This document shows positions 1 to 64,000 of a stretch of 64,000 nucleotides of DNA, in pieces; position 1 is the first letter of the stretch, and each line of letters starts with the position of its first letter. Location: positions 1,568,001 through 1,632,000 of the forward strand of contig CAXXHB010000003.1 in the NCBI GenBank assembly GCA_963664815.2, given 5' to 3'. This stretch comes from Spirochaetota bacterium (GTDB taxonomy: Bacteria; Spirochaetota; UBA4802; UBA5550). The position numbers and the translations under genes are program-made. A model generated the notes under the pieces. It worked only from the letters and a program-made list of their open reading frames with translations. It did not search any database and was not told the origin of the DNA.

Positions 1-2
1 AT

Positions 3-1100
3 TTTCTGAAAATTGTAGAAAAGTATATTGGACCATTTAATGTAAGAGCTAATGCTGACCAGGGAAGAGATGCGATAGTATCGAAAGAATTTCAGGCCGA
101 TGGAATCGGCTTGTGTCGTACAGAACATATGTTTTTCAATGAAAAAAGAATTATGAAATTCAGGGAAATGATTATTGCTGATGGTTCAAAAGAAAGAATT
201 AAAGTGTTGGATATATTGAGACCTATGCAAAGATCTGATTTTTATGATCTTTTTAAAACTATGGAAGGTAAACCGGTAACTATAAGGTTACTGGATGCTC
301 CATTGCATGAGTTCCTGCCGAGATCAGAAGATAGTATGAAAGAATTCGTTGAATATATGCAACAGAAGAAAAAGGATATTAAAGCAACAGAGATCGCAGC
401 CAGATGTGAAGAGCTTGAAGAGATGAATCCAATGCTCGGACACAGGGGATGTCGTGTTGCAGTAACATATCCTGAAATTTATGAGATGCAATGCAGAGCG
501 ATTTTTGAAGCTGCTTGTATGTTGAAAAAAGAAGGATTGGTGGTATCGCCAGAGATAATGATACCGATAGTTATGAGTGAACAGGAAATAAAATTTATTA
601 AGAATGGCAAAAAGATTGAAGGTATTGTTGTCAAAGGAATAAGAGATATTAAAGAAGAGGTATTGCAGGAATATGGAGTTGACGATCTGCATTACAGCGT
701 CGGAACAATGATAGAACTTCCTGCTGCTGCATTATCAGCAGGGTATATTGCAGAATATGCAGAGTTTTTCAGTTTTGGAACTAATGATTTAACTCAGACA
801 ACTTATGGACTTTCACGTGACGACTCAAACTCATTTTTCCCGGATTACTCACTTTTTGATTTAATGAAAAATAATCCGTTTAAAGTTCTTGGTGATCCTG
901 TAAAGGAACTAATCAGTATAGCTGCAATGAGAGGAAAACTTACCAGGCCTGATATTAAAATGGGCCTTTGCGGTGAACATGGGGCAAATCCGGATAATAT
1001 TGCTTTCTGTATTGAAGCAGGATTAAATTATGTATCATGTTCGCCTTTTGCAATACCATTGGCAAAACTGGGTATTGCTCAATATAATCTTAATAAATAA
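3..1100 (+). CDS. ppdK: pyruvate phosphate dikinase, C-terminal part (5' truncated by window edge)
   Basis: Frame open from position 3 (VRANAD...GIGLCRTEHMFF). PEP-utilising enzyme motifs TIRLLDAPLHEFLP, NPMLGHRGCR, GTMIELP, FSFGTNDLTQ and GLCGEHG. Confidence 0.95.
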   Translation, partial: FLKIVEKYIGPFNVRANADQGRDAIVSKEFQADGIGLCRTEHMFFNEKRIMKFREMIIADGSKERIKVLDILRPMQRSDFYDLFKTMEGKPVTIRLLDAPLHEFLPRSEDSMKEFVEYMQQKKKDIKATEIAARCEELEEMNPMLGHRGCRVAVTYPEIYEMQCRAIFEAACMLKKEGLVVSPEIMIPIVMSEQEIKFIKNGKKIEGIVVKGIRDIKEEVLQEYGVDDLHYSVGTMIELPAAALSAGYIAEYAEFFSFGTNDLTQTTYGLSRDDSNSFFPDYSLFDLMKNNPFKVLGDPVKELISIAAMRGKLTRPDIKMGLCGEHGANPDNIAFCIEAGLNYVSCSPFAIPLAKLGIAQYNLNK

Positions 1101-1115
1101 AAAAATTATTAATTG

Positions 1116-1158
1116 TTTAGAATAAAAAAACGGCTGAATGCCGTTTTTTTATTCTAAA
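1116..1158. terminator. bidirectional intrinsic terminator between convergent ppdK and pgk
   Basis: Perfect 19-bp inverted repeat tttagaataaaaaaacggc-tgaat-gccgtttttttattctaaa, with T-runs on both strands. Confidence 0.9.
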
Positions 1159-1192
1159 TTTTACTGAAATATAACAAAAAGTGTATTTTAAA

Positions 1193-2377
1193 TTATTTAT
1201 CCAGTGCAGCGATTCCCGGAAGTATTTTACCTTCGAGAAGTTCAAGAAAGGCGCCTCCACCGGTTGAGATATAACTTATTTTATCAGTTACTCCTGCCTG
1301 ATTAATTGCCGTAACACTGTCTCCACCTCCGACAATACTTAAACAATCTGATTCAGCAAGTGTGTTGGCGATTTCATTTGTACCTGTGGCGAAATTTGAC
1401 ATTTCAAATGCTCCCATCGGTCCGTTCCAGACAATCGTTTTTGCTTTCTTTATTTTTTCTGAAAATAAAGAAATAGATTTAGGTCCAATATCAAGACCAA
1501 TTATATTATCAGGGATTTCATCGATTGAATATATTGATCTTGGTGAATCATTATCAAATTCTTCTGCGCCGACTATATCAACTGGAAGAAGTAATTCCAC
1601 ATTGTTTTCTCTGGCCTTTTTCAGTATTTCTCTCGCGGTATCGAGTAATTCATCTTCAAGAAGAGAATTTCCAATGGAATAACCTTTTGACTTAAGAAAT
1701 GTAAAAGCCATTCCACCGCCAATGATAAGAAAATCGACTTTGGATAAAATATTAAGTAAAACATCAATTTTGGAAGAAACTTTTGCGCCGCCAATTATTG
1801 CGCCGAACGGACTTTTTGCTGATTGAATTGTTTTCTGGCTGAATTCAATTTCATCTTTCAGTAAAAATCCGGCTGCTGTAACATCCATAAATTCGGTGAT
1901 TGCAAAATTTGAAGCATGTCCCCTGTGTGCTGCTGCAAAAGCATCGTTGATGTATATATCTGCATGTTTTGAAAGCAGTTCACCCAGAGATCTGTCGTTT
2001 TTTTCCTCTCCAGGATAAAAACGTATATTTTCAAATAATACAATGTCTCCAAAGTTTAAATCGTTGGTTATTTTTATTGTTTCTTCACCAAGCGGTATAT
2101 CAATGAAATTAACCGGCATGTTTAAAATCTTACTTAAACTGTCGGAAACAGGTTTTAAAGAAAGACTGGATTTTACCTGTCCCTTGGGACGTCCCAGGTG
2201 GGATATCAGTATTATTTTACAATTATTATTAAGGCAGTATTTGATAGTTGGTATAGTTGCAGTAATTCTTGTGTCGTCAGTGATTCTCATCTCCTTGTCA
2301 TAAGGTACATTATAATCAACACGAATCATAACACGTTTGTTTTTAAGATCTATCTGGTCTATATATTTTACTGTCAT
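1193..2377 (-). CDS. pgk: phosphoglycerate kinase
   Basis: RVDYNVP, SHLGRPKG, ENIRF, GGAKVSSK, WNGPMG, GGGDS and ISTGGGAFLE motifs; 394 aa. Confidence 0.98.
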   Translation of the reverse strand: MTVKYIDQIDLKNKRVMIRVDYNVPYDKEMRITDDTRITATIPTIKYCLNNNCKIILISHLGRPKGQVKSSLSLKPVSDSLSKILNMPVNFIDIPLGEETIKITNDLNFGDIVLFENIRFYPGEEKNDRSLGELLSKHADIYINDAFAAAHRGHASNFAITEFMDVTAAGFLLKDEIEFSQKTIQSAKSPFGAIIGGAKVSSKIDVLLNILSKVDFLIIGGGMAFTFLKSKGYSIGNSLLEDELLDTAREILKKARENNVELLLPVDIVGAEEFDNDSPRSIYSIDEIPDNIIGLDIGPKSISLFSEKIKKAKTIVWNGPMGAFEMSNFATGTNEIANTLAESDCLSIVGGGDSVTAINQAGVTDKISYISTGGGAFLELLEGKILPGIAALDK

Positions 2378-2393
2378 AAAACTTAATCCTCTT

Positions 2394-3398
2394 TTATGTA
2401 TTTCTTAATTTTAATTCTTTTCTTTTTTTCCTTACAAGAACGAATTTTGAAACAATAATTGAAATTTCATATAGAAACATAAGTGGAACTCCGACAAGAC
2501 TTTGCGATAAAAAATCTGGTCCGGGCGTAACTATTGCAGCTGTAATCCAGATGATGATTACAGCATATTTCCTTTTACTTATTAGAAATTGTGGTGTAAT
2601 TAAACCAATTTTAGTCAGTAATAGCACTAAAATTGGGAGCTCGGAAAGAAAACCCATTATGCAAGACATAAAAAATATAAAATGCAGATAATCATTAGCG
2701 TCAATAGTGCTAAGCATTGAAGTATCAATGAAACTTAACAGTACTTTAACCATTGATGGTAGAATTAGGAAAACAAAAATAACTCCGGCATAAAAAAGTG
2801 TAATAGATGAAATAATTATTGATCTTGAAACATATCGGGTAGGTTTTTCTATAGCTGGTGAAATAAACCTCCAAACATGAAATAAAATTAATGGTATAAG
2901 AATTATTAATGCAATTGCAGCTGCGACTTTCATCTTTATAATGAATCCACCGACTAATGTAAAAACATTAAGTTTATTTCCTGTTTGCTGAAACGGTTTA
3001 TTAATAAAAGTAATTAAGAAATCCGAAAAATAAAAAGCAACAGACGCCAGTATAAAAAATGATATAATTATTACAATTAAACGTGACCTGAGTTCATCAA
3101 GATGTTCTACAATGGTCATCGGCTCATCACCTCTTGCGAGTGCAGATGGATCTATTGGTTCGTTTTCTTCATTGGATGTAAGTTCTTTTATCTTGCTGAG
3201 TTGCTTTTTACCGTTTGTTTTAGTATTAATGGCAGGTTTATTATCGCCAGATTTTTTATTTGTAACGCTTTTTTCAGTTATTGAGCTTTTTTTTCCGATA
3301 CTTTTCTTGGTTTCAGGTTTTGAATTCTTTACCTGAGTATTTTTTTCAGAATTTACCTTTTTAATGTCAGAAACTTTTTTTTTATTATTATCAGTCAA
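2394..3398 (-). CDS. tatC: twin-arginine translocase subunit TatC with N-terminal Lys-rich extension
   Basis: MTIVEHLDELRSRL, WRFISPA, ELPI, AAIVTPGPD and PLMFLYEISI motifs with about 6 TM segments. TTG start preceded by ggag. Confidence 0.93.
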   Translation of the reverse strand: MTDNNKKKVSDIKKVNSEKNTQVKNSKPETKKSIGKKSSITEKSVTNKKSGDNKPAINTKTNGKKQLSKIKELTSNEENEPIDPSALARGDEPMTIVEHLDELRSRLIVIIISFFILASVAFYFSDFLITFINKPFQQTGNKLNVFTLVGGFIIKMKVAAAIALIILIPLILFHVWRFISPAIEKPTRYVSRSIIISSITLFYAGVIFVFLILPSMVKVLLSFIDTSMLSTIDANDYLHFIFFMSCIMGFLSELPILVLLLTKIGLITPQFLISKRKYAVIIIWITAAIVTPGPDFLSQSLVGVPLMFLYEISIIVSKFVLVRKKRKELKLRNT

Positions 3399-3410
3399 AA
3401 TGATCTCCGG

Positions 3411-4124
3411 TTAATAGTCTTCTGTACTTACTATTTTTTCATTTTCATCAAAAATTTTCCATTTACCGGTTTTTAAATCATTTTTGTAATATCCTTCAGA
3501 TGTTCTTTTTCCAGTTTTATCATAATATTTCCAGAGTCCGTTTTTTATACCGCCTTTATATTCGCCAATTGAACATCTTTTACCATTCGGATAGTATAGA
3601 TTTTCTGTACCCTCTTTGTTGTCTTTTGAGTACATTGAGATCTCTTTAGGATTTCCATCAGGGTAATAAATTCTGAAAGTTCCGTCTTTTTTATTGTTTT
3701 TATAAATAATTTCCGAAAGTGGAACTCCTTCCTCGGAAAATTCATTAAAAGGACCGTTTAATTCGCCATTTTTAAAAGTCGCCTGGATTTTCTTTGCTTT
3801 ACCACCCGGGTAGTATGTAATCCAGAGTCCGTTTTTTTGATTAGCTTTGTACGGTCCCCTGGCAAGAAGATTTTTTTCATTCGAATCATATGAATAAATT
3901 TTCCAGTCACCCTCTTTCTGAGAATTCCTTACATTGCCTTCAGCTATGACTTCGTTGTTATCGTTGAGTAGTTTAAAATATCCATTTTTAACAGTTATTT
4001 CATAACCTTTGAGTTCGTCTTCTGCAATAATTGAAATGTCTGGAATATCATTATTTGAATATAAGGCTAGAGCATAATTCATTAGCAATATCATAATAAT
4101 GATAATTATTGATTTTTTCATCAA
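3411..4124 (-). CDS. MORN-variant repeat (YwqK-like) exported protein
   Basis: Signal peptide followed by repeated YKNxxKxGxWxxYYxxG units. Confidence 0.8.
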   Translation of the reverse strand: MMKKSIIIIIMILLMNYALALYSNNDIPDISIIAEDELKGYEITVKNGYFKLLNDNNEVIAEGNVRNSQKEGDWKIYSYDSNEKNLLARGPYKANQKNGLWITYYPGGKAKKIQATFKNGELNGPFNEFSEEGVPLSEIIYKNNKKDGTFRIYYPDGNPKEISMYSKDNKEGTENLYYPNGKRCSIGEYKGGIKNGLWKYYDKTGKRTSEGYYKNDLKTGKWKIFDENEKIVSTEDY

Positions 4125-4320
4125 CCATACCTTTTAAAAGTTATTTAATTCAGAAAAGTTTTATGTCTTCTTAGATTTTGTTTGTTTTTATAAACTTTAT
4201 ACCGATAATAAATCTGTATCAGGTTTATTTAAGGCAGTTATAAGCTTTAAAGTTATATAGTCAAATATTTTTTGAGTCAGATTTATAAGATAAAAAATTT
4301 ACATACCGAGGTATAATTCT

Positions 4321-5115
4321 ATGATGAGATCACTCTGGACTGCTGCATCTGGAATGGTGGGGCAACAGTTTAATATTGATACAATTTCCAATAATCTTTC
4401 GAATGTAAATACAACCGGTTTTAAAAAGCAGAGGGCGGAGTTTGAGGATCTGCTTTATCAGACAGTTTTATCTGCCGGGACACCGGCTACTGAAGTGACA
4501 GAAATACCTACCGGTATACAGGTTGGGCATGGAGTTAAGGTGGCTGCTACTCAAAAAATGTTTGAACAGGGCAGCCTTCAGTCAACAGAAAATAAACTTG
4601 ATATTGCTCTTGAAGGTGAAGGTTTTTTTAAGATACAGCTTTATGATGGATCAAGTGCATATACACGGGACGGTTCATTCAAAATAGATTCAAACAGGCA
4701 GGTAGTTACATCTAACGGGTATCTTCTTGAGCCTCCGGTTGTCCTGCCGGAAAGTTTCATTATGAACACATTAACTATCAGTCAGGATGGAAAAATTACT
4801 GTAAAAACCGTTGGTGAAGAGGATCCGATTGAAGTAGGTCAGCTGGAAATTTACAGATTTATAAATCCGGCCGGTTTAAGCAGCATAGGTGGGAACCTGT
4901 TTAAAACCAGTCCTGCTTCCGGTGATGAGATTCCGGGACAACCAGGTATTGAGGGAATGGCTAAAACACATCAGGGATTCCTTGAAATGTCCAATGTTAA
5001 GGTTGTTGAAGAGATGGTCAATATGATAGTTGCACAGAGAGCTTATGAAATTAACTCAAAAGCTATTCAGACTTCGGATTCTATGCTTAGTACAGCGATA
5101 GGACTTAAGCGATAA
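4321..5115 (+). CDS. flgG: flagellar basal-body rod protein FlgG
   Basis: MRSLWTAASGM, ISNNLSNVNTTGFK, YTRDGSF and LEMSNVKVVEEMVNMIVAQRAYE motifs. Confidence 0.97.
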   Translation: MMRSLWTAASGMVGQQFNIDTISNNLSNVNTTGFKKQRAEFEDLLYQTVLSAGTPATEVTEIPTGIQVGHGVKVAATQKMFEQGSLQSTENKLDIALEGEGFFKIQLYDGSSAYTRDGSFKIDSNRQVVTSNGYLLEPPVVLPESFIMNTLTISQDGKITVKTVGEEDPIEVGQLEIYRFINPAGLSSIGGNLFKTSPASGDEIPGQPGIEGMAKTHQGFLEMSNVKVVEEMVNMIVAQRAYEINSKAIQTSDSMLSTAIGLKR

Positions 5116-5627
5116 TGAAATTTTTTAAAGTAGCAGCTATTCTGATCTTTTTACTGGGATTCTATATAAGCGGATTCACTTATACAAGGATTTATCTTTT
5201 TTCAGAAACTGAGACCGGTAAAGAGAATTTAGTATTATCCGATATCTGTAAAATGGAAGGAGATGGTATCGATAAAATAGCCGGAATTGTTATATCATCC
5301 GGACTCTATAAAGACGGAATTGTTGACAGTCAGGAATTATACGATTTACTTAGTAAAAGTCTGGGCAACAAATTATTAATTTTCGGGAGTGGAGTTAAGA
5401 TCAGAAAAATTAAAACCATGAACGGGCCTGAAGTAATGAAAACAATTCTGGTCGAAAAGGGCGAGATGGTTGATCTTTCAATAAAAAAAAATGGTATCGT
5501 TATAGAAATTAAAGGCAAAGCTTTAAGCAGCGGTTCAGAGAAAGATAAGATTGATTTCAGATTATCGACAGGAAAAGTTATAAAAGGTAAAATCATCTCA
5601 CTCAACAGGGCGGATATAGATTTATGA
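5115..5627 (+). CDS. flgA: FlgA-like P-ring formation chaperone (short)
   Basis: Lies between flgG and flgH. Signal peptide; C-terminal LVEKGEMV...IEIKGKALSSG...GKVIKGKI resembles the FlgA C-terminal domain. Confidence 0.7.
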   Translation: MKFFKVAAILIFLLGFYISGFTYTRIYLFSETETGKENLVLSDICKMEGDGIDKIAGIVISSGLYKDGIVDSQELYDLLSKSLGNKLLIFGSGVKIRKIKTMNGPEVMKTILVEKGEMVDLSIKKNGIVIEIKGKALSSGSEKDKIDFRLSTGKVIKGKIISLNRADIDL

Positions 5628-6253
5628 TAAAAGGTTTTCGAATATCCTTTTTATTTATTATAATTACTACATCTGTATGTGCTGCAACAATATGGAAGGA
5701 AAAAGATATCTATTCCACAGATAAAAATCTTCAGGTGGGAGATATTATAATAGTGAACGTAAGAGATTTTTCAAAATTAAAATTTGATATTGCTCTTAAT
5801 AATAATACTTCTTCAAATGTTGCTTCCAACCCGGATATGACAATAACAGGATTCCTGCCGAAAATATCTGCCAATAAAAATATTAAAAATAATGAATCAA
5901 CTAATTTTAATGGTAATTCAAAAATTGAAATTGCAATAGCCGCAAGAGTAACTGAAAAACAGAATAACGGTTTATCCGTTATCAATGGTAACAGGATATA
6001 CACATTTGATGGAGTAACAAATACAATTCAGATAGCAGGCATTATTGATCCTAAACTGTTGAATGCAGGCACAATTGATTCCGGGCATGTGGCGGATTTC
6101 ACAATTCAGATAACCGGAAGAAAGGATGGCCTCACTATAAGAAAAGCACAGGTTTCCGGAAGTGAACAGGCAGATACAAAACTTTCCGAGCAGGAAAAGC
6201 AGCAGATAGTAATAGATTATCTTGAAAAAATTATAAGGGAATTAACCAGGTAA
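5624..6253 (+). CDS. flgH: flagellar L-ring protein FlgH
   Basis: VGDIIIVNV and ARVTE...G.SVINGNR...IAGIIDP...IDSGHVAD motifs; operon position. Confidence 0.8.
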   Translation: MIKGFRISFLFIIITTSVCAATIWKEKDIYSTDKNLQVGDIIIVNVRDFSKLKFDIALNNNTSSNVASNPDMTITGFLPKISANKNIKNNESTNFNGNSKIEIAIAARVTEKQNNGLSVINGNRIYTFDGVTNTIQIAGIIDPKLLNAGTIDSGHVADFTIQITGRKDGLTIRKAQVSGSEQADTKLSEQEKQQIVIDYLEKIIRELTR

Positions 6254-6254
6254 A

Positions 6255-7265
6255 ATGAAAATTTATAAACTGACGTCTCTCATAATTTTTATATTTCTGT
6301 CAGTAAACCTCAATGCAGAGATACCTGTGAAAGTAAAAAATATCTGTTTTATTGACGGTTATAAAACCAACCAGGCATATGGTTATGGGCTTGTTGTAGG
6401 ACTTCAGGGGACTGGAGATTCAAAGTCAGGTTTAACTAAAAATTCATTGAAAAATCTTCTGGCGTCAATGGGACTGCAGGAGGAAAACCCCGTAATAAAG
6501 AATACAGCAGCAGTGATTATATCAGCAACTCTTCCTCCAAATTTAAGGGTCGGTGAAAAGATTGATGTAAACGTATCATCAGTCGGTGATGCGAAGTCTC
6601 TTGCAGGGGGTATTCTTGTCCAGTCATCTTTGAAAGGGGGAGATGGCCTGATTTATATAGCTGCGCAGGGGAAAATCTCATTTCCTTCGGGAGAGAATGC
6701 AAGAAGTACTGTTAAAACTGCCGGAATTATTGTCGGTGGAGGAGTTGTCGAGAAAGAGATAAAACCGGATTTTGTATTTAAAACATCGGATAACAAAGAT
6801 TTTATTTACCTTGTGCTGAACAACTGGGATTATTCAACAGCGGATAAGCTGATTAAAGCATTGAAAGTGAAACTTAAAACCAGTGAGATAACCCTTGCTG
6901 AAAATGGAAGGATAAGTATAACGATTGATAATGCGATTCCTTTATCAGAATTTATTTCGAGTATTGAGAATGTTGAAGTAGTGCCGGAGACAAGGGCTAC
7001 TATAGTAGTAAATGAAAAAGATGGAACTATTGTTACAGGTGGGAATGTTACAATTTCAGAGGCAATGGTCAGCAGGCGTGGGATGCTGGTTCAGATTGAA
7101 AAATCTGATAAAAAGCTGAGCGCTTCAGTTATTAAGGATTCTTCAACTGTTAAAGATCTGGTGGACAGCCTGAATGCGGTAGGCGCCAATACAGAAGACA
7201 TTATTTCAATACTTAAAGCCCTTAAAGATTCCGGGGCATTACACGCAGAGTTGATTATTAAGTGA
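6255..7265 (+). CDS. flgI: flagellar P-ring protein FlgI
   Basis: GYGLVVGLQGTGDS, KNTAAV, VSSVGDAKSLAGG, VVNEKDGTIVTG and ILKALKDSGALHAEL motifs. Confidence 0.95.
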   Translation: MKIYKLTSLIIFIFLSVNLNAEIPVKVKNICFIDGYKTNQAYGYGLVVGLQGTGDSKSGLTKNSLKNLLASMGLQEENPVIKNTAAVIISATLPPNLRVGEKIDVNVSSVGDAKSLAGGILVQSSLKGGDGLIYIAAQGKISFPSGENARSTVKTAGIIVGGGVVEKEIKPDFVFKTSDNKDFIYLVLNNWDYSTADKLIKALKVKLKTSEITLAENGRISITIDNAIPLSEFISSIENVEVVPETRATIVVNEKDGTIVTGGNVTISEAMVSRRGMLVQIEKSDKKLSASVIKDSSTVKDLVDSLNAVGANTEDIISILKALKDSGALHAELIIK

Positions 7266-7272
7266 GGTCGTT

Positions 7273-7650
7273 ATGAACGGAATTGAAGGTATAATCAGTA
7301 ATACGGTTTCTTCAAGAGTTAAACCGGCGGAGAATAGTCTTAACAGAATGAATTCCGGTGATAAATTTGAAACTGAGTTAAAATCGGCAGTTGCACAGAA
7401 TGATCCTGCCAAAATGGATAAAGAACATAAAAAACTCTGGAATACCTGTGTTGAAGCTGAGTCTCTGTTTGTAGGGAAAATGCTGAAAGAGATGAAAAAG
7501 ACAGTTCCGAAAGATGAATGGCTGCATGGAGGACAGGCTGAAGACATTTTTGAAGATATGCTTTATGATGAGTACTCACTGCAGATGTCCAAGAATTGCA
7601 ATTTCGGAATGGCTAAACTTCTATATAATGAAATGAGCAAAAGAATTTAA
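7273..7650 (+). CDS. flgJ: rod-binding protein FlgJ (no muramidase domain)
   Basis: EAESLFVGKMLKEMKKTV...FEDMLYDEYS...FGMAKLLY; follows flgI. Confidence 0.85.
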   Translation: MNGIEGIISNTVSSRVKPAENSLNRMNSGDKFETELKSAVAQNDPAKMDKEHKKLWNTCVEAESLFVGKMLKEMKKTVPKDEWLHGGQAEDIFEDMLYDEYSLQMSKNCNFGMAKLLYNEMSKRI

Positions 7651-7679
7651 TTGCTTTAAATAAATAATCCGGATATGAT

Positions 7680-7711
7680 AATCCCTCATGCGTAATGCAG
7701 AGGGATTTTTT
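7680..7711 (+). terminator. intrinsic terminator of the flg operon
   Basis: aatccctc...gagggatt hairpin followed by a T-run, 30 nt after the flgJ stop. Confidence 0.7.
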
Positions 7712-7774
7712 AATCTGCAGACAGTTAAGAATGCATGAATACTTTCGTAATTGAATATATTTGTATCAATGATA

Positions 7775-7823
7775 TTGACATTTTTATGGGCAATTATTAT
7801 TTTGCTTATAATGTAGCAGGAGG
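7775..7823 (+). promoter_or_regulatory. putative sigma70 promoter and RBS of the 7829 ORF
   Basis: ttgaca at 7775, AT-rich -10 candidates (tatttt at 17-nt spacing, tataat further downstream), and aggagg 5 nt before the ATG. Confidence 0.55.
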
Positions 7824-7828
7824 ATATT

Positions 7829-8050
7829 ATGATTAAAAAGGTAAAAGATTTAAGGGCAGGGATAAGGCTGAAAATCAGGAAGCCGCCAAAAGTCGAAATT
7901 CCGAAAAATGTCTATAACCGCAAGGTTAAACACAGAAGGGGTCTGGAAGATGAGAAATTCAGACCCCTTTTTTATCCCTCCGGTTTATCATTGCATCTAA
8001 ATAACCATATAAGAAACAGTATTACTGTTAATTCTGTTATAGCTGCCTGA
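7829..8050 (+). CDS. small basic protein, putative ArfA-like alternative ribosome-rescue factor
   Basis: Strong RBS. K/R-rich sequence with KNVYNRKVKHRRG, comparable to ArfA KGSYxRKGKH. Terminator lies upstream of the stop codon. Confidence 0.6.
   Translation: MIKKVKDLRAGIRLKIRKPPKVEIPKNVYNRKVKHRRGLEDEKFRPLFYPSGLSLHLNNHIRNSITVNSVIAA
7936..7973 (+). terminator. intrinsic terminator inside the 7829 ORF
   Basis: ggggtctg(ga)...(tt)cagacccc stem followed by tttttt; the U-tract is on the + strand only. Confidence 0.75.
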
Positions 8051-8270
8051 ACTCCATTGCTTCAAAATGATTTTCAAGAATGGTTTTGGTTTTCACAATA
8101 AGATCTTCCTCTAATCGTATACATACCCCGCAGTCGGAACTGATTGATTTAGGAACCGGTATAATCTTAATAGGAATTTTTTCATTGATGAGGATCTTTT
8201 CAGCTTTCATAACATGGCTGACAGATGAAAAGATTATTACATAATATTTTTTTATAGTTTCATCGGTCAT
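8037..8270 (-). CDS. DUF3343 family protein (Se/S-carrier-like)
   Basis: FSSVSHVMKAEKIL...IIPVPKSISSDCG signature; next to yedF. Confidence 0.85.
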   Translation of the reverse strand: MTDETIKKYYVIIFSSVSHVMKAEKILINEKIPIKIIPVPKSISSDCGVCIRLEEDLIVKTKTILENHFEAMEFRQL

Positions 8271-8860
8271 GGGTTGATTATTCTTGATGCGCTGTTTAAA
8301 GTGTTCAGGATATCAAACATGTTGGAGATGGTACCTGTTTTTATCTTATCTGAGAGGTTGAAATAATTGACGCATGTTCCGCATATGGTTATTTCAACGC
8401 CTTTATTATTTAAGTCATGTATGTCGTCAGTAACCCCGGAACCATCCGCAGTGAGTTTAACTCCTGAATTATAGAATATAAGTCTGGAGGGGATCGGTTC
8501 AACAGATAACAGAGTATGCACAAATGCCTTCATTAAAATAGCGCCAAGTTCATCATCACCTTTACCCATTCTGTCAGATGAAAATACTACAACTGTTTCT
8601 CCAGTGCTGCATGAAGCGACAATATCATGACTGCTGCCTGATGCCTGGGGATTGACTTCTTTTAAAGTAATTGTGAAATAACCGCTGTAGGCAGCATCTT
8701 CATATGACCAGCCTGATGATGAAGCAAGACGTTTTAAATTTTCACGCGCTGTTTCATTATCTACAAGGACTTCAATAACATTAAACTCATTCATTTTGTT
8801 TTTTGTAAGTACAACCGGCTGCGGACACGCAAGACCTCTGGCGTCAATTTCGCACTTCAT
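8267..8860 (-). CDS. yedF: sulfurtransferase-like selenium metabolism protein YedF (TusA + DsrE domains)
   Basis: IDARGLACPQPVV (TusA CPxP), MGKGDDELG.ILMKAF, FYNSGVKL, CGTC and ISNMFDI motifs. Confidence 0.9.
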   Translation of the reverse strand: MKCEIDARGLACPQPVVLTKNKMNEFNVIEVLVDNETARENLKRLASSSGWSYEDAAYSGYFTITLKEVNPQASGSSHDIVASCSTGETVVVFSSDRMGKGDDELGAILMKAFVHTLLSVEPIPSRLIFYNSGVKLTADGSGVTDDIHDLNNKGVEITICGTCVNYFNLSDKIKTGTISNMFDILNTLNSASRIINP

Positions 8861-8894
8861 TTTTTTACCTCGGATTTATATTGTAAAAAAAAAC

Positions 8895-10058
8895 TTATAT
8901 ACCTTTAACTGACTTTTTTGATAATTCAGAGACAGCCTTTATGGCCGTATCTGCATCTTCAATTGAATTGAAGTAACCGAAACTGATTCTGTTTGTTCCT
9001 GATGGGAATGTCCCTGTCGTTTTATGAGCGGAGGGAGCGCAATGCAGTCCCGGTCTTGTGAGAATATCATAGTTCTCATCGAGAAAGAATGCTGTATCGG
9101 AAGGTGACTGACCTTCGATGTTAAATGACAGAACCGAAACTCGATCTGACATATTCTCTGTTCCGTAAATAACGACATTTTTCAACTTGGAAATGCCGTC
9201 AGCAAATCTGCTTAAAAGCATCTGTTCTTTTGAATGAATGTTTTGAATACCGCTTTCCATTATGAATTTAACCCCGGCATACAGACCGGCTATTCCGATT
9301 GTATTTAATGTACCCGCTTCATATTTATCCGGCATAAAATCAGGCTGAATCTCAAATTCTGAACGGCTTCCGGTACCCCCGAACATAAGGGGATTGATTC
9401 TTTTATCGAGATCTTTCCTGATGTAAAGACCACCAGTTCCCATGGGGCCGAATAATCCCTTGTGTCCTGTAAAGCATAGTATGTCAATGTGGGACTTTTC
9501 AACGTCAATATCCAGTGTGCCTGCAGTTTGTGCGGAATCCACACAGAATGGAATACCGAACTCAGAGGCTATTTTACCAGTTTCTTCGATCGGGAGGATT
9601 GTTCCTGTCACATTTGAAGCATGAGTTGATATGATGAGTTTTGTATTTGATTTTATATATTTGTGTATTTTTCCGGTATCAAGCTTCCCGGTTCTGTCAC
9701 ATTCAATTACTGTTAACTGAACTCCTCGGGATTCCATTTCACGCAGTGGGCGCATTACTGAGTTATGCTCAATGGAAGTTGTAATTACATGGTCCCCCGG
9801 CTTTAATAATCCCTGTATTACAATATTTAACGAATGAGTTATACCGGAAGTAAATACGATTCTGAGAGGATCGGATATACCAAATAACCGTGCGATAATC
9901 TCTCGTGTGTTAAATAATACCCGGCCGGCTTCGATTGATAAATTATGGCCTGATCTGCCGGGGTTACTCCCGATAAATGTATTAAAATTATTCATAGCTT
10001 CTGTTACTGATGCAGGTTTAGGCCATGATGTTGCCGCGTTATCAAGGTATATGCTCAT
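8895..10058 (-). CDS. cysteine desulfurase / selenocysteine lyase family aminotransferase class V
   Basis: IYLDNAATSWPKP, EHNSVMRP, DSAQTAG, FTGHKGLFGPMGTG and RPGLHCAP motifs; start taken at MSIYLD. Confidence 0.93.
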   Translation of the reverse strand: MSIYLDNAATSWPKPASVTEAMNNFNTFIGSNPGRSGHNLSIEAGRVLFNTREIIARLFGISDPLRIVFTSGITHSLNIVIQGLLKPGDHVITTSIEHNSVMRPLREMESRGVQLTVIECDRTGKLDTGKIHKYIKSNTKLIISTHASNVTGTILPIEETGKIASEFGIPFCVDSAQTAGTLDIDVEKSHIDILCFTGHKGLFGPMGTGGLYIRKDLDKRINPLMFGGTGSRSEFEIQPDFMPDKYEAGTLNTIGIAGLYAGVKFIMESGIQNIHSKEQMLLSRFADGISKLKNVVIYGTENMSDRVSVLSFNIEGQSPSDTAFFLDENYDILTRPGLHCAPSAHKTTGTFPSGTNRISFGYFNSIEDADTAIKAVSELSKKSVKGI

Positions 10059-10511
10059 TAAAATCACCTGCTGTTGAGATGATTAAAATTGCGCGGTTTC
10101 GTCAAGATATTTATCATCATTATTGATGTTTAAGATAAATAAAATTTATGGTAAATATATGCTTTGATAAAATAATTCATTAATAATTAATATCATACAA
10201 AGTTAATTCATTAATTTTTATTTTTGCGTAAAATGAACAATTATATCTACCGGAAGCTTTAAACATCCGGGATAATGGAATTTTTTTATCATAAAAATAG
10301 TTCAGGAATTATTACTGTAGATTAAATTAAAGCTTTATAATGTATGTGATAATTCTGCTGTTATTTATTCTATTCCGCACAGAGTCAGGCAGGAGCAGAG
10401 TTTAAAAAGTTGATTTTTTTCATGGCAGAACTATTTGTTGACAGATGCAGAGTTTTGTAAGTATATAATGATGAATATCATACAATATTACAATGAATTA
10501 AAAATGGAATT

Positions 10512-10967
10512 ATGGAGATAAAAATGAATGAAGAGAATAAAAAACCGGCTGATATAGCGGGTGATTATCATAACAAAGGATTTAACTGTGCCGAGTCTAT
10601 TTTCATGACGTTCAGGAGCATTGCAGCGACCGGTTTAAGCGAAGATATGGTAAGGCTTGCAACCCCTTTCGGAGGTGGACTGGGACGTTCAGGGTGTGTC
10701 TGCGGGGCATTAAGCGGAGCAGTAATGATTCTCGGCGCTGCACGGGGAAGGATAACTCCTGATGTGCCGAGAAAAGAATCTTATGAATTATCGAACGAGT
10801 ACCATGAGCTTTTCCGGAAGAAGTTTGGAGCTACATGCTGCCGGGCATTGGTTAAAGAGAAATTCGGGACACCTGAACAGGGTGCAAAATGTTTTAAAAT
10901 TATAACCGAGAGCGCTGAGATGCTGATGGAGTTTATTACTGAGAAGGGTATAGTAAAAGATAACTGA
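10512..10967 (+). CDS. C_GCAxxG_C_C family putative redox protein
   Basis: GFNCAES, PFGGGLG, CGALSG and FGATCC motifs plus a terminal Cys. Confidence 0.9.
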   Translation: MEIKMNEENKKPADIAGDYHNKGFNCAESIFMTFRSIAATGLSEDMVRLATPFGGGLGRSGCVCGALSGAVMILGAARGRITPDVPRKESYELSNEYHELFRKKFGATCCRALVKEKFGTPEQGAKCFKIITESAEMLMEFITEKGIVKDN

Positions 10968-11008
10968 CAGTATTTAAGCATTATAAACATTTAGTCTTAA
11001 AATTTTTT

Positions 11009-11746
11009 TTATTGATTATTGATTGAAGTTATCAGAATGTTGCCGTTAACATTTTTGATCCAGATTTCGCCCGTTCCGATCTTCAGTCCCTTTGAAGATG
11101 CAGTGATGTCAGCAAGAGACTGGTTGATTACGGAATTTTTTACTTTGCTGTTAAAGATGTTGTCATATTCTTTAATAAGCATTTCCGGGCTGCTGATTCT
11201 CTGTTTTCTTTTATTGATGACGGCAATTACCGGATAGGAGATCATTTCTGCGATTTCACCGGAAGAACCGGTTTTAACATACTTTTTTAGATCAAGTATA
11301 AAGTTGTCAGCCGATATATCATCATCAATCCCGGCTCCTGAATACCTGTCGCTTTTGGCGCGAATGATCCCCTTCAGCCTGTTTATTATAATATTTTCAC
11401 CTGTAAGCGGATCGGTGATTTTTTCCTCAGTGTAGTTTACATAAAAACGGCTGTTAATAAAATCAGGATTTGTTATATATCCGTTTTCAGATGATGTAAC
11501 AAGTTCATCTTTATACATTTTCATTTTATTGATATCTGCATAAAAAAGTATATATAATGAATCATCAAGTTTTCGGAAAACCAGTTTCCATTCGTTATCG
11601 TACAGATGTTCGGCGCTTTTAAAAGCTGCAGCAGTCTGGATGGTTAACTCGGGTTTCATGCTGTCAATCTGATTTTTTCTGTTGCTTCCGGAGCATGATA
11701 ATGCTGTAATGATAACAATCAGTATATATAAATATTTATTTTTCAT
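11009..11746 (-). CDS. hypothetical lipoprotein
   Basis: Lipobox-like ALSC. The C-terminal part (IAEMISYP...YDNIFNSKVK...GLKIGTGEIW) resembles a small conserved domain of unknown function. Confidence 0.7.
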   Translation of the reverse strand: MKNKYLYILIVIITALSCSGSNRKNQIDSMKPELTIQTAAAFKSAEHLYDNEWKLVFRKLDDSLYILFYADINKMKMYKDELVTSSENGYITNPDFINSRFYVNYTEEKITDPLTGENIIINRLKGIIRAKSDRYSGAGIDDDISADNFILDLKKYVKTGSSGEIAEMISYPVIAVINKRKQRISSPEMLIKEYDNIFNSKVKNSVINQSLADITASSKGLKIGTGEIWIKNVNGNILITSINNQ

Positions 11747-12042
11747 ATGAAATAAACACCTTGAAATGTAATGCTGCCAAAATAGTCTATAAGATACGGA
11801 ATGATGAAAATAACATTATAAAAAAGAGAATAATTCCGACATCATCACAGGCTTCACCGGATAGTAAAGTAAATATTTATAAAAAAATTTATAATAGATA
11901 ATCAAGAAATTGTTTACTAATACTATTAGTTCCTGAGCGGTAATAAATACAACCAATCAGATATATTGTCAAGTAATATGTTTTACGTGGAAGGTTCATA
12001 TTTTACATTTTTAGTGTGTTATTAAAAGTGTTGGAGATTTAT

Positions 12043-12387
12043 ATGATTCAGATTTTTGGTACAAAAAAATGCAGAGAGAGCGCTAAAGCACTCAGATTTT
12101 TTAAAGAGAGAAACATTAAGGTTCACTTTGTTGATCTTGCCGAGAAAGGGATAAGTAAGGGAGAGCTTCAGAATATATCAAGAGTGATTCCATTAACCGA
12201 GCTGATTGATGTTGAGAGTAAGGAATATGAAAGACTAAACCTGAAATATATGAAGTTCGTAATTGAAGATGAACTTCTGGAGCATCCATTGTTGATTAAA
12301 ACTCCCATAGTGAGATCGGGTAAAAAAGCGTCATCCGGTTTTAAGCCTGAGATATGGATTGATATGGCGATGGCTGAAAATTCATAA
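12043..12387 (+). CDS. ArsC/Spx family protein
   Basis: IQIFGTKKCRES.KA.RFFKER and LLIKTPIVR motifs; ATG at 12043 preceded by ggag. Confidence 0.88.
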   Translation: MIQIFGTKKCRESAKALRFFKERNIKVHFVDLAEKGISKGELQNISRVIPLTELIDVESKEYERLNLKYMKFVIEDELLEHPLLIKTPIVRSGKKASSGFKPEIWIDMAMAENS

Positions 12388-12395
12388 TCATTGAA

Positions 12396-12436
12396 CAGGT
12401 GCTATCTACAGCGGAAGACGATGAATATAGCACCTG
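12396..12436. terminator. hairpin between convergent arsC-like and dedA genes
   Basis: 10-bp inverted repeat caggtgctat...atagcacctg; no clear U-tract. Confidence 0.4.
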
Positions 12437-12489
12437 ATGTGATAATGCCGGGGCATGCTGTTATAATAATAAGGATAGTTTGGAATATG

Positions 12490-13152
12490 TTATTCATTAT
12501 CAGAGTGCGGTGATACCGGCACCTCATCAACATTTATTATTTTTGATTTAACAATCTTTTCCTTGATTAATTTAAATATTACATAAAGTGCAATTAAACT
12601 GAAGAGAACGATAACAATTGCAATTTTTGTGTCTCTCATCCATTTTATAAGAAGCTCCCTGTTGCTGGCACCGTAAAATCCGAGGTAATTCCATATGGGA
12701 ACGCTTATAATTGCGGCAAAACTGTCTATAATAATAAATGTAGGGAATCCGACGAATTTAGTTATACCAGCGGTTAGAAAGATAGGTGTACGAAGCCCCG
12801 GCATGAACCTTGCCGCGAAGAGAACCATCCTCCCGTGATCATTAAAGCTTGAAATAATTTTCTCGTACCAGTTATGTTCGAGTATTCTTTTGCCGATCTT
12901 TTTGCTGAATATTTTTTCTCCGAAAACACGTCCAAGATTATAAACAATTATATCTCCGATCAAAACTCCGATAACTGATACAAGGCACATTATGTGTACA
13001 TTCCCATAACCGAGACCTGCAATTATTCCGCCGGCAATTATAGATATATCTTCGGGTATCGGGAGTCCGAAACCGCAGAGTATCAGCATTCCAAAGACGG
13101 AAAAATATCCGAAGGTGGAGTAGAAATTAATTATATAGTCAAGTGAAACCAC
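12490..13152 (-). CDS. DedA family membrane protein
   Basis: GFGLPIPED, GD...Y.LGR and ARFMPGLR motifs. Confidence 0.92.
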   Translation of the reverse strand: MVSLDYIINFYSTFGYFSVFGMLILCGFGLPIPEDISIIAGGIIAGLGYGNVHIMCLVSVIGVLIGDIIVYNLGRVFGEKIFSKKIGKRILEHNWYEKIISSFNDHGRMVLFAARFMPGLRTPIFLTAGITKFVGFPTFIIIDSFAAIISVPIWNYLGFYGASNRELLIKWMRDTKIAIVIVLFSLIALYVIFKLIKEKIVKSKIINVDEVPVSPHSDNE

Positions 13153-13821
13153 ATGTATCTCCGTAAAACGAATTATTTTAATATATCAGATATTTACCGG
13201 TACGGATTGATTATAGTATTATCTTTCAGGGCTGTTTTGTCAGAATTAATATAATTATTTTATTTATGCTTTGATGTAACAGATTACCATAAATTCAGTA
13301 TAGAGTAAATCTCTGTAACGATCTACCTGTATAATCAGACTTTTGCCTGTAAACCTTTTATGTAGTATGAACCGCAAATACAGTCTGCTAAAAATAAAAT
13401 ATATTCAATAAAGCGGCTATAAAAACCGCCTGATTCAAGTTTATTAATCCAGTCTTTTAAAATAAGTATGTCATTATTATAAACTTTTTGTAAAAAAGAT
13501 AAAAAAGAATCTGTCAGTTGTTGCAAGAAAAACTTTTTTAAAACAAAACAAATCCTTATTCTATAAATATTTATCCTGTAATTAAGTCACGTATATTTTT
13601 CTTATTATACGTTTTTTTATCAGTTTTCCGGGAATTAAAAATGCTGTAAATGACTGCAAACTGTTCATGGGAACCGGCAGACAGGAAATATATTAAAAAT
13701 ATAATCCGGAAGCTATCCTCTGTTTGTTACAGTTTTAATGCTGTAATGGTCAATGGGGTAACCGGAATGATCTATAACCGGAAGAAACTGATTCTTAAAC
13801 AGATCAGGTGAGTGGATATGA

Positions 13822-14892
13822 TCAGACATACTCCTTGATCTCTGTTTCGCCTTTTATTGCAAAATAGACACCCTCTTCAAGCGCCTTCATCTCATCTTCT
13901 CCGGGATAGACAGCCACATTGCTTATAAAGCTTACCCTCTCTTCGATCCATCTGCACAGCATATCATCATAGGCTACTCCACCGGTAAGAATGACTGCAT
14001 CAACTTTCCCGTTAAGCACAACAGCCATGGCGCCAATCTCCTTTGATATCTGGTATGCCATTGCACGGTAGATCTCTTCGGCTTTTTTATCACCATCGCG
14101 GACTTTTTTGCTCACTTCGTAGGCGCTGTTTGTGCCCAGATAGGCAACAAGTCCCCCCTGGCCTGTAATCTTTTTTTTCATTTCTTCAAGAGAATATTTG
14201 CCGGAATAACAGATATTGACAAGATCGCCTACCGGTACATCACCGCTTCTCTCCGGGGAGAAGGGGCCTTCACCGTCAAGCCCGTTGTTGACATCAATGA
14301 CCCGTCCATGTTTATGAGCACCTACAGTAATGCCTCCACCCATATGAACTACGATAAGATCAAGATCCTCGTATTTTACATTGTATTCCCTGGCATATTT
14401 TCTTGCAACTGCCTTCTGGTTAAGGGCATGAAAGATGCTTATTCTTGGATTCTCTGGCATGCCTGAATACCGTGCCAGTGGTTCAAGTTCGTCGACAATA
14501 ACCGGATCAACTATGTAAGAATCTGTATTATTTCCTGTCTCCTTCGATATCTCATGTGCGAGAATACCTCCAAGGTTGCTGGAGTGGGCCCTCGTTGATT
14601 CGTCATTCAGGTCGTGGAGCATTTTATCATTTATTCTGTATACTCCGCCGGGTATAGGCTTAAGGAGACCGCCGCGTCCCACGATAATATTGATGGATGA
14701 GAGTTCTATGCCTGCCTGTTCAAGTTCCTTCAGTATCATTTTTTTACGGAAGCCGTACTGGTCGATTATTTTCCGGAAGGGTGAAAGATCTTCCGCAGAA
14801 TGATTTATGTTGATTGTGAAAATATCCTCATGGTTTTCAAACACAGATATCTTGGTGGAGGTTGAACCGGGATTTATTGCGAGTATTCTCAT
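13822..14892 (-). CDS. buk: butyrate kinase
   Basis: True start MRILAINPGSTSTK at 14892 (ggag RBS). GRGGLL, HSSNLGG, FHALNQKA, HMGGGI, GPFSPERSG and YPGEDEM motifs. Confidence 0.96.
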   Translation of the reverse strand: MRILAINPGSTSTKISVFENHEDIFTININHSAEDLSPFRKIIDQYGFRKKMILKELEQAGIELSSINIIVGRGGLLKPIPGGVYRINDKMLHDLNDESTRAHSSNLGGILAHEISKETGNNTDSYIVDPVIVDELEPLARYSGMPENPRISIFHALNQKAVARKYAREYNVKYEDLDLIVVHMGGGITVGAHKHGRVIDVNNGLDGEGPFSPERSGDVPVGDLVNICYSGKYSLEEMKKKITGQGGLVAYLGTNSAYEVSKKVRDGDKKAEEIYRAMAYQISKEIGAMAVVLNGKVDAVILTGGVAYDDMLCRWIEERVSFISNVAVYPGEDEMKALEEGVYFAIKGETEIKEYV

Positions 14893-14920
14893 ATTTTTCT
14901 CCTTTTTTTCTCCTTTTAAT

Positions 14921-15820
14921 TTACTGCATGGCTGCGGCAAGGGCGATTGACATAAGCTTGGTCCTGTCGGAATCAGACCTCGATGTAAGCACAATAGGAA
15001 CGGAGGCGCCGAGAGCTATGGACGCTGTAGTTGCGTTGCCGAGATAGGTAAGGGCTTTATAAACGCTGTTTCCTGTTTCTATATTCGGAAATACGATAAT
15101 GTCAACATCGCCTCCGACCTCGGTTGGTATCCCCTTGTGAATGCATGCCTCTCTGGATATTAAATTATCGAAGGCGAGTGGGCCGTCTATGATGCAGTCC
15201 CTGATCTGCCCCCTTCTGTTCATCATAACAAGCAGTCCGGCATGGATAGTTGCCTCCATCTTTTCATTGATAAGTTCAACTGCGGCGAGTATCCCCACCT
15301 TCGGTTTATCGAGTTTAAGTTTTTTGTAAATATCAACGGCGTTGATGATAATGTCCGCCTTTTCCTGCAGACCGGGCGAGACATTCATTCCCGAATCGGT
15401 AATGCAGATGAGTTTGTGATAGTTGGGTGATTCAAGGAGTGCAGCATGGCTCATAACCCTGCTGCGGCTTATGCCGTTTTCTTTATGCAGAACAGCGCGG
15501 AGAAGGTCTGCAGTACCGACAAGCCCCTTCATAAGAATCCGGGCTTTACCGGCTTTTACAATGGACACGGCAACAGCACAGGCCTTTATCGGATCCTTTT
15601 CATCGATTATTTCCACTCCATCGAGGCTGAAACCGATTTTGAGGGCTATCTCCCTGATAGCTTCGGTATCACCCGTGAGTATCGGTGTTATTATTCCGGC
15701 TTTTGATGCCTCCATTACAGCGTCCAGTGCATGGTCGTCAGCTGCTGCAGCTATAACCATTTTTACGGCAGGTTTTGACTTTGCAATATCAAGTAAAGAT
15801 TCAAGAGATTTGAGAACCAT
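14921..15820 (-). CDS. ptb: phosphate butyryltransferase
   Basis: LMKGLV.T, DGPLAFD, PNIETGN..YK and PIVLTSRSD motifs; directly upstream of buk; start MVLKS at 15820. Confidence 0.92.
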   Translation of the reverse strand: MVLKSLESLLDIAKSKPAVKMVIAAAADDHALDAVMEASKAGIITPILTGDTEAIREIALKIGFSLDGVEIIDEKDPIKACAVAVSIVKAGKARILMKGLVGTADLLRAVLHKENGISRSRVMSHAALLESPNYHKLICITDSGMNVSPGLQEKADIIINAVDIYKKLKLDKPKVGILAAVELINEKMEATIHAGLLVMMNRRGQIRDCIIDGPLAFDNLISREACIHKGIPTEVGGDVDIIVFPNIETGNSVYKALTYLGNATTASIALGASVPIVLTSRSDSDRTKLMSIALAAAMQ

Positions 15821-16056
15821 ATATTTCCCCTCATAGTATAATTCAGACCGGCATATGTAAAATAAACAAGCAATATAAAAATACAACAATAATTTAACAC
15901 ATAGTAATAAATAATATTAAAAATCATATATAAAGTATGAATAATGTTAAATATATGTGATTTAAAAACAGATATAATGATCAAAAACTAATAGAAGGTA
16001 AAGTGCGCGGGTAGAGTTAAAAGATTGTAGCAGCAGCAGTAAAAAAGTGAAATTTT

Positions 16057-16668
16057 TTATTTGAAAATACTTATATACTGTTCGAATCTGATGTCAGCAC
16101 CATCTTTACCCATACCGATCAAAGCTTGTGGTGAAGGTGAGTAAAGAATATTAACATCAAATATTCGTTCTTTTATAATCAGTTTATAGTAGCGACTTGA
16201 TACATCAACTGTTTCATGGTGTGAATTGAGCGCCCTGTTCATGCATGTTTTGATAAAACCGCTTGTATAAATCAGTTGTTGTATCTGAGGATTAGTTTCG
16301 AGCAGAGTTGAAATGTCAGTATAGGTTATATCGAAAAGATCGGTATCGGAAGAGCTGTTGTTTCTCCGGCGGCATGAGTATATTATATCAGTGATTCCGG
16401 TTTTCTTTTCAGTAAGAAAAGTCTTCCGCTGGGAGACAGCACCTTCACTGTTCTTCATAAGAAAACATATTCCGCAGGCCTCACCAACGAGTTTCCAGAA
16501 ATGGTTCCTGCAGCTTCCGTAATAGAACATGACATCTTTTTCACTGATATTTTTAACTGGATTGCTATTAATACAGAACCGGTGAGGCGGGATTGATCCG
16601 ATAATAAGCTTTGAAGCGTTTACAGGTATAAACGGATCGAAAGGGTGTATATCTTTTACTGAATACAT
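16057..16668 (-). CDS. uracil-DNA glycosylase superfamily protein (MUG-like)
   Basis: HPFDP, LIIGSIPP, FYYG...NHFW and LYSPSP motifs. Confidence 0.8.
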   Translation of the reverse strand: MYSVKDIHPFDPFIPVNASKLIIGSIPPHRFCINSNPVKNISEKDVMFYYGSCRNHFWKLVGEACGICFLMKNSEGAVSQRKTFLTEKKTGITDIIYSCRRRNNSSSDTDLFDITYTDISTLLETNPQIQQLIYTSGFIKTCMNRALNSHHETVDVSSRYYKLIIKERIFDVNILYSPSPQALIGMGKDGADIRFEQYISIFK

Positions 16669-16869
16669 CAGTGAGATTTATAATGATATAATATTTATTT
16701 CAAGTGAAATCCGGTTTTTATTAATGAACTGACATTGTATCTGATAAAAAATTTAGTAATAATCGCCAAAACTGATTACATTATTTATGAACGAGATTTA
16801 TTAAGATCCCCGGTATTCTTTCAAACGATGTTTCATGGGGCTGACATATAAATCTGAAAGTATGGGGAA

Positions 16870-19422
16870 TTGACAGTGAACAGTAAAAAACAAACAATTC
16901 TGCTTGTTGAAGATGAAGCTGTAATAGCCATAGCACAGAAAAAGTCTCTGGAAAAATACGGATATAAGGTTATATCTTCAAATACCGGCGAAAAAGCACT
17001 GGAAATTTTTAAAAGTAATAAAATAATAGATCTTATTCTTATGGATATCGATCTAGGCAGAGGTATTGACGGCACTGATACTGCCAGAGCAATGCTTGAA
17101 TATCGGAATGTTCCCATAATGTTTTTGTCCTCCCATACGGAACCTGAAATAGTAAAGAAGACCGAAAAGATCACCAGTTACGGATATGTTGTAAAAAACT
17201 CAGGTATTACAGTTCTTGATGCCTCGATAAAAATGGCCTTTAAGCTTTTCCATGCAAATACAAAAATTACTGACAGCGAAACCAGGTTCCGCAGCTACTT
17301 TGATCTCCCATTGCATGGCGTAGCAATTACATCACCTGCAAAAGAGTGGATAGAAGTTAATGATACACTCTGTCTGATGCTCGGCTATACAAAAGAGGAA
17401 TTAAAAAACATGGCATGGGTTGACATAACTCATCCTGATGATATCGCAGCTGATATAGAAATGTTTAACCGTATTATGTCAGGGGAGACTGAATACTATT
17501 TTTTAGACAAACGCTTTATCCGGAAAGATGGCAGATTCATATGGACCAGACTTTCTGCAGGATGCGTAAGAAAATCAGACAGAAGCGTAGACTATTTTAT
17601 AGCTATTCTGGAGGATATTACAGATCGTAAAAATATTGAGGAAAATTTAAATCGTAACCTGTATAACCTTAACGAGCGTAATAAAGAACTTAACTGTCTT
17701 TATTCAATCTCTGAGTTAGTCCGCAGACCAGACATATCACTTGAAGAAATACTTAAGGAATCAAGTGTTATTCTTGTGCAATCATATCAATACCCTGAGG
17801 TTACCGCATGCCGGATTATACTTTATAACATTGAAGGTAAAACTGCAAATTTCAGGGAAACCGGGTGGCAGCAGACAAGTGTTATTAAAATTCACAGCAT
17901 AACAGAGGGAAAAATTGAAGTACACTATCTGGAGGAGAGACCGTCAGAATATGATGGACCATTTCTGGCAGGAGAACGTAAACTACTTAACGCCGTTGCC
18001 GAGCTTATAGGTAGGTCCACTGAACGAAAGCAGGGGGAAGAATTATTAAAAAACACGCTGTTGTTTCAGCAGAAATTACTGGAAGCCATTCCTCTTCCCG
18101 TTTTCTATAAAGATGAAGAGTGTAAATTTAAAGGTGGAAATAAAGCCTTTGAAAAATTTCTGGGGCTTCTGCCGGAGAGCTATATTGGAAAGACCGTTAA
18201 TGAGATTTCGCAACCTGCACTTGCAGAAAATTATACCAGGGCGGATATGGATCTGTTGAATAATCCGGGAATTCAGATTTATGAAGAACAGGTAATTGAT
18301 GCTGAAGAGTTCCCGCACAATGTAATTTTCCATAAGGCAACTTTCACAAACAACAAAGATAAAACTGCGGGAATAATCGGAGTGATGTATGACATAACTG
18401 AGAGAAAGATGTTTGAGAAACAACTTGAATTCCAGCAGAATCTGCTTTCTATTATAATGAACAGTAAAACTGATACGATCATCTTCAGCCTTGATAAAAA
18501 CTATTGTTATACTGCTTTTAATGAAAAGCACCGGGAAGAGATGAAACTCGTATGGAATGCCGATATCAGAATCGGGATGAATCTGCCGGATTGTATGAAA
18601 CTTCCCGATTTAAGGGAACTTGCCAGAAAAAGTATGGACAGGGCTTTGAATGGTGAAAGCTTTTCAGAAATACAGCATCAGCCTGAGCTGGATATTTATT
18701 ATGAGTTTAACTGGAGACCGGTAATTCAAAAAAACGAAATTACCGGAATTATCGTTTTCATAGAGAACATTACCAGGCACAGACAGACTGAAGAATTATT
18801 AAAACTTGAAGAGGGGCGTTTAAAACATAATGAGCTTATCCTGAGGGAAGTTCACCATAGATTTAATAATTTTATGAATTCGATTAAAGGACTTCTCCTG
18901 TTACAGGCTGATTTACAGGAAGACAGATCTGTTGCATCAGTATTGGAAAATACAATAACACGTATTGACGGAATGTCTCTTTTATATGATAAACTTTACC
19001 GGCAGGATAATTTTGACGGGAAGTCAGTAACTGAATATATACCGGCACTGGCAGATGAAATTATACTGAATTTTCCCAACAGCAATAATGTCAGAATTTT
19101 AAAAAATATAGGTGATTTTGTTCTAAGTAAAAAGCTGCTGCAGCCTGTCGGCATAATTATCAATGAATTGCTGACAAATATTATGAAACATGCATTTCCC
19201 GGCGGGCGATCCGGTCTGATTAAAATATCTTTGTTGCTGCAGAACAAAAGGGTTACACTTGTTGTGCAGGACAACGGGATTGGAATTCCTGAATCGATAA
19301 ATTTTGAAAACTCCACAGGTTTCGGGATGCAGCTGGTAAGCATGCTTGTCGGACAGATTGACGGACATATCAGGGTTGAGCGTGGGGAAGGTACGAAATT
19401 TGTTCTTGAGTTTGATACATAA
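16870..19422 (+). CDS. REC-PAS-PAS-PAS-HisKA_2/HATPase hybrid sensor histidine kinase
   Basis: N-terminal receiver (ILLVEDE, LMDIDL); PAS/PAC motifs (THPDD, DITDRK, DITERK); H-box REVHHR; NELLTN..KHAF, DNGIG and GFGMQLV motifs. Confidence 0.92.
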   Translation: MTVNSKKQTILLVEDEAVIAIAQKKSLEKYGYKVISSNTGEKALEIFKSNKIIDLILMDIDLGRGIDGTDTARAMLEYRNVPIMFLSSHTEPEIVKKTEKITSYGYVVKNSGITVLDASIKMAFKLFHANTKITDSETRFRSYFDLPLHGVAITSPAKEWIEVNDTLCLMLGYTKEELKNMAWVDITHPDDIAADIEMFNRIMSGETEYYFLDKRFIRKDGRFIWTRLSAGCVRKSDRSVDYFIAILEDITDRKNIEENLNRNLYNLNERNKELNCLYSISELVRRPDISLEEILKESSVILVQSYQYPEVTACRIILYNIEGKTANFRETGWQQTSVIKIHSITEGKIEVHYLEERPSEYDGPFLAGERKLLNAVAELIGRSTERKQGEELLKNTLLFQQKLLEAIPLPVFYKDEECKFKGGNKAFEKFLGLLPESYIGKTVNEISQPALAENYTRADMDLLNNPGIQIYEEQVIDAEEFPHNVIFHKATFTNNKDKTAGIIGVMYDITERKMFEKQLEFQQNLLSIIMNSKTDTIIFSLDKNYCYTAFNEKHREEMKLVWNADIRIGMNLPDCMKLPDLRELARKSMDRALNGESFSEIQHQPELDIYYEFNWRPVIQKNEITGIIVFIENITRHRQTEELLKLEEGRLKHNELILREVHHRFNNFMNSIKGLLLLQADLQEDRSVASVLENTITRIDGMSLLYDKLYRQDNFDGKSVTEYIPALADEIILNFPNSNNVRILKNIGDFVLSKKLLQPVGIIINELLTNIMKHAFPGGRSGLIKISLLLQNKRVTLVVQDNGIGIPESINFENSTGFGMQLVSMLVGQIDGHIRVERGEGTKFVLEFDT

Positions 19423-19503
19423 ATAACCATGATACACTTGACATAAATTCAGTCAGATTATTCAGTTATATCAAATAAATTATAATAAATTACAACAGGA
19501 AAT

Positions 19504-20199
19504 ATGGCATCTGAGAAATTACAGAGTTTTCAAAATGAAATTGATATATCTATTGAAAATTCATGCCGTCAATTATACAGAAATAACCGTAATATTTTAA
19601 AAATAAAAAATGAAGAACTTGCAGTTAAGAATTATAAAATCCTGGCCTTTGCTACTTTAAAGCTATGTACAGGAAAAGGATTTCAGGCAATGAGTATTCG
19701 CGATCTGAGCCGTGAAAGCGGATTGAGCCTGGGTGCGCTTTATTATTATTTTTCCGGTAAGGACGAAATCATTAAAATCATACATGAGCACGGGCAGCAC
19801 TTCATTCAGGAATTTTTCCCCAAGAAAATTTCAGATGTTGAAAATCCCCGGGAAAAACTATATAAGGCTATAGAAGCCTATATCATATTAAGTGAGCTGT
19901 CATCTGACATATTTTTATTTTTTTTAATGGAAACAAAAAATCTTCCTGCAGAATTGAAACGTATTCCCACGCAGGTTGAAATCTGGGTTGAAAATCTTTT
20001 TAAGGAAATTCTAAATGACGGGAAAAAAGCAGGTATATTCAGCTTTGATAATATAGATCTTATTTGTGCTGCGATAAAAGCTCTTCTTCATGACTGGTGT
20101 ATCAAACGGGAGATTTATAAACAGAAAAAAATAAATATGGAGAAATACATCAGTTTTGTTATCTCCATGATTGGATCATATATCGAACCCTGCAAATAG
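19504..20199 (+). CDS. TetR/AcrR family transcriptional regulator
   Basis: KGFQAMSIRDLSRESGLSLGALYYYFSGKDE HTH. Confidence 0.92.
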   Translation: MASEKLQSFQNEIDISIENSCRQLYRNNRNILKIKNEELAVKNYKILAFATLKLCTGKGFQAMSIRDLSRESGLSLGALYYYFSGKDEIIKIIHEHGQHFIQEFFPKKISDVENPREKLYKAIEAYIILSELSSDIFLFFLMETKNLPAELKRIPTQVEIWVENLFKEILNDGKKAGIFSFDNIDLICAAIKALLHDWCIKREIYKQKKINMEKYISFVISMIGSYIEPCK

Positions 20200-20255
20200 T
20201 TGTACATAATGGATTTATCACTCTGTCCGGTTTGTAAAAAAAAAGACTCTTAATA

Positions 20256-20282
20256 CGGCATGGATTTTTTAAATCCATGCCG
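20256..20282. terminator. hairpin between convergent TetR and acetyl-CoA hydrolase genes
   Basis: Perfect 12-bp inverted repeat cggcatggattt-ttt-aaatccatgccg. Confidence 0.65.
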
Positions 20283-20310
20283 AAATGGTGAATAAGAACG
20301 ATTTTAAAAG

Positions 20311-22485
20311 TTACACACAATGAGAATTTCTTAATGCAAATGTTACAGTCTTGCACATAAATTTTTCTCTGAGATTTGAAGGTTTATCCAGATCCATTCT
20401 TTTAAGGTATTTATAAGCCGTTACCGGAACTGGTTTCAGTATTTCAGCCGCTAGCCCTCGCGCTAATTTTAACGGTTGATTCTCTTTAATATTTTTCAGC
20501 ATTTTCAGTGACGCACCAAGTGCGATTTCTTCATCAGTCATCTCTGTCCCGAACGGGAAGCTCTGAAACACTCCCTGTGACTGATATGACTTTATGAATG
20601 CCTCTATTTTTCCAGGATTGTTGTTCCTGTATTCCTCCGGTATTTCATAATCAGGCCGCAGTTTGCCCGCTTTTTTTGCCTGATCTGCAAGCGCTTTCTG
20701 GAAACGTGAGTCTGTTATATTTATCATCTCTTCAATTACCTTTCCGTCAGGTTTACCTTTAATATCTGCTATGCCGTATTCGGTAACAACAATATCACGA
20801 AGGTGCCTTGGTATAGAACAGTGTCCATAATTATAAACTATATTGGATTTTAAATTTTTGCCCGAACCTCTTGTACTCCTTATCATCATTATAAGCCTTC
20901 CATCCGGCAGTGCATGTGCCATTGCAACAAAATTATACTGTCCGCCAATACCACTGACTATTCGTCCGTCATCAAGCTGATCTGAAGTTATTGCCCCTAG
21001 TACATTTGCCATCATTCCGGTATTTACAAAACGGCCATCCTTTCTCTGCAGGGCTCTCAGCTTTTCATCGCCGTAAAGCTGGTTAACTTTATCAACTCCT
21101 GACATTCCAAACCGGGCACGTTCCTCCTCCGGCATGGCGTTGAGCGCATCGTAGAAAGCCCTGGGGCCAATAAAAAAAGCGCCGAGAATAACCTGACCGT
21201 TTTTCAGTCTGCAGCCAAGAAGCTTCTTTATAGATACAAGGTTTTCGGGATTATTCAGATCTGCTGAATATGCAGTATCATTGTCATATATAATTCCATC
21301 TTTGCAGGTAAGCCCGTCTTTAAGTATGCCAAAACGGGTAAGCATATCAAAATCTTTAACACGGAGCTTTTTATGAATCCCTTTCTTCTCATGAAGCATT
21401 TCCAGTATATTCTCAGGTATATAGTCAGTTGCCACCTTACCCTCATTTATAAGTTCCATGAGAGCTATATTATCATAAACATGCCGCTTGAGTATCCCCC
21501 GTTTGTACAGCTGCATAAAAGCATCAACAAACATCTCGGATGAACCATAAAGTCCCTGATGGAAGATTCCGGTTCCGCCGATATTGTTAATAAGATTTCC
21601 GTATCGTTTTGTCAGGCCGGCTTTTTCAATGACTTCATTATATAGGTCATTTCTGGTGTGCCGCATATCAAGACCAGCCACTATCGCATCACCAAGCGCT
21701 CCTATCCCCACCTGCAGGGTCCCTCCATCTTTAATAAGCGTGCTAACATTGAGTCCTATCATATGATCTTTAACAGCTACTGGATCCTTGGGGGGAGCAA
21801 ATAGGTCATAATTATACTTTGGACCTTTAAGTACAATATCGTATGAATCGACCGGTAACAGTGCGTCGCCATACATAAAAGGCATATTTTCATTAACTTC
21901 AGCCACATTTGCCACTTTCATCCCTGATAACCTTGCAAAATTTACTAAAGCATTGGCTTCCAGACATATATCGGTGTTGCATCCCATGGAGAGCATCAAT
22001 TGTCCGTTAATCTCCCTGCATCCGACAAGCTGACCAAATACATTGGCACCCATATTGAAGGCATCTGCAGGAACATGTGTATAGTTGGAATTCAGATGGT
22101 TTCGCTGGGCCTCGGGATTATTCATGTATCCGCCGGCTTTTGTATAAAATTCATATATTTCAACATTCTTTGGGAGTTTACCCGCGCGATAATCAAGCAT
22201 ATAATCAAATTGTGGAGATTTACCAAACAGCCTCTCCGCCAGCGGGTTAACAAGCCTTTTTTCAAGATCGCTTTTCCCGGTTGGTCGCTCAAGTGCAAGA
22301 GCAGTTATTATTTTAAGGTTAATTTCCGGGTCATCTTTAGCACGTCTGTAGAGCTCATTTATAAACATTACAGGTTTACCTAGGGCAAGTGTCATACAAA
22401 AAATAATTTTTTTACCTACATGTTCAATAACCCTGTCCACAGTTTTTGTTACATCATCAGTTATAATACCCCTCACTCCATCCAT
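20311..22485 (-). CDS. acetyl-CoA hydrolase/transferase family protein (long form)
   Basis: LALGKP, NSNYTH, DGGTLQVGIG, SEMFVD, SGIGGQYNFV and RDIVVTEYGIAD motifs. Confidence 0.9.
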   Translation of the reverse strand: MDGVRGIITDDVTKTVDRVIEHVGKKIIFCMTLALGKPVMFINELYRRAKDDPEINLKIITALALERPTGKSDLEKRLVNPLAERLFGKSPQFDYMLDYRAGKLPKNVEIYEFYTKAGGYMNNPEAQRNHLNSNYTHVPADAFNMGANVFGQLVGCREINGQLMLSMGCNTDICLEANALVNFARLSGMKVANVAEVNENMPFMYGDALLPVDSYDIVLKGPKYNYDLFAPPKDPVAVKDHMIGLNVSTLIKDGGTLQVGIGALGDAIVAGLDMRHTRNDLYNEVIEKAGLTKRYGNLINNIGGTGIFHQGLYGSSEMFVDAFMQLYKRGILKRHVYDNIALMELINEGKVATDYIPENILEMLHEKKGIHKKLRVKDFDMLTRFGILKDGLTCKDGIIYDNDTAYSADLNNPENLVSIKKLLGCRLKNGQVILGAFFIGPRAFYDALNAMPEEERARFGMSGVDKVNQLYGDEKLRALQRKDGRFVNTGMMANVLGAITSDQLDDGRIVSGIGGQYNFVAMAHALPDGRLIMMIRSTRGSGKNLKSNIVYNYGHCSIPRHLRDIVVTEYGIADIKGKPDGKVIEEMINITDSRFQKALADQAKKAGKLRPDYEIPEEYRNNNPGKIEAFIKSYQSQGVFQSFPFGTEMTDEEIALGASLKMLKNIKENQPLKLARGLAAEILKPVPVTAYKYLKRMDLDKPSNLREKFMCKTVTFALRNSHCV

Positions 22486-22619
22486 ATGATAACCACCTCA
22501 ACACTATTGATATTTTATGAAAGATAAACGGTTTGGATTCCTTTTAAATCTTAAACCTGTTTACCTTAAAAATTTTCTATATTGGAACTGATGAAATTAT
22601 ATGTCAATTACAAATAAAA

Positions 22620-22629
22620 CGAACGTTCG
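22620..22629. promoter_or_regulatory. palindromic operator candidate CGAACGTTCG
   Basis: Perfect 10-bp palindrome in the divergent promoter region, 12 nt from a minus-strand ttgaca (22602-22607). Confidence 0.4.
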
Positions 22630-22706
22630 AAATATTTATATTATTGCAATTTATCTCATAAACAGCTATATTGTTATAAATATAATTAAAAAAAGGGGGA
22701 TTTATT

Positions 22707-23165
22707 ATGAACAGATTCAGCATATCAGCTTTAAGAGCAGTAATCATAATGCTTTTATTTGTAAGCTTTTCATACGCGCAAATGGGGATGATGTGGCGCG
22801 GCAGCGGCGGCTGGGGGTATGGGGGAAAATATTGCGGTTTGTATAAGACCGGTAAAACAGAGACTGTAACAGGTGAAATTGTAAGCATTGACAGCTTTAC
22901 CCCTTATAAAGGGATGGGAAATGGAGCACGTGTTACACTTAAGACAGATAAAGAAACTGTATCTGTTCACCTTGGACCGGTATGGTATCTTGAGCAGCAG
23001 GACTTCAAAATTGAAGCAAAAGACAAAATAACAGTAAAGGGTTCGGTAATAACATTTGACGGCAAAAAAACTGTCATGGCTGCCGAGGTTAAGAAGGGTG
23101 ATACAGTATTAAAACTATGGAATGATCAGGGGTATCCTCTCTGGAGCGGCTGCGGCTGGAGATAA
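22707..23165 (+). CDS. exported OB-fold-like protein (MamS/MamX-like domain)
   Basis: Signal peptide, Gly-rich linker, and ETVTG.I...VHLGP.WYL...KITVKGS...LW..QG.PLW. Confidence 0.7.
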   Translation: MNRFSISALRAVIIMLLFVSFSYAQMGMMWRGSGGWGYGGKYCGLYKTGKTETVTGEIVSIDSFTPYKGMGNGARVTLKTDKETVSVHLGPVWYLEQQDFKIEAKDKITVKGSVITFDGKKTVMAAEVKKGDTVLKLWNDQGYPLWSGCGWR

Positions 23166-23439
23166 CGTTTTATTAATCGCAACTGTAAAAAAATTACAGG
23201 TGTTTCAATTAAAAAACGCCTGTAATTGCCGGGATGTTCCGGGATTAATGTTTATGGTAAAGAATAAATCTGCAGAATATCAGAAGAAAATAAAAAAGAT
23301 TATATTTCAGAATTAATTTTTGTATCACTTGCGTTAAATAAAGAGACTGCATATTTGAATAGTTGACATTTTAATACTCTTCGTTTTTAACTACTTATAA
23401 TCAAATAAAGATTAATAAATTATCTCCGGAGGGATTTTT

Positions 23440-23589
23440 ATGAGTATGCCAGGTATAGGTGAATTGATTGTAATATTTATGATAGTTCTTGTTCTTTTCG
23501 GAGCAGGAAAGGTTCCCGTTATAGCAAAGGATATAGGAAAAGGTATACGGGATTTTAAAAAAGCAATGTCAGGCGATGATGAAGATTAA
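23440..23589 (+). CDS. tatA: twin-arginine translocase TatA/TatE subunit (below ORF-track cutoff)
   Basis: Manual translation MSMPGIGELIVIFMIVLVLFGAGKVPVIAKDIGKGIRDFKKAMSGDDED*, with the FG..K.P...G..IR.FK signature and a ggaggg RBS. Confidence 0.93.
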   Translation: MSMPGIGELIVIFMIVLVLFGAGKVPVIAKDIGKGIRDFKKAMSGDDED

Positions 23590-23627
23590 AAAAAATAACA
23601 GGTAGTTTCAGACAGGAGAAAGTGTTC

Positions 23628-24752
23628 ATGGCAGGCAGGGGAGATATATCGCGCTATAAACTGAATCTTAAGGAGGAGCGGAGGGCTGCGTATCTGTACC
23701 GGAAAATGGCCGGCATGGAGACAAAATCTGAATTGGCAAGGCTTTATGTGAAACTTGCTCTGACTGAGGAGAAACATGCGGCTTTCTGGGAGGGTAAGCT
23801 GACTGAGGCCGGAGAAAAGGTTCCGGTTTTCAGGCAGGGATTGAAGACAAGGTTTTTTGAATGGTCGGCCAGGCGATTTGGAACATCAGCAGTTGTTTCT
23901 GTGATAGCAGGGATCGAAAGAGAGGCTGCGTCAGGTTATGACGGGCAGAGTGATGCGGAGGCTGTAAATATGCCTGCTGATGAGCGGAGTCATGCGCGTA
24001 TTCTTGGTACACTGTCAGCAGCTGAACCGGGAAGGAACGGAAAATCTATAGCCAGGATGGAGGGTAAACATAAAACCGGAGGGGGAAACGCCCTGAGGGC
24101 AGGTGTACTGGGGGCAAATGACGGCCTTGTTTCGGTCTTTAATCTTGTTATGGGCGTTGCAGGAGCCGGCGTTAAAAATTCAGAGATATTGCTGACAGGT
24201 ATTGCAGGACTTCTTGCGGGTGCCCTTTCTATGGCGCTTGGCGAATGGCTTTCTGTACAGAGCTCGCGCGAACTGGCACAGCATCAGATTGATATAGAGA
24301 AATCTGAACTGGAAAGTTCACCGGAGGGTGAGGCTGAGGAGCTTTCCCTTATCTACCAGGCAAAGGGGATTGATGAAATTTCGGCGGATAATATGGCAAA
24401 ACAGATTATAGAATCCAAAAGCGGAGCACTGGATACCCTGATACGCGAGGAGCTTGGTATAGACCCTGAGGATCTTGGCGGATCGGCCTGGGAGGCGGCA
24501 TATACATCGTTCCTGCTGTTTTCAATCGGCGCGATAATACCTGTATTTCCATTTATATTCCTTGGAGGAACCACCGGTATAATAGTAAGTGCATCTGCAA
24601 GTGCTGCCGGTCTGTTTATAATAGGAGCGGTAATAACCCTGATGACCGGTAAACACCCGGTAAAGAACGGGTTAAGGCAGGTGCTTTTCGGCCTGACAAC
24701 TGCAGCTGTTACATTCGGAATAGGTAAACTGATCGGTGTTTCTATCAGCTGA
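23628..24752 (+). CDS. rubrerythrin-like + VIT1/CCC1 Fe/Mn transporter
   Basis: N-terminal ExxH motifs (EEKH, DERSH); LRAGVLGANDGLVS, AGALSMALGEWLSV and GAIIPVFP motifs. Confidence 0.92.
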   Translation: MAGRGDISRYKLNLKEERRAAYLYRKMAGMETKSELARLYVKLALTEEKHAAFWEGKLTEAGEKVPVFRQGLKTRFFEWSARRFGTSAVVSVIAGIEREAASGYDGQSDAEAVNMPADERSHARILGTLSAAEPGRNGKSIARMEGKHKTGGGNALRAGVLGANDGLVSVFNLVMGVAGAGVKNSEILLTGIAGLLAGALSMALGEWLSVQSSRELAQHQIDIEKSELESSPEGEAEELSLIYQAKGIDEISADNMAKQIIESKSGALDTLIREELGIDPEDLGGSAWEAAYTSFLLFSIGAIIPVFPFIFLGGTTGIIVSASASAAGLFIIGAVITLMTGKHPVKNGLRQVLFGLTTAAVTFGIGKLIGVSIS

Positions 24753-25021
24753 ATAACATAATATATAAATACACCCATTGGATATGATCACCTTACAAAA
24801 TAACCGGAGAGAGTAATTCCAGGTTACATTCTCAGGTTATTACATAAAAGATTTTTTATTTTAAAAAACATACCTAAGCAGCTCTGCGGCATTTAATCTG
24901 AAAACGGATAAATAAATCTCAAGATAAAGATTAATCTTCTTGAAATCCTCTGAAATTATGAATTAAAAAAGAGTAAAGAGAAAATTCAGTATAGTATTAA
25001 TTCTGCATATGGAGAGTTAAG

Positions 25022-26554
25022 GTGAAAAGAAGATTATTAACGGTTGCCATACTGACAGCATTAGCAGTAGTCTTTATATATGACAACAGAAGAACAGAGG
25101 CTGCAGAGAATGAAAGTGTTATATGGCTGGCAGAGCCTCAGTTTGATAATGTCGGGAATTTTTACGAAGGCCTGGCCAGGGTAAAAAAAGGTTGGGGCTG
25201 GGGTTTTGTAAATAAGGGGGGTAAGGTTGTAATTCAGCCTGTATATGAGAGTATAAATAATTTTTCAGAAGATTTGGCTGTAATTCAGCAAGGTAAAAAG
25301 TGGGGTTTTATCAACAGAGATGGCAAAGTTGTAATAAAACCGCAGTTTGACAATGCCTGGAGCTTTTCTGAAGGTCTGGCAGCAGTACGCACAGGTGAAA
25401 AGTGGGGATTTATCGATAAAGAGGGAAAAGTTGTAACGGAGCCGCAGTTTGACAGAATATCTGATTTTTTCGAAGGTATGGTAAAAGTAAGAACAGGTAA
25501 TGGCAGCGGTTCAAATGATAAATATGGTTATGTGAATAAAGAGGGTAAAGTTGTAATTCAGCCGCAGTATGATGATGCGTGGAAATTTTCTGAAGGTTTG
25601 TCAGCAGTCCGGGCAGATAAGAAATGGGGATTTATTGATAAAGAGGGTAAAGTTGTAATAGATTTTCAGTATGATAAAGCAGCGTCTTTTTCTGAAGGTC
25701 TGGCCGCAGTCAGAAAAGATGGTAAGTGCGGATTTATTGATAAACAAAATAATGTTATAATTAAGTTTGAGTATGACGATGCTTATAAATTTTCCGAAGG
25801 GCTTGCTATAGTTATAAAAGATGGAAGACGTGGATTTATAAATAAAAAGGGAAAAGTAATAGTTAAGCCTCAGTTTGATGCTGCATGGGATTTTTCCGAA
25901 GGTATGGCGAGAATTATAAAAGATCATAAACAGGGTTTTGTAAATAAAGAGGGAAAAGTAATAGTTAAGCCTCAGTTTGATACTGCATGGGATTTTTCTG
26001 AAGGTATGGCGAATTTCAGAAATGGGGAAATAAACACCTTGTATGGCTATGTGAACAAAAATGGCAAAATTGCAGTTAAAGACAGGTATGAAAATGCATG
26101 GGGTTTTTCCGAAGGTCTGGGATCTGTCGGGTTAAATAAAAAACAGGGTTATATAGACAAGACGGGTAAGGTTGTAATAGAAATTCAGTTTGATAATGCA
26201 TTACCCTTTTCTGAAGGTATTGCAGCAGTTGAAAAAAATGGTATGTGGGGTTTTATAAAGAACCCACTTTCTTCAGAGATAAAGACCAAATCGCTGGAAG
26301 AAACGGGTCAGTATATCGGAAAAGTAAAATCGGTTTCAGGTAAAGAGATAATTGTCGGGGGGACAGATATAGCTGAAAATGTTTATATGGGTGATAAACT
26401 CTGCATATATTCCGACGATAATATAATAATCATCCGTTCCACTTTCCCTATGCAGACGATTACCAGGTGTGATGTAATTAAGGGGAGCATTAAAGATATA
26501 CAATCCGGCATGAAGGTTTTTAAATACAGAAAAGAAGCAAAAGAGGGTGACTGA
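25022..26554 (+). CDS. WG-repeat exported protein with C-terminal 'TFPM' domain
   Basis: About 11 repeats of FSEGLA.V...KWGFIDK.G.VVI.PQF; N-terminal signal or anchor. Confidence 0.9.
   Translation: MKRRLLTVAILTALAVVFIYDNRRTEAAENESVIWLAEPQFDNVGNFYEGLARVKKGWGWGFVNKGGKVVIQPVYESINNFSEDLAVIQQGKKWGFINRDGKVVIKPQFDNAWSFSEGLAAVRTGEKWGFIDKEGKVVTEPQFDRISDFFEGMVKVRTGNGSGSNDKYGYVNKEGKVVIQPQYDDAWKFSEGLSAVRADKKWGFIDKEGKVVIDFQYDKAASFSEGLAAVRKDGKCGFIDKQNNVIIKFEYDDAYKFSEGLAIVIKDGRRGFINKKGKVIVKPQFDAAWDFSEGMARIIKDHKQGFVNKEGKVIVKPQFDTAWDFSEGMANFRNGEINTLYGYVNKNGKIAVKDRYENAWGFSEGLGSVGLNKKQGYIDKTGKVVIEIQFDNALPFSEGIAAVEKNGMWGFIKNPLSSEIKTKSLEETGQYIGKVKSVSGKEIIVGGTDIAENVYMGDKLCIYSDDNIIIIRSTFPMQTITRCDVIKGSIKDIQSGMKVFKYRKEAKEGD
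25839..26012 (+). repeat. near-identical intragenic duplication of one WG repeat
   Basis: Two 72-bp copies (25839-25910 and 25941-26012), period 102 bp, 3 mismatches. Confidence 0.85.
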
Positions 26555-26637
26555 AATAAATTCTGCTGATGATTTGAAGAATCATAGAACTGCCGGTGCT
26601 GTATTGAACCTGGTGTAACATAGACAGAACTCCCCCG

Positions 26638-26719
26638 GCCTGACGGCAAACCCCCTTGTTAAGGGGGTTTTTAGCTCTCCCAGCCTGATGCCCAAACCCC
26701 CTTGGTAAGGGGGTTTTTA
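26638..26719. repeat. tandem REP-like palindromes (also terminator-like)
   Basis: Two copies of gcctga..aaaCCCCCTT-gNt-AAGGGGGttttta (26638-26673 and 26683-26719). Confidence 0.8.
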
Positions 26720-26832
26720 ATCCATACACTTTTTTAAAAATTTACTTGCCCCATGTCATTTGCTTTTCCGCACTGATTATATAGAGAAATAAATCTTAAT
26801 ATATAACGATAATAAATAAGGAGAGTAAATGT

Positions 26833-27378
26833 ATGGCAAAGGTTAAACTTCATCCCTATTTAAGAACAGCGCATGGAGGTCTGGATGGTCTTGTGTTTTA
26901 CAGGCGCTATGGCAAAATCTATATTAAAGCGCGGACAATCCCGGCTAATCCGCGAACTGAACCGCAGGTGAAGTGCAGGGGTAATTTTGGCGGCGGCGTA
27001 AAGGCATGGCAGGTTCTTCCTGAAGAGGGGAAAGCTCTCTACAGAAACAGGGCAAAGAGAAAGAGAAAGTCAGGGTATAATCTTTTTATGTCGGAATACC
27101 TTCGCGGCATTGCTCCAGGTTCACCTGTAACTCCATCGGGAAGCGGCGGAGCAGGGAATACAGTAGTTGTATCCACATCAGAGGAAGCTACAGAATATAA
27201 CTGTAATTATTCAGAAAGCAGCAGATCAGCAGATGGACAGAGTAATTTTAATGCGGTAAAAGACAGATGTGCATCTGTTAAAGCGGGATTTAAGCAGTAT
27301 GTAAACCCTGTTGAAAACCGTTTCAATACCGTTTCAACTCCGTTATCGACAGAGAAAAACGCACGTTTAAAACTGTAA
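26833..27378 (+). CDS. hypothetical basic protein (G.VFY...NPRT..Q...F...W...YNLF family)
   Basis: aggag RBS; basic N-terminal domain typical of proteins from mobile or phage-like DNA; low-complexity tail. Confidence 0.65.
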   Translation: MAKVKLHPYLRTAHGGLDGLVFYRRYGKIYIKARTIPANPRTEPQVKCRGNFGGGVKAWQVLPEEGKALYRNRAKRKRKSGYNLFMSEYLRGIAPGSPVTPSGSGGAGNTVVVSTSEEATEYNCNYSESSRSADGQSNFNAVKDRCASVKAGFKQYVNPVENRFNTVSTPLSTEKNARLKL

Positions 27379-27547
27379 GCAGCGTGTTTGAGGCGAAATT
27401 GAAGCGAAATGTAAGCGAAACTGAATACTCTGTAAACAGAGTCGGGATTTTGTCATAAATCTGCCTTGAATTTGAATCTGAATCAGCTGATGCACGACGA
27501 AAGCATGTTCGTGTACAGGACTTCCTGTCTGCAGAAAATCCTGCCTG

Positions 27548-27575
27548 TCTCTATAATCCTGTAATCGTGTTCAGA
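27548..27575 (+). repeat. dispersed 28-bp repeat, copy 1
   Basis: tctctataatcctgtaatcgtgttcaga; 27/28 identical to 36202-36229. Confidence 0.75.
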
Positions 27576-28004
27576 CGATTGATATTTTTTAAATATTAAA
27601 AAAGTATTGAAATATTGATAATTCTATTATGGATTAATAACCGACTGCAGTTATGAATAAAAATTACATTCATATAGATCCATCTGACAATTTTCATCCT
27701 GCTGTAAAATTCATGTATAATCGGAAATTGTTTGCAGTCATCTGTCCATGAATGAGGGCAGAATAAAATATTATTAGCTTTTGCCACAAACGATAACATC
27801 GGCTGACAGCGAGCAGTTGTAAAATCAGCTTCAGATGGCTTGTGCCGTATGAAGGGCGACCGGAGGAAGTATCTGTGGTAAAACATTTACGTACAGTTCT
27901 TATGGAGGAAAGGTGGTGTGAGATCTCTAACCTGTCAGACTACTTGGCTAAACTTTAATCAATCCGGACAATCTTAAACCTTAAAAAGATGGAGTTAAAA
28001 TTAT

Positions 28005-29396
28005 ATGATACAGGATAAATTGTTTAATGAAATAAAAAATAAAACAATATTTAGCCTTGCCAATGAGTATGGTATAGAATTTTTAGAAAAAATATTCGAT
28101 AGAAATGTATTCCCTGAAAAAAAAGCTCTTGAAGCTCTTACAGTTTTTGACGAAGAATTTCCTGAAAATTTTACACGTTCTGAAGACATACTTAATCTTT
28201 TAAACCACTATGGTTCACCTGCATGTTGTGCTCAAGTTGGTGGAAGATATTTTGGTTTTGTTAATGGAAGTGTTGTACCGGCAGGTCTTGCTGCAAGATT
28301 AATGACAGATTTCTGGGACCAGAATACAGCTATGCAGGTTATTTCACCTATATCATCTAAACTGGAGACAGTAGTGCAAAAATGGTTAAGGCAGATTCTG
28401 AATTTACCGGATAAAACAGTTGCAGGTTTTGTAAGCGGGACATCAATGGCGACCTTTTGCGGATTAGCCGCTGCAAGATATAGATTATTGAAAAAAAAAG
28501 ATTGGGATATCAATGATAAAGGCTTATTCGGAGCACCCATGATCAGAGTTATTGCAGGGGAACATGCTCATTCAACTGTTCTGAAGGCTATAGGGCTATT
28601 GGGTTTTGGTAAGGATAATATTGAATGGTCAGATTCAGATGCTGAAGGGCGAATTATTCCTGAAAATCTGCCGGTTCTTGACGACAACACAATTCTCATT
28701 TTGCAGGCAGGGAATGTAAATACAGGATCTTTTGATAATTTTAATATCATTTGCGATAAAGCCAATTCTGCAGGTGCATGGATACACATTGATGGTGCTT
28801 TTGGACTTTGGGCGGGTGCTGCTGAAAAGCTTAAAGACCTCACTTCAGGAATTGAAAAAGCTAATTCCTGGAGTGTTGATGGTCATAAAACATTGAATAC
28901 ACCTTATGATAATGGAATTATATTATGCCGGGATGAAGAGGCGTTAGTTTCTGCTCTTCATATGGCCGGTTCCTATATTATTCATGGAGATGAACGTGAT
29001 GGAATGTTCTACACTCCTGAAATGTCCAGACGAGCAAGAATTTTTGAATTATGGGCAACATTGAAATCATTAGGACGAACTGGTCTGGATGAAATGATTT
29101 ACGGGATGCACCAGAGAGCCAAACAATTTGCAAAAGAATTAAATTCAGAAGGATTCGAAATACTGAATGAAGTTTGTTTCAACCAGGTTCTCGTACATTA
29201 CAAAAGTAATGAAATTACAATGAAAATATTAAAACTGATTCAGGAATTCAGAATTTGTTGGTGTGGTGGTTCAAAATGGGACGGGAAGGATGTTATCCGG
29301 ATTAGTGTTAGTTCCTGGGCAACTACAGAAGAAGATGTAAATATATCAGTTAAATCATTTGTAAAAGCAAGAAAAATCATCGAAAGCAATATTTGA
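28005..29396 (+). CDS. PLP-dependent group II decarboxylase (Asp/Tyr/aromatic family)
   Basis: RYFGFVNG, WDQN, HAHSTV.KA, WIHIDGAFGLW and DGHKTLNTPYDNG (PLP Lys) motifs. Confidence 0.92.
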   Translation: MIQDKLFNEIKNKTIFSLANEYGIEFLEKIFDRNVFPEKKALEALTVFDEEFPENFTRSEDILNLLNHYGSPACCAQVGGRYFGFVNGSVVPAGLAARLMTDFWDQNTAMQVISPISSKLETVVQKWLRQILNLPDKTVAGFVSGTSMATFCGLAAARYRLLKKKDWDINDKGLFGAPMIRVIAGEHAHSTVLKAIGLLGFGKDNIEWSDSDAEGRIIPENLPVLDDNTILILQAGNVNTGSFDNFNIICDKANSAGAWIHIDGAFGLWAGAAEKLKDLTSGIEKANSWSVDGHKTLNTPYDNGIILCRDEEALVSALHMAGSYIIHGDERDGMFYTPEMSRRARIFELWATLKSLGRTGLDEMIYGMHQRAKQFAKELNSEGFEILNEVCFNQVLVHYKSNEITMKILKLIQEFRICWCGGSKWDGKDVIRISVSSWATTEEDVNISVKSFVKARKIIESNI

Positions 29397-29869
29397 GGAA
29401 ATTAAAATTATTCTAATATTTTTCTTTGATAATTACTGTTAAATGCCGGGCACTACACATAACTTATGGAAGTCTAAACGTAGATGCCCATAAAAAAATC
29501 GTAATTCTTTATTAAAGGTATATAAATATTATACAGATAGTTTTAAATTTCAGACAGCGGCTATGCTGAGACTTTTGTCAGACGAAAACACTGATATCTG
29601 ACAGAACATGCTTTGAAAATACTCAGAACAGCCGTAGGAATTTGAATCCCATTTAAAACGTGAATTCATATTCACTCTTTTATAAAAATATATTGCTTTT
29701 TATATAATTCATAAGAAGAACATCCTTTTATTATTTCTGTGTAGCATTCTGAAAATTTATGCGTATCATCCTCTGCTTGTCAGTTAGACACCGGCAGGTG
29801 AGCCTTTTATACGCAGCATAATCAAAACGCTGCACAGAATTCAGAAGCTTATAAATAAAGGAGACAAGT

Positions 29870-30214
29870 ATGACAGGAAAAATGAGGAAGGATTATGCCG
29901 TAATCGGTTTGCTTTTAATCCTGATGTCAGTTGGAGTGGATTATCTTTATAATCGTTTTGTCGGGGGGCAGAAGTTTTCTGATCAGTTAATCTATTATTT
30001 CTTAACAGTGATTCTTGCTTTCTATACTGCTTTAAATAAAACCTGGGCAAAATGGGTACAAAGTATTCTGTTGCTTATAAGCGGAGTTCTGTCTCTGATA
30101 TTCTTCCTTGTTTATATGTCAAAAAATTTCGTCGGGTCTCTTTTACTTCTGGTAATGGGTGTATTGTTTACTTTTTCCGGAGTATACATCATTAAAACAA
30201 GAAATAAAGTCTGA
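29870..30214 (+). CDS. hypothetical membrane protein
   Basis: aaggag RBS; four hydrophobic segments. Confidence 0.75.
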   Translation: MTGKMRKDYAVIGLLLILMSVGVDYLYNRFVGGQKFSDQLIYYFLTVILAFYTALNKTWAKWVQSILLLISGVLSLIFFLVYMSKNFVGSLLLLVMGVLFTFSGVYIIKTRNKV

Positions 30215-30499
30215 CTTTTGTTTGATGAAACCGCTGACATCGGGCAGAACATATAGGCAGATATAATATTCTTTCAGAGATATATTTAAACCAGCTTGAA
30301 CATTGCTGAACAGATGATTTTACAATGGAATATTAAGATATATATTTGTTATAAAAAATAACATATGGAACTTTTTAAAGATTTTCCGGGTCTAATAAAA
30401 AAATATAAAATAAAAACTACAGTTTTAAACCAGGTAAAATCTTAAGTAATTTATTTCCTGAGTTTACTGACCATTTTTATCAACTTGCCGGAGAACCCT

Positions 30500-31129
30500 A
30501 TGCTGAAAATAACCCGTTACATTATTCCTCTTTTTATACTTTCATTTTTAATATCCTGCAAAAGCTTTGATAGATCTCTTATCACAAACAAGGCGTATAT
30601 TGACCCAGGTGTTCCCCCGATGCGTGTGGTTGTTAATAAAAGCAGTATAAATTACTGTTTTGTTGAGCATCGAAGGGTTTTAGATTATTCAGATCCATAT
30701 ATAATTTTAGACTGTTCAGATTCAGATAGAAGTGATATCAGCGATGTTATTAAAAATAATTTAACATTTCCCGGAGAACCGGGAGATAATTATTTAAGCG
30801 TGATAGTGAGAAGAGTTGAAGGTGACTACAACGGAGCATGGTTTTGTTTATTCCTTCCGAATTTAGGTCTTGTTTTCCCCTTTGCAACAAAAACATTGTC
30901 GGTGGAACTGGATGCTGCAGTTATGAGTTCTGACGGACATATACTTAAAAGATTTCATTCAACAGGGAATGACTGGGAAAGGGCCGGCGGTATCGGCGGG
31001 TATGACATAGGCGGAAGGGATATCAGGAAAGCAACATATACAAAGGCTATTATTGACGCATGTGAGAACCTGCGGAACCAGCTTAAAAAAGATGCAATTG
31101 ATAATAATCTTATGAAACAGGTGAAATGA
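30500..31129 (+). CDS. hypothetical lipoprotein
   Basis: Start MLKITRY with ggag RBS; lipobox-like LISC; internal hydrophobic hairpin. Confidence 0.7.
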   Translation: MLKITRYIIPLFILSFLISCKSFDRSLITNKAYIDPGVPPMRVVVNKSSINYCFVEHRRVLDYSDPYIILDCSDSDRSDISDVIKNNLTFPGEPGDNYLSVIVRRVEGDYNGAWFCLFLPNLGLVFPFATKTLSVELDAAVMSSDGHILKRFHSTGNDWERAGGIGGYDIGGRDIRKATYTKAIIDACENLRNQLKKDAIDNNLMKQVK

Positions 31130-31130
31130 T

Positions 31131-31541
31131 ATGAAAATCAGAATATTAATTTCATTGATCTTTATTACTTGTGTAAGTGTTTTTATTTCATGCAGTTCTG
31201 TGTCAAGAACTTACACTGGCGGTCATACTTTATCCGGAAATGATGATTCAAAGCAGTTAAAAAACTCCGAAAATCAGCCGGAAACAAATAACATAATAGT
31301 TCAGCCGGGGAAAATAGTCGGTACCATATCCTCTATAAATTACAGGAAGAATGAAGTTGTGGTGCATCAGAATAAAGTAATTGACCTTGGTTCTGTAGTA
31401 TATATAATCATAGACAATAAAGAAATAGTGATGAATGTTACGTTTCCCATGCTGAACTCATTCAAATGTGTAGTAGTTCCAAATCAGGTGCAGTACCTGA
31501 AAAGAATGAAGAATGGAATGACAGTATATATCAAAGAGTGA
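31131..31541 (+). CDS. lipoprotein with 'TFPM' domain
   Basis: Lipobox-like FISC; C-terminal domain similar to those of ORFs 25022 and 31598. Confidence 0.75.
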   Translation: MKIRILISLIFITCVSVFISCSSVSRTYTGGHTLSGNDDSKQLKNSENQPETNNIIVQPGKIVGTISSINYRKNEVVVHQNKVIDLGSVVYIIIDNKEIVMNVTFPMLNSFKCVVVPNQVQYLKRMKNGMTVYIKE

Positions 31542-31597
31542 TATTGGTATGATCCTATAAATATCTATCAGAGTTCAGATTATACAGGAGAAATTTT

Positions 31598-32341
31598 ATG
31601 TGCGGAATAATTAAATTCAGGACAGTCCTTGTAGTATGTCTATTGCTGGCTTTCTGCAGTGCCGGATATACAAAAGAAGGCCCTTATGTCGGTAAAATAG
31701 GCTCTGTAAATAAAGGAACAAAAGAGATAACAGTAAATACTGAAAGTGATAAGGGTCTCAAGCTCGATGATCAGGTATATGTCAGGGTGGATGGTAAACC
31801 TGTAATTATGAGAATAACCTTCCCAATGCTGACTGTGTCAAAATCTAAACTTGAAAAAGGCTATGAAAAATATCTGGAATCAATTGCTGAAGGTATGTCG
31901 GTATATAAGTATAATAAGAAGCTGCTGGCTGAAAAGGATAAGGATTCAGTTGAATCCGGATTAACAGGGAAGAATGTATTTGATCATCATGTCATAACTG
32001 GTGAATGGGAATGTACTTCATCTGATAACAGGTTTGGTATCAATATTATATGGAATTCAACAAAGAATAGATATGAAGGATTTCTCACCACACAATATGG
32101 ATCTCTCGGTAAAAGTTCTGATTATGGTTATTATTCAGGTGAGCTTATCTACATAGCCTATCCAGCAAAAGATAATCCATACATCTTAAAAGAACAGGGG
32201 AAAATAAAAACTAAAGGGTGCTGCTTATTGATGATTCCTCCAGGTGAACAATGGAATGAAGGCATGGTAGATGTACGGGCATGGAAATCAAAAAATGACG
32301 GATTGTTTTATTCATCAAGCCCGTTTGTCAGGAACAGATAA
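31598..32341 (+). CDS. exported protein with N-terminal 'TFPM' domain
   Basis: aggag RBS, signal peptide, shared domain, then an unrelated C-terminal beta domain. Confidence 0.75.
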   Translation: MCGIIKFRTVLVVCLLLAFCSAGYTKEGPYVGKIGSVNKGTKEITVNTESDKGLKLDDQVYVRVDGKPVIMRITFPMLTVSKSKLEKGYEKYLESIAEGMSVYKYNKKLLAEKDKDSVESGLTGKNVFDHHVITGEWECTSSDNRFGINIIWNSTKNRYEGFLTTQYGSLGKSSDYGYYSGELIYIAYPAKDNPYILKEQGKIKTKGCCLLMIPPGEQWNEGMVDVRAWKSKNDGLFYSSSPFVRNR

Positions 32342-32457
32342 TTTCAATCTTCAGGTGCAGCATCTGTGATTCACTTATACAAAACTTTTTAGTTATCGCG
32401 CTTTCATCATATAACAACGAAGTATGTTGCAAAAGTAAAATTAAACGGCAGGTGATA

Positions 32458-33057
32458 ATGAAGGATATAATAACTGTCTTGTTTAATGATTTCGAAACAT
32501 TAGATGCCTTCGGCCCTGTTGAGGTATTTGGCCGGCTTAAAGATTATTTCAATCCTCAGTTCTATTCGACTGCAGGTGGAGCGATTTTAAGCAGTCAAAA
32601 TGTTTCAGTAAATACAAAAAAGATTTCTGAAATTCAATCATCGGAATATATTTTGTTTATACCTGGCGGAGTTGGTACACGTGAACTGGTTAAGGATGAA
32701 TTCTTTATAAACAGCATCAGGAGATTATCAGAAAAAGCAGATTATATATTAACTGTTTGTACCGGTTCTATTCTGTTTTCCAAGACAGGATTACTGGACG
32801 GAAAAAGGGCAACATCAAATAAACGCGCATTTTTCTGGACAAAAAATGAATCCCCTGATGTTTTATGGGTAAAAAAAGCACGATGGATAAAAGATGGTAA
32901 TATCTATACCAGTTCCGGAGTAAGCGCCGGTATAGATATGGCTTTAGGTTTTGTTTCAGATACATTGGGGTATGATATTGCCAGGCAACTGAGCATTGAA
33001 ATTGAATATGACTGGAAAGAAAATTCCGGATGGGATCCTTTTTCGGAATTATACTAA
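32458..33057 (+). CDS. DJ-1/PfpI family protein
   Basis: ETLDAFGP.EVF, IPGG.G, VCTGS (catalytic Cys) and TSSGVSAGIDM motifs. Confidence 0.93.
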   Translation: MKDIITVLFNDFETLDAFGPVEVFGRLKDYFNPQFYSTAGGAILSSQNVSVNTKKISEIQSSEYILFIPGGVGTRELVKDEFFINSIRRLSEKADYILTVCTGSILFSKTGLLDGKRATSNKRAFFWTKNESPDVLWVKKARWIKDGNIYTSSGVSAGIDMALGFVSDTLGYDIARQLSIEIEYDWKENSGWDPFSELY

Positions 33058-33189
33058 AAATATTTTATAGCAGTATACTATGTGCCGCGATATTTGCCGT
33101 CTGAAATGAATCAGAAGAAGGCAATTTCATTATTAACTTGATTTTCCGCACAGTACAGCAATCTTAAAATTTATAAAAGGAGCTTTTTG

Positions 33190-33825
33190 ATGAAAGTTGT
33201 AGCAATAAATGGGAGTCCCAACAAGGAAGGTAATACTTTTTATGCGCTTAAGGTTATAGGGTCAAGGCTTAAAGAAAACGGTATAGATCTGGAAATTATT
33301 CACATAGGCAATAAATCGATACGAGGTTGTATTGCCTGCGGAAAATGCGGTGAAAATAAAAATGAAAAATGTTCAATTACAACTGATCCTGTTAATGAAT
33401 TGATTCAAAGTATTAAAGCTGCTGACGGGCTTATTCTGGCGTCTCCTGTACATTATTCCGGGATTCCGGGTACAATGAAATGTTTTCTGGATCGGGTATT
33501 TTATGTATCTACAAGTAATGGCGGATTGTTCCGGCAAAAAATTGCTGCTGCAATCGTTGCTGTCCGACGTACCGGAGGTTCAGCCACTTTGGACAGTTTG
33601 TATCATTTCCTTGCTTATTCTGAAATGATACTTGCAACATCCAATTACTGGAATGTAATTCACGGAAGAATACCCGGAGAAGTTATTAATGATGAAGAAG
33701 GTGTTCAAATAATGGAGGTTCTCGGTAATAATATGGCCTGGCTACTGAAGATGCGGGAGCAGACTAAAGATACATTTAAGGCTCCGGCTCCGGTTCAAAA
33801 AGTTATAACCAATTTTATACGATAA
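33190..33825 (+). CDS. flavodoxin family / iron-sulfur flavoprotein
   Basis: INGSP..GNT, CIACGKC...C, ASPVHY and RRTGG motifs. Confidence 0.92.
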   Translation: MKVVAINGSPNKEGNTFYALKVIGSRLKENGIDLEIIHIGNKSIRGCIACGKCGENKNEKCSITTDPVNELIQSIKAADGLILASPVHYSGIPGTMKCFLDRVFYVSTSNGGLFRQKIAAAIVAVRRTGGSATLDSLYHFLAYSEMILATSNYWNVIHGRIPGEVINDEEGVQIMEVLGNNMAWLLKMREQTKDTFKAPAPVQKVITNFIR

Positions 33826-33891
33826 TTAAACACAGATTGTTGAGATCAGATTCACGGAGCTTTAACGCAGTTTCCCGGAAAGAAAACCAAT

Positions 33892-34047
33892 AATCATTTT
33901 TTCCTGAGTAATGATTTTATCCTTATGGGGAGAGCTGCAGCAATGGTCAGGGATAAAGGTGATGCTGAAGAAGATAAAGAAGGCATACAGTTTGCAAAAG
34001 CCCCCGGTCGGAGAATGGCGTGGATTATGAAGATAATTCAAAAATAG
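33892..34047 (+). pseudogene. C-terminal remnant of a second iron-sulfur flavoprotein gene
   Basis: Manual translation NHFFLSNDFILMG...KGDAEEDKEGIQFAKAPGRRMAWIMK* parallels the upstream gene's GEVINDEEGVQ...LGNNMAWLLK; no N-terminal part. Confidence 0.6.
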
Positions 34048-34229
34048 TGTAAATAAAAATATGCAGCGGATAAAAATATCGGTAATACAGATCCTAAGTG
34101 CTTTTCAAAGGATAATAATATTTTTGGAATGCAACTTCCGGCAATGTTATAGCGGTAGAGTGTATTAACACTTCTCCGGCCTCTCAAAGTAATAGCTGCA
34201 GGGAATAATCGAAAACCAGTTGAATGGTG

Positions 34230-34458
34230 AACCTCTGAAAGGATAGCCCGGACTGGAAGGGGTAAGATGTTATTCACAGATAATCCCTTTGTCGGTTATA
34301 ATGTGGTCATAGGAGAAAACAAAAATGAACTGGAAATCTGGTTTGACGATTACCTTATAGGTGTACTGGATAAAAACTGACCTGGTTATTTATAAAAATG
34401 ATAGTATAATAGTACAGAACGCATTGTAGAGTATTACCGATGTCATCGGGTTATACCA
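34230..34458 (+). mobile_element. degenerate 3' end of an IS481-like element
   Basis: Frameshifted WKG/KMLFTDNPFVGYNV.I......EIWFDDYLIGVLD* resembles the IS481 transposase C-terminus. It is followed by gtattaccgatgtcatcgggttatacca, resembling an IS481 right end. Confidence 0.5.
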
Positions 34459-35281
34459 TATTATGTTTTATGTAATTGCCGGGTGTAGCCCCTACAATTT
34501 TTCTGAAAAATTTTGAAAAGTGACTCTGATCCGTGAAACCCATATTTAAAGAGACTTCAGCTATAGATCCGCTTTTAAGCAGAAGCTCTTTTGATTTCTC
34601 GATTCTTCTGTGTATCTGATATGAGTGAGGAGAAATCCCGACTTCGCTGCAGAATAGCCTGTTAAGATAAAATGGACTTACCCCTGAGATTTGTGACAGT
34701 TCATCAAGTGAAATCTCGTCAATGAAATTATTGTCAATATGCCCCTTCGCTTTCTGTATAATGCTGTTTCTTTTTTCAGGAACGGGAATCTCTTTTTTGG
34801 AGCTGGAATGGTATCTGATCAGCATCTCTAGGAATGAATATAATCTGCTCTCTCTGTCTAAAAGCATATTTGAGTTCAGCAGAGTATCAATAAGCCTTTT
34901 CATCCGGAGAGTAAGGTCTGTTTTGTCTGTAATGTAATTTTCAAATATAATTTCTTTTCTGTAAATTGAGAGTTTCTTTGCAATATCTGAAATAAGTCTC
35001 TGTTCTATATTGATGACTACATATGAATGAGAAGACATTTCAGGTGAAATGCATCCATGAGGTTCCCCCGGATTAATCACAAAGATATCATCTCTGTCAA
35101 GAAGCATGCTTTTCCCTTTGGCGGAGATGATTCTCTTACCATGTGTGATTATCCCTATACATAAATCGGCATGTATATGTTTCGGGAAATCATTTACTAT
35201 GTTGATTCCGGATACAACCCTTATAAAAGGAATATCCCGAATCTTTGTTACAGTAAGAATATTTTCCTGTTTTCTTCTCAT
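34451..35281 (-). CDS. AraC family transcriptional regulator
   Basis: FPKHIH and INPGEPH ligand domain; ISLDELS...SPFYL.RLF and GFTDQSHFSKFF...G.TP. Confidence 0.95.
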   Translation of the reverse strand: MRRKQENILTVTKIRDIPFIRVVSGINIVNDFPKHIHADLCIGIITHGKRIISAKGKSMLLDRDDIFVINPGEPHGCISPEMSSHSYVVINIEQRLISDIAKKLSIYRKEIIFENYITDKTDLTLRMKRLIDTLLNSNMLLDRESRLYSFLEMLIRYHSSSKKEIPVPEKRNSIIQKAKGHIDNNFIDEISLDELSQISGVSPFYLNRLFCSEVGISPHSYQIHRRIEKSKELLLKSGSIAEVSLNMGFTDQSHFSKFFRKIVGATPGNYIKHNMV

Positions 35282-35282
35282 C

Positions 35283-35666
35283 TCATATCAATGGCGGTGA
35301 AAATTTTGCAAAAAACTGAAGCCCGTCATTGCCTGCTTTTATAGAATGTTTAATGTCATCAGGGATATATGATACAACTCCCGGTGAGTAGTCAAATATT
35401 TCTTCTTCTATTGTAAAACTGCCGCTGCCACTTATTACTTCGTGAAGTTCCATTTTCCCTTCATGGATGTGACTACCGAGCTCACATAAAGGTTCAATTT
35501 TTACCAGATGGCAGCTCATCCTGTTCCCTGTCTCCATCCCTTTTATAATATGTTTTAAGAAAACACCTTTAAATGACGGGTGCTGGTTCCATTCAATACT
35601 CCCAAGATCATAAACTTTCCCCATGTAAATCATTCTTCCTTCATCAAAAAAATTTCTGTTATCCAT
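35283..35666 (-). CDS. cupin domain protein
   Basis: HIHEG.MELH.V.SG and IP..IKH motifs; start MDNRN after ggaggt. Confidence 0.88.
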   Translation of the reverse strand: MDNRNFFDEGRMIYMGKVYDLGSIEWNQHPSFKGVFLKHIIKGMETGNRMSCHLVKIEPLCELGSHIHEGKMELHEVISGSGSFTIEEEIFDYSPGVVSYIPDDIKHSIKAGNDGLQFFAKFSPPLI

Positions 35667-35914
35667 AGTAGACCTCCTCAAAATGATTTAAGATGTTTAC
35701 CATAATATTTTTATATGTTATTGTATAATCTTGCTATTTTAAAAAATTTTTTAACGAAAACTGAGTTTAAGCACAGAAAGTATATTCCAACTCTTTGCAG
35801 TCAATGACACATACTGAGGGTTATCTGAAGCTGAAAAAAGATACACAATGGTCAATAATTCTTCATTGAGCTGTTTTAAATTAAATATTTTGAGGGGAAC
35901 TGTTTACTGATCTG

Positions 35915-36043
35915 TTATTTAACTGGTATCTTTACAGGAACAGCTCTGCTGAATAAAATCTTCGGTTCACTTGCAATTTCAAACCCTAGCCCCTTCATGA
36001 TTTCTATCTGATTCCGGAAGCCATCTTCTTTAGTTACCTGAAA
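35915..36043 (-). pseudogene. possible C-terminal remnant of a class I SAM methyltransferase
   Basis: FQVTKEDGFRNQIEIMKGLGFEIASEPKILFSRAV, preceded by an in-frame stop; resemblance recalled from memory only. Confidence 0.3.
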
Positions 36044-36201
36044 TCAGGCTATTGTATTATTTTCTCTATCAGCTGATGTCTGACAGTTATACTCCTGATA
36101 AATTCGGCAGCTGTCTTTTATAAGCCCTGTGTTAAACTCTTTCAGATCAATGCCTGCCGGTATTATGAAGATTATTCAGTAATAATAGAGGTATGTTGTA
36201 A

Positions 36202-36229
36202 TCTCTTTAATCCTGTAATCGTGTTCAGA
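36202..36229 (+). repeat. dispersed 28-bp repeat, copy 2
   Basis: tctctttaatcctgtaatcgtgttcaga; matches 27548-27575. Confidence 0.75.
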
Positions 36230-36327
36230 ATTTTATATAACAGGCTTAAGTATGTACCTGATTTTTTTTGCAGTGATCCTGCTGGTGTAAAAGATATAAG
36301 TAGTTATCGGAATTAATTTATATCATA

Positions 36328-36434
36328 ATTTATACATGTGTTTAATACATCTGTATAAATAATTAAAATTTAAAGCGCTGATTAGGTTTTTTTATTGCAA
36401 TTTTATACATCTGTTTAATACGGTTGTATAAAAT
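36328..36434. promoter_or_regulatory. two palindromic operators (TTTATACA-N15-TGTATAAA)
   Basis: atttatacatgtgtttaatacatctgtataaat (36328-36360) and attttatacatctgtttaatacggttgtataaaat (36400-36434), upstream of the hydrolase-TetR pair. Confidence 0.75.
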
Positions 36435-36490
36435 AGTTGTGTGATATACACGGCAGCAGTATTACAAAACATCTGAATCAGGAGATTTAT

Positions 36491-37423
36491 ATGCCAAAAA
36501 AACATCAAACCTCAGGAGCCGCTGCAAAGAAAAACAAGTTCCCCCCTTTTCATCCATTCAGATCAGGTGAAGCTAAAGAGAAATTTCTGAAATTCTATGA
36601 TGAACTTGCAAAAAAATGGCCGGTTTCGTCTGAAACACTGATGCTTGATACACCTTTCGGCAATACATTTGTACGGATAAGCGGACCTGTTGACGCCCCG
36701 CCGCTGGTTCTGCTGCATGCAGGGGGAAACAATTCACTTTCATGGATACCACAGGTGAAGGTGTTTTCCGGAAATTTCAGGATATATGCGATTGATGATC
36801 TGTATGGTCATGGACTGACAGCAAATGTCAGATCTATAAATGGGCCTGAAGAATATACGGACTGGCTTACCGGAATATTTGATACTCTTAATCTGACAAG
36901 CGGTATAAACCTGATAGGTATGTCATGGGGAGGCGGGCTTACATGCCATTATGTGCTGCGGTATCCGGAGAGACTCGGTAAAATTATAATGCTGGCTCCT
37001 GCAGCAGGAATATACCCGGTAAGTCATTTATTCATGATGCGGGCTTTAATAAGCCTGCTGGCAGGGGAATATTTTTATAAAAAACTGCTGCAATGGCTTT
37101 TTAAGGATTATTTGAAAAAAGACAGAGCAGAAGCTGAAAAAGAAATAGAAATACTACAGTCAGGAGACAGACTTTTTAAGCCTCAGCGTTTGCCGAATCT
37201 TCCCCTGTTAACAGACAGAGAACTGGCGAATATTGCTGTACCTGCACTTTATATAGTCGGTGAAAACGAAAAAATATATTCTCACCGGAAAGCTCTGCTG
37301 CGTCTTCATACCATTGCGCCGCAGATAAAGACAGAATTAATTCCCGGAGCAGGGCACGATCTTACGGCGGCACAGCCAGAATTGATAAACAAAAAAATTA
37401 TGGATTTTTTAATGAAGTCATAA
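36491..37423 (+). CDS. alpha/beta fold hydrolase
   Basis: PPLVLLH, GMSWGG nucleophile elbow and GAGHD; ATG at 36491 after aggag. Confidence 0.92.
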   Translation: MPKKHQTSGAAAKKNKFPPFHPFRSGEAKEKFLKFYDELAKKWPVSSETLMLDTPFGNTFVRISGPVDAPPLVLLHAGGNNSLSWIPQVKVFSGNFRIYAIDDLYGHGLTANVRSINGPEEYTDWLTGIFDTLNLTSGINLIGMSWGGGLTCHYVLRYPERLGKIIMLAPAAGIYPVSHLFMMRALISLLAGEYFYKKLLQWLFKDYLKKDRAEAEKEIEILQSGDRLFKPQRLPNLPLLTDRELANIAVPALYIVGENEKIYSHRKALLRLHTIAPQIKTELIPGAGHDLTAAQPELINKKIMDFLMKS

Positions 37424-37544
37424 TAAAGCTCCAGGTATAAATTTATGCTGTATTTATAACGCAGTATTGAACATGATGCATGGTTTAAAGGATATCTGAA
37501 CAGGTGAAGAAACAGTACATGCAGCAGATAATAAAGGATAAAAA

Positions 37545-38201
37545 ATGGAAAAAAAAACCGGACAGGATAATACAACACGCGAAAAGCTCTTCAGAGCAGC
37601 CCTGATGCTGTTCGCCGAGAAGGGATACCGCGGCACAACCGTCAGGGACATATGCAAACTTGCAGGCGCTGCAAATGTCAACAGCATAAACTACTATTTT
37701 GGCGATAAGGAGAAACTTTACCGCTATATTCTTGAGTATATGTATTCCGAATTTTCCAGACGCAAATCAGAATATCCGGACGATATCCCACCCGAACAGC
37801 ATCTGAGGGATTTCATCAGGGCATACTGTGAAATGCAGTATGCTGACACCGAATACACAAAGGCATTTATGGCGATAGCCAGAGCGGAGCTGACACACCC
37901 CTCACCATGGATGAAACCGCTTGTAAAGAAGTATGTAAAACAGCAGGCGCTCGATTTTCTCGTTGTCATGCGCAAACTCCTTGGACCTGAGGTGCCGGAA
38001 GATGTTGTGCGCGACTGCAACCTGAGCGTGGGGGGGCAGATAGCATACCATGCCCTTGCATGGCCGCTGGTATCCACAGTGTTCCCGGATCACCCAAGGA
38101 TGGACAGGTATCACAGGGTAATCGCAGATCACATCTATGAATTTTCCCTGGCAGGGATAAAGGCCATAAGAAAAAAATATGAATCCGGAAAAAATAAGTA
38201 A
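37545..38201 (+). CDS. TetR family regulator, CecR/YbiH-like
   Basis: LFAEKGYRGTTVRDIC..AG.ANVNSINYYFGDKEKLY and C-terminal IADHIYEFSLAGI. Confidence 0.9.
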   Translation: MEKKTGQDNTTREKLFRAALMLFAEKGYRGTTVRDICKLAGAANVNSINYYFGDKEKLYRYILEYMYSEFSRRKSEYPDDIPPEQHLRDFIRAYCEMQYADTEYTKAFMAIARAELTHPSPWMKPLVKKYVKQQALDFLVVMRKLLGPEVPEDVVRDCNLSVGGQIAYHALAWPLVSTVFPDHPRMDRYHRVIADHIYEFSLAGIKAIRKKYESGKNK

Positions 38202-38249
38202 ACCGCTGATGTCATCTATAAAAAAAGAAGAATCATGAGGTGCCGTAAT

Positions 38250-38852
38250 ATGGATATTAAAGATAAACTCTTAACAATAATACCTGAACTCGAATCTCAC
38301 TGGGATGAAATTAAAAATATTTTTATGGTGCAGAAAATTCCGGCAAAGACTGCACTTCTTGAAAGTGGAGATATATCGAAATATCAGTACATAGTATTAA
38401 AGGGGTGCCTCAGGCTTTTTATTATAAAAGAGGATGGCAGTGAAGTCACGGTTCAGTTCTTTTTTGAGAACCAGATGGTCGCATCAATGGAGAGTGCTTT
38501 CACCGGAAAACCGGGAAGAATGTACCTCGAAAGTATTGAAGATAGTGAGGTTATTATTGCAGAACTTAAGGATTGGAAAGAACAGTTTATGCGCTATCCG
38601 GAGTATGATAAGGTGATGATACGGTTTTTACAGAAACGTCTTCTTTACTATGCTGATCTATATACCTCTTTTATCCTTAAAACACCGGAGCAGAGATATG
38701 AAAAACTTATAAATGAAAATCCCGAGATAATTGAAAGAGTTCCTCACTATTACATAGCGTCTTATCTCGGCATCACCCCGGTTTCACTCAGCAGAATAAG
38801 ATCGCGTCTTTTAAAAAAGGCCGATCCGTTAACATATGTTAATGACAAATAA
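38250..38852 (+). CDS. Crp/Fnr family transcriptional regulator
   Basis: cNMP-binding-like domain (KGCLR, QFFFE) plus PEQRY..L and IASYLGITPVSLSRIR. Confidence 0.92.
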   Translation: MDIKDKLLTIIPELESHWDEIKNIFMVQKIPAKTALLESGDISKYQYIVLKGCLRLFIIKEDGSEVTVQFFFENQMVASMESAFTGKPGRMYLESIEDSEVIIAELKDWKEQFMRYPEYDKVMIRFLQKRLLYYADLYTSFILKTPEQRYEKLINENPEIIERVPHYYIASYLGITPVSLSRIRSRLLKKADPLTYVNDK

Positions 38853-38896
38853 ATTCCGTCATGCTAACGTTTGGAGAAACTAAAAAAGAGGAATTT

Positions 38897-39187
38897 ATGA
38901 TGCAAAAACAAAACAGAACCTCAGTTAATCCGAACATCCGCCGGTTGGAGAAAAAAAGACCCGGACGGGAGACTGATTACATTCAGCTTAACACTTCAAA
39001 ATGCACCGCATGTTTTAAATGCATTGAAGCCTGTTCAAAGAATGTAATCGGTAAAATAAATATTTTAATACATAAACACGCAATAATCAGGAATGGAGAA
39101 GAGTGCGTCGGTTGCGGCAAATGCTTGAAGGTATGTAATGCGGGGGCTATTAGCCATATGATACAAAAAAAAGGTGTTAATATATGA
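38897..39187 (+). CDS. 4Fe-4S dicluster ferredoxin
   Basis: CTACFKCIEAC and CVGCGKCLKVC. Confidence 0.9.
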   Translation: MMQKQNRTSVNPNIRRLEKKRPGRETDYIQLNTSKCTACFKCIEACSKNVIGKINILIHKHAIIRNGEECVGCGKCLKVCNAGAISHMIQKKGVNI

Positions 39188-39471
39188 GTAAAACATTAGA
39201 AAATAATAAGACTAAAAATACAGGCAGAAGATCAGTTTCGCTCATTATGCTTTTTGCCTTTATTGCTCTGATACCATCGGGTATACTGATGCATCTGAAT
39301 GATGCTGCAGGTTCGCATGAAGATAAATTTATACCAATGGCAGTACACAACTTAAGTGCCATAGTATTTGTTGTTTCCGGATTATTTCATATAAAGTTTA
39401 ATTTTAAACTCATAAAAAAATATATTTCGGAAACCTGGTATGAAACATCAGGCAAAAAAACAGAAAATTAA
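39184..39471 (+). CDS. DUF4405-like membrane protein
   Basis: Two TM segments with conserved His (SG..MH, VH......H...N); overlaps the ferredoxin stop (ATGA). Confidence 0.7.
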   Translation: MSKTLENNKTKNTGRRSVSLIMLFAFIALIPSGILMHLNDAAGSHEDKFIPMAVHNLSAIVFVVSGLFHIKFNFKLIKKYISETWYETSGKKTEN

Positions 39472-39491
39472 TTATTTCACATGGGGTGTTT

Positions 39492-39800
39492 ATGCCGGTT
39501 TTAGATGCTAATGAAATTACAATCAGTAATTATCTCCCCGGAATTTCGGGGAGATTCTTCAAGTCAGAAAATAATTCGTTTTCATTCACTCATTTTGAAA
39601 AAAAGGCTGTTTCACCGATACATAAGCATTCGTTTGAGCAGGTAATTATAATTCTTAAAGGGGAGATGGAATTTCTGCTTGAAGATAAAAAACACACAAT
39701 GAAAAAAGGTGGGGTAATGATAGTTCCATCCAACATCTGCCATCAATGTACTGCATTGACAGATTGCCTGCTTATTGAAATTTTTCAACATTATGAATAG
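39492..39800 (+). CDS. cupin domain protein
   Basis: PIHKHSFEQ....KG and VPSNICH motifs. Confidence 0.85.
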   Translation: MPVLDANEITISNYLPGISGRFFKSENNSFSFTHFEKKAVSPIHKHSFEQVIIILKGEMEFLLEDKKHTMKKGGVMIVPSNICHQCTALTDCLLIEIFQHYE

Positions 39801-39825
39801 ATATATACTAAAAAAATTTTTTAAA

Positions 39826-41142
39826 TTACTCGAGTTAGGCGTTTTTTGGACATAGCTACGCCACGAGTTTTAGTTTTTTATAAATGTCCCTCTTGGAGAC
39901 ACCCTTTTTATGCATTATAATCACTTGATCAACGTACTCCCGCTTCTTCATTATTTTGAAATACTGTCGAGATTTCCCAAGACTCTGTTCATTGTTAGCA
40001 ACTCTCAATGATTCAAGTAAAGCATACGCAGCAAATACAAGAGCACAGTATTTTTCTATTGCCTTCAGTTTCCTCATCTGGTATTGACTCATACCAAGAC
40101 GATCTTTACAATAAAGATATCCAACTTCAATATCCCAGCGAAAGCTGTAATATTTCAAGATGCCTTCATTATTCAAGTTCATATCCGTACTAAGGATGAA
40201 CATTCTAGATCCGTCCTTGACTCTCTTTGATATCAGTATAATTGCATTACCGATACCTTTCAGCCAGACTTCTATCTGTCTGACTTTGAAGGCTTCATCC
40301 TTTAATTTTACTTTCTCAAAGGATGAGTTTCTTAAGTTTTTCACATAAGCTGACAGCTTATGTTTTTTACCATGCTCTTTGAACTGGAATACTCTATTGC
40401 TCTTAAGCGCTCCTATAAGTTCAAATTCCCGGTCTTTTACAGCTTTTACGACTTTCTCCGATGTGTGCCAGCTATCTACTAAACAGTATATCTTATCTCC
40501 TGTAAAAGGTTCAAACTTATCTATCAATTCACATGCTATATCCGGTTTTGTTTTAAATACTTCTCCGGATTCAGTTGCCACTTACTCATTTAGATAAAAC
40601 CGGAAATCATATGGGAAAGATATATCCCCTGATCTATAATGACTTGTCACCAAGCTGTGATCATATACCGTTCTGCCTTTTGAATGAGAATAATGCCACC
40701 CGAGACTTTCTATCTTCTTCGGTTTTCCCGGCTTCTCTATCACAGTATCATCTATTATTAAAAAGCCTGTCCCGTTTTTCTTAGCGATACATTTTAAAAA
40801 ATTCCTGTTAACTCTTAAAAGATCTTTACAGGTCCAAGCTGTATCTCTTATAAACTTTATATCATTACTAACATCTCTTGTGTCAACCTGAATGGAGTTG
40901 ATACTTGAGATTGTATGACGACCATCATATTCTATTATCCCTTTCAGCATCTTAGTAAAATGCCTCATTTGCGGTTTTGAAAAAATTTCTTTCGCCGCTG
41001 TAAAATACTTGCCTTCTGTAATCTGTTGTTTATTTTTTTATTCATTAGAGTTTTTAAAATACTTTTCATAATGGGGTAAAAAATTAATACTATTTTTTGC
41101 CCCATTATCTTTTTCTTTTAAAAAAACGCCTAACTCAAGTAA
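39826..41142 (-). mobile_element. IS701-family-like insertion sequence (about 1.3 kb)
   Basis: Terminal inverted repeats ttactcgagttaggcgtttttt (39826-39847) and aaaaaacgcctaactcaagtaa (41121-41142), 21/22 match, enclosing a DDE transposase. Confidence 0.9.
39856..41045 (-). pseudogene. IS701-like DDE transposase, disrupted
   Basis: LIIDDT..EKPG, VDSWH, LKSNR and Y..RWDIE motifs. ORFs 40582-40968 and 39856-40581 are in the same frame, split by one TAA; the ATG at 41045 is out of frame. Confidence 0.85.
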
Positions 41143-41289
41143 AGTAGTGGATAAATTTAATTAAAAAACATTTTAAAATTATAAAATTAACAATTTAATG
41201 AAAATATAAAAATCCGGCTTTGAAATTTTCGTCTATATGAGGCGATGAATTTTATTTAAATTTTGAATTAATGATTCTGGAGGTCTACA

Positions 41290-42243
41290 GTGCAGAAAAA
41301 TGGCAGTAAAAGTCCGAAGAACAAAAATCAGAATAAAATATGGGATAATATTTCGATAAAAGATCATCCTCTTGATGGTATGGGAAATCCTTCTTATAAA
41401 AAATATGATCCCATATTAAGTGTTTATAAATATTCAGCAGACTATAGGGATCCGGTTCTGGGGAAAATTGATAAATCAGAAAACCTGTTCAGCAAAAAAT
41501 ATAAGTGGAGAATGAAAGGGCTTAGTATAGATTCAAGATTTTTTGCTGTCTGGTCAAATGAGAAAATTTATAAAAACTATTTCAATTCACTTTATAAAAC
41601 AGCAAAAAGTATGCATAACAGGTATAGAGATAGTGATAGTGTTATGGCGGTTGAGCCGGAGGATTATGTTGCTATGACTATAGGTTATTTTATTAAAAGT
41701 ACAGAGAAGTGTCAGCTGGAATATAATAATCTTATAGATAAGATCGGCTATTATAGTCATTACCCCCTTGATGATACATATAAAAGTTCTGAAGAGATAG
41801 GCCTTGGTGTAATGAAAATGTATAATCAAAAGCTGAAGTCTAACTTCACGGATGCTCTGCGAAGACGAGGACCTGTGCCGCAGGGTAATATACTGAACAT
41901 TGTTAACTCCGACCAGTCGTTTACTGATTCCGTAATTTCAATCGAGCAGGAAGTCTCTTCGCTTCCTTACTTGAAAAAAAAAGGTTATGCCGGGGCTGTG
42001 TTTTATTATCTTGCACTTGGTTCCCTTTCCAAAAAGGAGATAGAAATCAGTGTTAAAGAAAAATTTCAGATAGCAGGAAATGATTTTAAATACTGCATTC
42101 AGCGGGCTGTCCATGAAATTAAAAGTGATATAATATACAGGATTTTATCTATTCAGAAGGAAATCTGTAATCATGGTGATATAGAAGTGCTGCTTATCAG
42201 AATTGGAGAGTATCTGAGTTTACAGTATGAAGGAGTTGCCTAA
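41290..42243 (+). CDS. divergent ECF-like RNA polymerase sigma factor (putative)
   Basis: ggagg RBS with GTG start. Region-2-like YFNSLYKTA..EPEDYVAMT..NFTDALRRR and region-4-like VSSLP...AVFYY...SLSKKEI...FKYCIQRAVHEIK. Confidence 0.5.
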   Translation: MQKNGSKSPKNKNQNKIWDNISIKDHPLDGMGNPSYKKYDPILSVYKYSADYRDPVLGKIDKSENLFSKKYKWRMKGLSIDSRFFAVWSNEKIYKNYFNSLYKTAKSMHNRYRDSDSVMAVEPEDYVAMTIGYFIKSTEKCQLEYNNLIDKIGYYSHYPLDDTYKSSEEIGLGVMKMYNQKLKSNFTDALRRRGPVPQGNILNIVNSDQSFTDSVISIEQEVSSLPYLKKKGYAGAVFYYLALGSLSKKEIEISVKEKFQIAGNDFKYCIQRAVHEIKSDIIYRILSIQKEICNHGDIEVLLIRIGEYLSLQYEGVA

Positions 42244-43811
42244 TGGAAAGATATAATGAAGCTGTTGCATCACTTAAAGATACATTTCGAAATACCTTTT
42301 TTTCTGAATATGACCCTTTTAATGCGGGCGGCAGAGATCGTGAAATTATGGAAAGCTTCTACTCTGTTTTGAATAATTTTTTATCAGACATGAGTGTAAC
42401 GGGGAAAAAAGATCTTCTGGACCTGCTTGATAATTCGGAAGAGTTTTCATCTAATAATTCATTTGAGATGGATTTTGATCCGTACTTTATTCTTCAGCTT
42501 GCTGCTGACGGAAATCCCCTCTTTGATTCATTGCCTGATGAAACACTGCGCATGGTTGAGCAGCTGCTGAGATCTGAATCTGAATTTCTTGAAGATCTTT
42601 TTGTCTGTGTCGGTCTGAATAATGTGAATCTGCAGAATGAATATATGCTCCAGATGGCGTTGCCTTCATGGAGTGAAATAATGACGCGGATCTTTTTTGA
42701 AGAGAGGAATATTCTTGATGACCTTAGAGCTCCCGATTCAGTTGCGTCAATGGACCCTTCGGTGATTGTTTCTTTTTATCTTGATAGGGATTTTGATAAA
42801 GAAAAGTATAGTTCCTTTGATTTTTTTAAAGATAACGTTCTCAGGAGAGATTTTGAGAAGGCCGCATATATTATTCCGGGTATTTTTAATTTTATTGCCC
42901 AGAGAATTGCAGATCCGGAAAGCTTTTCTTCTTTCCCGGTTGATTTTAATATAATCAAAGAAGTTCAGCATTATATACTGCTCAAGAGTATTGTGGAGCT
43001 GCTTGTATCAGGATCACTTGCCACTGATGACGGCAAAGCCCTTCTTTCAAGGCTATACCTTATTTTTGCAGCATCTGCCGGAGTTAATGATGATAGCCCC
43101 AACTGGAGCTTTAATGCAGGACTGCTGGAAAAATTGTGTAATAATCCGGTAAGAATTGATTCTCTTAATTCGGTACCGTTTACAAGGATTAACAGGGTTG
43201 TTCTTAATTTTCTGACCTCCGTGGCGTATCTCTGTTCTGATGATGAGGGATTTATTAAATCATGTTCAAAACTTCCTGACAGATATGATGGGGTAGTCGA
43301 GTTGATGAATTCTCTGCATATGCAGGATATTACCAAAGAACGGGAGGCTGATTCTGTTCCGTATACTGCAAGGCTTTTTAATAATTTTACAGATGCAGTT
43401 TCGAGGTTTATGGAATCCGGGCTTCAGAGAGAGATGAAGGTTGTTGTTTTAAGGGAGCCTGCAGTAGCGGTGTTTGGTACTGTCCAGGTGCCGGAGAAAA
43501 AATACACAATAAGCGGAACAATAGGGGAATCCTCTTTCACCGCTAAAATTTCAACAGAACTGATAATGGATGAAAAAGCTATTATGCTTGAACTGGATTT
43601 TGATATTGATACTCCCGATCCGGACGGATATGAAGTTGCTTTATATATTAATTTTAAAGGTGTTAAGAAAAGAATTAACTCAAGGTTATTTAAGGGATCA
43701 GCCTTTCATCGGGTTTATAAGCTTGATCCTATGATTCGTATTTCCTATTCCCTTGAACTTTCCCTGACAGATGGAGAAGAATCCCTTATCCTTTTTTCAG
43801 CGGAGTACTGA
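42243..43811 (+). CDS. hypothetical acidic protein, candidate anti-sigma / protease substrate
   Basis: 522-aa ORF translationally coupled (TAATG) to the sigma-like gene; helical N-terminal part and beta-rich C-terminal domain. Function inferred from context only. Confidence 0.6.
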   Translation: MERYNEAVASLKDTFRNTFFSEYDPFNAGGRDREIMESFYSVLNNFLSDMSVTGKKDLLDLLDNSEEFSSNNSFEMDFDPYFILQLAADGNPLFDSLPDETLRMVEQLLRSESEFLEDLFVCVGLNNVNLQNEYMLQMALPSWSEIMTRIFFEERNILDDLRAPDSVASMDPSVIVSFYLDRDFDKEKYSSFDFFKDNVLRRDFEKAAYIIPGIFNFIAQRIADPESFSSFPVDFNIIKEVQHYILLKSIVELLVSGSLATDDGKALLSRLYLIFAASAGVNDDSPNWSFNAGLLEKLCNNPVRIDSLNSVPFTRINRVVLNFLTSVAYLCSDDEGFIKSCSKLPDRYDGVVELMNSLHMQDITKEREADSVPYTARLFNNFTDAVSRFMESGLQREMKVVVLREPAVAVFGTVQVPEKKYTISGTIGESSFTAKISTELIMDEKAIMLELDFDIDTPDPDGYEVALYINFKGVKKRINSRLFKGSAFHRVYKLDPMIRISYSLELSLTDGEESLILFSAEY

Positions 43812-43813
43812 AA

Positions 43814-46800
43814 ATGTTGGTGCTGCGGTTTAAAAAGAAGTCTGACAGAATCGATATTATCGAGTTTTATATTCATAATCAGGGAGATGAACTGAATTCT
43901 ACAGACAGTATAGATATATCAATGGGGGGCACCGGGTGGGCCGGTTATCTTGCTTCAATCTGGAAATGCAAACAGATTATTGAGGGGGCAGTTCTTTCCG
44001 GAAAATTTACTAAAGAGATTCTGAATAAAATGCTGCCGCAGTTTGAAGTGCGGAAGCTGTTTCCGCATCTTGCAGAGAGGAGCGATGGACCGCTCAGTGT
44101 CAGGGATATCTGGCTTAAAAGTGTAGTCTCATCAAACCAGCCCCAGAGAATGGTTCTTCAGGTTGATTCGGATACAGGAATGGTACCATGGGAGTATGGA
44201 GATCTTTCTGAAAATGAGTATTTTTTCAGCAGGCATATACTGACACGACTCCCTTCCGGCATATCTTATACAAAATTGAAGAAACTCGCCAGTTCTGATA
44301 ATATAAATTTTAATCGCGGAATAAGAATATTCCCTGTACTTGCAGATGTAGGGGAGGTAAAATATTTTTCTGAAACGAAAAAATTTATAGATAAGATGAC
44401 TTCTGATCTTGGACAGGAGTATTTTGATGATGACTATAATAATTCATACACCCTGTTTTTGAAAAGTTTCTGCAGTTATCCGGTTGTACATCTTATCTGT
44501 CATGGACCCGGACTTGAAAACAGCTCTAATGCGATTCAGGTAGACCATAGATTTATACCGGTCAGAGATTTTATTAATAACCTGATTGAGCAGTATGTTA
44601 TAAGGAATGAATTTCCCGCTCTTCTCATCCTTTCAGTTTGCGGAGGCGGTTCAGCTATAACTCCTGATCTGATAGCTGAACTCTTTGAAAGGACTTCTGT
44701 CAGTAATATCATTGTATCTTTTTTTTCAATTCCGGTTAATAATACTACTTTTGATTTCTATACAGAATTATACAGAAATATAATTCATAAAGGGATGGCT
44801 GTTTCAGAGGCCTTTCACAAGGCTGTCAATGACCCGTTTAATCCTATAGGAGCAATACACCAGCTCTGGGGAAACCCTGATGTAAAATTTACCCGCATGA
44901 CTGCTGTAGACCAAAATACTGCCGTGAAGGTTCATGATACTGCAACAGCATCGATCTCCGATGCTATAATGGCAAACAAGGTAATGGACCTTATGAAGTC
45001 AAACTCCTTTGACGAGGCATCTGCGGTTATTGACGGCATAAACGATGATGAGACGCAGCAGAAGCTTAGATCAATGAGCAGCAACCTTGAAGCGGATGTT
45101 GCAGAACTTCTGGATAAAGCCCGTTTATCGAGCAGGGATGTTTACACAAATATATTTAAGGAAGGGAGTATCATTGACGGTATTGCTGAATTGGGACTGT
45201 GGCCCGATGGAGAGATATATCACATTGCGTGCGGATTTTATGATTATATAAATAAGGAGAAAAGTATAAGGATCAGGATCCCGGAGGACCAGAGCAGCCA
45301 AAATATTGAACGCCTCAGCTCCCTTGTCAATTCAGACAGCTATAATTCGGCAGCAGGTCTTGAGAAATACTATTACTGTTCAGACTACAGGCTTTTCGGG
45401 GAGAATTTTTCAATATTTTATATCTGCGGCGAAATGCCCGTGGGTGAAAATATTAATTCAGATTCTTTGAAGGAGATTCTGCAGGGGATGTCCCCGGAAG
45501 AGAAAATAGGGATTGCTGTAAAAACCGCTTCTGATCTGTGCAGCGCAATGAATCTTTTTCATAAAAATGATCTGTATTTCCAGACGATTGAACCTTCAAA
45601 AGTATATATAAATCTGAACGGACCTTCTGCCGAGTCCATATATATTGCAGACGCTATGTTTTGTGCTGTCACGGAGGATAAAATAAGCGGCCTTCCTGAA
45701 AACGATGAATGTATATCTGATAGATTAATTGTTTCTAACATGATGGATGTTGCAGGGATAGTGTTTCATGATATTCTTGGTTATGAAGGAGACCTGGGGT
45801 CTCCGTTAAAACCGGGAGTAGCTCTGGTGATTGATGATCATCGCAATCTTATCCGCTGTTATTTTATGAATGAAGAAGGTTATGACAGGGTAATCTCTGA
45901 TAGAAGATTTCATGCATTACTTAAGCTTACTGACTGTAGAAAAGCGAGCAGATACCGGAGTGCGGGTGAAGCGGCTATAATCCTTAAAGGGGGGAATACG
46001 GTTTTTATTAATGAAATGAAAGAAACCGTTATGGCAGGTTCCCGGTTATTATATCTTATGGACAGATATGAAGATCCTGTTACTGTTGATGATATATGCA
46101 ATAATTTCGGGAGGACTGTGCTTCTTGATGAACTGCTGAAAAAAGGGTCGGATATGGCCTCTCCGAAGGTAGTAATAGTTAATGCGATGAACAGGCATGA
46201 TTTTTATCGTTGCCTTGAACCCTCTAAAACTTCCGGTGATCCATTTTTTATAGTTCTTCTTAAAAGTGGAATTAATATTATGATTCTTGATATTAACGAT
46301 GTGTTTGATGTCGATGAGAAAGCAGTGAGATACTATCATTTTTTTATGACATATATGAAAAGATATCTTGAACAGCCGTCGAGACCGTCTGTAGTAATGC
46401 TTTATTCTAACGCGGTTTACAGTTTTTTTAAAGATAAAAATCTGCTCAAGCATATGAAGATTTTATTTAATTCACCATATGATATTCATGATTATTATAG
46501 AGAAATTCACAATTCATCCCTGGCTTCCGAAATTCAGCTTGATGAAAATGAGATAAATGAAATTGCAGCGAATTGCATAGGACTGACATTACGCGAAGTC
46601 AAATACGCCATGGGTTATATTCTATCCTGCGATCTGATGAATTCAGTTTCGGGTGACGGTTTTAAGAGCTACCTGAATGAATACCGCATGAAAACAATGC
46701 TTTCAGGATCGAGGATTCTCAGGTTATATACTCCAAAGGATGATGTTTACGGGGGGTATCATGGTCTGGATGATTTCATAACTTCAGTCAGGATAAGTCT

Positions 46801-47539
46801 TGATTATAACTTCAGCATCAATTTCAAGTCATCTATTTTTACCGGGTTTTCCGGGACAGGGAAAAAATCCGCTGTGTCGTATCTGGTAAAAAGGCTGGAA
46901 ATCCCGGCTGTTTCGCTGGATATTTCGGAGATATTTGCAAACGGTTTAGACTCCAATCCAGTAGGCCTGCTAAGGTATGCTCTGGCACTTGTAAAACAGA
47001 TGCAGCCGTGTATATTGATAATTAACAGGTTTATAAAAGATATCATAGTTGCTTCAGAGAATTCATCAGCTCTGAAACTTATAATGGGGACTCTTCTCAC
47101 ATGGCTTCAGGATATCGGAAATACAAATATTCTGGTGTTTGCCCATGATTCTGTTAACAGTATAGCCGATGCAGAATCTCTTAATCATGAATTTACAAGA
47201 TCCGGACGATTTACGGAAAAATTTTTTTTTAATTACCCGTCTATTGACTCCGAAAAAGAGATTCTCGGATTATATGCCGGGTCTCTCGGTGTTAAGATAA
47301 GCGATGAAGAAGCAGTTGCCGTATTATCGGAAGAACAGATGTCCGGTTGTCTGACTCCTGCTGATATCCGTTATACAATGAATGAAACAGCGCTCAGGTA
47401 TATAAAGAATGAGAATGGTACAGTACCGGATCTTTTCAGGGGTGTTGTGAAGAGGGGGTTATATCTCAGGTCTGATAGAAATTATAATGCTGCACTGGCT
47501 GGAAGAATGAAAGATTCCGGATATACTATATTGAATTAA
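43814..47539 (+). CDS. CHAT (caspase-like) protease - pseudokinase - degenerate Ycf46-like AAA fusion
   Basis: CHAT motifs VPWEY, VHLICHG, LILSVCG and LWGNP. Kinase-like SAMNLFHKNDLYFQTIEPSKVYI...IADA...RYRSA. AAA motifs GFSGTGKK, PCILIINRF, LLTWLQD and RSGRF. Confidence 0.8.
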   Translation: MLVLRFKKKSDRIDIIEFYIHNQGDELNSTDSIDISMGGTGWAGYLASIWKCKQIIEGAVLSGKFTKEILNKMLPQFEVRKLFPHLAERSDGPLSVRDIWLKSVVSSNQPQRMVLQVDSDTGMVPWEYGDLSENEYFFSRHILTRLPSGISYTKLKKLASSDNINFNRGIRIFPVLADVGEVKYFSETKKFIDKMTSDLGQEYFDDDYNNSYTLFLKSFCSYPVVHLICHGPGLENSSNAIQVDHRFIPVRDFINNLIEQYVIRNEFPALLILSVCGGGSAITPDLIAELFERTSVSNIIVSFFSIPVNNTTFDFYTELYRNIIHKGMAVSEAFHKAVNDPFNPIGAIHQLWGNPDVKFTRMTAVDQNTAVKVHDTATASISDAIMANKVMDLMKSNSFDEASAVIDGINDDETQQKLRSMSSNLEADVAELLDKARLSSRDVYTNIFKEGSIIDGIAELGLWPDGEIYHIACGFYDYINKEKSIRIRIPEDQSSQNIERLSSLVNSDSYNSAAGLEKYYYCSDYRLFGENFSIFYICGEMPVGENINSDSLKEILQGMSPEEKIGIAVKTASDLCSAMNLFHKNDLYFQTIEPSKVYINLNGPSAESIYIADAMFCAVTEDKISGLPENDECISDRLIVSNMMDVAGIVFHDILGYEGDLGSPLKPGVALVIDDHRNLIRCYFMNEEGYDRVISDRRFHALLKLTDCRKASRYRSAGEAAIILKGGNTVFINEMKETVMAGSRLLYLMDRYEDPVTVDDICNNFGRTVLLDELLKKGSDMASPKVVIVNAMNRHDFYRCLEPSKTSGDPFFIVLLKSGINIMILDINDVFDVDEKAVRYYHFFMTYMKRYLEQPSRPSVVMLYSNAVYSFFKDKNLLKHMKILFNSPYDIHDYYREIHNSSLASEIQLDENEINEIAANCIGLTLREVKYAMGYILSCDLMNSVSGDGFKSYLNEYRMKTMLSGSRILRLYTPKDDVYGGYHGLDDFITSVRISLDYNFSINFKSSIFTGFSGTGKKSAVSYLVKRLEIPAVSLDISEIFANGLDSNPVGLLRYALALVKQMQPCILIINRFIKDIIVASENSSALKLIMGTLLTWLQDIGNTNILVFAHDSVNSIADAESLNHEFTRSGRFTEKFFFNYPSIDSEKEILGLYAGSLGVKISDEEAVAVLSEEQMSGCLTPADIRYTMNETALRYIKNENGTVPDLFRGVVKRGLYLRSDRNYNAALAGRMKDSGYTILN

Positions 47540-47552
47540 CAAGGAGAATGAT

Positions 47553-49388
47553 ATGTCTGCGCAGGAACAGGTACTCAAGGAGATAAAAAGTCACATTATA
47601 GCAGGGTTCCGTTTTATATATGTTTCGACATCTGAGGAGACTGAGTTTATAGACAGGATGAAAGATTCGGTTGAATCTGATTCTGCATTCGGTTCTCTTG
47701 TGCTTTTTGTTGATTACGACGAGATAACAACAATGTCCAGAATTTACGGAACAAATACAAAAAAAATTATAGATGACTATGGCTGGCCTATAAAGAATTT
47801 CAAGTATGAATGCAGCGATATCCAGAAAAAGGACTCGGCAACAATGGACAGGTATAATGGTATCAGCCACCCGCTTGAGATGGCGTTTAATCTTGAGAAC
47901 CTTAACCCTGTACTTGACAAAATCAATCAGTCTGAATTTCAGAGTGCCAAAGACAAGATCCGATTTATATTTTTTATCAAGGACGCTCACCTGCAGTTTT
48001 TTATCCGAACAAGAAATTTTAAAAGAATTGAAGATTTTTTTGAAAAGAGGGGATATAACCGTGCTGATTTTTTCTTTGTTCTTATCTCATCATTTCCGGG
48101 AAGTATTATTCCTGAAGATTTTTCCCGTTACGTTGTGAGTTTTGATTATCCGCTGCCGGGAATGGATACTATGAGAAAAATCATTGCAGAAAAGATTTTT
48201 GCAGGGAGCGAAAAGATTAATGAAGAGACAGATGTGCTGGTTGACAATTTTGCAAGAGCCGGAGTGGGTCTCTCCGAGAGGGAGTTCAGGCTCTCTTTAA
48301 ACCTTGCTATGCAGGAGGGGGAGGGCAAGCTCACCCTGAACACACTGGGTACCATACATAATCAGAAGTCACAGATACTGAAAACATCAAATCAGTTTCT
48401 TGAATATATTACAGACAGCACCATTTATGGAGGAGATGAAACTTTTAAGGATATAGGCGGAATGGACCAGCTCAAAGACTGGATAAAATTAAGGAAACTA
48501 CTTATTAACCCATCGGAGAAACTTGCATTTAACGAGGAACAACTTGCAATTCTCAACAGACTTGATAAACCCAAGGGCCTGCTGCTCTTTGGTATTTCCG
48601 GGGGAGGGAAATCCCTCATGGTACGTCACATAGCCCGACTATTCAAAGTACCTCTCCTACGTCTTGATATAGGGCGTATTTATGGCCAGTATGTAGGGCA
48701 GTCTGAAAGAAATATCAGGGAAACCATACGGCTTGCAGAGGCTATGTCTCCATGTGTATTATGGATTGATGAAATTGAGAAAGGGTTTGCCGGATCTCAG
48801 GGAAGCGGCGACAGCGGAACCTCCTCCAGGGTCTTCGGTTCATTTTTAACATGGATGCAGGAAAAAAAGGCTATGGTTTTTGTTGTGGCCACGGCAAATA
48901 ATATAACTTCAATACCACCTGAAATGACAAGGATGGGGCGTTTTGATGCACTCTTCTTCGTCCCGCTTCCTGATCTGGAGGGGCGTAAGGAGATATTTAA
49001 AATACATCTCCGTAAATATATTCCTTTAACAGTGATGCCGGATGAAAATGTTGACAGACTTGCTGCAGATGTTTTTGAAACCGGATCCAATAGCGAAAAT
49101 TTAAGATGCATCACCGGTGCGGAGATTGAACAGTGTGTTAAAAACGCGATCCTTGTTAATCTTCATTCATCTGTTTCATCAGGTGATTCTAATCTTGAAT
49201 CTGCAATCAGGGAACAATTCATGATTGTCACACCTATGTACAAAAACCCGGTATTAAACGAACAATACAGAGGTCTGTGCAGATGGGCGGAATCGCGGGC
49301 AATAATTGCGGGAGCTTATGATGATAACGATGATGACGCTCTAAATAGTTTCGGGAGGGATCCCGGAGCCGGCAGATTGAATCATTAA
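47553..49388 (+). CDS. Ycf46-like AAA+ ATPase
   Basis: DIGGMDQLKDW, PKGLLLFGISGGGKS (Walker A), LLRLDIG, PCVLWIDEIEKG (Walker B), FLTWMQE, VATAN and RMGRFD; N-terminal inactive ATPase-like domain. Confidence 0.93.
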   Translation: MSAQEQVLKEIKSHIIAGFRFIYVSTSEETEFIDRMKDSVESDSAFGSLVLFVDYDEITTMSRIYGTNTKKIIDDYGWPIKNFKYECSDIQKKDSATMDRYNGISHPLEMAFNLENLNPVLDKINQSEFQSAKDKIRFIFFIKDAHLQFFIRTRNFKRIEDFFEKRGYNRADFFFVLISSFPGSIIPEDFSRYVVSFDYPLPGMDTMRKIIAEKIFAGSEKINEETDVLVDNFARAGVGLSEREFRLSLNLAMQEGEGKLTLNTLGTIHNQKSQILKTSNQFLEYITDSTIYGGDETFKDIGGMDQLKDWIKLRKLLINPSEKLAFNEEQLAILNRLDKPKGLLLFGISGGGKSLMVRHIARLFKVPLLRLDIGRIYGQYVGQSERNIRETIRLAEAMSPCVLWIDEIEKGFAGSQGSGDSGTSSRVFGSFLTWMQEKKAMVFVVATANNITSIPPEMTRMGRFDALFFVPLPDLEGRKEIFKIHLRKYIPLTVMPDENVDRLAADVFETGSNSENLRCITGAEIEQCVKNAILVNLHSSVSSGDSNLESAIREQFMIVTPMYKNPVLNEQYRGLCRWAESRAIIAGAYDDNDDDALNSFGRDPGAGRLNH

Positions 49389-49402
49389 GGATAAGTCTGA
49401 TT

Positions 49403-50242
49403 ATGGATAGCTGGAAATATAATTTATACCGGACAGCATTTTCCTCTATTTTTATGAGGGCTGATTATAATTTAGAATATGACAGCTACAGGTATTTTCT
49501 TGATACATTCGGGAGTCTGAACCATGAGATGTATCTGTTATTGTGGGATAACCTTCTCCGTTACGTATATTTAAAAGATGAAAAATATGATATGTTTCTT
49601 TATGGAGAACTTTCACCCGTTTCCTATTCATTAAAATGGCATATGGATTATCTTCAAAACCCTGAGAAAAAAACCAGATCCAGATGCCGGTTCAGAAAAA
49701 GGCGGAATCCCCCTTATATGGAAATTATGAATTCGATATCTGAAACTCCAAATGTAGTCGATTATTTTTTTATAAATTCTATCTTCAGGAAATCAGACTC
49801 TCAATTTATTAAAGATGTGCTATTAAGTAATGACAAGCCTGCAAAATCCCTGGTCCAGTTTATCCGGAATAATCGTCTTCTTATTGCAGGAACACCTGCT
49901 GATAATTATCTTAAAGAATATGAAGCATCTCTCAATGCCGGCAGAAAAGATTCAGATAAAAGGAAAGAAAAAAATAACAATAAATGTGAGGATGTGAATC
50001 ATCCGAAAGTTTATCTATACAATCCGCCCGATGTGAATAATATAAAACAGCTTGTTCAATCCGGTATGGCAACAGTATCTATTCAGGAGGCTTTTTCTGT
50101 TTTTATCTCTTCCCAAATCTTGAGCCTCGATAACTTTTTTAAAAATGATATTATTAAAATGTTTAATCCGGTTTATTTTCCCGAAACTGAAAAAAAATTT
50201 CTGAAACACTATGCTGTTTCAGCAGAAGTTTCGTCTAAGTAG
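49403..50242 (+). CDS. hypothetical protein
   Basis: 279-aa ORF within the operon; no recognised motif. Confidence 0.7.
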   Translation: MDSWKYNLYRTAFSSIFMRADYNLEYDSYRYFLDTFGSLNHEMYLLLWDNLLRYVYLKDEKYDMFLYGELSPVSYSLKWHMDYLQNPEKKTRSRCRFRKRRNPPYMEIMNSISETPNVVDYFFINSIFRKSDSQFIKDVLLSNDKPAKSLVQFIRNNRLLIAGTPADNYLKEYEASLNAGRKDSDKRKEKNNNKCEDVNHPKVYLYNPPDVNNIKQLVQSGMATVSIQEAFSVFISSQILSLDNFFKNDIIKMFNPVYFPETEKKFLKHYAVSAEVSSK

Positions 50243-50316
50243 ATTTAATATAGGGTAAATATCCGGCTGTTCAGGATCAGGCCGGTTTGCAATGATAAAT
50301 GATTTAAGGGGGAATT

Positions 50317-50835
50317 ATGAGCGGCAGGATTACAATTTGCCTTCAGAAGAGCGTTACAAAAAGAAAATTTCGCGGAACCGTTGAATTTCCCGGAAATCTC
50401 TACTCGTCAATACTTGGTGACCTGATAAAAGAGGGTCTTCTTACAGAATGGAAAGATGGGGATTATGAGGGGAAACCCTGTAAAATTAAAGAAGTAACCC
50501 TTATGTATATGGAGAATGAACTCACAGCGCAGCTGATACTTCAGCGGGATCAGGATGGCTACAACATGAACATCAGATTTGATCAGCAGAAGATCGAAAT
50601 ATACGAAGAGTGGGAGAACCAGGCTGGAAGCAGTATTGAAGAAGCATTGCAGAAGGTCACAGCTGTTGAATCCGCCCTTATCGATTACGAGGTGCTTAAA
50701 TATTACCACAAGGACAGAATTGATGTGACCCTTAATGTAAATGAATTCTCCGATGATCTTGTTAAGATTAAAGTGAATGATAATTATGAAAACCGTTCCC
50801 AGAAGATAGAATATTATGCCGTGGAGAGGTATTAA
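50317..50835 (+). CDS. hypothetical protein (possible FtsH-ternary-system fvmX-type component)
   Basis: RBS present; abuts the next ATG. N-terminus MSGRITICLQKSV loosely recalls MSRAYRI-type partners of these ATPases. Confidence 0.65.
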   Translation: MSGRITICLQKSVTKRKFRGTVEFPGNLYSSILGDLIKEGLLTEWKDGDYEGKPCKIKEVTLMYMENELTAQLILQRDQDGYNMNIRFDQQKIEIYEEWENQAGSSIEEALQKVTAVESALIDYEVLKYYHKDRIDVTLNVNEFSDDLVKIKVNDNYENRSQKIEYYAVERY

Positions 50836-52533
50836 ATGCAGGATCTTCTTGAGGTAATAAAAAATGAATACAAAGCCGGATACAGGGCAGGTGTTGATGA
50901 ATTTTCTGATTTATTCTGGGACAGCGATGAGGAGAACAATCTCCATAATACTCATTTCCGGGTATTCAGAAAACAGATAGATTCAATTACTGAATCCCTT
51001 TTTAATAAAAAGAGTGTAGTGGTTTACTGTGACAGAAACCTTTCAAGACATATAGGCAGATGTCTGCGTGACAGGATAAAAGAGAAAAGCCGCATTTATG
51101 GCGGGGATAGCAGGCTCAACCCGATTGAATGCGGATTTCTAGAATATAACAGCAGCGCGAAAACAACATCTACAAGGGTAAGAGAATTTCTCATATCGGA
51201 GAAAATAGGTGCCGGCGAAACATGGATTGTATATAATTTTGACCTGATTTCAGTAAAAAATATCGGCGATTCATCTATTGATATAGATTTGTGTTTTAAT
51301 TTTCTTGAAAAAAAAAATCAGGGAGCCAAGCTTGTAGTATTTGTTGACCCGGATATTTGTACCCTTCCGAAATATTTTGAAAAACATTTTGATACGGTTT
51401 ATATTAATGGAATTTCATCCCCGGCATCTCTTCTCCCTGTGTTTACTTTTAAAGAGTTCCAGAAGATTGCATCAATAGAAAAAGGCAAATCATGGGATGA
51501 CGTTGAAATAGAAGACATTAATATTAACCCGGAGGTTCTATACCAGCTTTATAACTACCTTTCAGCATTTTCACCTGAAGAGATAAGGGTGATCCTTAAA
51601 ATGGAAAGGAAACCCGATGAAAGCTTTGTCGATTCGGTTAAAAGAAACAGAAACAGGTATCTCCATGATGTTATGGATCTTTATTCCGTAAGCAAGGATT
51701 TTAAAATCGAGGTTCCGTGGCTGAAAAAGGAAAAAGATCAGATTATAAATCTTATAAACTATTCACAGGTAAAGGTTCATGCAAATCCTCATAAAAAGAT
51801 AAGGGGTATAATCCTTTATGGCCCGCCGGGCAACTCAAAAACCACACTCATCAAGAGTATATGCCAGGATATAAATACAAACTATATTATAGTCAGTGCA
51901 TCTGATATAAAGAGCAGATATTTAGGCGATTCAGAGAAAGCTGTTAAGGATCTTTTCAGGAAAGCCGCCCAGGCTGCACCATGTATTCTTGTATTTGATG
52001 AGATGGAAGCGCTTTTCTTAAGCAGGGATATTCAGATGAGCAATCCATCAGGGGGTATGCTAGGGATTGTGAGCACGCTCCTTCAGGAGATGGACTCTAT
52101 TCAGAGCAGCGTTAATGTTTTTGTTATAGGAACTACCAATAAACTTGAAATGCTCGATAAAGCATTTCTCAGACCGGGAAGATTTGACCGGATAATGAAG
52201 ATAGACCATCCCCGGAGAAGTGATATCCCGGTGATTGTCGATTCGCTGCTGAGGATATACCTCGACGGAGGGGACCCGGAGGATACCGGCAGAATTTCTG
52301 AAAACCTTGTTAAAGTAATCCAGGCAAGGTGTACCGAAGCTGAATTGAAAAAAAAAGCAGCGTTTTCTATTGCTGATATTTCCCATATTATAAGAATGCT
52401 TGATATTGAACGTTTTAACGGTAATAAAGAAGAGATCATCAAACTTGTTTCTGCAATAGTTTATGACATTGATGAGGTCAGGGCTGATACGGTGTCATCA
52501 AAAACCGGCAGACCGGATGACAGCGTTTTTTAA
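50836..52533 (+). CDS. classical-clade AAA+ ATPase (FtsH/CDC48-like ATPase domain, no protease or TM domain)
   Basis: RGIILYGPPGNSKT, SRYLGDSEK.V..LF..A, PCILVFDEME, LLQEMD, IGTTN and AFLRPGRFD motifs. Confidence 0.92.
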   Translation: MQDLLEVIKNEYKAGYRAGVDEFSDLFWDSDEENNLHNTHFRVFRKQIDSITESLFNKKSVVVYCDRNLSRHIGRCLRDRIKEKSRIYGGDSRLNPIECGFLEYNSSAKTTSTRVREFLISEKIGAGETWIVYNFDLISVKNIGDSSIDIDLCFNFLEKKNQGAKLVVFVDPDICTLPKYFEKHFDTVYINGISSPASLLPVFTFKEFQKIASIEKGKSWDDVEIEDININPEVLYQLYNYLSAFSPEEIRVILKMERKPDESFVDSVKRNRNRYLHDVMDLYSVSKDFKIEVPWLKKEKDQIINLINYSQVKVHANPHKKIRGIILYGPPGNSKTTLIKSICQDINTNYIIVSASDIKSRYLGDSEKAVKDLFRKAAQAAPCILVFDEMEALFLSRDIQMSNPSGGMLGIVSTLLQEMDSIQSSVNVFVIGTTNKLEMLDKAFLRPGRFDRIMKIDHPRRSDIPVIVDSLLRIYLDGGDPEDTGRISENLVKVIQARCTEAELKKKAAFSIADISHIIRMLDIERFNGNKEEIIKLVSAIVYDIDEVRADTVSSKTGRPDDSVF

Positions 52534-52548
52534 AAAGGAGGATTTTGT

Positions 52549-52854
52549 ATGATAAATCAGGATGCAAAGATAGTTTTCAGTATAAAGGGTTTTAATGAAA
52601 CCGGAAAGCTGGATGACCGGGAATTTTCAATCGAAGTGGATATTGATTGTGAATTAAAACATAAAGAGGGTATGCCAGATGCTGAACATGGGAATATGCA
52701 TGATCTGATTGTAAGTTATGTAAAAGACTTCATTATGGAGCCCGGGCCCGGGCCGTACCAGCGTCGTTCGCTTGATGTACATGACAGAGATAGTAAAGAG
52801 GCGGAGAAAATAAGCCAGCCGGATGTTTTACGGGTAGAAGTAACAGAGCAATAA
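52549..52854 (+). CDS. small hypothetical protein (possible fvmX-type component)
   Basis: aggagg RBS; FNETG...F.IEVD...EH...HD pattern; lies between two ATPase genes. Confidence 0.7.
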   Translation: MINQDAKIVFSIKGFNETGKLDDREFSIEVDIDCELKHKEGMPDAEHGNMHDLIVSYVKDFIMEPGPGPYQRRSLDVHDRDSKEAEKISQPDVLRVEVTEQ

Positions 52855-52870
52855 AAGACAGAGGTAATAT

Positions 52871-54112
52871 ATGAATCAGAGACTATCACAGAAGAAATTT
52901 AAAGAGGACCTACATAATAATATTACCGGAGGGGTTCTGGACCGGATAAAAAATATCAGAATGGAGATGAGGCAGCATTTCTGGGGGAGCAGATACGAAG
53001 AAATTATTGATAATATTATAATTGCAGCAATGGCCGGTCAGCCGATCCTCCTGATCGGGAAACCGGGAGTTGCTAAATCTCTTATAATGACAACCTTTTT
53101 TTCTCTCTTAGGACTTAATAAAACATATCAGGACGAAAAAGGGGAATCCCTGCCAGGGGCCAAGTATTTTCAATATCTTCTTCATAGCTTTACAATGCCG
53201 GATGAAATTCTTGGAGTAATCAAGATAGGAAAGTTTTTAGAGGAGAGCAAATTTGTAAGGGAGAGAGAGGGTTCCCTGAATGATCAATATGTGAAAGCCG
53301 CGTTTCTTGATGAAGTTTTTAATGCCAATTCTACCATACTGAATATGCTTCTTAGCATAATTAATGAGAAGGAGTTTTATGAAGGGGGGGTAGCTCACAG
53401 GAGCAACCTGTTTATAATTGCCGGTGCCGCTAACCGGGTTCCAAGAGAGCCAGAATTACATGCTTTTTTTGACCGGTTTCCCGTAAGGCTTATTGTTGAC
53501 CTTAACCTGAGTGAAAAAGTGAGCCTTGAAGAGTATAATAGAAGGTTGTCATTATCGTCAGACACTCTGCAGGATGAGGATCAGATAGACTTTGATCAGT
53601 CAGAGGAGATTTCGTTTGATGATCCGGTCTTTTTCAGAATAATAGATCAGGGTATAGAGAATCTGAAAAGACGATCATACTCTATCAAAGGTATAAAGTA
53701 TGACAGGTATCTCACCGGAGAGAATAGTATGCCGACTGTGGAGGATTTTGAAACGGTGCATAACTATATCGTTTCACATTATTCTGCATCGGACGGGAAA
53801 ACTTTCACGGATGACGCAAAAAAAGCCATGGCAAGGCTTGTAGAGGATCTCAGCGAAACAGATACCTGTAATATTAATGGCCGAAATATTGTAAAACTCT
53901 ATATGCTTTCAGCCGCTTCTGCAATTTTCAGGGCGGCTGTTGAAGGTCCGGGTGATGATGGATTCTCTCAGCCGCAAATAACTGTTCAGGATCTTTCCGT
54001 ATTCAGGAATATATGGAATTCAGATAATAATGAAATAATATCAATGCATTTCGGGGCGGTGGATAGTATATTGAACGAATATGACAGTGATTATAAAGGT
54101 TACAATGGATAA
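52871..54112 (+). CDS. MoxR/RavA-family AAA+ ATPase
   Basis: ILLIGKPGVAKS, YFQYLLHSFT.PDEILG, FLDEVFNANSTILNMLL and AFFDRFPVR motifs. Confidence 0.93.
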   Translation: MNQRLSQKKFKEDLHNNITGGVLDRIKNIRMEMRQHFWGSRYEEIIDNIIIAAMAGQPILLIGKPGVAKSLIMTTFFSLLGLNKTYQDEKGESLPGAKYFQYLLHSFTMPDEILGVIKIGKFLEESKFVREREGSLNDQYVKAAFLDEVFNANSTILNMLLSIINEKEFYEGGVAHRSNLFIIAGAANRVPREPELHAFFDRFPVRLIVDLNLSEKVSLEEYNRRLSLSSDTLQDEDQIDFDQSEEISFDDPVFFRIIDQGIENLKRRSYSIKGIKYDRYLTGENSMPTVEDFETVHNYIVSHYSASDGKTFTDDAKKAMARLVEDLSETDTCNINGRNIVKLYMLSAASAIFRAAVEGPGDDGFSQPQITVQDLSVFRNIWNSDNNEIISMHFGAVDSILNEYDSDYKGYNG

Positions 54113-55520
54113 AGAATTCATATCTGAATTATACGATTATGCCGAATTTTCTCCTATTCTGAGGGAAATAGACAGGATATATTATACTTATTCAGATTAT
54201 ATTACTGATTCGAGTTCTCTCGGGGATGATATTCTTAAAATTCATTCTATAGAACTGGAGGATGCTTTTATTGTAGTTTATTTATTTTTAGTTTTAATAC
54301 TTTTACAATTTGATCCTGCAGGAAATCTAAAATACAGATTTAAAAGAATTGCTTCCGAGTTTTCCGGAACAATATGCTTTAACTTTGCTAAAAGGCTTGA
54401 TGAGTTTACCGGTTTTTCAGCTCCATCTGTAAAGGATTTCCGAAATTTTCCGGAAATCCTACCGGCTGTAATGGGGATTCTTTTCAATCTCCGGAGTCAA
54501 ACTGATTTATCTCTTTTTGTTGAATCAATACTCAGGGAGAGGTTTTATTTTTTTTCATCTATTTATCTTGATGACAGCAAAAGGCCGATGGTTAGAGGGA
54601 TAGCTGCAAAGTTGTACTCGGCTTATATCAACGATAAAATGAGAGTGTATGAATTATTTGACGGCCCGGAAGGCAGTTACGTGAAGAAACCGGTCAGCAG
54701 GTTTAAACAGATTAATGTAAATGAATTTGATGTTTACAGTTATTACGGAAGTATGCCTATACCTTCTGAATTCTGCAGGATGAAGGCCGGTAAATATTTT
54801 AAACCGGATAAAATTCTGAAAAAACATAACAATCCTATAGCGGGTTACAAAGATGATCCATTCAGAGATATCGGGATTGTTGCAAAGTACGATTATTTAG
54901 CAGGACGGATGATAAAGCTCGGTGAGTCGTTTGATAAAATAATTGAGAGGAGTTTCAATCTCAGATTTGTCATAATACATCCTGTTGCCGGACTTTTTCA
55001 AAGAGAACTGCTTGATATTATACCTCTTGTTTTTACTCATTTTTTTTCTGAATACGTTCCTGATGTAACTTCCATAAATCTTAAAATAATCAGGGGAAAC
55101 AGCATTGATGGTTTTTCAAAATATGAAATGGAGTTTGATACCATCCCTCTCATAGACTGTTGTTTTCTTTCTGATCATTACATGAATTCCTATTTTCTTC
55201 ATAATATGAATGAGGAACCGATGGACAGGATTACTTTAAAAAAATTTTTTGAAGAAAAAAGTTATATAGTAATAAACTCTCCGGATAGCCCCGGGCTGGA
55301 GCAGAATATGATGAAAAGTCTGTTAAATCCTTTATTCTGTATGGGGAATATTGAACTGCATAATGATGATTCATTGCTGTTTAAATCTGACAATATGTAC
55401 CGGGAGGAATTGCTTAAATTTTTTGACAGTCATTCACAGTCATTCACAGCCGGTTTTTATGATATCCTTCGTCATGTGTCTTCCAGAATTATTCGTGCGG
55501 GGGAAATGGAATATGTATAA
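54105..55520 (+). CDS. hypothetical protein downstream of MoxR ATPase
   Basis: Likely start MDKEF overlapping the MoxR stop; no intact MIDAS DxSxS motif seen. Confidence 0.7.
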   Translation: MDKEFISELYDYAEFSPILREIDRIYYTYSDYITDSSSLGDDILKIHSIELEDAFIVVYLFLVLILLQFDPAGNLKYRFKRIASEFSGTICFNFAKRLDEFTGFSAPSVKDFRNFPEILPAVMGILFNLRSQTDLSLFVESILRERFYFFSSIYLDDSKRPMVRGIAAKLYSAYINDKMRVYELFDGPEGSYVKKPVSRFKQINVNEFDVYSYYGSMPIPSEFCRMKAGKYFKPDKILKKHNNPIAGYKDDPFRDIGIVAKYDYLAGRMIKLGESFDKIIERSFNLRFVIIHPVAGLFQRELLDIIPLVFTHFFSEYVPDVTSINLKIIRGNSIDGFSKYEMEFDTIPLIDCCFLSDHYMNSYFLHNMNEEPMDRITLKKFFEEKSYIVINSPDSPGLEQNMMKSLLNPLFCMGNIELHNDDSLLFKSDNMYREELLKFFDSHSQSFTAGFYDILRHVSSRIIRAGEMEYV

Positions 55521-57378
55521 ATATTACAAAACATCTAATTTGATGTTTACATTGAGGCAGCTTGAAAGGATTCCGGTCCAGGATATATCGTATAACGAAG
55601 AGTATTCGGTGTTCAGGGTCAAGTATACAAAAAGTTTCCGGCCGTCTTTTTATCTATTGTCTTATGAAGATGGTATATACTCTTCCATGAAAATAAAATT
55701 TTCTCCTGTCGGGGAATACCACGAAATAATACACCAGGAGATAGATTTCAGTGGAAGGAAGAAATACGGATGGGACGGAGGCTCCGTGCTTATTCTTTTC
55801 AGGAAGAATAAGCACGGAAAAAATGACGATGGGATCATCAGGATTCTTGAAAAAGTTGTGGCGAAACAGGATATTATTATAAAATCGTCATTTCTTAATA
55901 ATGAGATGTGGGACTTTGGTCTGCTTATTGATAATTTGAAGGATTACCTGTTTATTAAACTGATTCATGAATCGGGTGTCGCGGACGTTTTTGAAAGATG
56001 TGATAACTATGTTTTCTTTAAGGACATGCAGGGATATTATCCGAAATGTTTCACCCCCTGGGACAGGATTATTATTCCAAGAACTGATTCTGAACTTGCA
56101 GTGCCTGACATGCTTCTGATGATGGATGGTGATTCAAAGGTAACAGGCTGCATGATTCCATCAAAAAATTTTGAAACAGTTTTTACGAATCTAAAGGTAT
56201 ATCTTGACAGGGTCTCATTTGAAAAAACAGATATTGCGGAGTCAGAAAAAATTTCGCTTACCATAAGGCAGCCGGCTTTTAAACCTGTAACTGAATTTAA
56301 ATCAGAGATAATAAAACAGATTTCATACGTAAACAGTTTAAGGGAACAGCTTAGACGGCAGGAGATAAAACTCCGGAATATGGAGTCTAATCTATCTGTT
56401 GTACAGGATCAGGTTACCACACCTGCAGGATTGCTTAAGGTTACTATACCACAAAAACCTTCCAGATTATGGCAATCGGTTTTTAATAAAATTCTGATGT
56501 CGCTTCCAGGGCGTAATTTTTCATCTCAGGTTTTCAGAAAGAAAGAATCGTATGAAATTATTGTTATGGATAATGGCTGTATAGACCCTGATATGAAAAA
56601 TCCGGATGGTGTACTGGATGGGATGACTCTTCCTGATTATAGAGAAAGCCTCTATTCGCTGGATATGAGACTTTTTAATGAAACAGGACTTTCGTTGTTT
56701 TTTCCGAAGTATGATGGATCAGGCAGACCGTTTGTTATAGGGAGATTCAATAATGATCTTGCTCCTATGCTTTTCAGATCGTTGATACAGAAGTTAAGCC
56801 GGGAACTGGACTCCGGAGAAGAACAGCAGGAGGGTATGGCGGATACTATTGAGGTGCATAATCAGACTGGTTTTATGATTATTGGTGATGAAAACAGTGA
56901 TGATGAAAGCAGAGATTATTTAACGGAAGAATATTATTATATTATAGATAGCGGTATGGATGCGGATGATCCGCTGATTCATATATCACGCTACAGCAGG
57001 CATGATCTTCTTCCATTTGATAGCTTGTGTGACAGGTTTATGATTAATGCAAATATAAAACGGATTGAATTGGATAACTCAGATCATAATGACAGGATAG
57101 AGATATTCGGTGAAGGTGATTTTATTAAGTCATTTCAGGACAGGCTATATGGCAGGGATAATGAAGCTCTATTTAATAACCTTAATGAGAGGAAAAAGAC
57201 TTTTACTGATGATAAACAGGTTTTTGAAAAATCTATCAATGACTTTATTAAAGACAGGGACAGGTTTAACAGTATTACCTCTTCAGCCGGGAAAGCATTG
57301 AAAAAGATGCAGAAAATAATAGATAACGTATCAGGGATGGAGTCGGGAAGAAAAGTGGAAGGAGATGGAAAGGAATAA
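55513..57378 (+). CDS. hypothetical protein with coiled-coil segments
   Basis: Likely start MYKYY overlapping the previous stop; heptad-like LREQLRRQEIKLRNMESNL and a helical C-terminus. Confidence 0.72.
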   Translation: MYKYYKTSNLMFTLRQLERIPVQDISYNEEYSVFRVKYTKSFRPSFYLLSYEDGIYSSMKIKFSPVGEYHEIIHQEIDFSGRKKYGWDGGSVLILFRKNKHGKNDDGIIRILEKVVAKQDIIIKSSFLNNEMWDFGLLIDNLKDYLFIKLIHESGVADVFERCDNYVFFKDMQGYYPKCFTPWDRIIIPRTDSELAVPDMLLMMDGDSKVTGCMIPSKNFETVFTNLKVYLDRVSFEKTDIAESEKISLTIRQPAFKPVTEFKSEIIKQISYVNSLREQLRRQEIKLRNMESNLSVVQDQVTTPAGLLKVTIPQKPSRLWQSVFNKILMSLPGRNFSSQVFRKKESYEIIVMDNGCIDPDMKNPDGVLDGMTLPDYRESLYSLDMRLFNETGLSLFFPKYDGSGRPFVIGRFNNDLAPMLFRSLIQKLSRELDSGEEQQEGMADTIEVHNQTGFMIIGDENSDDESRDYLTEEYYYIIDSGMDADDPLIHISRYSRHDLLPFDSLCDRFMINANIKRIELDNSDHNDRIEIFGEGDFIKSFQDRLYGRDNEALFNNLNERKKTFTDDKQVFEKSINDFIKDRDRFNSITSSAGKALKKMQKIIDNVSGMESGRKVEGDGKE

Positions 57379-57380
57379 TT

Positions 57381-57635
57381 ATGCCTCATAGTAATGAACC
57401 GGTTTATTATGACAGAAGCCGTATCGCCTCTATGTTGGATGAAGCGGCTGAGATAACTAATGTTCTGGTCTCTGACGCTGATATTATGTTGGATCAGTTT
57501 AATAGAATAACTAATAGAAAAAAGCCGTGGTATGAGGGTAATATACAGGGAGAGGGGGAATCCGGTTTGTTTGAAAATATACTGAGTTTTATTAAAAAGA
57601 TGCTGTTTCCGGTTAAATCCGGAGGTGGAAAATAA
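57381..57635 (+). CDS. small hypothetical protein
   Basis: aagga RBS; 2-nt and 5-nt gaps to its neighbours; amphipathic C-terminal helix LFENILSFIKKML. Confidence 0.65.
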   Translation: MPHSNEPVYYDRSRIASMLDEAAEITNVLVSDADIMLDQFNRITNRKKPWYEGNIQGEGESGLFENILSFIKKMLFPVKSGGGK

Positions 57636-57640
57636 TAATT

Positions 57641-59416
57641 ATGTTTTTGTTAGAGAAATATACTGATAGATTATTTTATAAGGTTCTGAAGTTTTATTTT
57701 TCAGAGAGATTCAATTTTCTATCCGGGTGTGCTTCATTTATCAGATCACGCAGAAAATCTGTTATAATATCTGCAATTATTATTCTCCCTGTTTTTTTTC
57801 TGTCGTATGATATTATATTAATGAATTTTATATATCCTTTGTCACTAAACAGGATTTCTTCTGTTTTTCATCTTCTCATGATAGGGATTTCGTATGCAGT
57901 ATTTTTTATGGATATTAATCTTCATGAGAGTGTCCGGAAACGGTTAGCAGCTTTCATTGTTTTTTCACTGCTGCTTATTCTGACTCTTAACGTTGTAATT
58001 AATGAAGCAAATTCATTGCCGGGTTATTTTAATAAGGTTCTTGCAATGTTGAATTCTGTAATTCTTTTTATGATAATTGCAGTTCTTACAGGTTTCTCCG
58101 CTACCGAGAGAGCTTTTATTGAAGGACTCAATGCTTTCAGTGAGACGGTGAAATCTGATTTTACTGACGTTATTGTGAAAAAAAAATTCCCGGGGGAAAA
58201 TGGTCGTATATTCAGACTATTAGGCATAGCCGGTGATCCGGAGCCCGGGGATATGAATGCCATGAATTCTCTTGTTGAGAGAATAGAGATTATCTCTATG
58301 ATGCTTTATCTTGTTGATATAAAGATGGCAGACATTGATGACGGGTATTTTAATAAATGGAAACCAGCAGGTATCAACAATTATCTGCAGAATAAAATTT
58401 CAATCGTTAACTACCGGATTATAAAGAGGGTTGATATATCTATTGGAGAGATTATAAGTACAGATTATGTTACATCCTCATCTTTTTCTCTTGTGATGTT
58501 TATGAATTATCTTATATCGCTTCTTGGTGAATCTATTAATATTCTAACTAAATTTAACAATTATCCGGATGATATCAGAGACGGTATTTTTGAAATATCA
58601 ACTTATGCTGCACGACTGGTTGCCGCTGAGTGCATGATTTTTGCCGATGATAGAAAGCTTTTCAGTTCTACATCTGAATCAGCCGGATATTATTATAACT
58701 CAGTAGATTTAATGGTTAAAAACTGGGAGTGGATAGATTATTCCGCCGCAGACTGTATATTTTTTAGTTTTAAAGCGGGCATCCTGAATCAAAATCCATT
58801 TATCTCTATTGCTGATCTTCTTGATCCAGCGGTTGAGGATATGAAAATTCATGTTGAGAAATACAGGAGCCCTTTCAGAAACAGACTCAGTGAAGCGGCG
58901 GCGATACTGTTTTTCTATCAGCTTATGGGATTGTTAGAAAAAGATCAGCCGGCAGAATCTGCTGCTGTTTTTTCTGACTCAGATGTCAGTCATGTTTTAA
59001 AAAGATACGGTGAAACAGCCTATTCTGTTTCTTCAAATGAATATTTCAAAGGAATTTTAGATTCATTGAATGAGGTTTTAAGATTTGCAATCAGGGATGT
59101 TAATACTACTGAGGCGTATTTCTGGATGATTTTTATAAAGAATAAAGGTAAATTGTATGATCCCTGGTTCAGATCTTTTTTTATACCATTAATGACGCAT
59201 TCATCAAGATGTAATTTTCTGAAGTTCTATGCAAATACTCCCGGGAGCTACTCTTCTGACAGGGAGTACGGTCTTTCCATATTCCCGGATAACCGGTCTG
59301 ATTCTCCGGAGGCGCAGATTATCTCTGATTTTCATGAGAAAATAATTATTTTTGATGTTATCAATCAGGAAAAGGCATCCCCTCTTGAACTTGTTGACAG
59401 CCGGGTTAAGGGATGA
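57641..59416 (+). CDS. hypothetical membrane protein (about 4 N-terminal TM + helical soluble domain)
   Basis: ggaggt RBS; four hydrophobic stretches within residues 40-150. Confidence 0.75.
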   Translation: MFLLEKYTDRLFYKVLKFYFSERFNFLSGCASFIRSRRKSVIISAIIILPVFFLSYDIILMNFIYPLSLNRISSVFHLLMIGISYAVFFMDINLHESVRKRLAAFIVFSLLLILTLNVVINEANSLPGYFNKVLAMLNSVILFMIIAVLTGFSATERAFIEGLNAFSETVKSDFTDVIVKKKFPGENGRIFRLLGIAGDPEPGDMNAMNSLVERIEIISMMLYLVDIKMADIDDGYFNKWKPAGINNYLQNKISIVNYRIIKRVDISIGEIISTDYVTSSSFSLVMFMNYLISLLGESINILTKFNNYPDDIRDGIFEISTYAARLVAAECMIFADDRKLFSSTSESAGYYYNSVDLMVKNWEWIDYSAADCIFFSFKAGILNQNPFISIADLLDPAVEDMKIHVEKYRSPFRNRLSEAAAILFFYQLMGLLEKDQPAESAAVFSDSDVSHVLKRYGETAYSVSSNEYFKGILDSLNEVLRFAIRDVNTTEAYFWMIFIKNKGKLYDPWFRSFFIPLMTHSSRCNFLKFYANTPGSYSSDREYGLSIFPDNRSDSPEAQIISDFHEKIIIFDVINQEKASPLELVDSRVKG

Positions 59417-62400
59417 GTATGCAGAAAAACCACAGTAATAAAAGATTTTTACCATATATGCTTATTTCCGGATTACGTATACCTTATTTGAAGATTCTTC
59501 TGTTTATTTCTCTAATTATTGTTTTAATAACAATCTCTCTCTCTTTTGCTTTGAATTTTAAAGATTCAGAAATTCATGACGGCCGTATGTTTACAAAATA
59601 TTCAGACAGAAAAATTTTTAAGTTACAGGCTGACTCTACTGATAAAGTTTACTTTACATCGAGATCCGGAGGATTTATATATAATAAGCCGGCCGGGAGT
59701 CTGAAAGAATATAATATAGGATCCTCCGGGCACTTTGCGGTTCCGGTTAAATTTTTTAAAAGCAGCAACGGACTGTTTATTCTCTGCAGTGACGGTTCTG
59801 TGTATGATGCTGATAAGAATAGTTTTTTATTGAAACATCAACCTTTATTATCTTCAGATGGCGGAGGGAAGCTTCTGTACGAGGATAGTGAATATAGATA
59901 TGTACACCTTAAAGGGGGAGGGCTGGTTGTTCAGAATAAGGGGAACGGGAGTATAACCCCTATGGATATATCGCATTATATTAAACCTGAACGGCTGAAT
60001 TCTTCTTTTAATAAAGAAAAAGAATACTTAGGATCGATACTTTTCCCCGAGGATGGACTCCTTGCTTTCCAGATTGATAATAAAAGTCCGGGTATTTATA
60101 AAGACTTTAATTCTGAAATTATAAAAAAGCTGAATCTGATATCGCCTCTGCAGATGGATAAATATTATCCAGTTGGAGAGGTTGTCAGACAGTCATCAGT
60201 AAGGCATAATGTACGGGATATAACTGAATTGAATAAGGCTAAATCTTTTATTCAGTCTCTTGTATTCAGCGACTGCCAGGACGCCAGGATAAAAAAATTT
60301 ACAACAATTGATGATACTGTAGTAATTGCAGGGAGCAGCGGTATTAGTATTTTTGCGAAAAACGGTTCTTCTCTTGAAGACAGAAATCCTTATAAAAAAT
60401 TAAATCTTGATCTGTTTAAAGATGGTTTTAATTCCGCTGTTGAAGATTTTTCTCTTGATTATAAGAACTGTTCCGGAATTGCCAGGGTTTCAAACGATAT
60501 TCTTCTTTATAATCTGCCGGGTTCTAAAGGGTGGGAAAATCTTTTTTATAATTCTGAGTTTAAGGGACTTCCCGATACCCGTTTTGCATCCTATAGTAAG
60601 GAATCAGGTATTTTTACCGCTATTTCTGATAGATCTATAGGATTATATGATATTCATAAGAGAAAGTGGATTTCAGCTCCGGTAACATACAATTCTTCTG
60701 ATAATTCAAATAATAAGGATATACTGGTAAAGGATACAACAATTTATAAAAACAGAATTTATCTGATCTGCCGTAAGGGGAGTTCGACAAATTTTCTGTT
60801 TACCGCGGATCTTTCAGAGTTTTATAAGGCTCTTTCCGGAGAGGTATCTTTTTCAACAGCTACAAAGAGCTTTTCTCTTGAAGAGGATACAGTTGTTATC
60901 CCGGGGACAGAACCGGTTTTTATAGATAAGAGGTACGGATTTTACAGATGGAATAATAATATTCTCGGGAAAAGAGGATGTAAAGATGGAAGTGCAGATA
61001 TATGCGGCGGTGATCCCGGTCAAATAAAAGAGTGTTATGAAAAAGATGGTATCCTCTATCTTCTGACAACAAGAGGTTTTTTATTTTCCTATGATTCAGG
61101 GAAAAGATCTCTAACCATGATAGAGAATGATGTAATAAAGTTTCTAAATGAAAAAGCAGAGGTTTTTCAGACCAGAGATAAGGATCAGGATTATGTAAGT
61201 ATAAAGAGTGATGAAAAAGGGGAGAAAGGGAATAAATATATAAGGCATACTCTTCTCGGAAGGATAAATGACATCTTTACGGCTAATAATTTTTTATTTG
61301 CTCTTTCGGATAATTATCTCTGGCGGTATTCATTTGAGGAAAAGAAATTTCTTTTTTTCTTTAATCCGCTTCCGAAAGAGGTTAACAGGAACGGAATATT
61401 CTGTTCATCCGGAAAGAACCTTTTTATCTTTGACCCGGTAAACGGGAAGTTGTTCAGATATGATGCGGATCTTCGTTCATGGAGTGAACGTTCATACAAT
61501 ATCACTTTTGATGAAAAGTATATTATTAATTCAGTCAGGGACATATACGTGACCGATAAGGGGATTTTGTATGTATTAATGAGCGGTTCGATTAATGGGG
61601 AATCCTGTCATAGCATTGTTGTAAGTATAGATACAAATCTGGGGAAAGCGGATTTTATTTACAGAGGTAACAATATTGAGAAACTGCCGCGCGATATTGT
61701 CAGGGCTGTGAAGGAGGGGGACACTCTCCTTATACTTACTGCAGGTGGAAAATTAATGCTCTTCTCTTCCGGCATAGGATACTGGTATACATTGAAGGAT
61801 GAAAGAGTAAAGGATTTTGCATGTTCAGGAAGCAACCTTGCAGTCCTTTCTAATGAAGGAGTGCTTAATCTATATTATATAAAGTCTGGTACAGCAGTTT
61901 TTGTAAGTGCAATAAATAATGTGAACAGACTTTTTGACTTGAAGGGTGATGAAATTATTTTTGGAAAGGGAAATTCCATTGTTACAGGGAAATATACAGG
62001 AACGGAAATACAGGATAAAAAGATTTTATTCAGCGGCGGGATCAGAAGTGATAACCCAGATGAAATAACAGTATCGGCACTGAAAGGGGAGGAGGATAAG
62101 CTTTGGCATATAAACTGCGGTGAGGATAGATTTTACTATTACAATCTTTCTGCGGGGAATATTGAGCGGTGTGGAACCTCGTCTGTATATGATACAGAAA
62201 AATATAAATTTTTTGATGGAGGTTCTGCAGTTTACAGATTTGACGGGCGAAATATTGTTACAACATATATGTTTATTGATAATGCAGTAAAAAAGTCAAA
62301 AGAAATAAAGATTGAGAATTCACGTCATCTTTCATTCCTCTCATCAGCTGATTATAAACAGACCGGTTTTCTGAATATCAGGGGAGATCACGATAAAACC

Positions 62401-64000
62401 AGCGGCATTGATATCTACATGAATGTTATGGATTCACCGGAATTTAATCCTGCAGTTTCTATAGATACACCTGTACTTTCTGATTACGATGATACCCGTA
62501 CAGGATCTCTGATTGTATTTGACGGTTTTTTTAAACATAATCTGGAAACACTGCAGACACCGGAAAAGGAAGGCTATAATTCTATACTTATATTTCCTGG
62601 ACGGGAGATACTGATAAATCTTAAAACAATGCAGAGCTGTATGGTAGCCCTCAAGGATTCAATGTATAATGACAGAGGGAATATCGACTCTATTAAAAAT
62701 AAAGGAATCTTTCTGGTCAACGGATTTTATTATTACATTAATAAAGATGGATATATAGAAAAGTATAGTGGAGAGCTTAAGGGTGATTTTTTTTCAGTGA
62801 TTGTGATGCAGATAAGATCTTATTTTGCAAGACCTGATGATAAACTATGTTCAATGATACTCGGTTTTTACAGGGAGGTGCAGAAGAATTACCGCAGCAT
62901 AAAATTTTCTGCAGACAATAATACACCCGTGGTTTCAGCAGGAAATTATACCCTTAATATAAAAAGGTCCACGGATGGTTACAGAGTGAATTGGAGTGAA
63001 TCCATTGTAGATAACCCGAGGATTTTAAATTATGCCGGGAAGCAGAATGCTGCCGGGGGGTTGAATTCATTCTCTTTCGGCGAGATATCACGTACGCTGA
63101 CCGGATCAGATGAGGGCTTCAAGTTTTCATGTGATGTTCTGCGTGATCTGGTTACGGATGATCGCGGGTTAGTTGTTGATTCAGCCGGGGGATTCAGGCT
63201 GATTCCATATAATAACCTCTATTCCGTCATTGATGAGAAGAGCTTCTCGATGGATGACTTCAGAAAGATCAGGGAGGAGAAGCATAATTTTGAAAAATCT
63301 GCAATCAACAGATTTTTAACAGATTGGTTTGACAGAGATACTTTTATTAACAGGGCATATGCGGGTAGTTTTAAAGTAAATGGCGACAGGCCGGAATTAC
63401 GCATGGAAGGCCCGGATGAAAAAATAAAATCTGTTTATAAACTGACAGACAGAAGAAATGGATCTCTTCTTGATATAGTTAACAGCTACAGCAGCGGTAA
63501 TGTAACATCAGCAATAAAGTCAGATTACACGGATAGCCCATGGAATGGGAAATGTTTTTTTATAGATAACACTATGGCCATGACATTCAAGGGGGGGAGT
63601 ATTATTGCAAAGTTTCTCTCCCGCGAAAATAAAGAGAAATATATATATGCTGAAAATCCGGAAGCCGGGGTTTATGATCTCCCTGAATATTGTCTGTCCC
63701 TGCCTGTTTCGGAATCAGGAGGGAAGAGATTTTATTCAGACGATGGAGGGCTCTTTTTTATTGATGGAGGGATGAATAGAGTTTATGAAAAGAATATAAT
63801 CTGGAATATAGCAGATTATCCCAGGTTTGATATGTCTATAAACAAAAATCTGACTGACGGCAGGGTTGTATTTACCTGTTCAGGGAGAGAGATAAAGAAC
63901 GTTCTTAATGATTACCGTTTTTTTACAGATTCATTCATTGGCGGCGGTGTTTTTAGTTTTAATAACAGGGAGTATATTTATCTTGCAGGTAAAGATATGG
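59413..64000 (+). CDS. giant exported/anchored beta-rich protein (>1529 aa, runs off window; absent from ORF track)
   Basis: ATG overlaps the previous stop (ATGA). Manual translation of the first ~1 kb gives MSMQKNHSNKRF...KILLFISLIIVLITISLSFA with no stop. The ORF track reports no terminated ORF in this frame, consistent with an open frame to the end. Propeller-like strands such as GLFILCSDGSVYD, GILYLLTTRG and LLILTAGGKL. Confidence 0.85.
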   Translation, partial: MSMQKNHSNKRFLPYMLISGLRIPYLKILLFISLIIVLITISLSFALNFKDSEIHDGRMFTKYSDRKIFKLQADSTDKVYFTSRSGGFIYNKPAGSLKEYNIGSSGHFAVPVKFFKSSNGLFILCSDGSVYDADKNSFLLKHQPLLSSDGGGKLLYEDSEYRYVHLKGGGLVVQNKGNGSITPMDISHYIKPERLNSSFNKEKEYLGSILFPEDGLLAFQIDNKSPGIYKDFNSEIIKKLNLISPLQMDKYYPVGEVVRQSSVRHNVRDITELNKAKSFIQSLVFSDCQDARIKKFTTIDDTVVIAGSSGISIFAKNGSSLEDRNPYKKLNLDLFKDGFNSAVEDFSLDYKNCSGIARVSNDILLYNLPGSKGWENLFYNSEFKGLPDTRFASYSKESGIFTAISDRSIGLYDIHKRKWISAPVTYNSSDNSNNKDILVKDTTIYKNRIYLICRKGSSTNFLFTADLSEFYKALSGEVSFSTATKSFSLEEDTVVIPGTEPVFIDKRYGFYRWNNNILGKRGCKDGSADICGGDPGQIKECYEKDGILYLLTTRGFLFSYDSGKRSLTMIENDVIKFLNEKAEVFQTRDKDQDYVSIKSDEKGEKGNKYIRHTLLGRINDIFTANNFLFALSDNYLWRYSFEEKKFLFFFNPLPKEVNRNGIFCSSGKNLFIFDPVNGKLFRYDADLRSWSERSYNITFDEKYIINSVRDIYVTDKGILYVLMSGSINGESCHSIVVSIDTNLGKADFIYRGNNIEKLPRDIVRAVKEGDTLLILTAGGKLMLFSSGIGYWYTLKDERVKDFACSGSNLAVLSNEGVLNLYYIKSGTAVFVSAINNVNRLFDLKGDEIIFGKGNSIVTGKYTGTEIQDKKILFSGGIRSDNPDEITVSALKGEEDKLWHINCGEDRFYYYNLSAGNIERCGTSSVYDTEKYKFFDGGSAVYRFDGRNIVTTYMFIDNAVKKSKEIKIENSRHLSFLSSADYKQTGFLNIRGDHDKTSGIDIYMNVMDSPEFNPAVSIDTPVLSDYDDTRTGSLIVFDGFFKHNLETLQTPEKEGYNSILIFPGREILINLKTMQSCMVALKDSMYNDRGNIDSIKNKGIFLVNGFYYYINKDGYIEKYSGELKGDFFSVIVMQIRSYFARPDDKLCSMILGFYREVQKNYRSIKFSADNNTPVVSAGNYTLNIKRSTDGYRVNWSESIVDNPRILNYAGKQNAAGGLNSFSFGEISRTLTGSDEGFKFSCDVLRDLVTDDRGLVVDSAGGFRLIPYNNLYSVIDEKSFSMDDFRKIREEKHNFEKSAINRFLTDWFDRDTFINRAYAGSFKVNGDRPELRMEGPDEKIKSVYKLTDRRNGSLLDIVNSYSSGNVTSAIKSDYTDSPWNGKCFFIDNTMAMTFKGGSIIAKFLSRENKEKYIYAENPEAGVYDLPEYCLSLPVSESGGKRFYSDDGGLFFIDGGMNRVYEKNIIWNIADYPRFDMSINKNLTDGRVVFTCSGREIKNVLNDYRFFTDSFIGGGVFSFNNREYIYLAGKDM

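Follow-up and report, generated by a model that had tools for sequence, protein, structure and literature searches.

The question raised by this locus is why a small gene should carry a transcription terminator inside its own reading frame, ahead of the stop codon, and what kind of protein would be made from such a message. The window, a stretch of 64,000 nt of DNA from a Spirochaetota bacterium (GCA_963664815.2, contig CAXXHB010000003.1, positions 1,568,001 to 1,632,000), contains the ORF 7829-8050 (+ strand; ATG at 7829, TGA at 8048-8050), which encodes 73 aa. Wherever trans-translation can fail, cells cannot do without a back-up route of ribosome rescue and, to our knowledge, rescue factors that depend on a release factor (RF) have been described for proteobacteria and Bacillus alone. 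On the basis of sequence comparisons, we consider it moderately probable that the gene represents a new family of RF-dependent rescue factor made from non-stop mRNA. It is also fairly likely that this candidate family does not extend beyond a single spirochaete order, the one labelled Leptospirales, and that its expression follows the logic of arfA and brfA. If so, the candidate fills the gap in RF-dependent rescue for one spirochaete order, a proposal that is directly testable, and offers a third independent case of a stop-less mRNA used as sensor of tmRNA capacity. No prior description of the family was found in the main texts of open-access papers and bioRxiv preprints. The initial annotation of the window knew of no such factor in this lineage, in line with the available part of a published survey of 108 Spirochaetota genomes, which reports 0 arfA, 0 brfA and ArfB in 16 (PMC11633108).

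The small gene stands as a separate unit, because the flgJ-like gene upstream has its own hairpin and U6 and the next gene downstream is convergent. The flgJ-like ORF (7273-7650; Pfam Rod-binding match) ends at 7650, and the hairpin plus U6 closing this flagellar transcription unit (7681-7711, + strand) folded at -16.5 kcal/mol (z = -4.5, 0/200 shuffles equally stable). The convergent neighbour (8037-8270, - strand), a Se/S-carrier-like protein (PF11823, E = 8.8e-21), bounds the unit and lies outside it; the final 14 nt of the small ORF overlap its 3' end. Within the unit, a sigma-70-like promoter was predicted from the DNA at 7775-7803 (TTGACA-17 nt-TATTTT, 10/12 consensus matches, TTGACA at 7775-7780) and is followed by the Shine-Dalgarno element AGGAGG at 7818-7823, 5 nt ahead of the ATG. 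The TTGACA was unchanged in 7/7 same-genus sequences, and a GGAG/GGAGG-like element was present 5-10 nt 5' of the chosen start in most of 31 relatives. Codons 1-48 (7829-7972) form the conserved coding part and carry the motif YNRKVKH (residues 29-35, 7913-7933) within the module KPPKxExPKxVYxRKxKH; a strongly basic peptide of 48-49 aa is what the terminated non-stop mRNA is predicted to yield. Codons 49-73 and the TGA (7974-8050) make up an unconstrained read-through tail. The GGQ motif is absent from the 73-aa sequence.

The in-frame terminator (7934-7973, + strand) opens at the first base past the His codon of YNRKVKH and consists of a 14-pair stem (core GGGGTCTG/CAGACCCC), a 10-nt loop and T6 at 7968-7973. 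Folded alone, the region 7931-7976 reached -20.3 kcal/mol (z = -4.5, 0/200 shuffles equally stable). The distance from the T-run to the TGA stop is 25 codons, and at the sequence level the terminator thus lies 5' of the stop and inside the ORF, as in the ArfA/BrfA class. The hairpin was passed over by the automated terminator scan, which considered loops of at most 8 nt. A terminator serving the convergent operon is an unlikely reading: the minus-strand version of the 7934-7973 hairpin has no U-run behind it, and the hairpin accompanies the small gene into other genomic contexts. Judged by comparative sequence analysis, the layout exceeds chance, because relatives repeat it with covarying stems. 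The elements on which the initial annotation had built its case (a monocistronic basic ORF with TTGACA, AGGAGG and YNRKVKH, and a + strand GC-rich hairpin with U6 directly behind the motif and about 25 codons ahead of the stop) were all present in the DNA, and the ArfA motif that it quoted was verified on the E. coli ArfA sequence.

Relatives were collected from protein databases, genomes and metagenomes. A search of 5.8 billion proteins returned 22 relatives, which are 52-92 aa long and either nameless or annotated as 'hypothetical'; HMMER, run in full over 1.84 billion representatives, returned 30 at E <= 0.001. Their carriers are labelled 'uncultured Leptospirales bacterium', 'Spirochaetota bacterium' or 'Spirochaetae bacterium HGW-Spirochaetae-5'. 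When a phage collection was searched by tblastn, neither the 48-aa peptide nor a normal-stop relative found a match; in the ESM Atlas, recognition stayed under the useful mark and the matches were unnamed viral or DUF clusters alone.

The protein alignment of the relatives was near-identical to about residue 48 and closed on P-F-F, which is the CCC-TTT-TTT of the terminator; past this point the relatives have no common sequence or length. In the family alignment, R13, P20, P25, Y29, R31, K32, K34 and H35 were invariant residues, the N-terminal part carried a conserved G-[ILVM]-R-L, and YNRKVKH was nearly invariant, the K-H pair being replaced by KY, KQ or KD in 5/36 distinct genome loci. Among seven same-genus sequences, the variable sites by codon position (1/2/3) numbered 6/8/26 of 35 each in codons 1-35 and 3/3/9 in codons 36-48. 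In the DNA alignment of the same seven sequences, the TTGACA, the Shine-Dalgarno element and the coding part were kept, and conservation collapsed after TTTTTTAT. At the sequence level, these comparisons show that the candidate is a real coding gene on which purifying selection acts.

At each of the genome loci examined, the hairpin began directly behind the codons for K-H (or its equivalent), with stems that vary by locus: GGGTCTGG, GGGGACTGA, GGGGTATG, GGGGATTAC, GGGCTACG, GATGGCCG, GAGGAGG, GGGGAGG and GAGCCATGC. RNAalifold was run on 18 long-hairpin sequences and gave 13 pairs, 8/13 with compensatory double changes. In this set the paired cells amounted to 89.7% vs 75.2% in shuffles and the double-change cells to 35 vs 13.0 (0/500 shuffles reached either value), and control structures slid by 1-3 columns were merely 34-71% paired. 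The compensatory changes alter the encoded residues (G-L-E..F-R-P, G-T-E..F-S-P, G-Y-D..S-Y-P); therefore, RNA structure outranks protein sequence at the hairpin. In the short-hairpin group, differing loop lengths threw the MAFFT alignment out of register, so that the covariation counts cover the long-hairpin group alone and the evidence for the short-hairpin group consists of single-sequence folds.

In total, 67 distinct sequences were collected from genomes and metagenome contigs, 60 of them low-GC. A hairpin stood right behind the motif in 57/60 distinct low-GC relatives, and an in-frame stop lay 3' of the stem in 57/57 hairpin-bearing relatives. The automated hairpin and T-run test was passed by 50/60; two more (L132, L136) have a T6 that the scoring window had cut and were counted by eye, and five (L016, L026, L030, L062, L157) have a stem with an interrupted T-tract. 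By analogy to E. coli arfA, these five stems could be nuclease sites instead of terminators. The remaining three (L142-L144), from metagenomes, have an ordinary stop 6-7 codons past the motif, without hairpin. Hence the pattern that the initial annotation had named as the one to look for among homologues (a conserved head of about 40 aa, a conserved hairpin and a variable tail) was recovered, with a head of about 48 aa, compensatory changes in the hairpin and the three ordinary-stop relatives as exceptions.

The regulatory architecture, i.e. an in-frame terminator that leads to a stop-less message and thereby to tmRNA control, is strongly supported by these comparisons. Transcription would end at about 7973-7976 and yield an mRNA without stop codon, at the 3' end of which ribosomes would stall. 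tmRNA would then append the tag ANDNFALAA, and the 48-49 aa peptide would be degraded. Saturation or loss of trans-translation would let the untagged peptide build up; the basic module at its C-terminus, KPPKxExPKxVYxRKxKH with about 13 further residues, would enter the empty mRNA channel of stalled ribosomes, for which YNRKVKH is the predicted binder. The N-terminal part, with G-[ILVM]-R-L, may recruit a class-1 release factor and so bring about peptidyl-tRNA hydrolysis. By analogy, RF2 would be the more likely partner.

The source genome (96% complete) was screened for known rescue systems. It has a tmRNA (201.6 bits, tag ANDNFALAA), SmpB and exactly two RF-1-domain genes (PF00472), both full-length release factors: an RF2-like gene with SPF and GGQ, and an RF1-like gene with PET and GGQ, the latter followed by a methyltransferase ORF that is a putative prmC. 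No match to ArfB was found in this genome, the best hits of the Pfam ArfA HMM had E values of 0.8 and 1.5 and lay at other places, and RqcH/NFACT_N had no match in the source genome and none above cut-off in 61 relatives.

A profile of the predicted mature form was used to map the candidate across the order, where it was present in 63/122 genomes. In an even phylum-wide sample of 401 genomes there were 39 matches, 37 of them within the order; the two outside were marginal fragments (E = 0.003 and 0.007). ArfB (NF006718) was present in 30/122 genomes of the order, 28 of them above cut-off. The two genes are split almost without overlap: 62 genomes had the candidate only, 29 ArfB only, one both (G330) and 30 neither. 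ArfB-bearing, candidate-free lineages comprise at least five families or genera (g8, 16/17; f5, 6/7; g35; g42; f4). The exclusion had a Fisher p of 0.018 by genus and of 1.6e-10 by genome, the latter value being overstated since the genomes are kin. Such a near-exclusive split is expected if both genes do the same job, and it adds independent, correlative support. Taken together, the rescue inventory and the exclusion of ArfB make rescue the most economical explanation for the function of the gene, and a reasonably likely one. The genome that has both genes and the 30/122 genomes with neither count against it, as does the fact that neither the K-H pair nor the non-stop layout is universal.

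When short members of the family were used to seed a scan of metagenomes, 38 loci were obtained, of which 7 were high-GC and encoded 42-aa proteins with a real stop 7-11 residues past the sequence RRRPKH. In all, 104 proteins of this 42-aa type were found, the named ones from Methylomirabilota / Rokubacteria. When their alignment was compared with the Leptospirales profile by hhalign, a probability of 97.4% was obtained (E = 1e-11) over 27 columns (KPPKVEVPKTVYRRRPKH plus tail), an apparent specificity that is inflated, as these relatives were found by a pattern derived from the candidate family. In 6/7 Methylomirabilota loci the stop is overlapped by thiI as the following gene. With the three low-GC relatives included, ordinary stops lie 6-11 codons past the motif. 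On the basis of the Methylomirabilota relatives, the comparisons show a putative functional unit formed by the basic module ending a few residues past K-H, and an in-frame terminator that would be a lineage-specific addition. The ordinary-stop relatives are also compatible with a role outside rescue, and the adjacency of thiI in Methylomirabilota could indicate one that is tRNA-related.

Such a role is the essence of the first alternative, namely that the peptide is gated by a non-stop mRNA and acts as another kind of effector, in ribosome silencing or hibernation, as an RNA-binding stress protein or as a regulator. What the data show is the non-stop architecture, from which rescue activity is inferred; moreover, homologues with ordinary stops and a conserved thiI neighbour would be unexpected for a tmRNA-gated factor, and HMM searches detect no similarity to ArfA or BrfA. 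However, as ArfB is a bona fide rescue factor, it is hard to account for the near-exclusion in any other way, and no other back-up system was found in the source genome. ArfA and BrfA are also matched by the candidate in the basic YxRKxKH module and in how far this lies from the predicted C-terminus: K-H stands at residues 34-35 of the candidate, about 13 residues ahead of the predicted end, at 44-45 in E. coli ArfA (where the hhalign alignment described below ends at residue 55), and at 49-50 in BrfA, the active form of which is BrfA62 (PMC6881298). We therefore regard an effector other than a rescue factor as rather unlikely.

The second alternative accepts the mechanism of the rescue explanation and differs in its evolutionary filing: the candidate would be a very divergent true ArfA, related by common descent. 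The initial annotation had called the gene ArfA-like, and the two have much of their design in common. ArfA, encoded by about 72 codons, is small and basic and has a truncated active form, the candidate is likewise small and basic, and a hairpin ahead of the stop is present in both; in arfA, the hairpin inside the ORF gives an mRNA without stop and places the product under tmRNA control (PMC8012679). A motif of the YxRKxKH type is common to both, its K-H lying about 10-13 residues ahead of the functional C-terminus, and neither has GGQ. By hhalign, PKNVYNRKVKHRRGLEDEKFR was paired with ArfA 35-55, the local match covering the basic motif with Y, R-K and K-H in register, at a probability of 16% (E = 0.0016) in one comparison between two profiles that are both short and biased in composition, the ArfA side being built from 14 enterobacterial ArfA sequences chosen out of 120. 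Set beside the ArfA motif KGKGSYxRKxKH, which lies in the mRNA channel, the candidate has YNRKVKH and no KGKGS part.

The remaining comparisons set the two apart and for the most part speak against common descent. Scans of the candidate against Pfam, with its ArfA model, and against NCBIfam returned 0 families at E <= 10, there was no BLASTP match to E. coli ArfA, and the family profiles matched 0 PDB chains at E <= 10 in a library that contains ArfA chains. The N-terminal half of the candidate is unrelated to that of ArfA and 10 residues shorter; and the Methylomirabilota relatives aligned with ArfA worse still (2%). The candidate belongs to Spirochaetota, whereas the reported range of ArfA is beta- and gamma-proteobacteria and a few Bacillus alone, as far as the available text of two papers goes (PMC11633108, PMC6881298). 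Most candidate members have a full intrinsic terminator with T-run, whereas E. coli uses an RNase III site. Furthermore, BrfA has the same K-H motif and is regarded in a review as convergent, ArfA and BrfA being independent inventions (PMC8012679). Descent from ArfA is accordingly improbable. Membership in the ArfA family is not supported by the searches, and the likeness is, on sequence grounds, one of design. The idea of a divergent rescue factor with the same regulatory logic, as first proposed, thus stands with respect to its comparative predictions and gains from the near-exclusion with ArfB; its homology to ArfA was not borne out. The lack of detectable homology to known rescue factors also counts against the rescue explanation itself.

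The other known factors were compared in the same way. BrfA (YqkK of B. subtilis, RF2-dependent) is encoded by a 72-codon gene with a rho-independent terminator ahead of the stop; its product is tmRNA-tagged and degraded, the active form stops at the terminator, and the mRNA channel is probed by a basic C-terminal part in which K-H lies (PMC6881298). According to the same source, the only features common to ArfA and BrfA are a K-H motif contacting 16S rRNA, a C-terminal part that is basic and sits in the mRNA channel, a short strand by which the sheet of RF2 is augmented, and the fact that both are expressed from non-stop mRNA (PMC6881298). No similarity of the candidate to BrfA appeared in the PDB profile, Pfam and NCBIfam searches, in libraries whose BrfA content is unconfirmed. 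BrfA differs in being confined to part of Bacillaceae and in having two N-terminal helices that bind 23S rRNA, whereas the low-confidence model of the candidate has two short helices: predicted alone, the peptide was mostly coil with helices at 3-9 and 31-34 (mean pLDDT 67.3, pTM 0.21). The predicted complex of the 48-aa peptide with the RF2-like protein had a score of 0.00 (mark 0.32), a value that weighs on neither side of the binding question. ArfT of Francisella (about 40 aa, recruiting RF1 or RF2) is, like the candidate, a tiny basic peptide without GGQ (PMC8012679, PMC6514570), and was placed by Burroughs and Aravind (2019) within a broad charged-helix repeat family linked to stress proteins (PMC6514570). 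That family was compared by description only, and the candidate had no Pfam match at E <= 10; as far as the available text of these papers goes, ArfT is not credited with non-stop regulation. ArfB (YaeJ, NF006718) has the same presumed back-up role to trans-translation and occupies complementary genomes in the order; unlike the candidate, it has its own GGQ hydrolase domain, a length of about 140 aa and an ordinary stop.

For the history of the gene, there is an even chance that the candidate joins ArfA, ArfT and BrfA as a fourth independent family of RF-dependent rescue factors and is the first of them in spirochaetes. An older 27-residue module (KPPKxExPKxVYxR+xKH+), found also with an ordinary stop in Methylomirabilota, would have gained the in-frame terminator in Leptospirales and with it tmRNA gating. 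If this is true, non-stop autoregulation was invented at least three times, and the combination of a conserved head, a covarying in-frame terminator and an unconstrained tail would serve as a general finder for rescue factors that are invisible to similarity searches. A 2021 review held that further small RF-recruiting factors probably exist and would evade such searches (PMC8012679). The stop-less relatives, the ordinary-stop relatives and the ArfB genomes provide a comparison set for the origin of the regulation.

The third alternative is an ordinary small protein whose terminator overlaps the frame by happenstance, so that the 73-aa product is functional or the layout has no meaning. It could draw on the five relatives with interrupted T-tracts and on the long chance frames that lie behind genes in AT-rich genomes. 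It is very improbable nonetheless, as the tail shows neither conservation nor codon periodicity even inside the genus (22/19/21 of 22 sites variable at codon positions 1/2/3 among the seven sequences), both its length and its sequence differ in every relative, the stop stood ahead of the stem in 0/57 hairpin-bearing relatives, and the stem is kept via compensatory changes at the expense of the encoded residues. A degron of the Ala-Ala type at the ends of the read-through tails was also considered and dropped: just 3/60 tails finish in AA.

The gene neighbourhoods of the candidate differ from genus to genus. A unit without a protein, either a small RNA or a transcription attenuator with a leader peptide, would agree with the shortness of the unit, made up of a promoter, about 160 nt and a terminator, and with the same-strand gene that follows in some relatives, but can be given almost no weight in view of the strong third-position bias, the conserved Shine-Dalgarno element and the lack of any Rfam match on the unit; the leader-peptide reading was rejected because there is no conserved downstream gene, the following genes being either unrelated or convergent. 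The downstream gene was convergent in this window and in 7/7 same-genus loci, and the same-strand genes that follow the candidate elsewhere were mutually unrelated (MscS, methyltransferase, Smr, DUF6962, response regulator and hexapeptide transferase).

The motif that precedes the in-frame hairpin of the candidate rescue factor is not invariant across its family, whose members belong mostly to the order labelled Leptospirales. The His of the closing Lys-His pair was replaced by Tyr, Gln or Asp in five members (L008, L023, L025, L028 and L029), all of which have kept the hairpin and the T-run, and this residue is therefore not indispensable to the family.

Relatives with an ordinary stop codon were found on metagenome contigs. 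In the 43-aa relatives from low-GC contigs (L142-L144, GC 0.30-0.33), KPPK is replaced by KAPK, an ordinary stop is located 6-7 codons 3' of the motif, and the in-frame hairpin is absent; small unannotated ORFs flank the family gene at these loci. The 42-aa family of Methylomirabilota/Rokubacteria (KPPKVEVPKTVYRRRPKH), which is homologous to the candidate, is encoded on contigs with a GC content of 0.70-0.73 (L149-L153, L159 and L162). These genes also end with an ordinary stop codon and every member is annotated as hypothetical. At six of the seven loci thiI lies immediately 3', the stop of the 42-aa gene overlapping the thiI start.

In the window, the small gene is convergent with a sulfur-relay cluster on the minus strand (8037-10067), a curious arrangement when set against the Methylomirabilota genes that adjoin thiI. 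Its first gene, the 3' end of which overlaps the last 14 nt of the unconstrained tail of the small gene (the codons beyond the T-run), encodes a Se/S-carrier-like protein. The cluster also contains a gene for a TusA-DsrE fusion and an ORF of 390 aa, which we take to be a class-V cysteine desulfurase. The downstream genes at same-genus loci differ from this cluster. On the other side (5624-7650, plus strand), ORFs of 209 and 336 aa, which by eye resemble the flagellar L-ring and P-ring proteins FlgH and FlgI, are followed by a Rod-binding (flgJ-like) gene.

Smr-domain nucleases target collided ribosomes in other bacteria. A gene for a small Smr-domain protein (117-123 aa; L015:1850-2218 and L016:1806-2156) lies just 3' of the family gene, on the same strand, an adjacency seen in two genomes of one genus and representing at most one evolutionary event.

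When 122 genomes of the order were crossed for the candidate and ArfB (NF006718), one genome (G330) carried both and 30 carried neither. Among these 30 is the greater part of family f6 (genus g30), in which genome completeness is 94-99%. A search for RqcH in 61 genomes likewise found none. The genomes with neither factor may rely on tmRNA alone, or may hold another back-up factor.

The window's own genome also encodes an RF2-like ORF (L039:811-1923; C3:1774084-1775193), the listed start of which is TTG; a programmed +1 frameshift is usual in RF2 genes.

Follow-up and report, generated by a model that had tools for sequence, protein, structure and literature searches.

A CHAT-type protease with a probable pseudokinase and a degenerate AAA module in a putative multi-ATPase operon of a Spirochaetota bacterium

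Known activators of bacterial caspase-like proteases are TPR, STAND and SAVED modules and CRISPR complexes. SAVED-CHAT, for example, is switched on by cyclic oligoadenylate-driven filaments and Craspase by a Cas7-11-RNA complex, and the IetAS defence system consists of the AAA ATPase IetA and the subtilisin-like protease IetS. Hetero-oligomeric type II AAA rings with degenerate domains are represented by Pex1/Pex6 and p97-like proteins, and to our knowledge none of these bears a caspase-like domain. In the MoxR-vWA ternary systems, the vWA protein is the defining partner of the MoxR ATPase. The FtsH-type MoxR-vWA ternary conflict systems were predicted by Kaur, Burroughs, Iyer and Aravind (eLife 2020, PMC7159879); in the portions of that work drawn on here, they combine a MoxR ATPase bearing the variant P-loop GXXXTAKS with tandem AAA components (first domain dead, second active), caspase-like effectors and radical SAM enzymes, and contain numerous unique helical proteins. 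No experimental test of FtsH/MoxR ternary conflict systems was found in the literature searched, which included these portions of PMC7159879. The operon described here resembles this class of predicted bacterial immune or suicide systems and may be a variant of it.

The operon of about 27 kb encodes the CHAT protein P0001, two intact paralogous AAA ATPases (P0004 and P0008), a bpMoxR ATPase and a radical SAM enzyme, a context that had been missed in the earlier note. It was analysed in a window of 64,000 nucleotides, to which all coordinates refer, on the forward strand unless stated otherwise. P0002 (317 aa) and P0003 (522 aa; together 41290..43811) overlap each other by 1 base and match no family; no relative of P0003 was found except itself, and it ends 2 bases upstream of the start of P0001. 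Downstream of P0001 follow P0004 (47553..49388; 611 aa), in which an N-terminal domain of about 330 aa precedes an intact classical AAA domain (GISGGGKS, WIDEIE, ATANN, RMGRFD), two small genes without family match (49403..50835; 279 and 172 aa), and P0008 (50836..52533; 565 aa), which is likewise built from an N-terminal domain and an intact classical AAA domain (GPPGNSKT, VFDEME, GTTN, RPGRFD). Profile comparison gave no AAA-like support for the N-terminal domains of P0004 and P0008 (about 300 aa). Next come a 101-aa gene without family match (52549..52854), the MoxR-type AAA+ ATPase of the bpMoxR family (52871..54112; PF20030, E 1.1e-35) with the variant P-loop GKPGVAKS, and four further genes without family match (54081..64000; 479, about 620-675, 591 and 1791 aa). 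The 591-aa product, judged by eye, is a multi-pass membrane protein, and the last gene, which has a hydrophobic N-terminal stretch, extends past the window edge to reach its 1791 aa in the genome. Beyond the window, the same strand carries a 322-aa gene, a 401-aa gene and a 212-aa NrdG-like radical SAM enzyme (7965-8603 in the numbering of locus L065) at the operon end, some 20 kb away from P0001.

Most gene pairs in the operon are separated by -32 to 16 bases, with wider gaps of 74 bases before 50317 and 262 bases before 57641. Just upstream, on the reverse strand, lies a DDE transposase fragment (39856..40581; PF01609, E 5.6e-9). The locus was present in none of 60 relatives' genomes, including none of seven within the same genus, and this absence together with the adjoining transposase fragment indicates that it is accessory. 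Among the neighbouring genes, none was recognised as a phage, restriction or other defence gene, CRISPR and CBASS included. Neither EAD1 nor Ubl-conjugation genes were detected in the operon, and no vWA domain was matched by Pfam among its proteins (window genes searched to E 5, the others to E 0.01); as the vWA domains of the published systems are highly divergent according to the sections consulted (PMC7159879), this negative result does not prove absence.

P0001 is encoded by an open reading frame of 1241 codons (43814..47539; 1241 aa). The reading frame and all motifs given for it in the earlier note were found at the same positions: PWE at residue 125, HLICHG at 226, LSVCG at 273, LWGNP at 351, YFQTIEP at 588, DAM at 613, GFSGTGKK at 1011 and CILIINRF at 1066. 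Two collinear full-length relatives, P0007 (40% identity) and P0009 (23-26%), identify it as a genuine gene and not a chance reading frame. The family is extremely rare, with three proteins within the 1.84 billion representatives searched; any function found would be new biology, though narrowly distributed. Invariant in all three are His226, His230, Gly231, Pro232, Cys276, Gly277, Trp352, Gly353, Asp613 and the motif HEFTRxGRF. From the N-terminus, the protein is arranged as an N-terminal region, a CHAT domain, a helical linker, a kinase-like domain, a D1-like domain and a D2 AAA domain. The N-terminal region (residues 1-109; 43814..44140) matches no family, gave only noise-level hhalign scores against the CHAT and kinase sets, and is modelled with low confidence as two short strands followed by helices. 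The linker (residues about 365-453; 44906..45172) is mostly helical and poorly conserved. The AF2 models were built from three-sequence alignments, with an overall pLDDT of 38.6 for the model used for the N-terminal, CHAT, linker and kinase regions, and of 56.2 for that of the D1-like region. PADLOC gave no match for P0001.

The assignment of residues about 110-360 (44141..44893) to the CHAT / caspase-like peptidase fold is carried by profile comparison, structure search and the conserved dyad. The gathering score of Pfam CHAT (PF12770; 24 bits) was not reached by the whole of P0001 (14.5 bits), by residues 101-365 alone (19.4 bits, E 7.9e-4) or by P0007 (12.8 bits), and P0009 gave no match. 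Yet when the three-sequence profile was compared by hhalign with 29 PF12770 domains from genomes of the same phylum, the match had a probability of 97.0% (E 8.1e-11, 207 columns, score 75.3), the controls scoring 15.2 (reversed) and at most 20.7 (best among 30 column shuffles). In the hhalign register, His230-Gly231 falls on the HG of the CHAT family and Cys276 on the family Cys, and both dyad residues (codons 44501-44503 and 44639-44641) are unchanged in the three family members. In the low-confidence AF2 model (pLDDT 48-76 across residues 161-350), strands 224-230 and 270-276 terminate on His230 and Cys276. A Foldseek search with the core returned SAVED-CHAT (8tl0) as the best match (E 2.3e-3, prob 1.00) and caspase-4 at rank 6. 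The sequence comparisons show that P0001, as had been proposed, includes a domain of the CHAT/caspase-like type; its catalytic His and Cys are conserved, and the protease is predicted to be functional.

The C-terminal part of P0001 ends in a degenerate classical AAA domain, termed D2 (46811..47536), recognised by Pfam AAA, hhalign and its motifs. Residues 1008-1140 reach 28.7 bits with PF00004 against a gathering cut-off of 21.2 (P0007, 37.8 bits), and D2 shares 29% identity with the AAA domain of P0004 (E 4e-16; hhalign of D2 against D2, 99.4%). The Walker A motif GFSGTGKK (1011) is followed by a Walker B without acidic residue (IINRF, 1069), by AHDS at the sensor-1 position (1110) and by TRSGRF (1128). 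The lack of a Walker B acid, which had been noted before, is true of P0001 but not of the family, as Asp is replaced (N1071) in P0001 only and the relatives hold VIDRF and WIDGF; the catalytic Glu of Walker B is absent from all three members. Judged from these residues, the D2 domain of P0001 is unable to hydrolyse ATP, in agreement with the earlier proposal of a dead AAA domain. It may still be competent to bind nucleotide, as Walker A is intact in two of the three members; in P0009, the equivalent of Lys1017 is missing (GIPGTDPA), so nucleotide binding is not constant in the family. The arginines R1129 and R1132 are invariant.

A classical AAA domain was the only one previously listed for this part of the protein. 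A second, AAA-like domain without P-loop probably precedes it, as suggested by modelling: residues 726-990 (45989..46783) are predicted as an alpha/beta domain followed by a helical part, with AGSRLLYLMDRYED at residue 741 and ILDINDVF at 824 as landmarks and a pLDDT of 65-89 for residues 726-890. In a Foldseek search with residues 726-1241, tandem D1-D2 AAA proteins (p97/Cdc48/NVL/ATAD2) were the leading matches (E 2.6e-11, 450-627 alignment columns). Sequence profiles supported neither an AAA assignment of the D1-like domain nor a relationship with the P0004 N-terminus, with scores of 14-24 at the level of the shuffles.

As far as the FtsH-type MoxR-vWA systems are set out in the cited sections (PMC7159879), the operon shares with them a MoxR ATPase with variant P-loop, a caspase-like effector, a radical SAM enzyme, proteins in which an active classical AAA domain at the C-terminus follows an N-terminal domain that may be a dead one, operon-specific proteins without known family, and the prediction of large regulated multimeric complexes. 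It differs in that the caspase-like domain of P0001 is fused, via the probable pseudokinase, to a tandem AAA module with a dead second domain, whereas the published effector has a gene of its own and is fused to EAD1. The operon also has three AAA paralogues where the published systems have one, its MoxR belongs to the family of the beta-propeller systems (bpMoxR), and vWA, Ubl-conjugation genes and EAD1 were not detected. In the iSTAND ternary systems, an effector, caspase-like or other, likewise lies N-terminal to an inactive P-loop NTPase beside MoxR (PMC7159879, same sections); in P0001, however, the dead NTPase is a classical AAA domain (PF00004) instead of STAND, and the pseudokinase domain is additional. 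The architecture had been called unusual, which holds for the exact fusion, not found in print in the literature and the sections of PMC7159879 covered, but not for its elements, as both the caspase-like/inactive NTPase pairing of iSTAND and dead-first tandem FtsH-type AAA proteins are described there.

With SAVED-CHAT (8tl0) and Craspase, P0001 would share a CHAT protease that stays silent up to the assembly of a sensor module, attached or bound, but its attached modules are kinase- and AAA-type pseudo-enzymes and no CRISPR or CBASS genes lie nearby. The pairing of a classical AAA ATPase with a protease recalls IetAS, from which P0001 differs in that its protease is of CHAT type and carries a dead AAA module of its own. 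P0004 matched the PADLOC IetA models (E 6.2e-17); its assignment as IetA was rejected, as it reached 59.9 bits with NCBIfam IteA against a cut-off of 510, and P0008 with 78.2 bits also stayed below that cut-off. Type II AAA rings, finally, also have D1 and D2 in tandem, as P0001 probably does, and include a non-hydrolysing domain; here too paralogous subunits are encoded together.

Taken together, we see an even chance that the operon with its several ATPases encodes a conflict system of immune or suicide type akin to the FtsH-type MoxR-vWA ternary systems, with P0001 as its effector subunit. Points against this are the lack of a vWA match, the negative PADLOC result for P0001 and the absence of recognised defence genes nearby. 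In such a system, the dead tandem-AAA module would be an assembly handle by which the protease joins, or is held by, rings with P0004 and P0008, and the retained arginine fingers of P0001 may serve the active site of a neighbouring subunit. A trigger could be relayed via MoxR together with the operon's membrane and large proteins, and ATP-driven remodelling would then gather or release the CHAT domains, which may become active by proximity, as do caspases and SAVED-CHAT filaments. Targets of active CHAT could be cell proteins, a pro-toxin or a peptide, and their cleavage would arrest the growth of the infected cell or kill it. The pseudokinase may act non-enzymatically, as a rigid scaffold or as a switch binding a ligand or partner, and we infer, as was suggested before, that the protease is gated by pseudo-enzyme domains. 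If this is true, a protease tied to two dead modules, a kinase and a tandem AAA, would follow a different control logic, by ring assembly or remodelling, and the operon, with two live AAA paralogues and MoxR adjoining, would offer a compact and testable case of an FtsH/MoxR ternary conflict system. A more far-reaching and rather improbable version is that P0001, P0004 and P0008 form a hetero-oligomeric tandem-AAA ring representing a new class of ATP-dependent protease, in which the live paralogues unfold, the dead paralogue bears the caspase-fold peptidase and the pseudokinase is the substrate or signal receptor. It would place a caspase-bearing unfoldase in a bacterial immune operon, with a peptidase of caspase fold and not of the FtsH, Lon or Clp type.

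It is also conceivable that P0001 is self-contained, its dead tandem-AAA module forming a homo-oligomeric ring with ATP bound unhydrolysed that, similar to an apoptosome or STAND protein, alone activates CHAT, while the adjacent ATPases only recycle or disassemble the complex or form a separate system. An intact Walker A in two of three members with the hydrolysis residues gone is typical of a switch that binds but does not hydrolyse, fusions of caspase-like domains to inactive NTPases have already been described (PMC7159879, sections consulted), and the 262-base gap before 57641 and the 74-base gap before 50317 would be compatible with a composite operon. We consider this unlikely, however, as the Walker A Lys is lost in P0009 and the invariant arginine fingers are best explained beside an active neighbour. 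In addition, a relative of P0004 (P0011) probably travels with the P0001 relative P0007, the longest contig having 21098 bases in both cases, an equality that is the sole basis for a shared contig. A function in peptide maturation instead of immunity, in which the radical SAM enzyme modifies a small precursor, CHAT is the leader or processing peptidase, and the ATPases and membrane proteins serve in export, appears less probable still. The operon does contain the NrdG-like radical SAM enzyme, small reading frames (101 and 172 aa) and membrane proteins, and FtsH-type systems have been linked with radical SAM peptide modification (PMC7159879, sections consulted). However, neither a precursor nor a SPASM domain, an ABC exporter or a RiPP recognition element could be recognised, the CHAT gene and the radical SAM enzyme lie about 20 kb apart, and in the published systems, as presented in the same sections, peptides are processed as an adjunct to the conflict system and not in place of it.

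The remaining alternative concerns residues about 454-721 (45173..45976), which we consider likely to be a protein-kinase-like pseudo-enzyme domain, as judged from hhalign and ESM Atlas sequence comparisons. The region could instead be an unrelated alpha+beta domain in which the kinase motifs coincide by chance, leaving P0001 as CHAT, an unknown domain and AAA, which we regard as doubtful but by no means far-fetched. In line with this alternative, Pfam recognised no family in residues 440-730 even at E 10, a PDB profile search returned no kinase and a chance match only (E 0.49), the AF2 pLDDT was 22-47 across the domain, and P0009 gave neither a usable ESM Atlas match nor a signal with hhalign (score 12.7). 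The kinase-like reading proposed in the earlier note thus stands as probable, with these points against it. When compared with 30 PF00069 domains, the middle domain of P0001 scored 35.9-38.9 (E 2e-4 to 7e-5) at a probability of just 47-64%; these scores exceed those of the reversed control (15.4), the best of 30 shuffles (22.0) and five other regions of P0001 (at most 18.4). The alignment spans kinase positions 2-258 collinearly, beginning at the Gly-rich loop and reaching helix I, and the DFG Asp, an APE-like Glu632 and Arg698 are invariant across the family. ESM Atlas placed the domain at 0.96 to kinase clusters, with 205 of 256 features in common, and the ten best family-bearing matches all belonged to the kinase family or clan. 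In the hhalign register, the VAIK Lys corresponds to Arg488, the HRD Asp to Thr591 and the catalytic Asn to Lys596. The loss of HRD proposed before is borne out by this register, in which the catalytic Asn is gone as well; the DFG Asp, proposed to be lost too, is retained in all three proteins as Asp613. As this is the only catalytic residue kept, the domain, if it has a kinase fold, would be a pseudokinase.

The gene under study, P0001, occupies positions 43814-47539 of the forward strand as an uninterrupted open frame of 1241 codons. All sequence motifs quoted in the earlier note were recovered within this frame at their proposed codons, i.e., PWE (residue 125), HLICHG (residue 226, with His230 at position 44501, forward strand), LSVCG (residue 273, with Cys276 at 44639, forward strand), LWGNP (residue 351), YFQTIEP (residue 588), DAM (residue 613), GFSGTGKK (residue 1011) and CILIINRF (residue 1066). 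P0001 is collinear over its full length with two relatives, the 1246-aa P0007 (40% identity) and the 1221-aa P0009 (23-26% identity), which demonstrates that it is a real gene. Proteins of this family are very rare. Residues 1-980, run by HMMER exhaustively against 1.84 billion representatives, recovered three proteins including the query at E <= 0.001. Scans of species-representative genomes and of JGI metagenome contigs gave no relatives, and the gene occurred in none of 60 genomes of related organisms, among them seven of the same genus. The PADLOC and NCBIfam libraries contained no match for P0001, and a PDB sequence search with the whole protein returned AAA matches only.

Residues about 110-360 had been proposed to form a CHAT protease domain with an intact catalytic dyad. 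The Pfam CHAT model scored 14.5 bits on the whole protein and 19.4 bits (E 7.9e-4) on residues 101-365 alone, both under the family cut-off of 24 bits. Therefore, a three-sequence profile of residues 100-365 was compared with an alignment of 29 bona fide PF12770 domains taken from the same phylum, which resulted in a match of 97.0% probability (E 8.1e-11, 207 columns). The observed score of 75.3 stood against 15.2 for the reversed profile and 20.7 for the best of 30 column shuffles, and the five other regions of P0001 scored 9.8-15.1 against the same set. In this alignment, VHLICHG lies over the family's IHFATHG and LSVCGG over LSACETG, which places His230 and Cys276 on the CHAT dyad; all three family members have both residues, and also Gly231 and Gly277. 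An AF2 model of residues 1-730, built on the three-sequence alignment, was poor overall (pLDDT 38.6) and better in the CHAT core (residues 161-350, pLDDT 48-76), where the strands 224-230 and 270-276 finish exactly at His230 and Cys276. The best Foldseek match in the PDB was the SAVED-CHAT filament 8tl0 (E 2.3e-3, probability 1.00; some 190 aligned columns with 18-19% identity), with caspase-4 at rank 6. At the level of sequence comparison, CHAT homology with an intact dyad can thus be regarded as established, and the predicted peptidase is likely active. A canonical CHAT protein is encoded elsewhere in the same genome (987-aa frame, E 2.1e-57, G000:C3:3360171-3361124, reverse strand).

At the C-terminus, Pfam AAA matched residues 1008-1140 with 28.7 bits, past its cut-off of 21.2. 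This classical AAA domain (D2) is, by sequence comparison, paralogous to that of the next gene, P0004 (29% identity, E 4e-16; hhalign 99.4%). Walker A remains intact in P0001 and P0007, whereas P0009 has GIPGTDPA there and has lost it. The Walker B aspartate present in P0007 and P0009 is replaced by Asn1071 in P0001, the catalytic glutamate is absent from all three proteins, and the sensor-1 position of P0001 is occupied by Asp. The states of Walker B, catalytic glutamate and sensor-1 indicate that D2 of P0001 is dead for hydrolysis, and in this respect the earlier designation as a dead AAA domain holds. Both arginines of the TRSGRF motif are invariant.

Modeling suggests that a first AAA-like domain without a P-loop precedes D2. 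AF2 placed a strand-helix-strand domain at residues 726-890 with fair confidence (pLDDT 65-89), and Foldseek with residues 726-1241 ranked tandem D1-D2 AAA proteins at the top (p97/VCP, Cdc48, NVL and ATAD2; E 2.6e-11, 450-627 alignment columns); TM-scores were low, at about 0.2, owing to the low confidence of one half of the model. This D1-like region (residues 726-990) carries AGSRLLYLMDRYED at the P-loop position and ILDINDVF at the Walker B position. In hhalign comparisons with the N-terminus of P0004 and with the D2 AAA domains it scored at shuffle level, leaving its AAA-likeness without sequence-profile confirmation.

The middle region had been described as a kinase-like domain lacking both HRD and DFG. 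Residues 440-730 matched no Pfam family even at E 10, a PDB sequence profile search gave a chance match only, and AF2 was unreliable here (pLDDT 22-47). In the ESM Atlas, the region scored 0.96 with kinase clusters and shared 205 of 256 features with them; the ten best matches that have an assigned family all fall within the kinase family or its clan. For scale, roughly one shuffled protein in 100 attains 0.95. Against 30 PF00069 domains from the same phylum, hhalign scored the region at 35.9-38.9 (probability 47-64%, E 2e-4 to 7e-5). The reversed profile reached 15.4, none of 30 column shuffles exceeded 22.0, and none of the five remaining P0001 regions exceeded 18.4. Under permissive settings, residues 454-721 were collinear with kinase positions 2-258. 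The signal stems from P0001 (28.7 alone, shuffle maximum 18.4) and P0007 (26.2, shuffle maximum 19.9); the middle region of P0009 alone scored 12.7 against kinases and had no usable ESM Atlas match. Taken together, these profile and embedding matches make a kinase-like fold probable, and some other fold would be the distinctly less probable reading. If the fold is that of a kinase, the domain would be a pseudokinase that keeps the DFG aspartate: in the hhalign register, the VAIK lysine corresponds to Arg488, the HRD aspartate to Thr591 and the catalytic asparagine to Lys596, so the proposed loss of HRD stands, but the DFG aspartate is retained as Asp613, invariant in all three proteins. Arg698 and Glu632, the latter APE-like, likewise do not vary in the three-member alignment. 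A canonical protein kinase domain (E 1.3e-28) lies in a 1110-aa frame elsewhere in the same genome (G000:C3:2342164-2342766, reverse strand).

At least 13 genes in the window, P0001 being the third, lie on the same, forward strand with spacings of mostly -32 to 16 bases. The two upstream genes, P0002 (317 aa) and P0003 (522 aa), matched no family, and no relative of P0003 besides itself was found. Downstream follow P0004 (47553-49388, 611 aa) and P0008 (50836-52533, 565 aa), each with an intact classical AAA domain and separated by genes for two proteins of 279 and 172 aa without matched family, then genes for a 101-aa protein and for an ATPase of the bpMoxR family with the P-loop GKPGVAKS (PF20030, E 1.1e-35). 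After bpMoxR come four more proteins without matched family, two of which stand out. One, of 591 aa (57641-59416, forward strand), looks by eye like a multi-pass membrane protein, with several hydrophobic stretches within its first ~170 residues; its sole match, to the Translin family (E 7.6e-4, under the cut-off), is weak and probably due to chance. The other, a giant 1791-aa protein encoded from 59413 to the window end at 64000 and beyond on the forward strand (full length in L065, a stretch extending past the 3' end), begins with a hydrophobic stretch and has no family match in Pfam or NCBIfam; it could serve as the beta-propeller or the sensor of the system. Past the window end, two genes for proteins of 322 and 401 aa without matched family follow on the same strand, and the gene string ends about 3.6 kb past the window with an NrdG-like radical SAM enzyme of 212 aa (L065:7965-8603, equivalent to G000:C3:1634964-1635602, forward strand; Fer4_12 E 1.1e-18; NrdG 69 bits, under the cut-off of 126).

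A DDE transposase fragment of the PF01609/PF04693 type and an adjoining 128-aa ORF (39856-40968, reverse strand) sit immediately upstream of the operon, which fits a mobile or accessory island. Of five genomes of the same genus, one matched the upstream flank (84% over 1.3 kb) and none the downstream flank. The genome itself looks bacterial: MCR is absent, and its PGK is closest to a bacterial model. An archaeal origin, hinted at by an ISC1217-type transposase match and by HisKA_2, was discarded. The N-terminal domain of P0004 has just three relatives; one of these, P0011, and the P0001 relative P0007 are both listed with a longest contig of 21098 bases, so that P0001-type and P0004-type genes probably travel together. 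A TetR-family and a Crp-like cNMP-binding regulator (37545-38852, forward strand) are encoded upstream of the operon, at a distance of some 2.5 kb; CRP-like regulators have been tied to some MoxR-vWA type systems (Kaur, Burroughs, Iyer and Aravind; PMC7159879).

The earlier note read P0001 as a protease gated by two pseudo-enzyme domains, an interpretation which is supported in part but incomplete, as it lacked the probable D1-like domain and the operon context. The analysis shows what the domains are homologous to, which motifs are intact or lost, how tightly the operon is packed and how rare the gene is. Beyond this, we propose that the dead, putative tandem-AAA module may serve as an assembly handle that would put the protease in or on rings formed with P0004 and P0008; the retained arginine fingers argue for a live AAA neighbor. 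A trigger might then be relayed via MoxR and the operon's membrane and large proteins to ATP-driven remodeling, which would switch on CHAT by proximity or release, and CHAT would cut cell proteins or a pro-toxin and thereby stop the cell. We give this reading as a whole about even chances. P0001 acting as a self-contained homo-oligomeric switch appears unlikely, and a role in a peptide-maturation machine more unlikely still. The least probable option is a caspase-bearing hetero-oligomeric unfoldase which, if true, would represent a new type of ATP-dependent protease.

The operon resembles the MoxR-vWA 'ternary' conflict systems, a prediction by Kaur, Burroughs, Iyer and Aravind (PMC7159879). 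In their FtsH-type class, one component carries two FtsH-type AAA domains, of which the first is dead; the class also has effectors of the caspase-like or radical SAM kind, several unique helical proteins and a variant MoxR P-loop that the beta-propeller class shares. In their iSTAND class, a dead STAND NTPase carries fused caspase-like domains. Like the FtsH-type class so described, the P0001 operon combines MoxR, AAA proteins with a non-canonical N-terminal domain, a caspase-like effector and a radical SAM enzyme; it differs in having three AAA paralogues and in the fusion of the protease, via the probable pseudokinase, to a putative tandem-AAA module of which both halves are dead. Genes for vWA, EAD1 or Ubl conjugation were not detected in the operon. 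In the literature searched, no description of a P0001-type fusion was found, though the source-data tables of PMC7159879 may list one. The operon represents a novel form, of very rare occurrence, of a kind of system known so far from prediction alone.

The operon is present in more than one sample, as the locus 42403-54200 showed zero differences in contigs of runs from two studies and P0010, a 92%-identical copy of the P0004 N-terminal region, lies on a separate public contig of 4195 bases. One RNA library contributed only two contigs on P0001 (151 bases, two differences each), and one 269-base contig came from a library probably of DNA; these are too few to claim transcription or a habitat. 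Within the window, two further genes were recorded on the forward strand, one for a 510-aa protein of 11 WG-containing beta repeats (25022-26554; PF14903, E 3e-132) and one for an 850-aa hybrid receiver-PAS-PAS-HisKA_2-HATPase sensor kinase (16870-19422).
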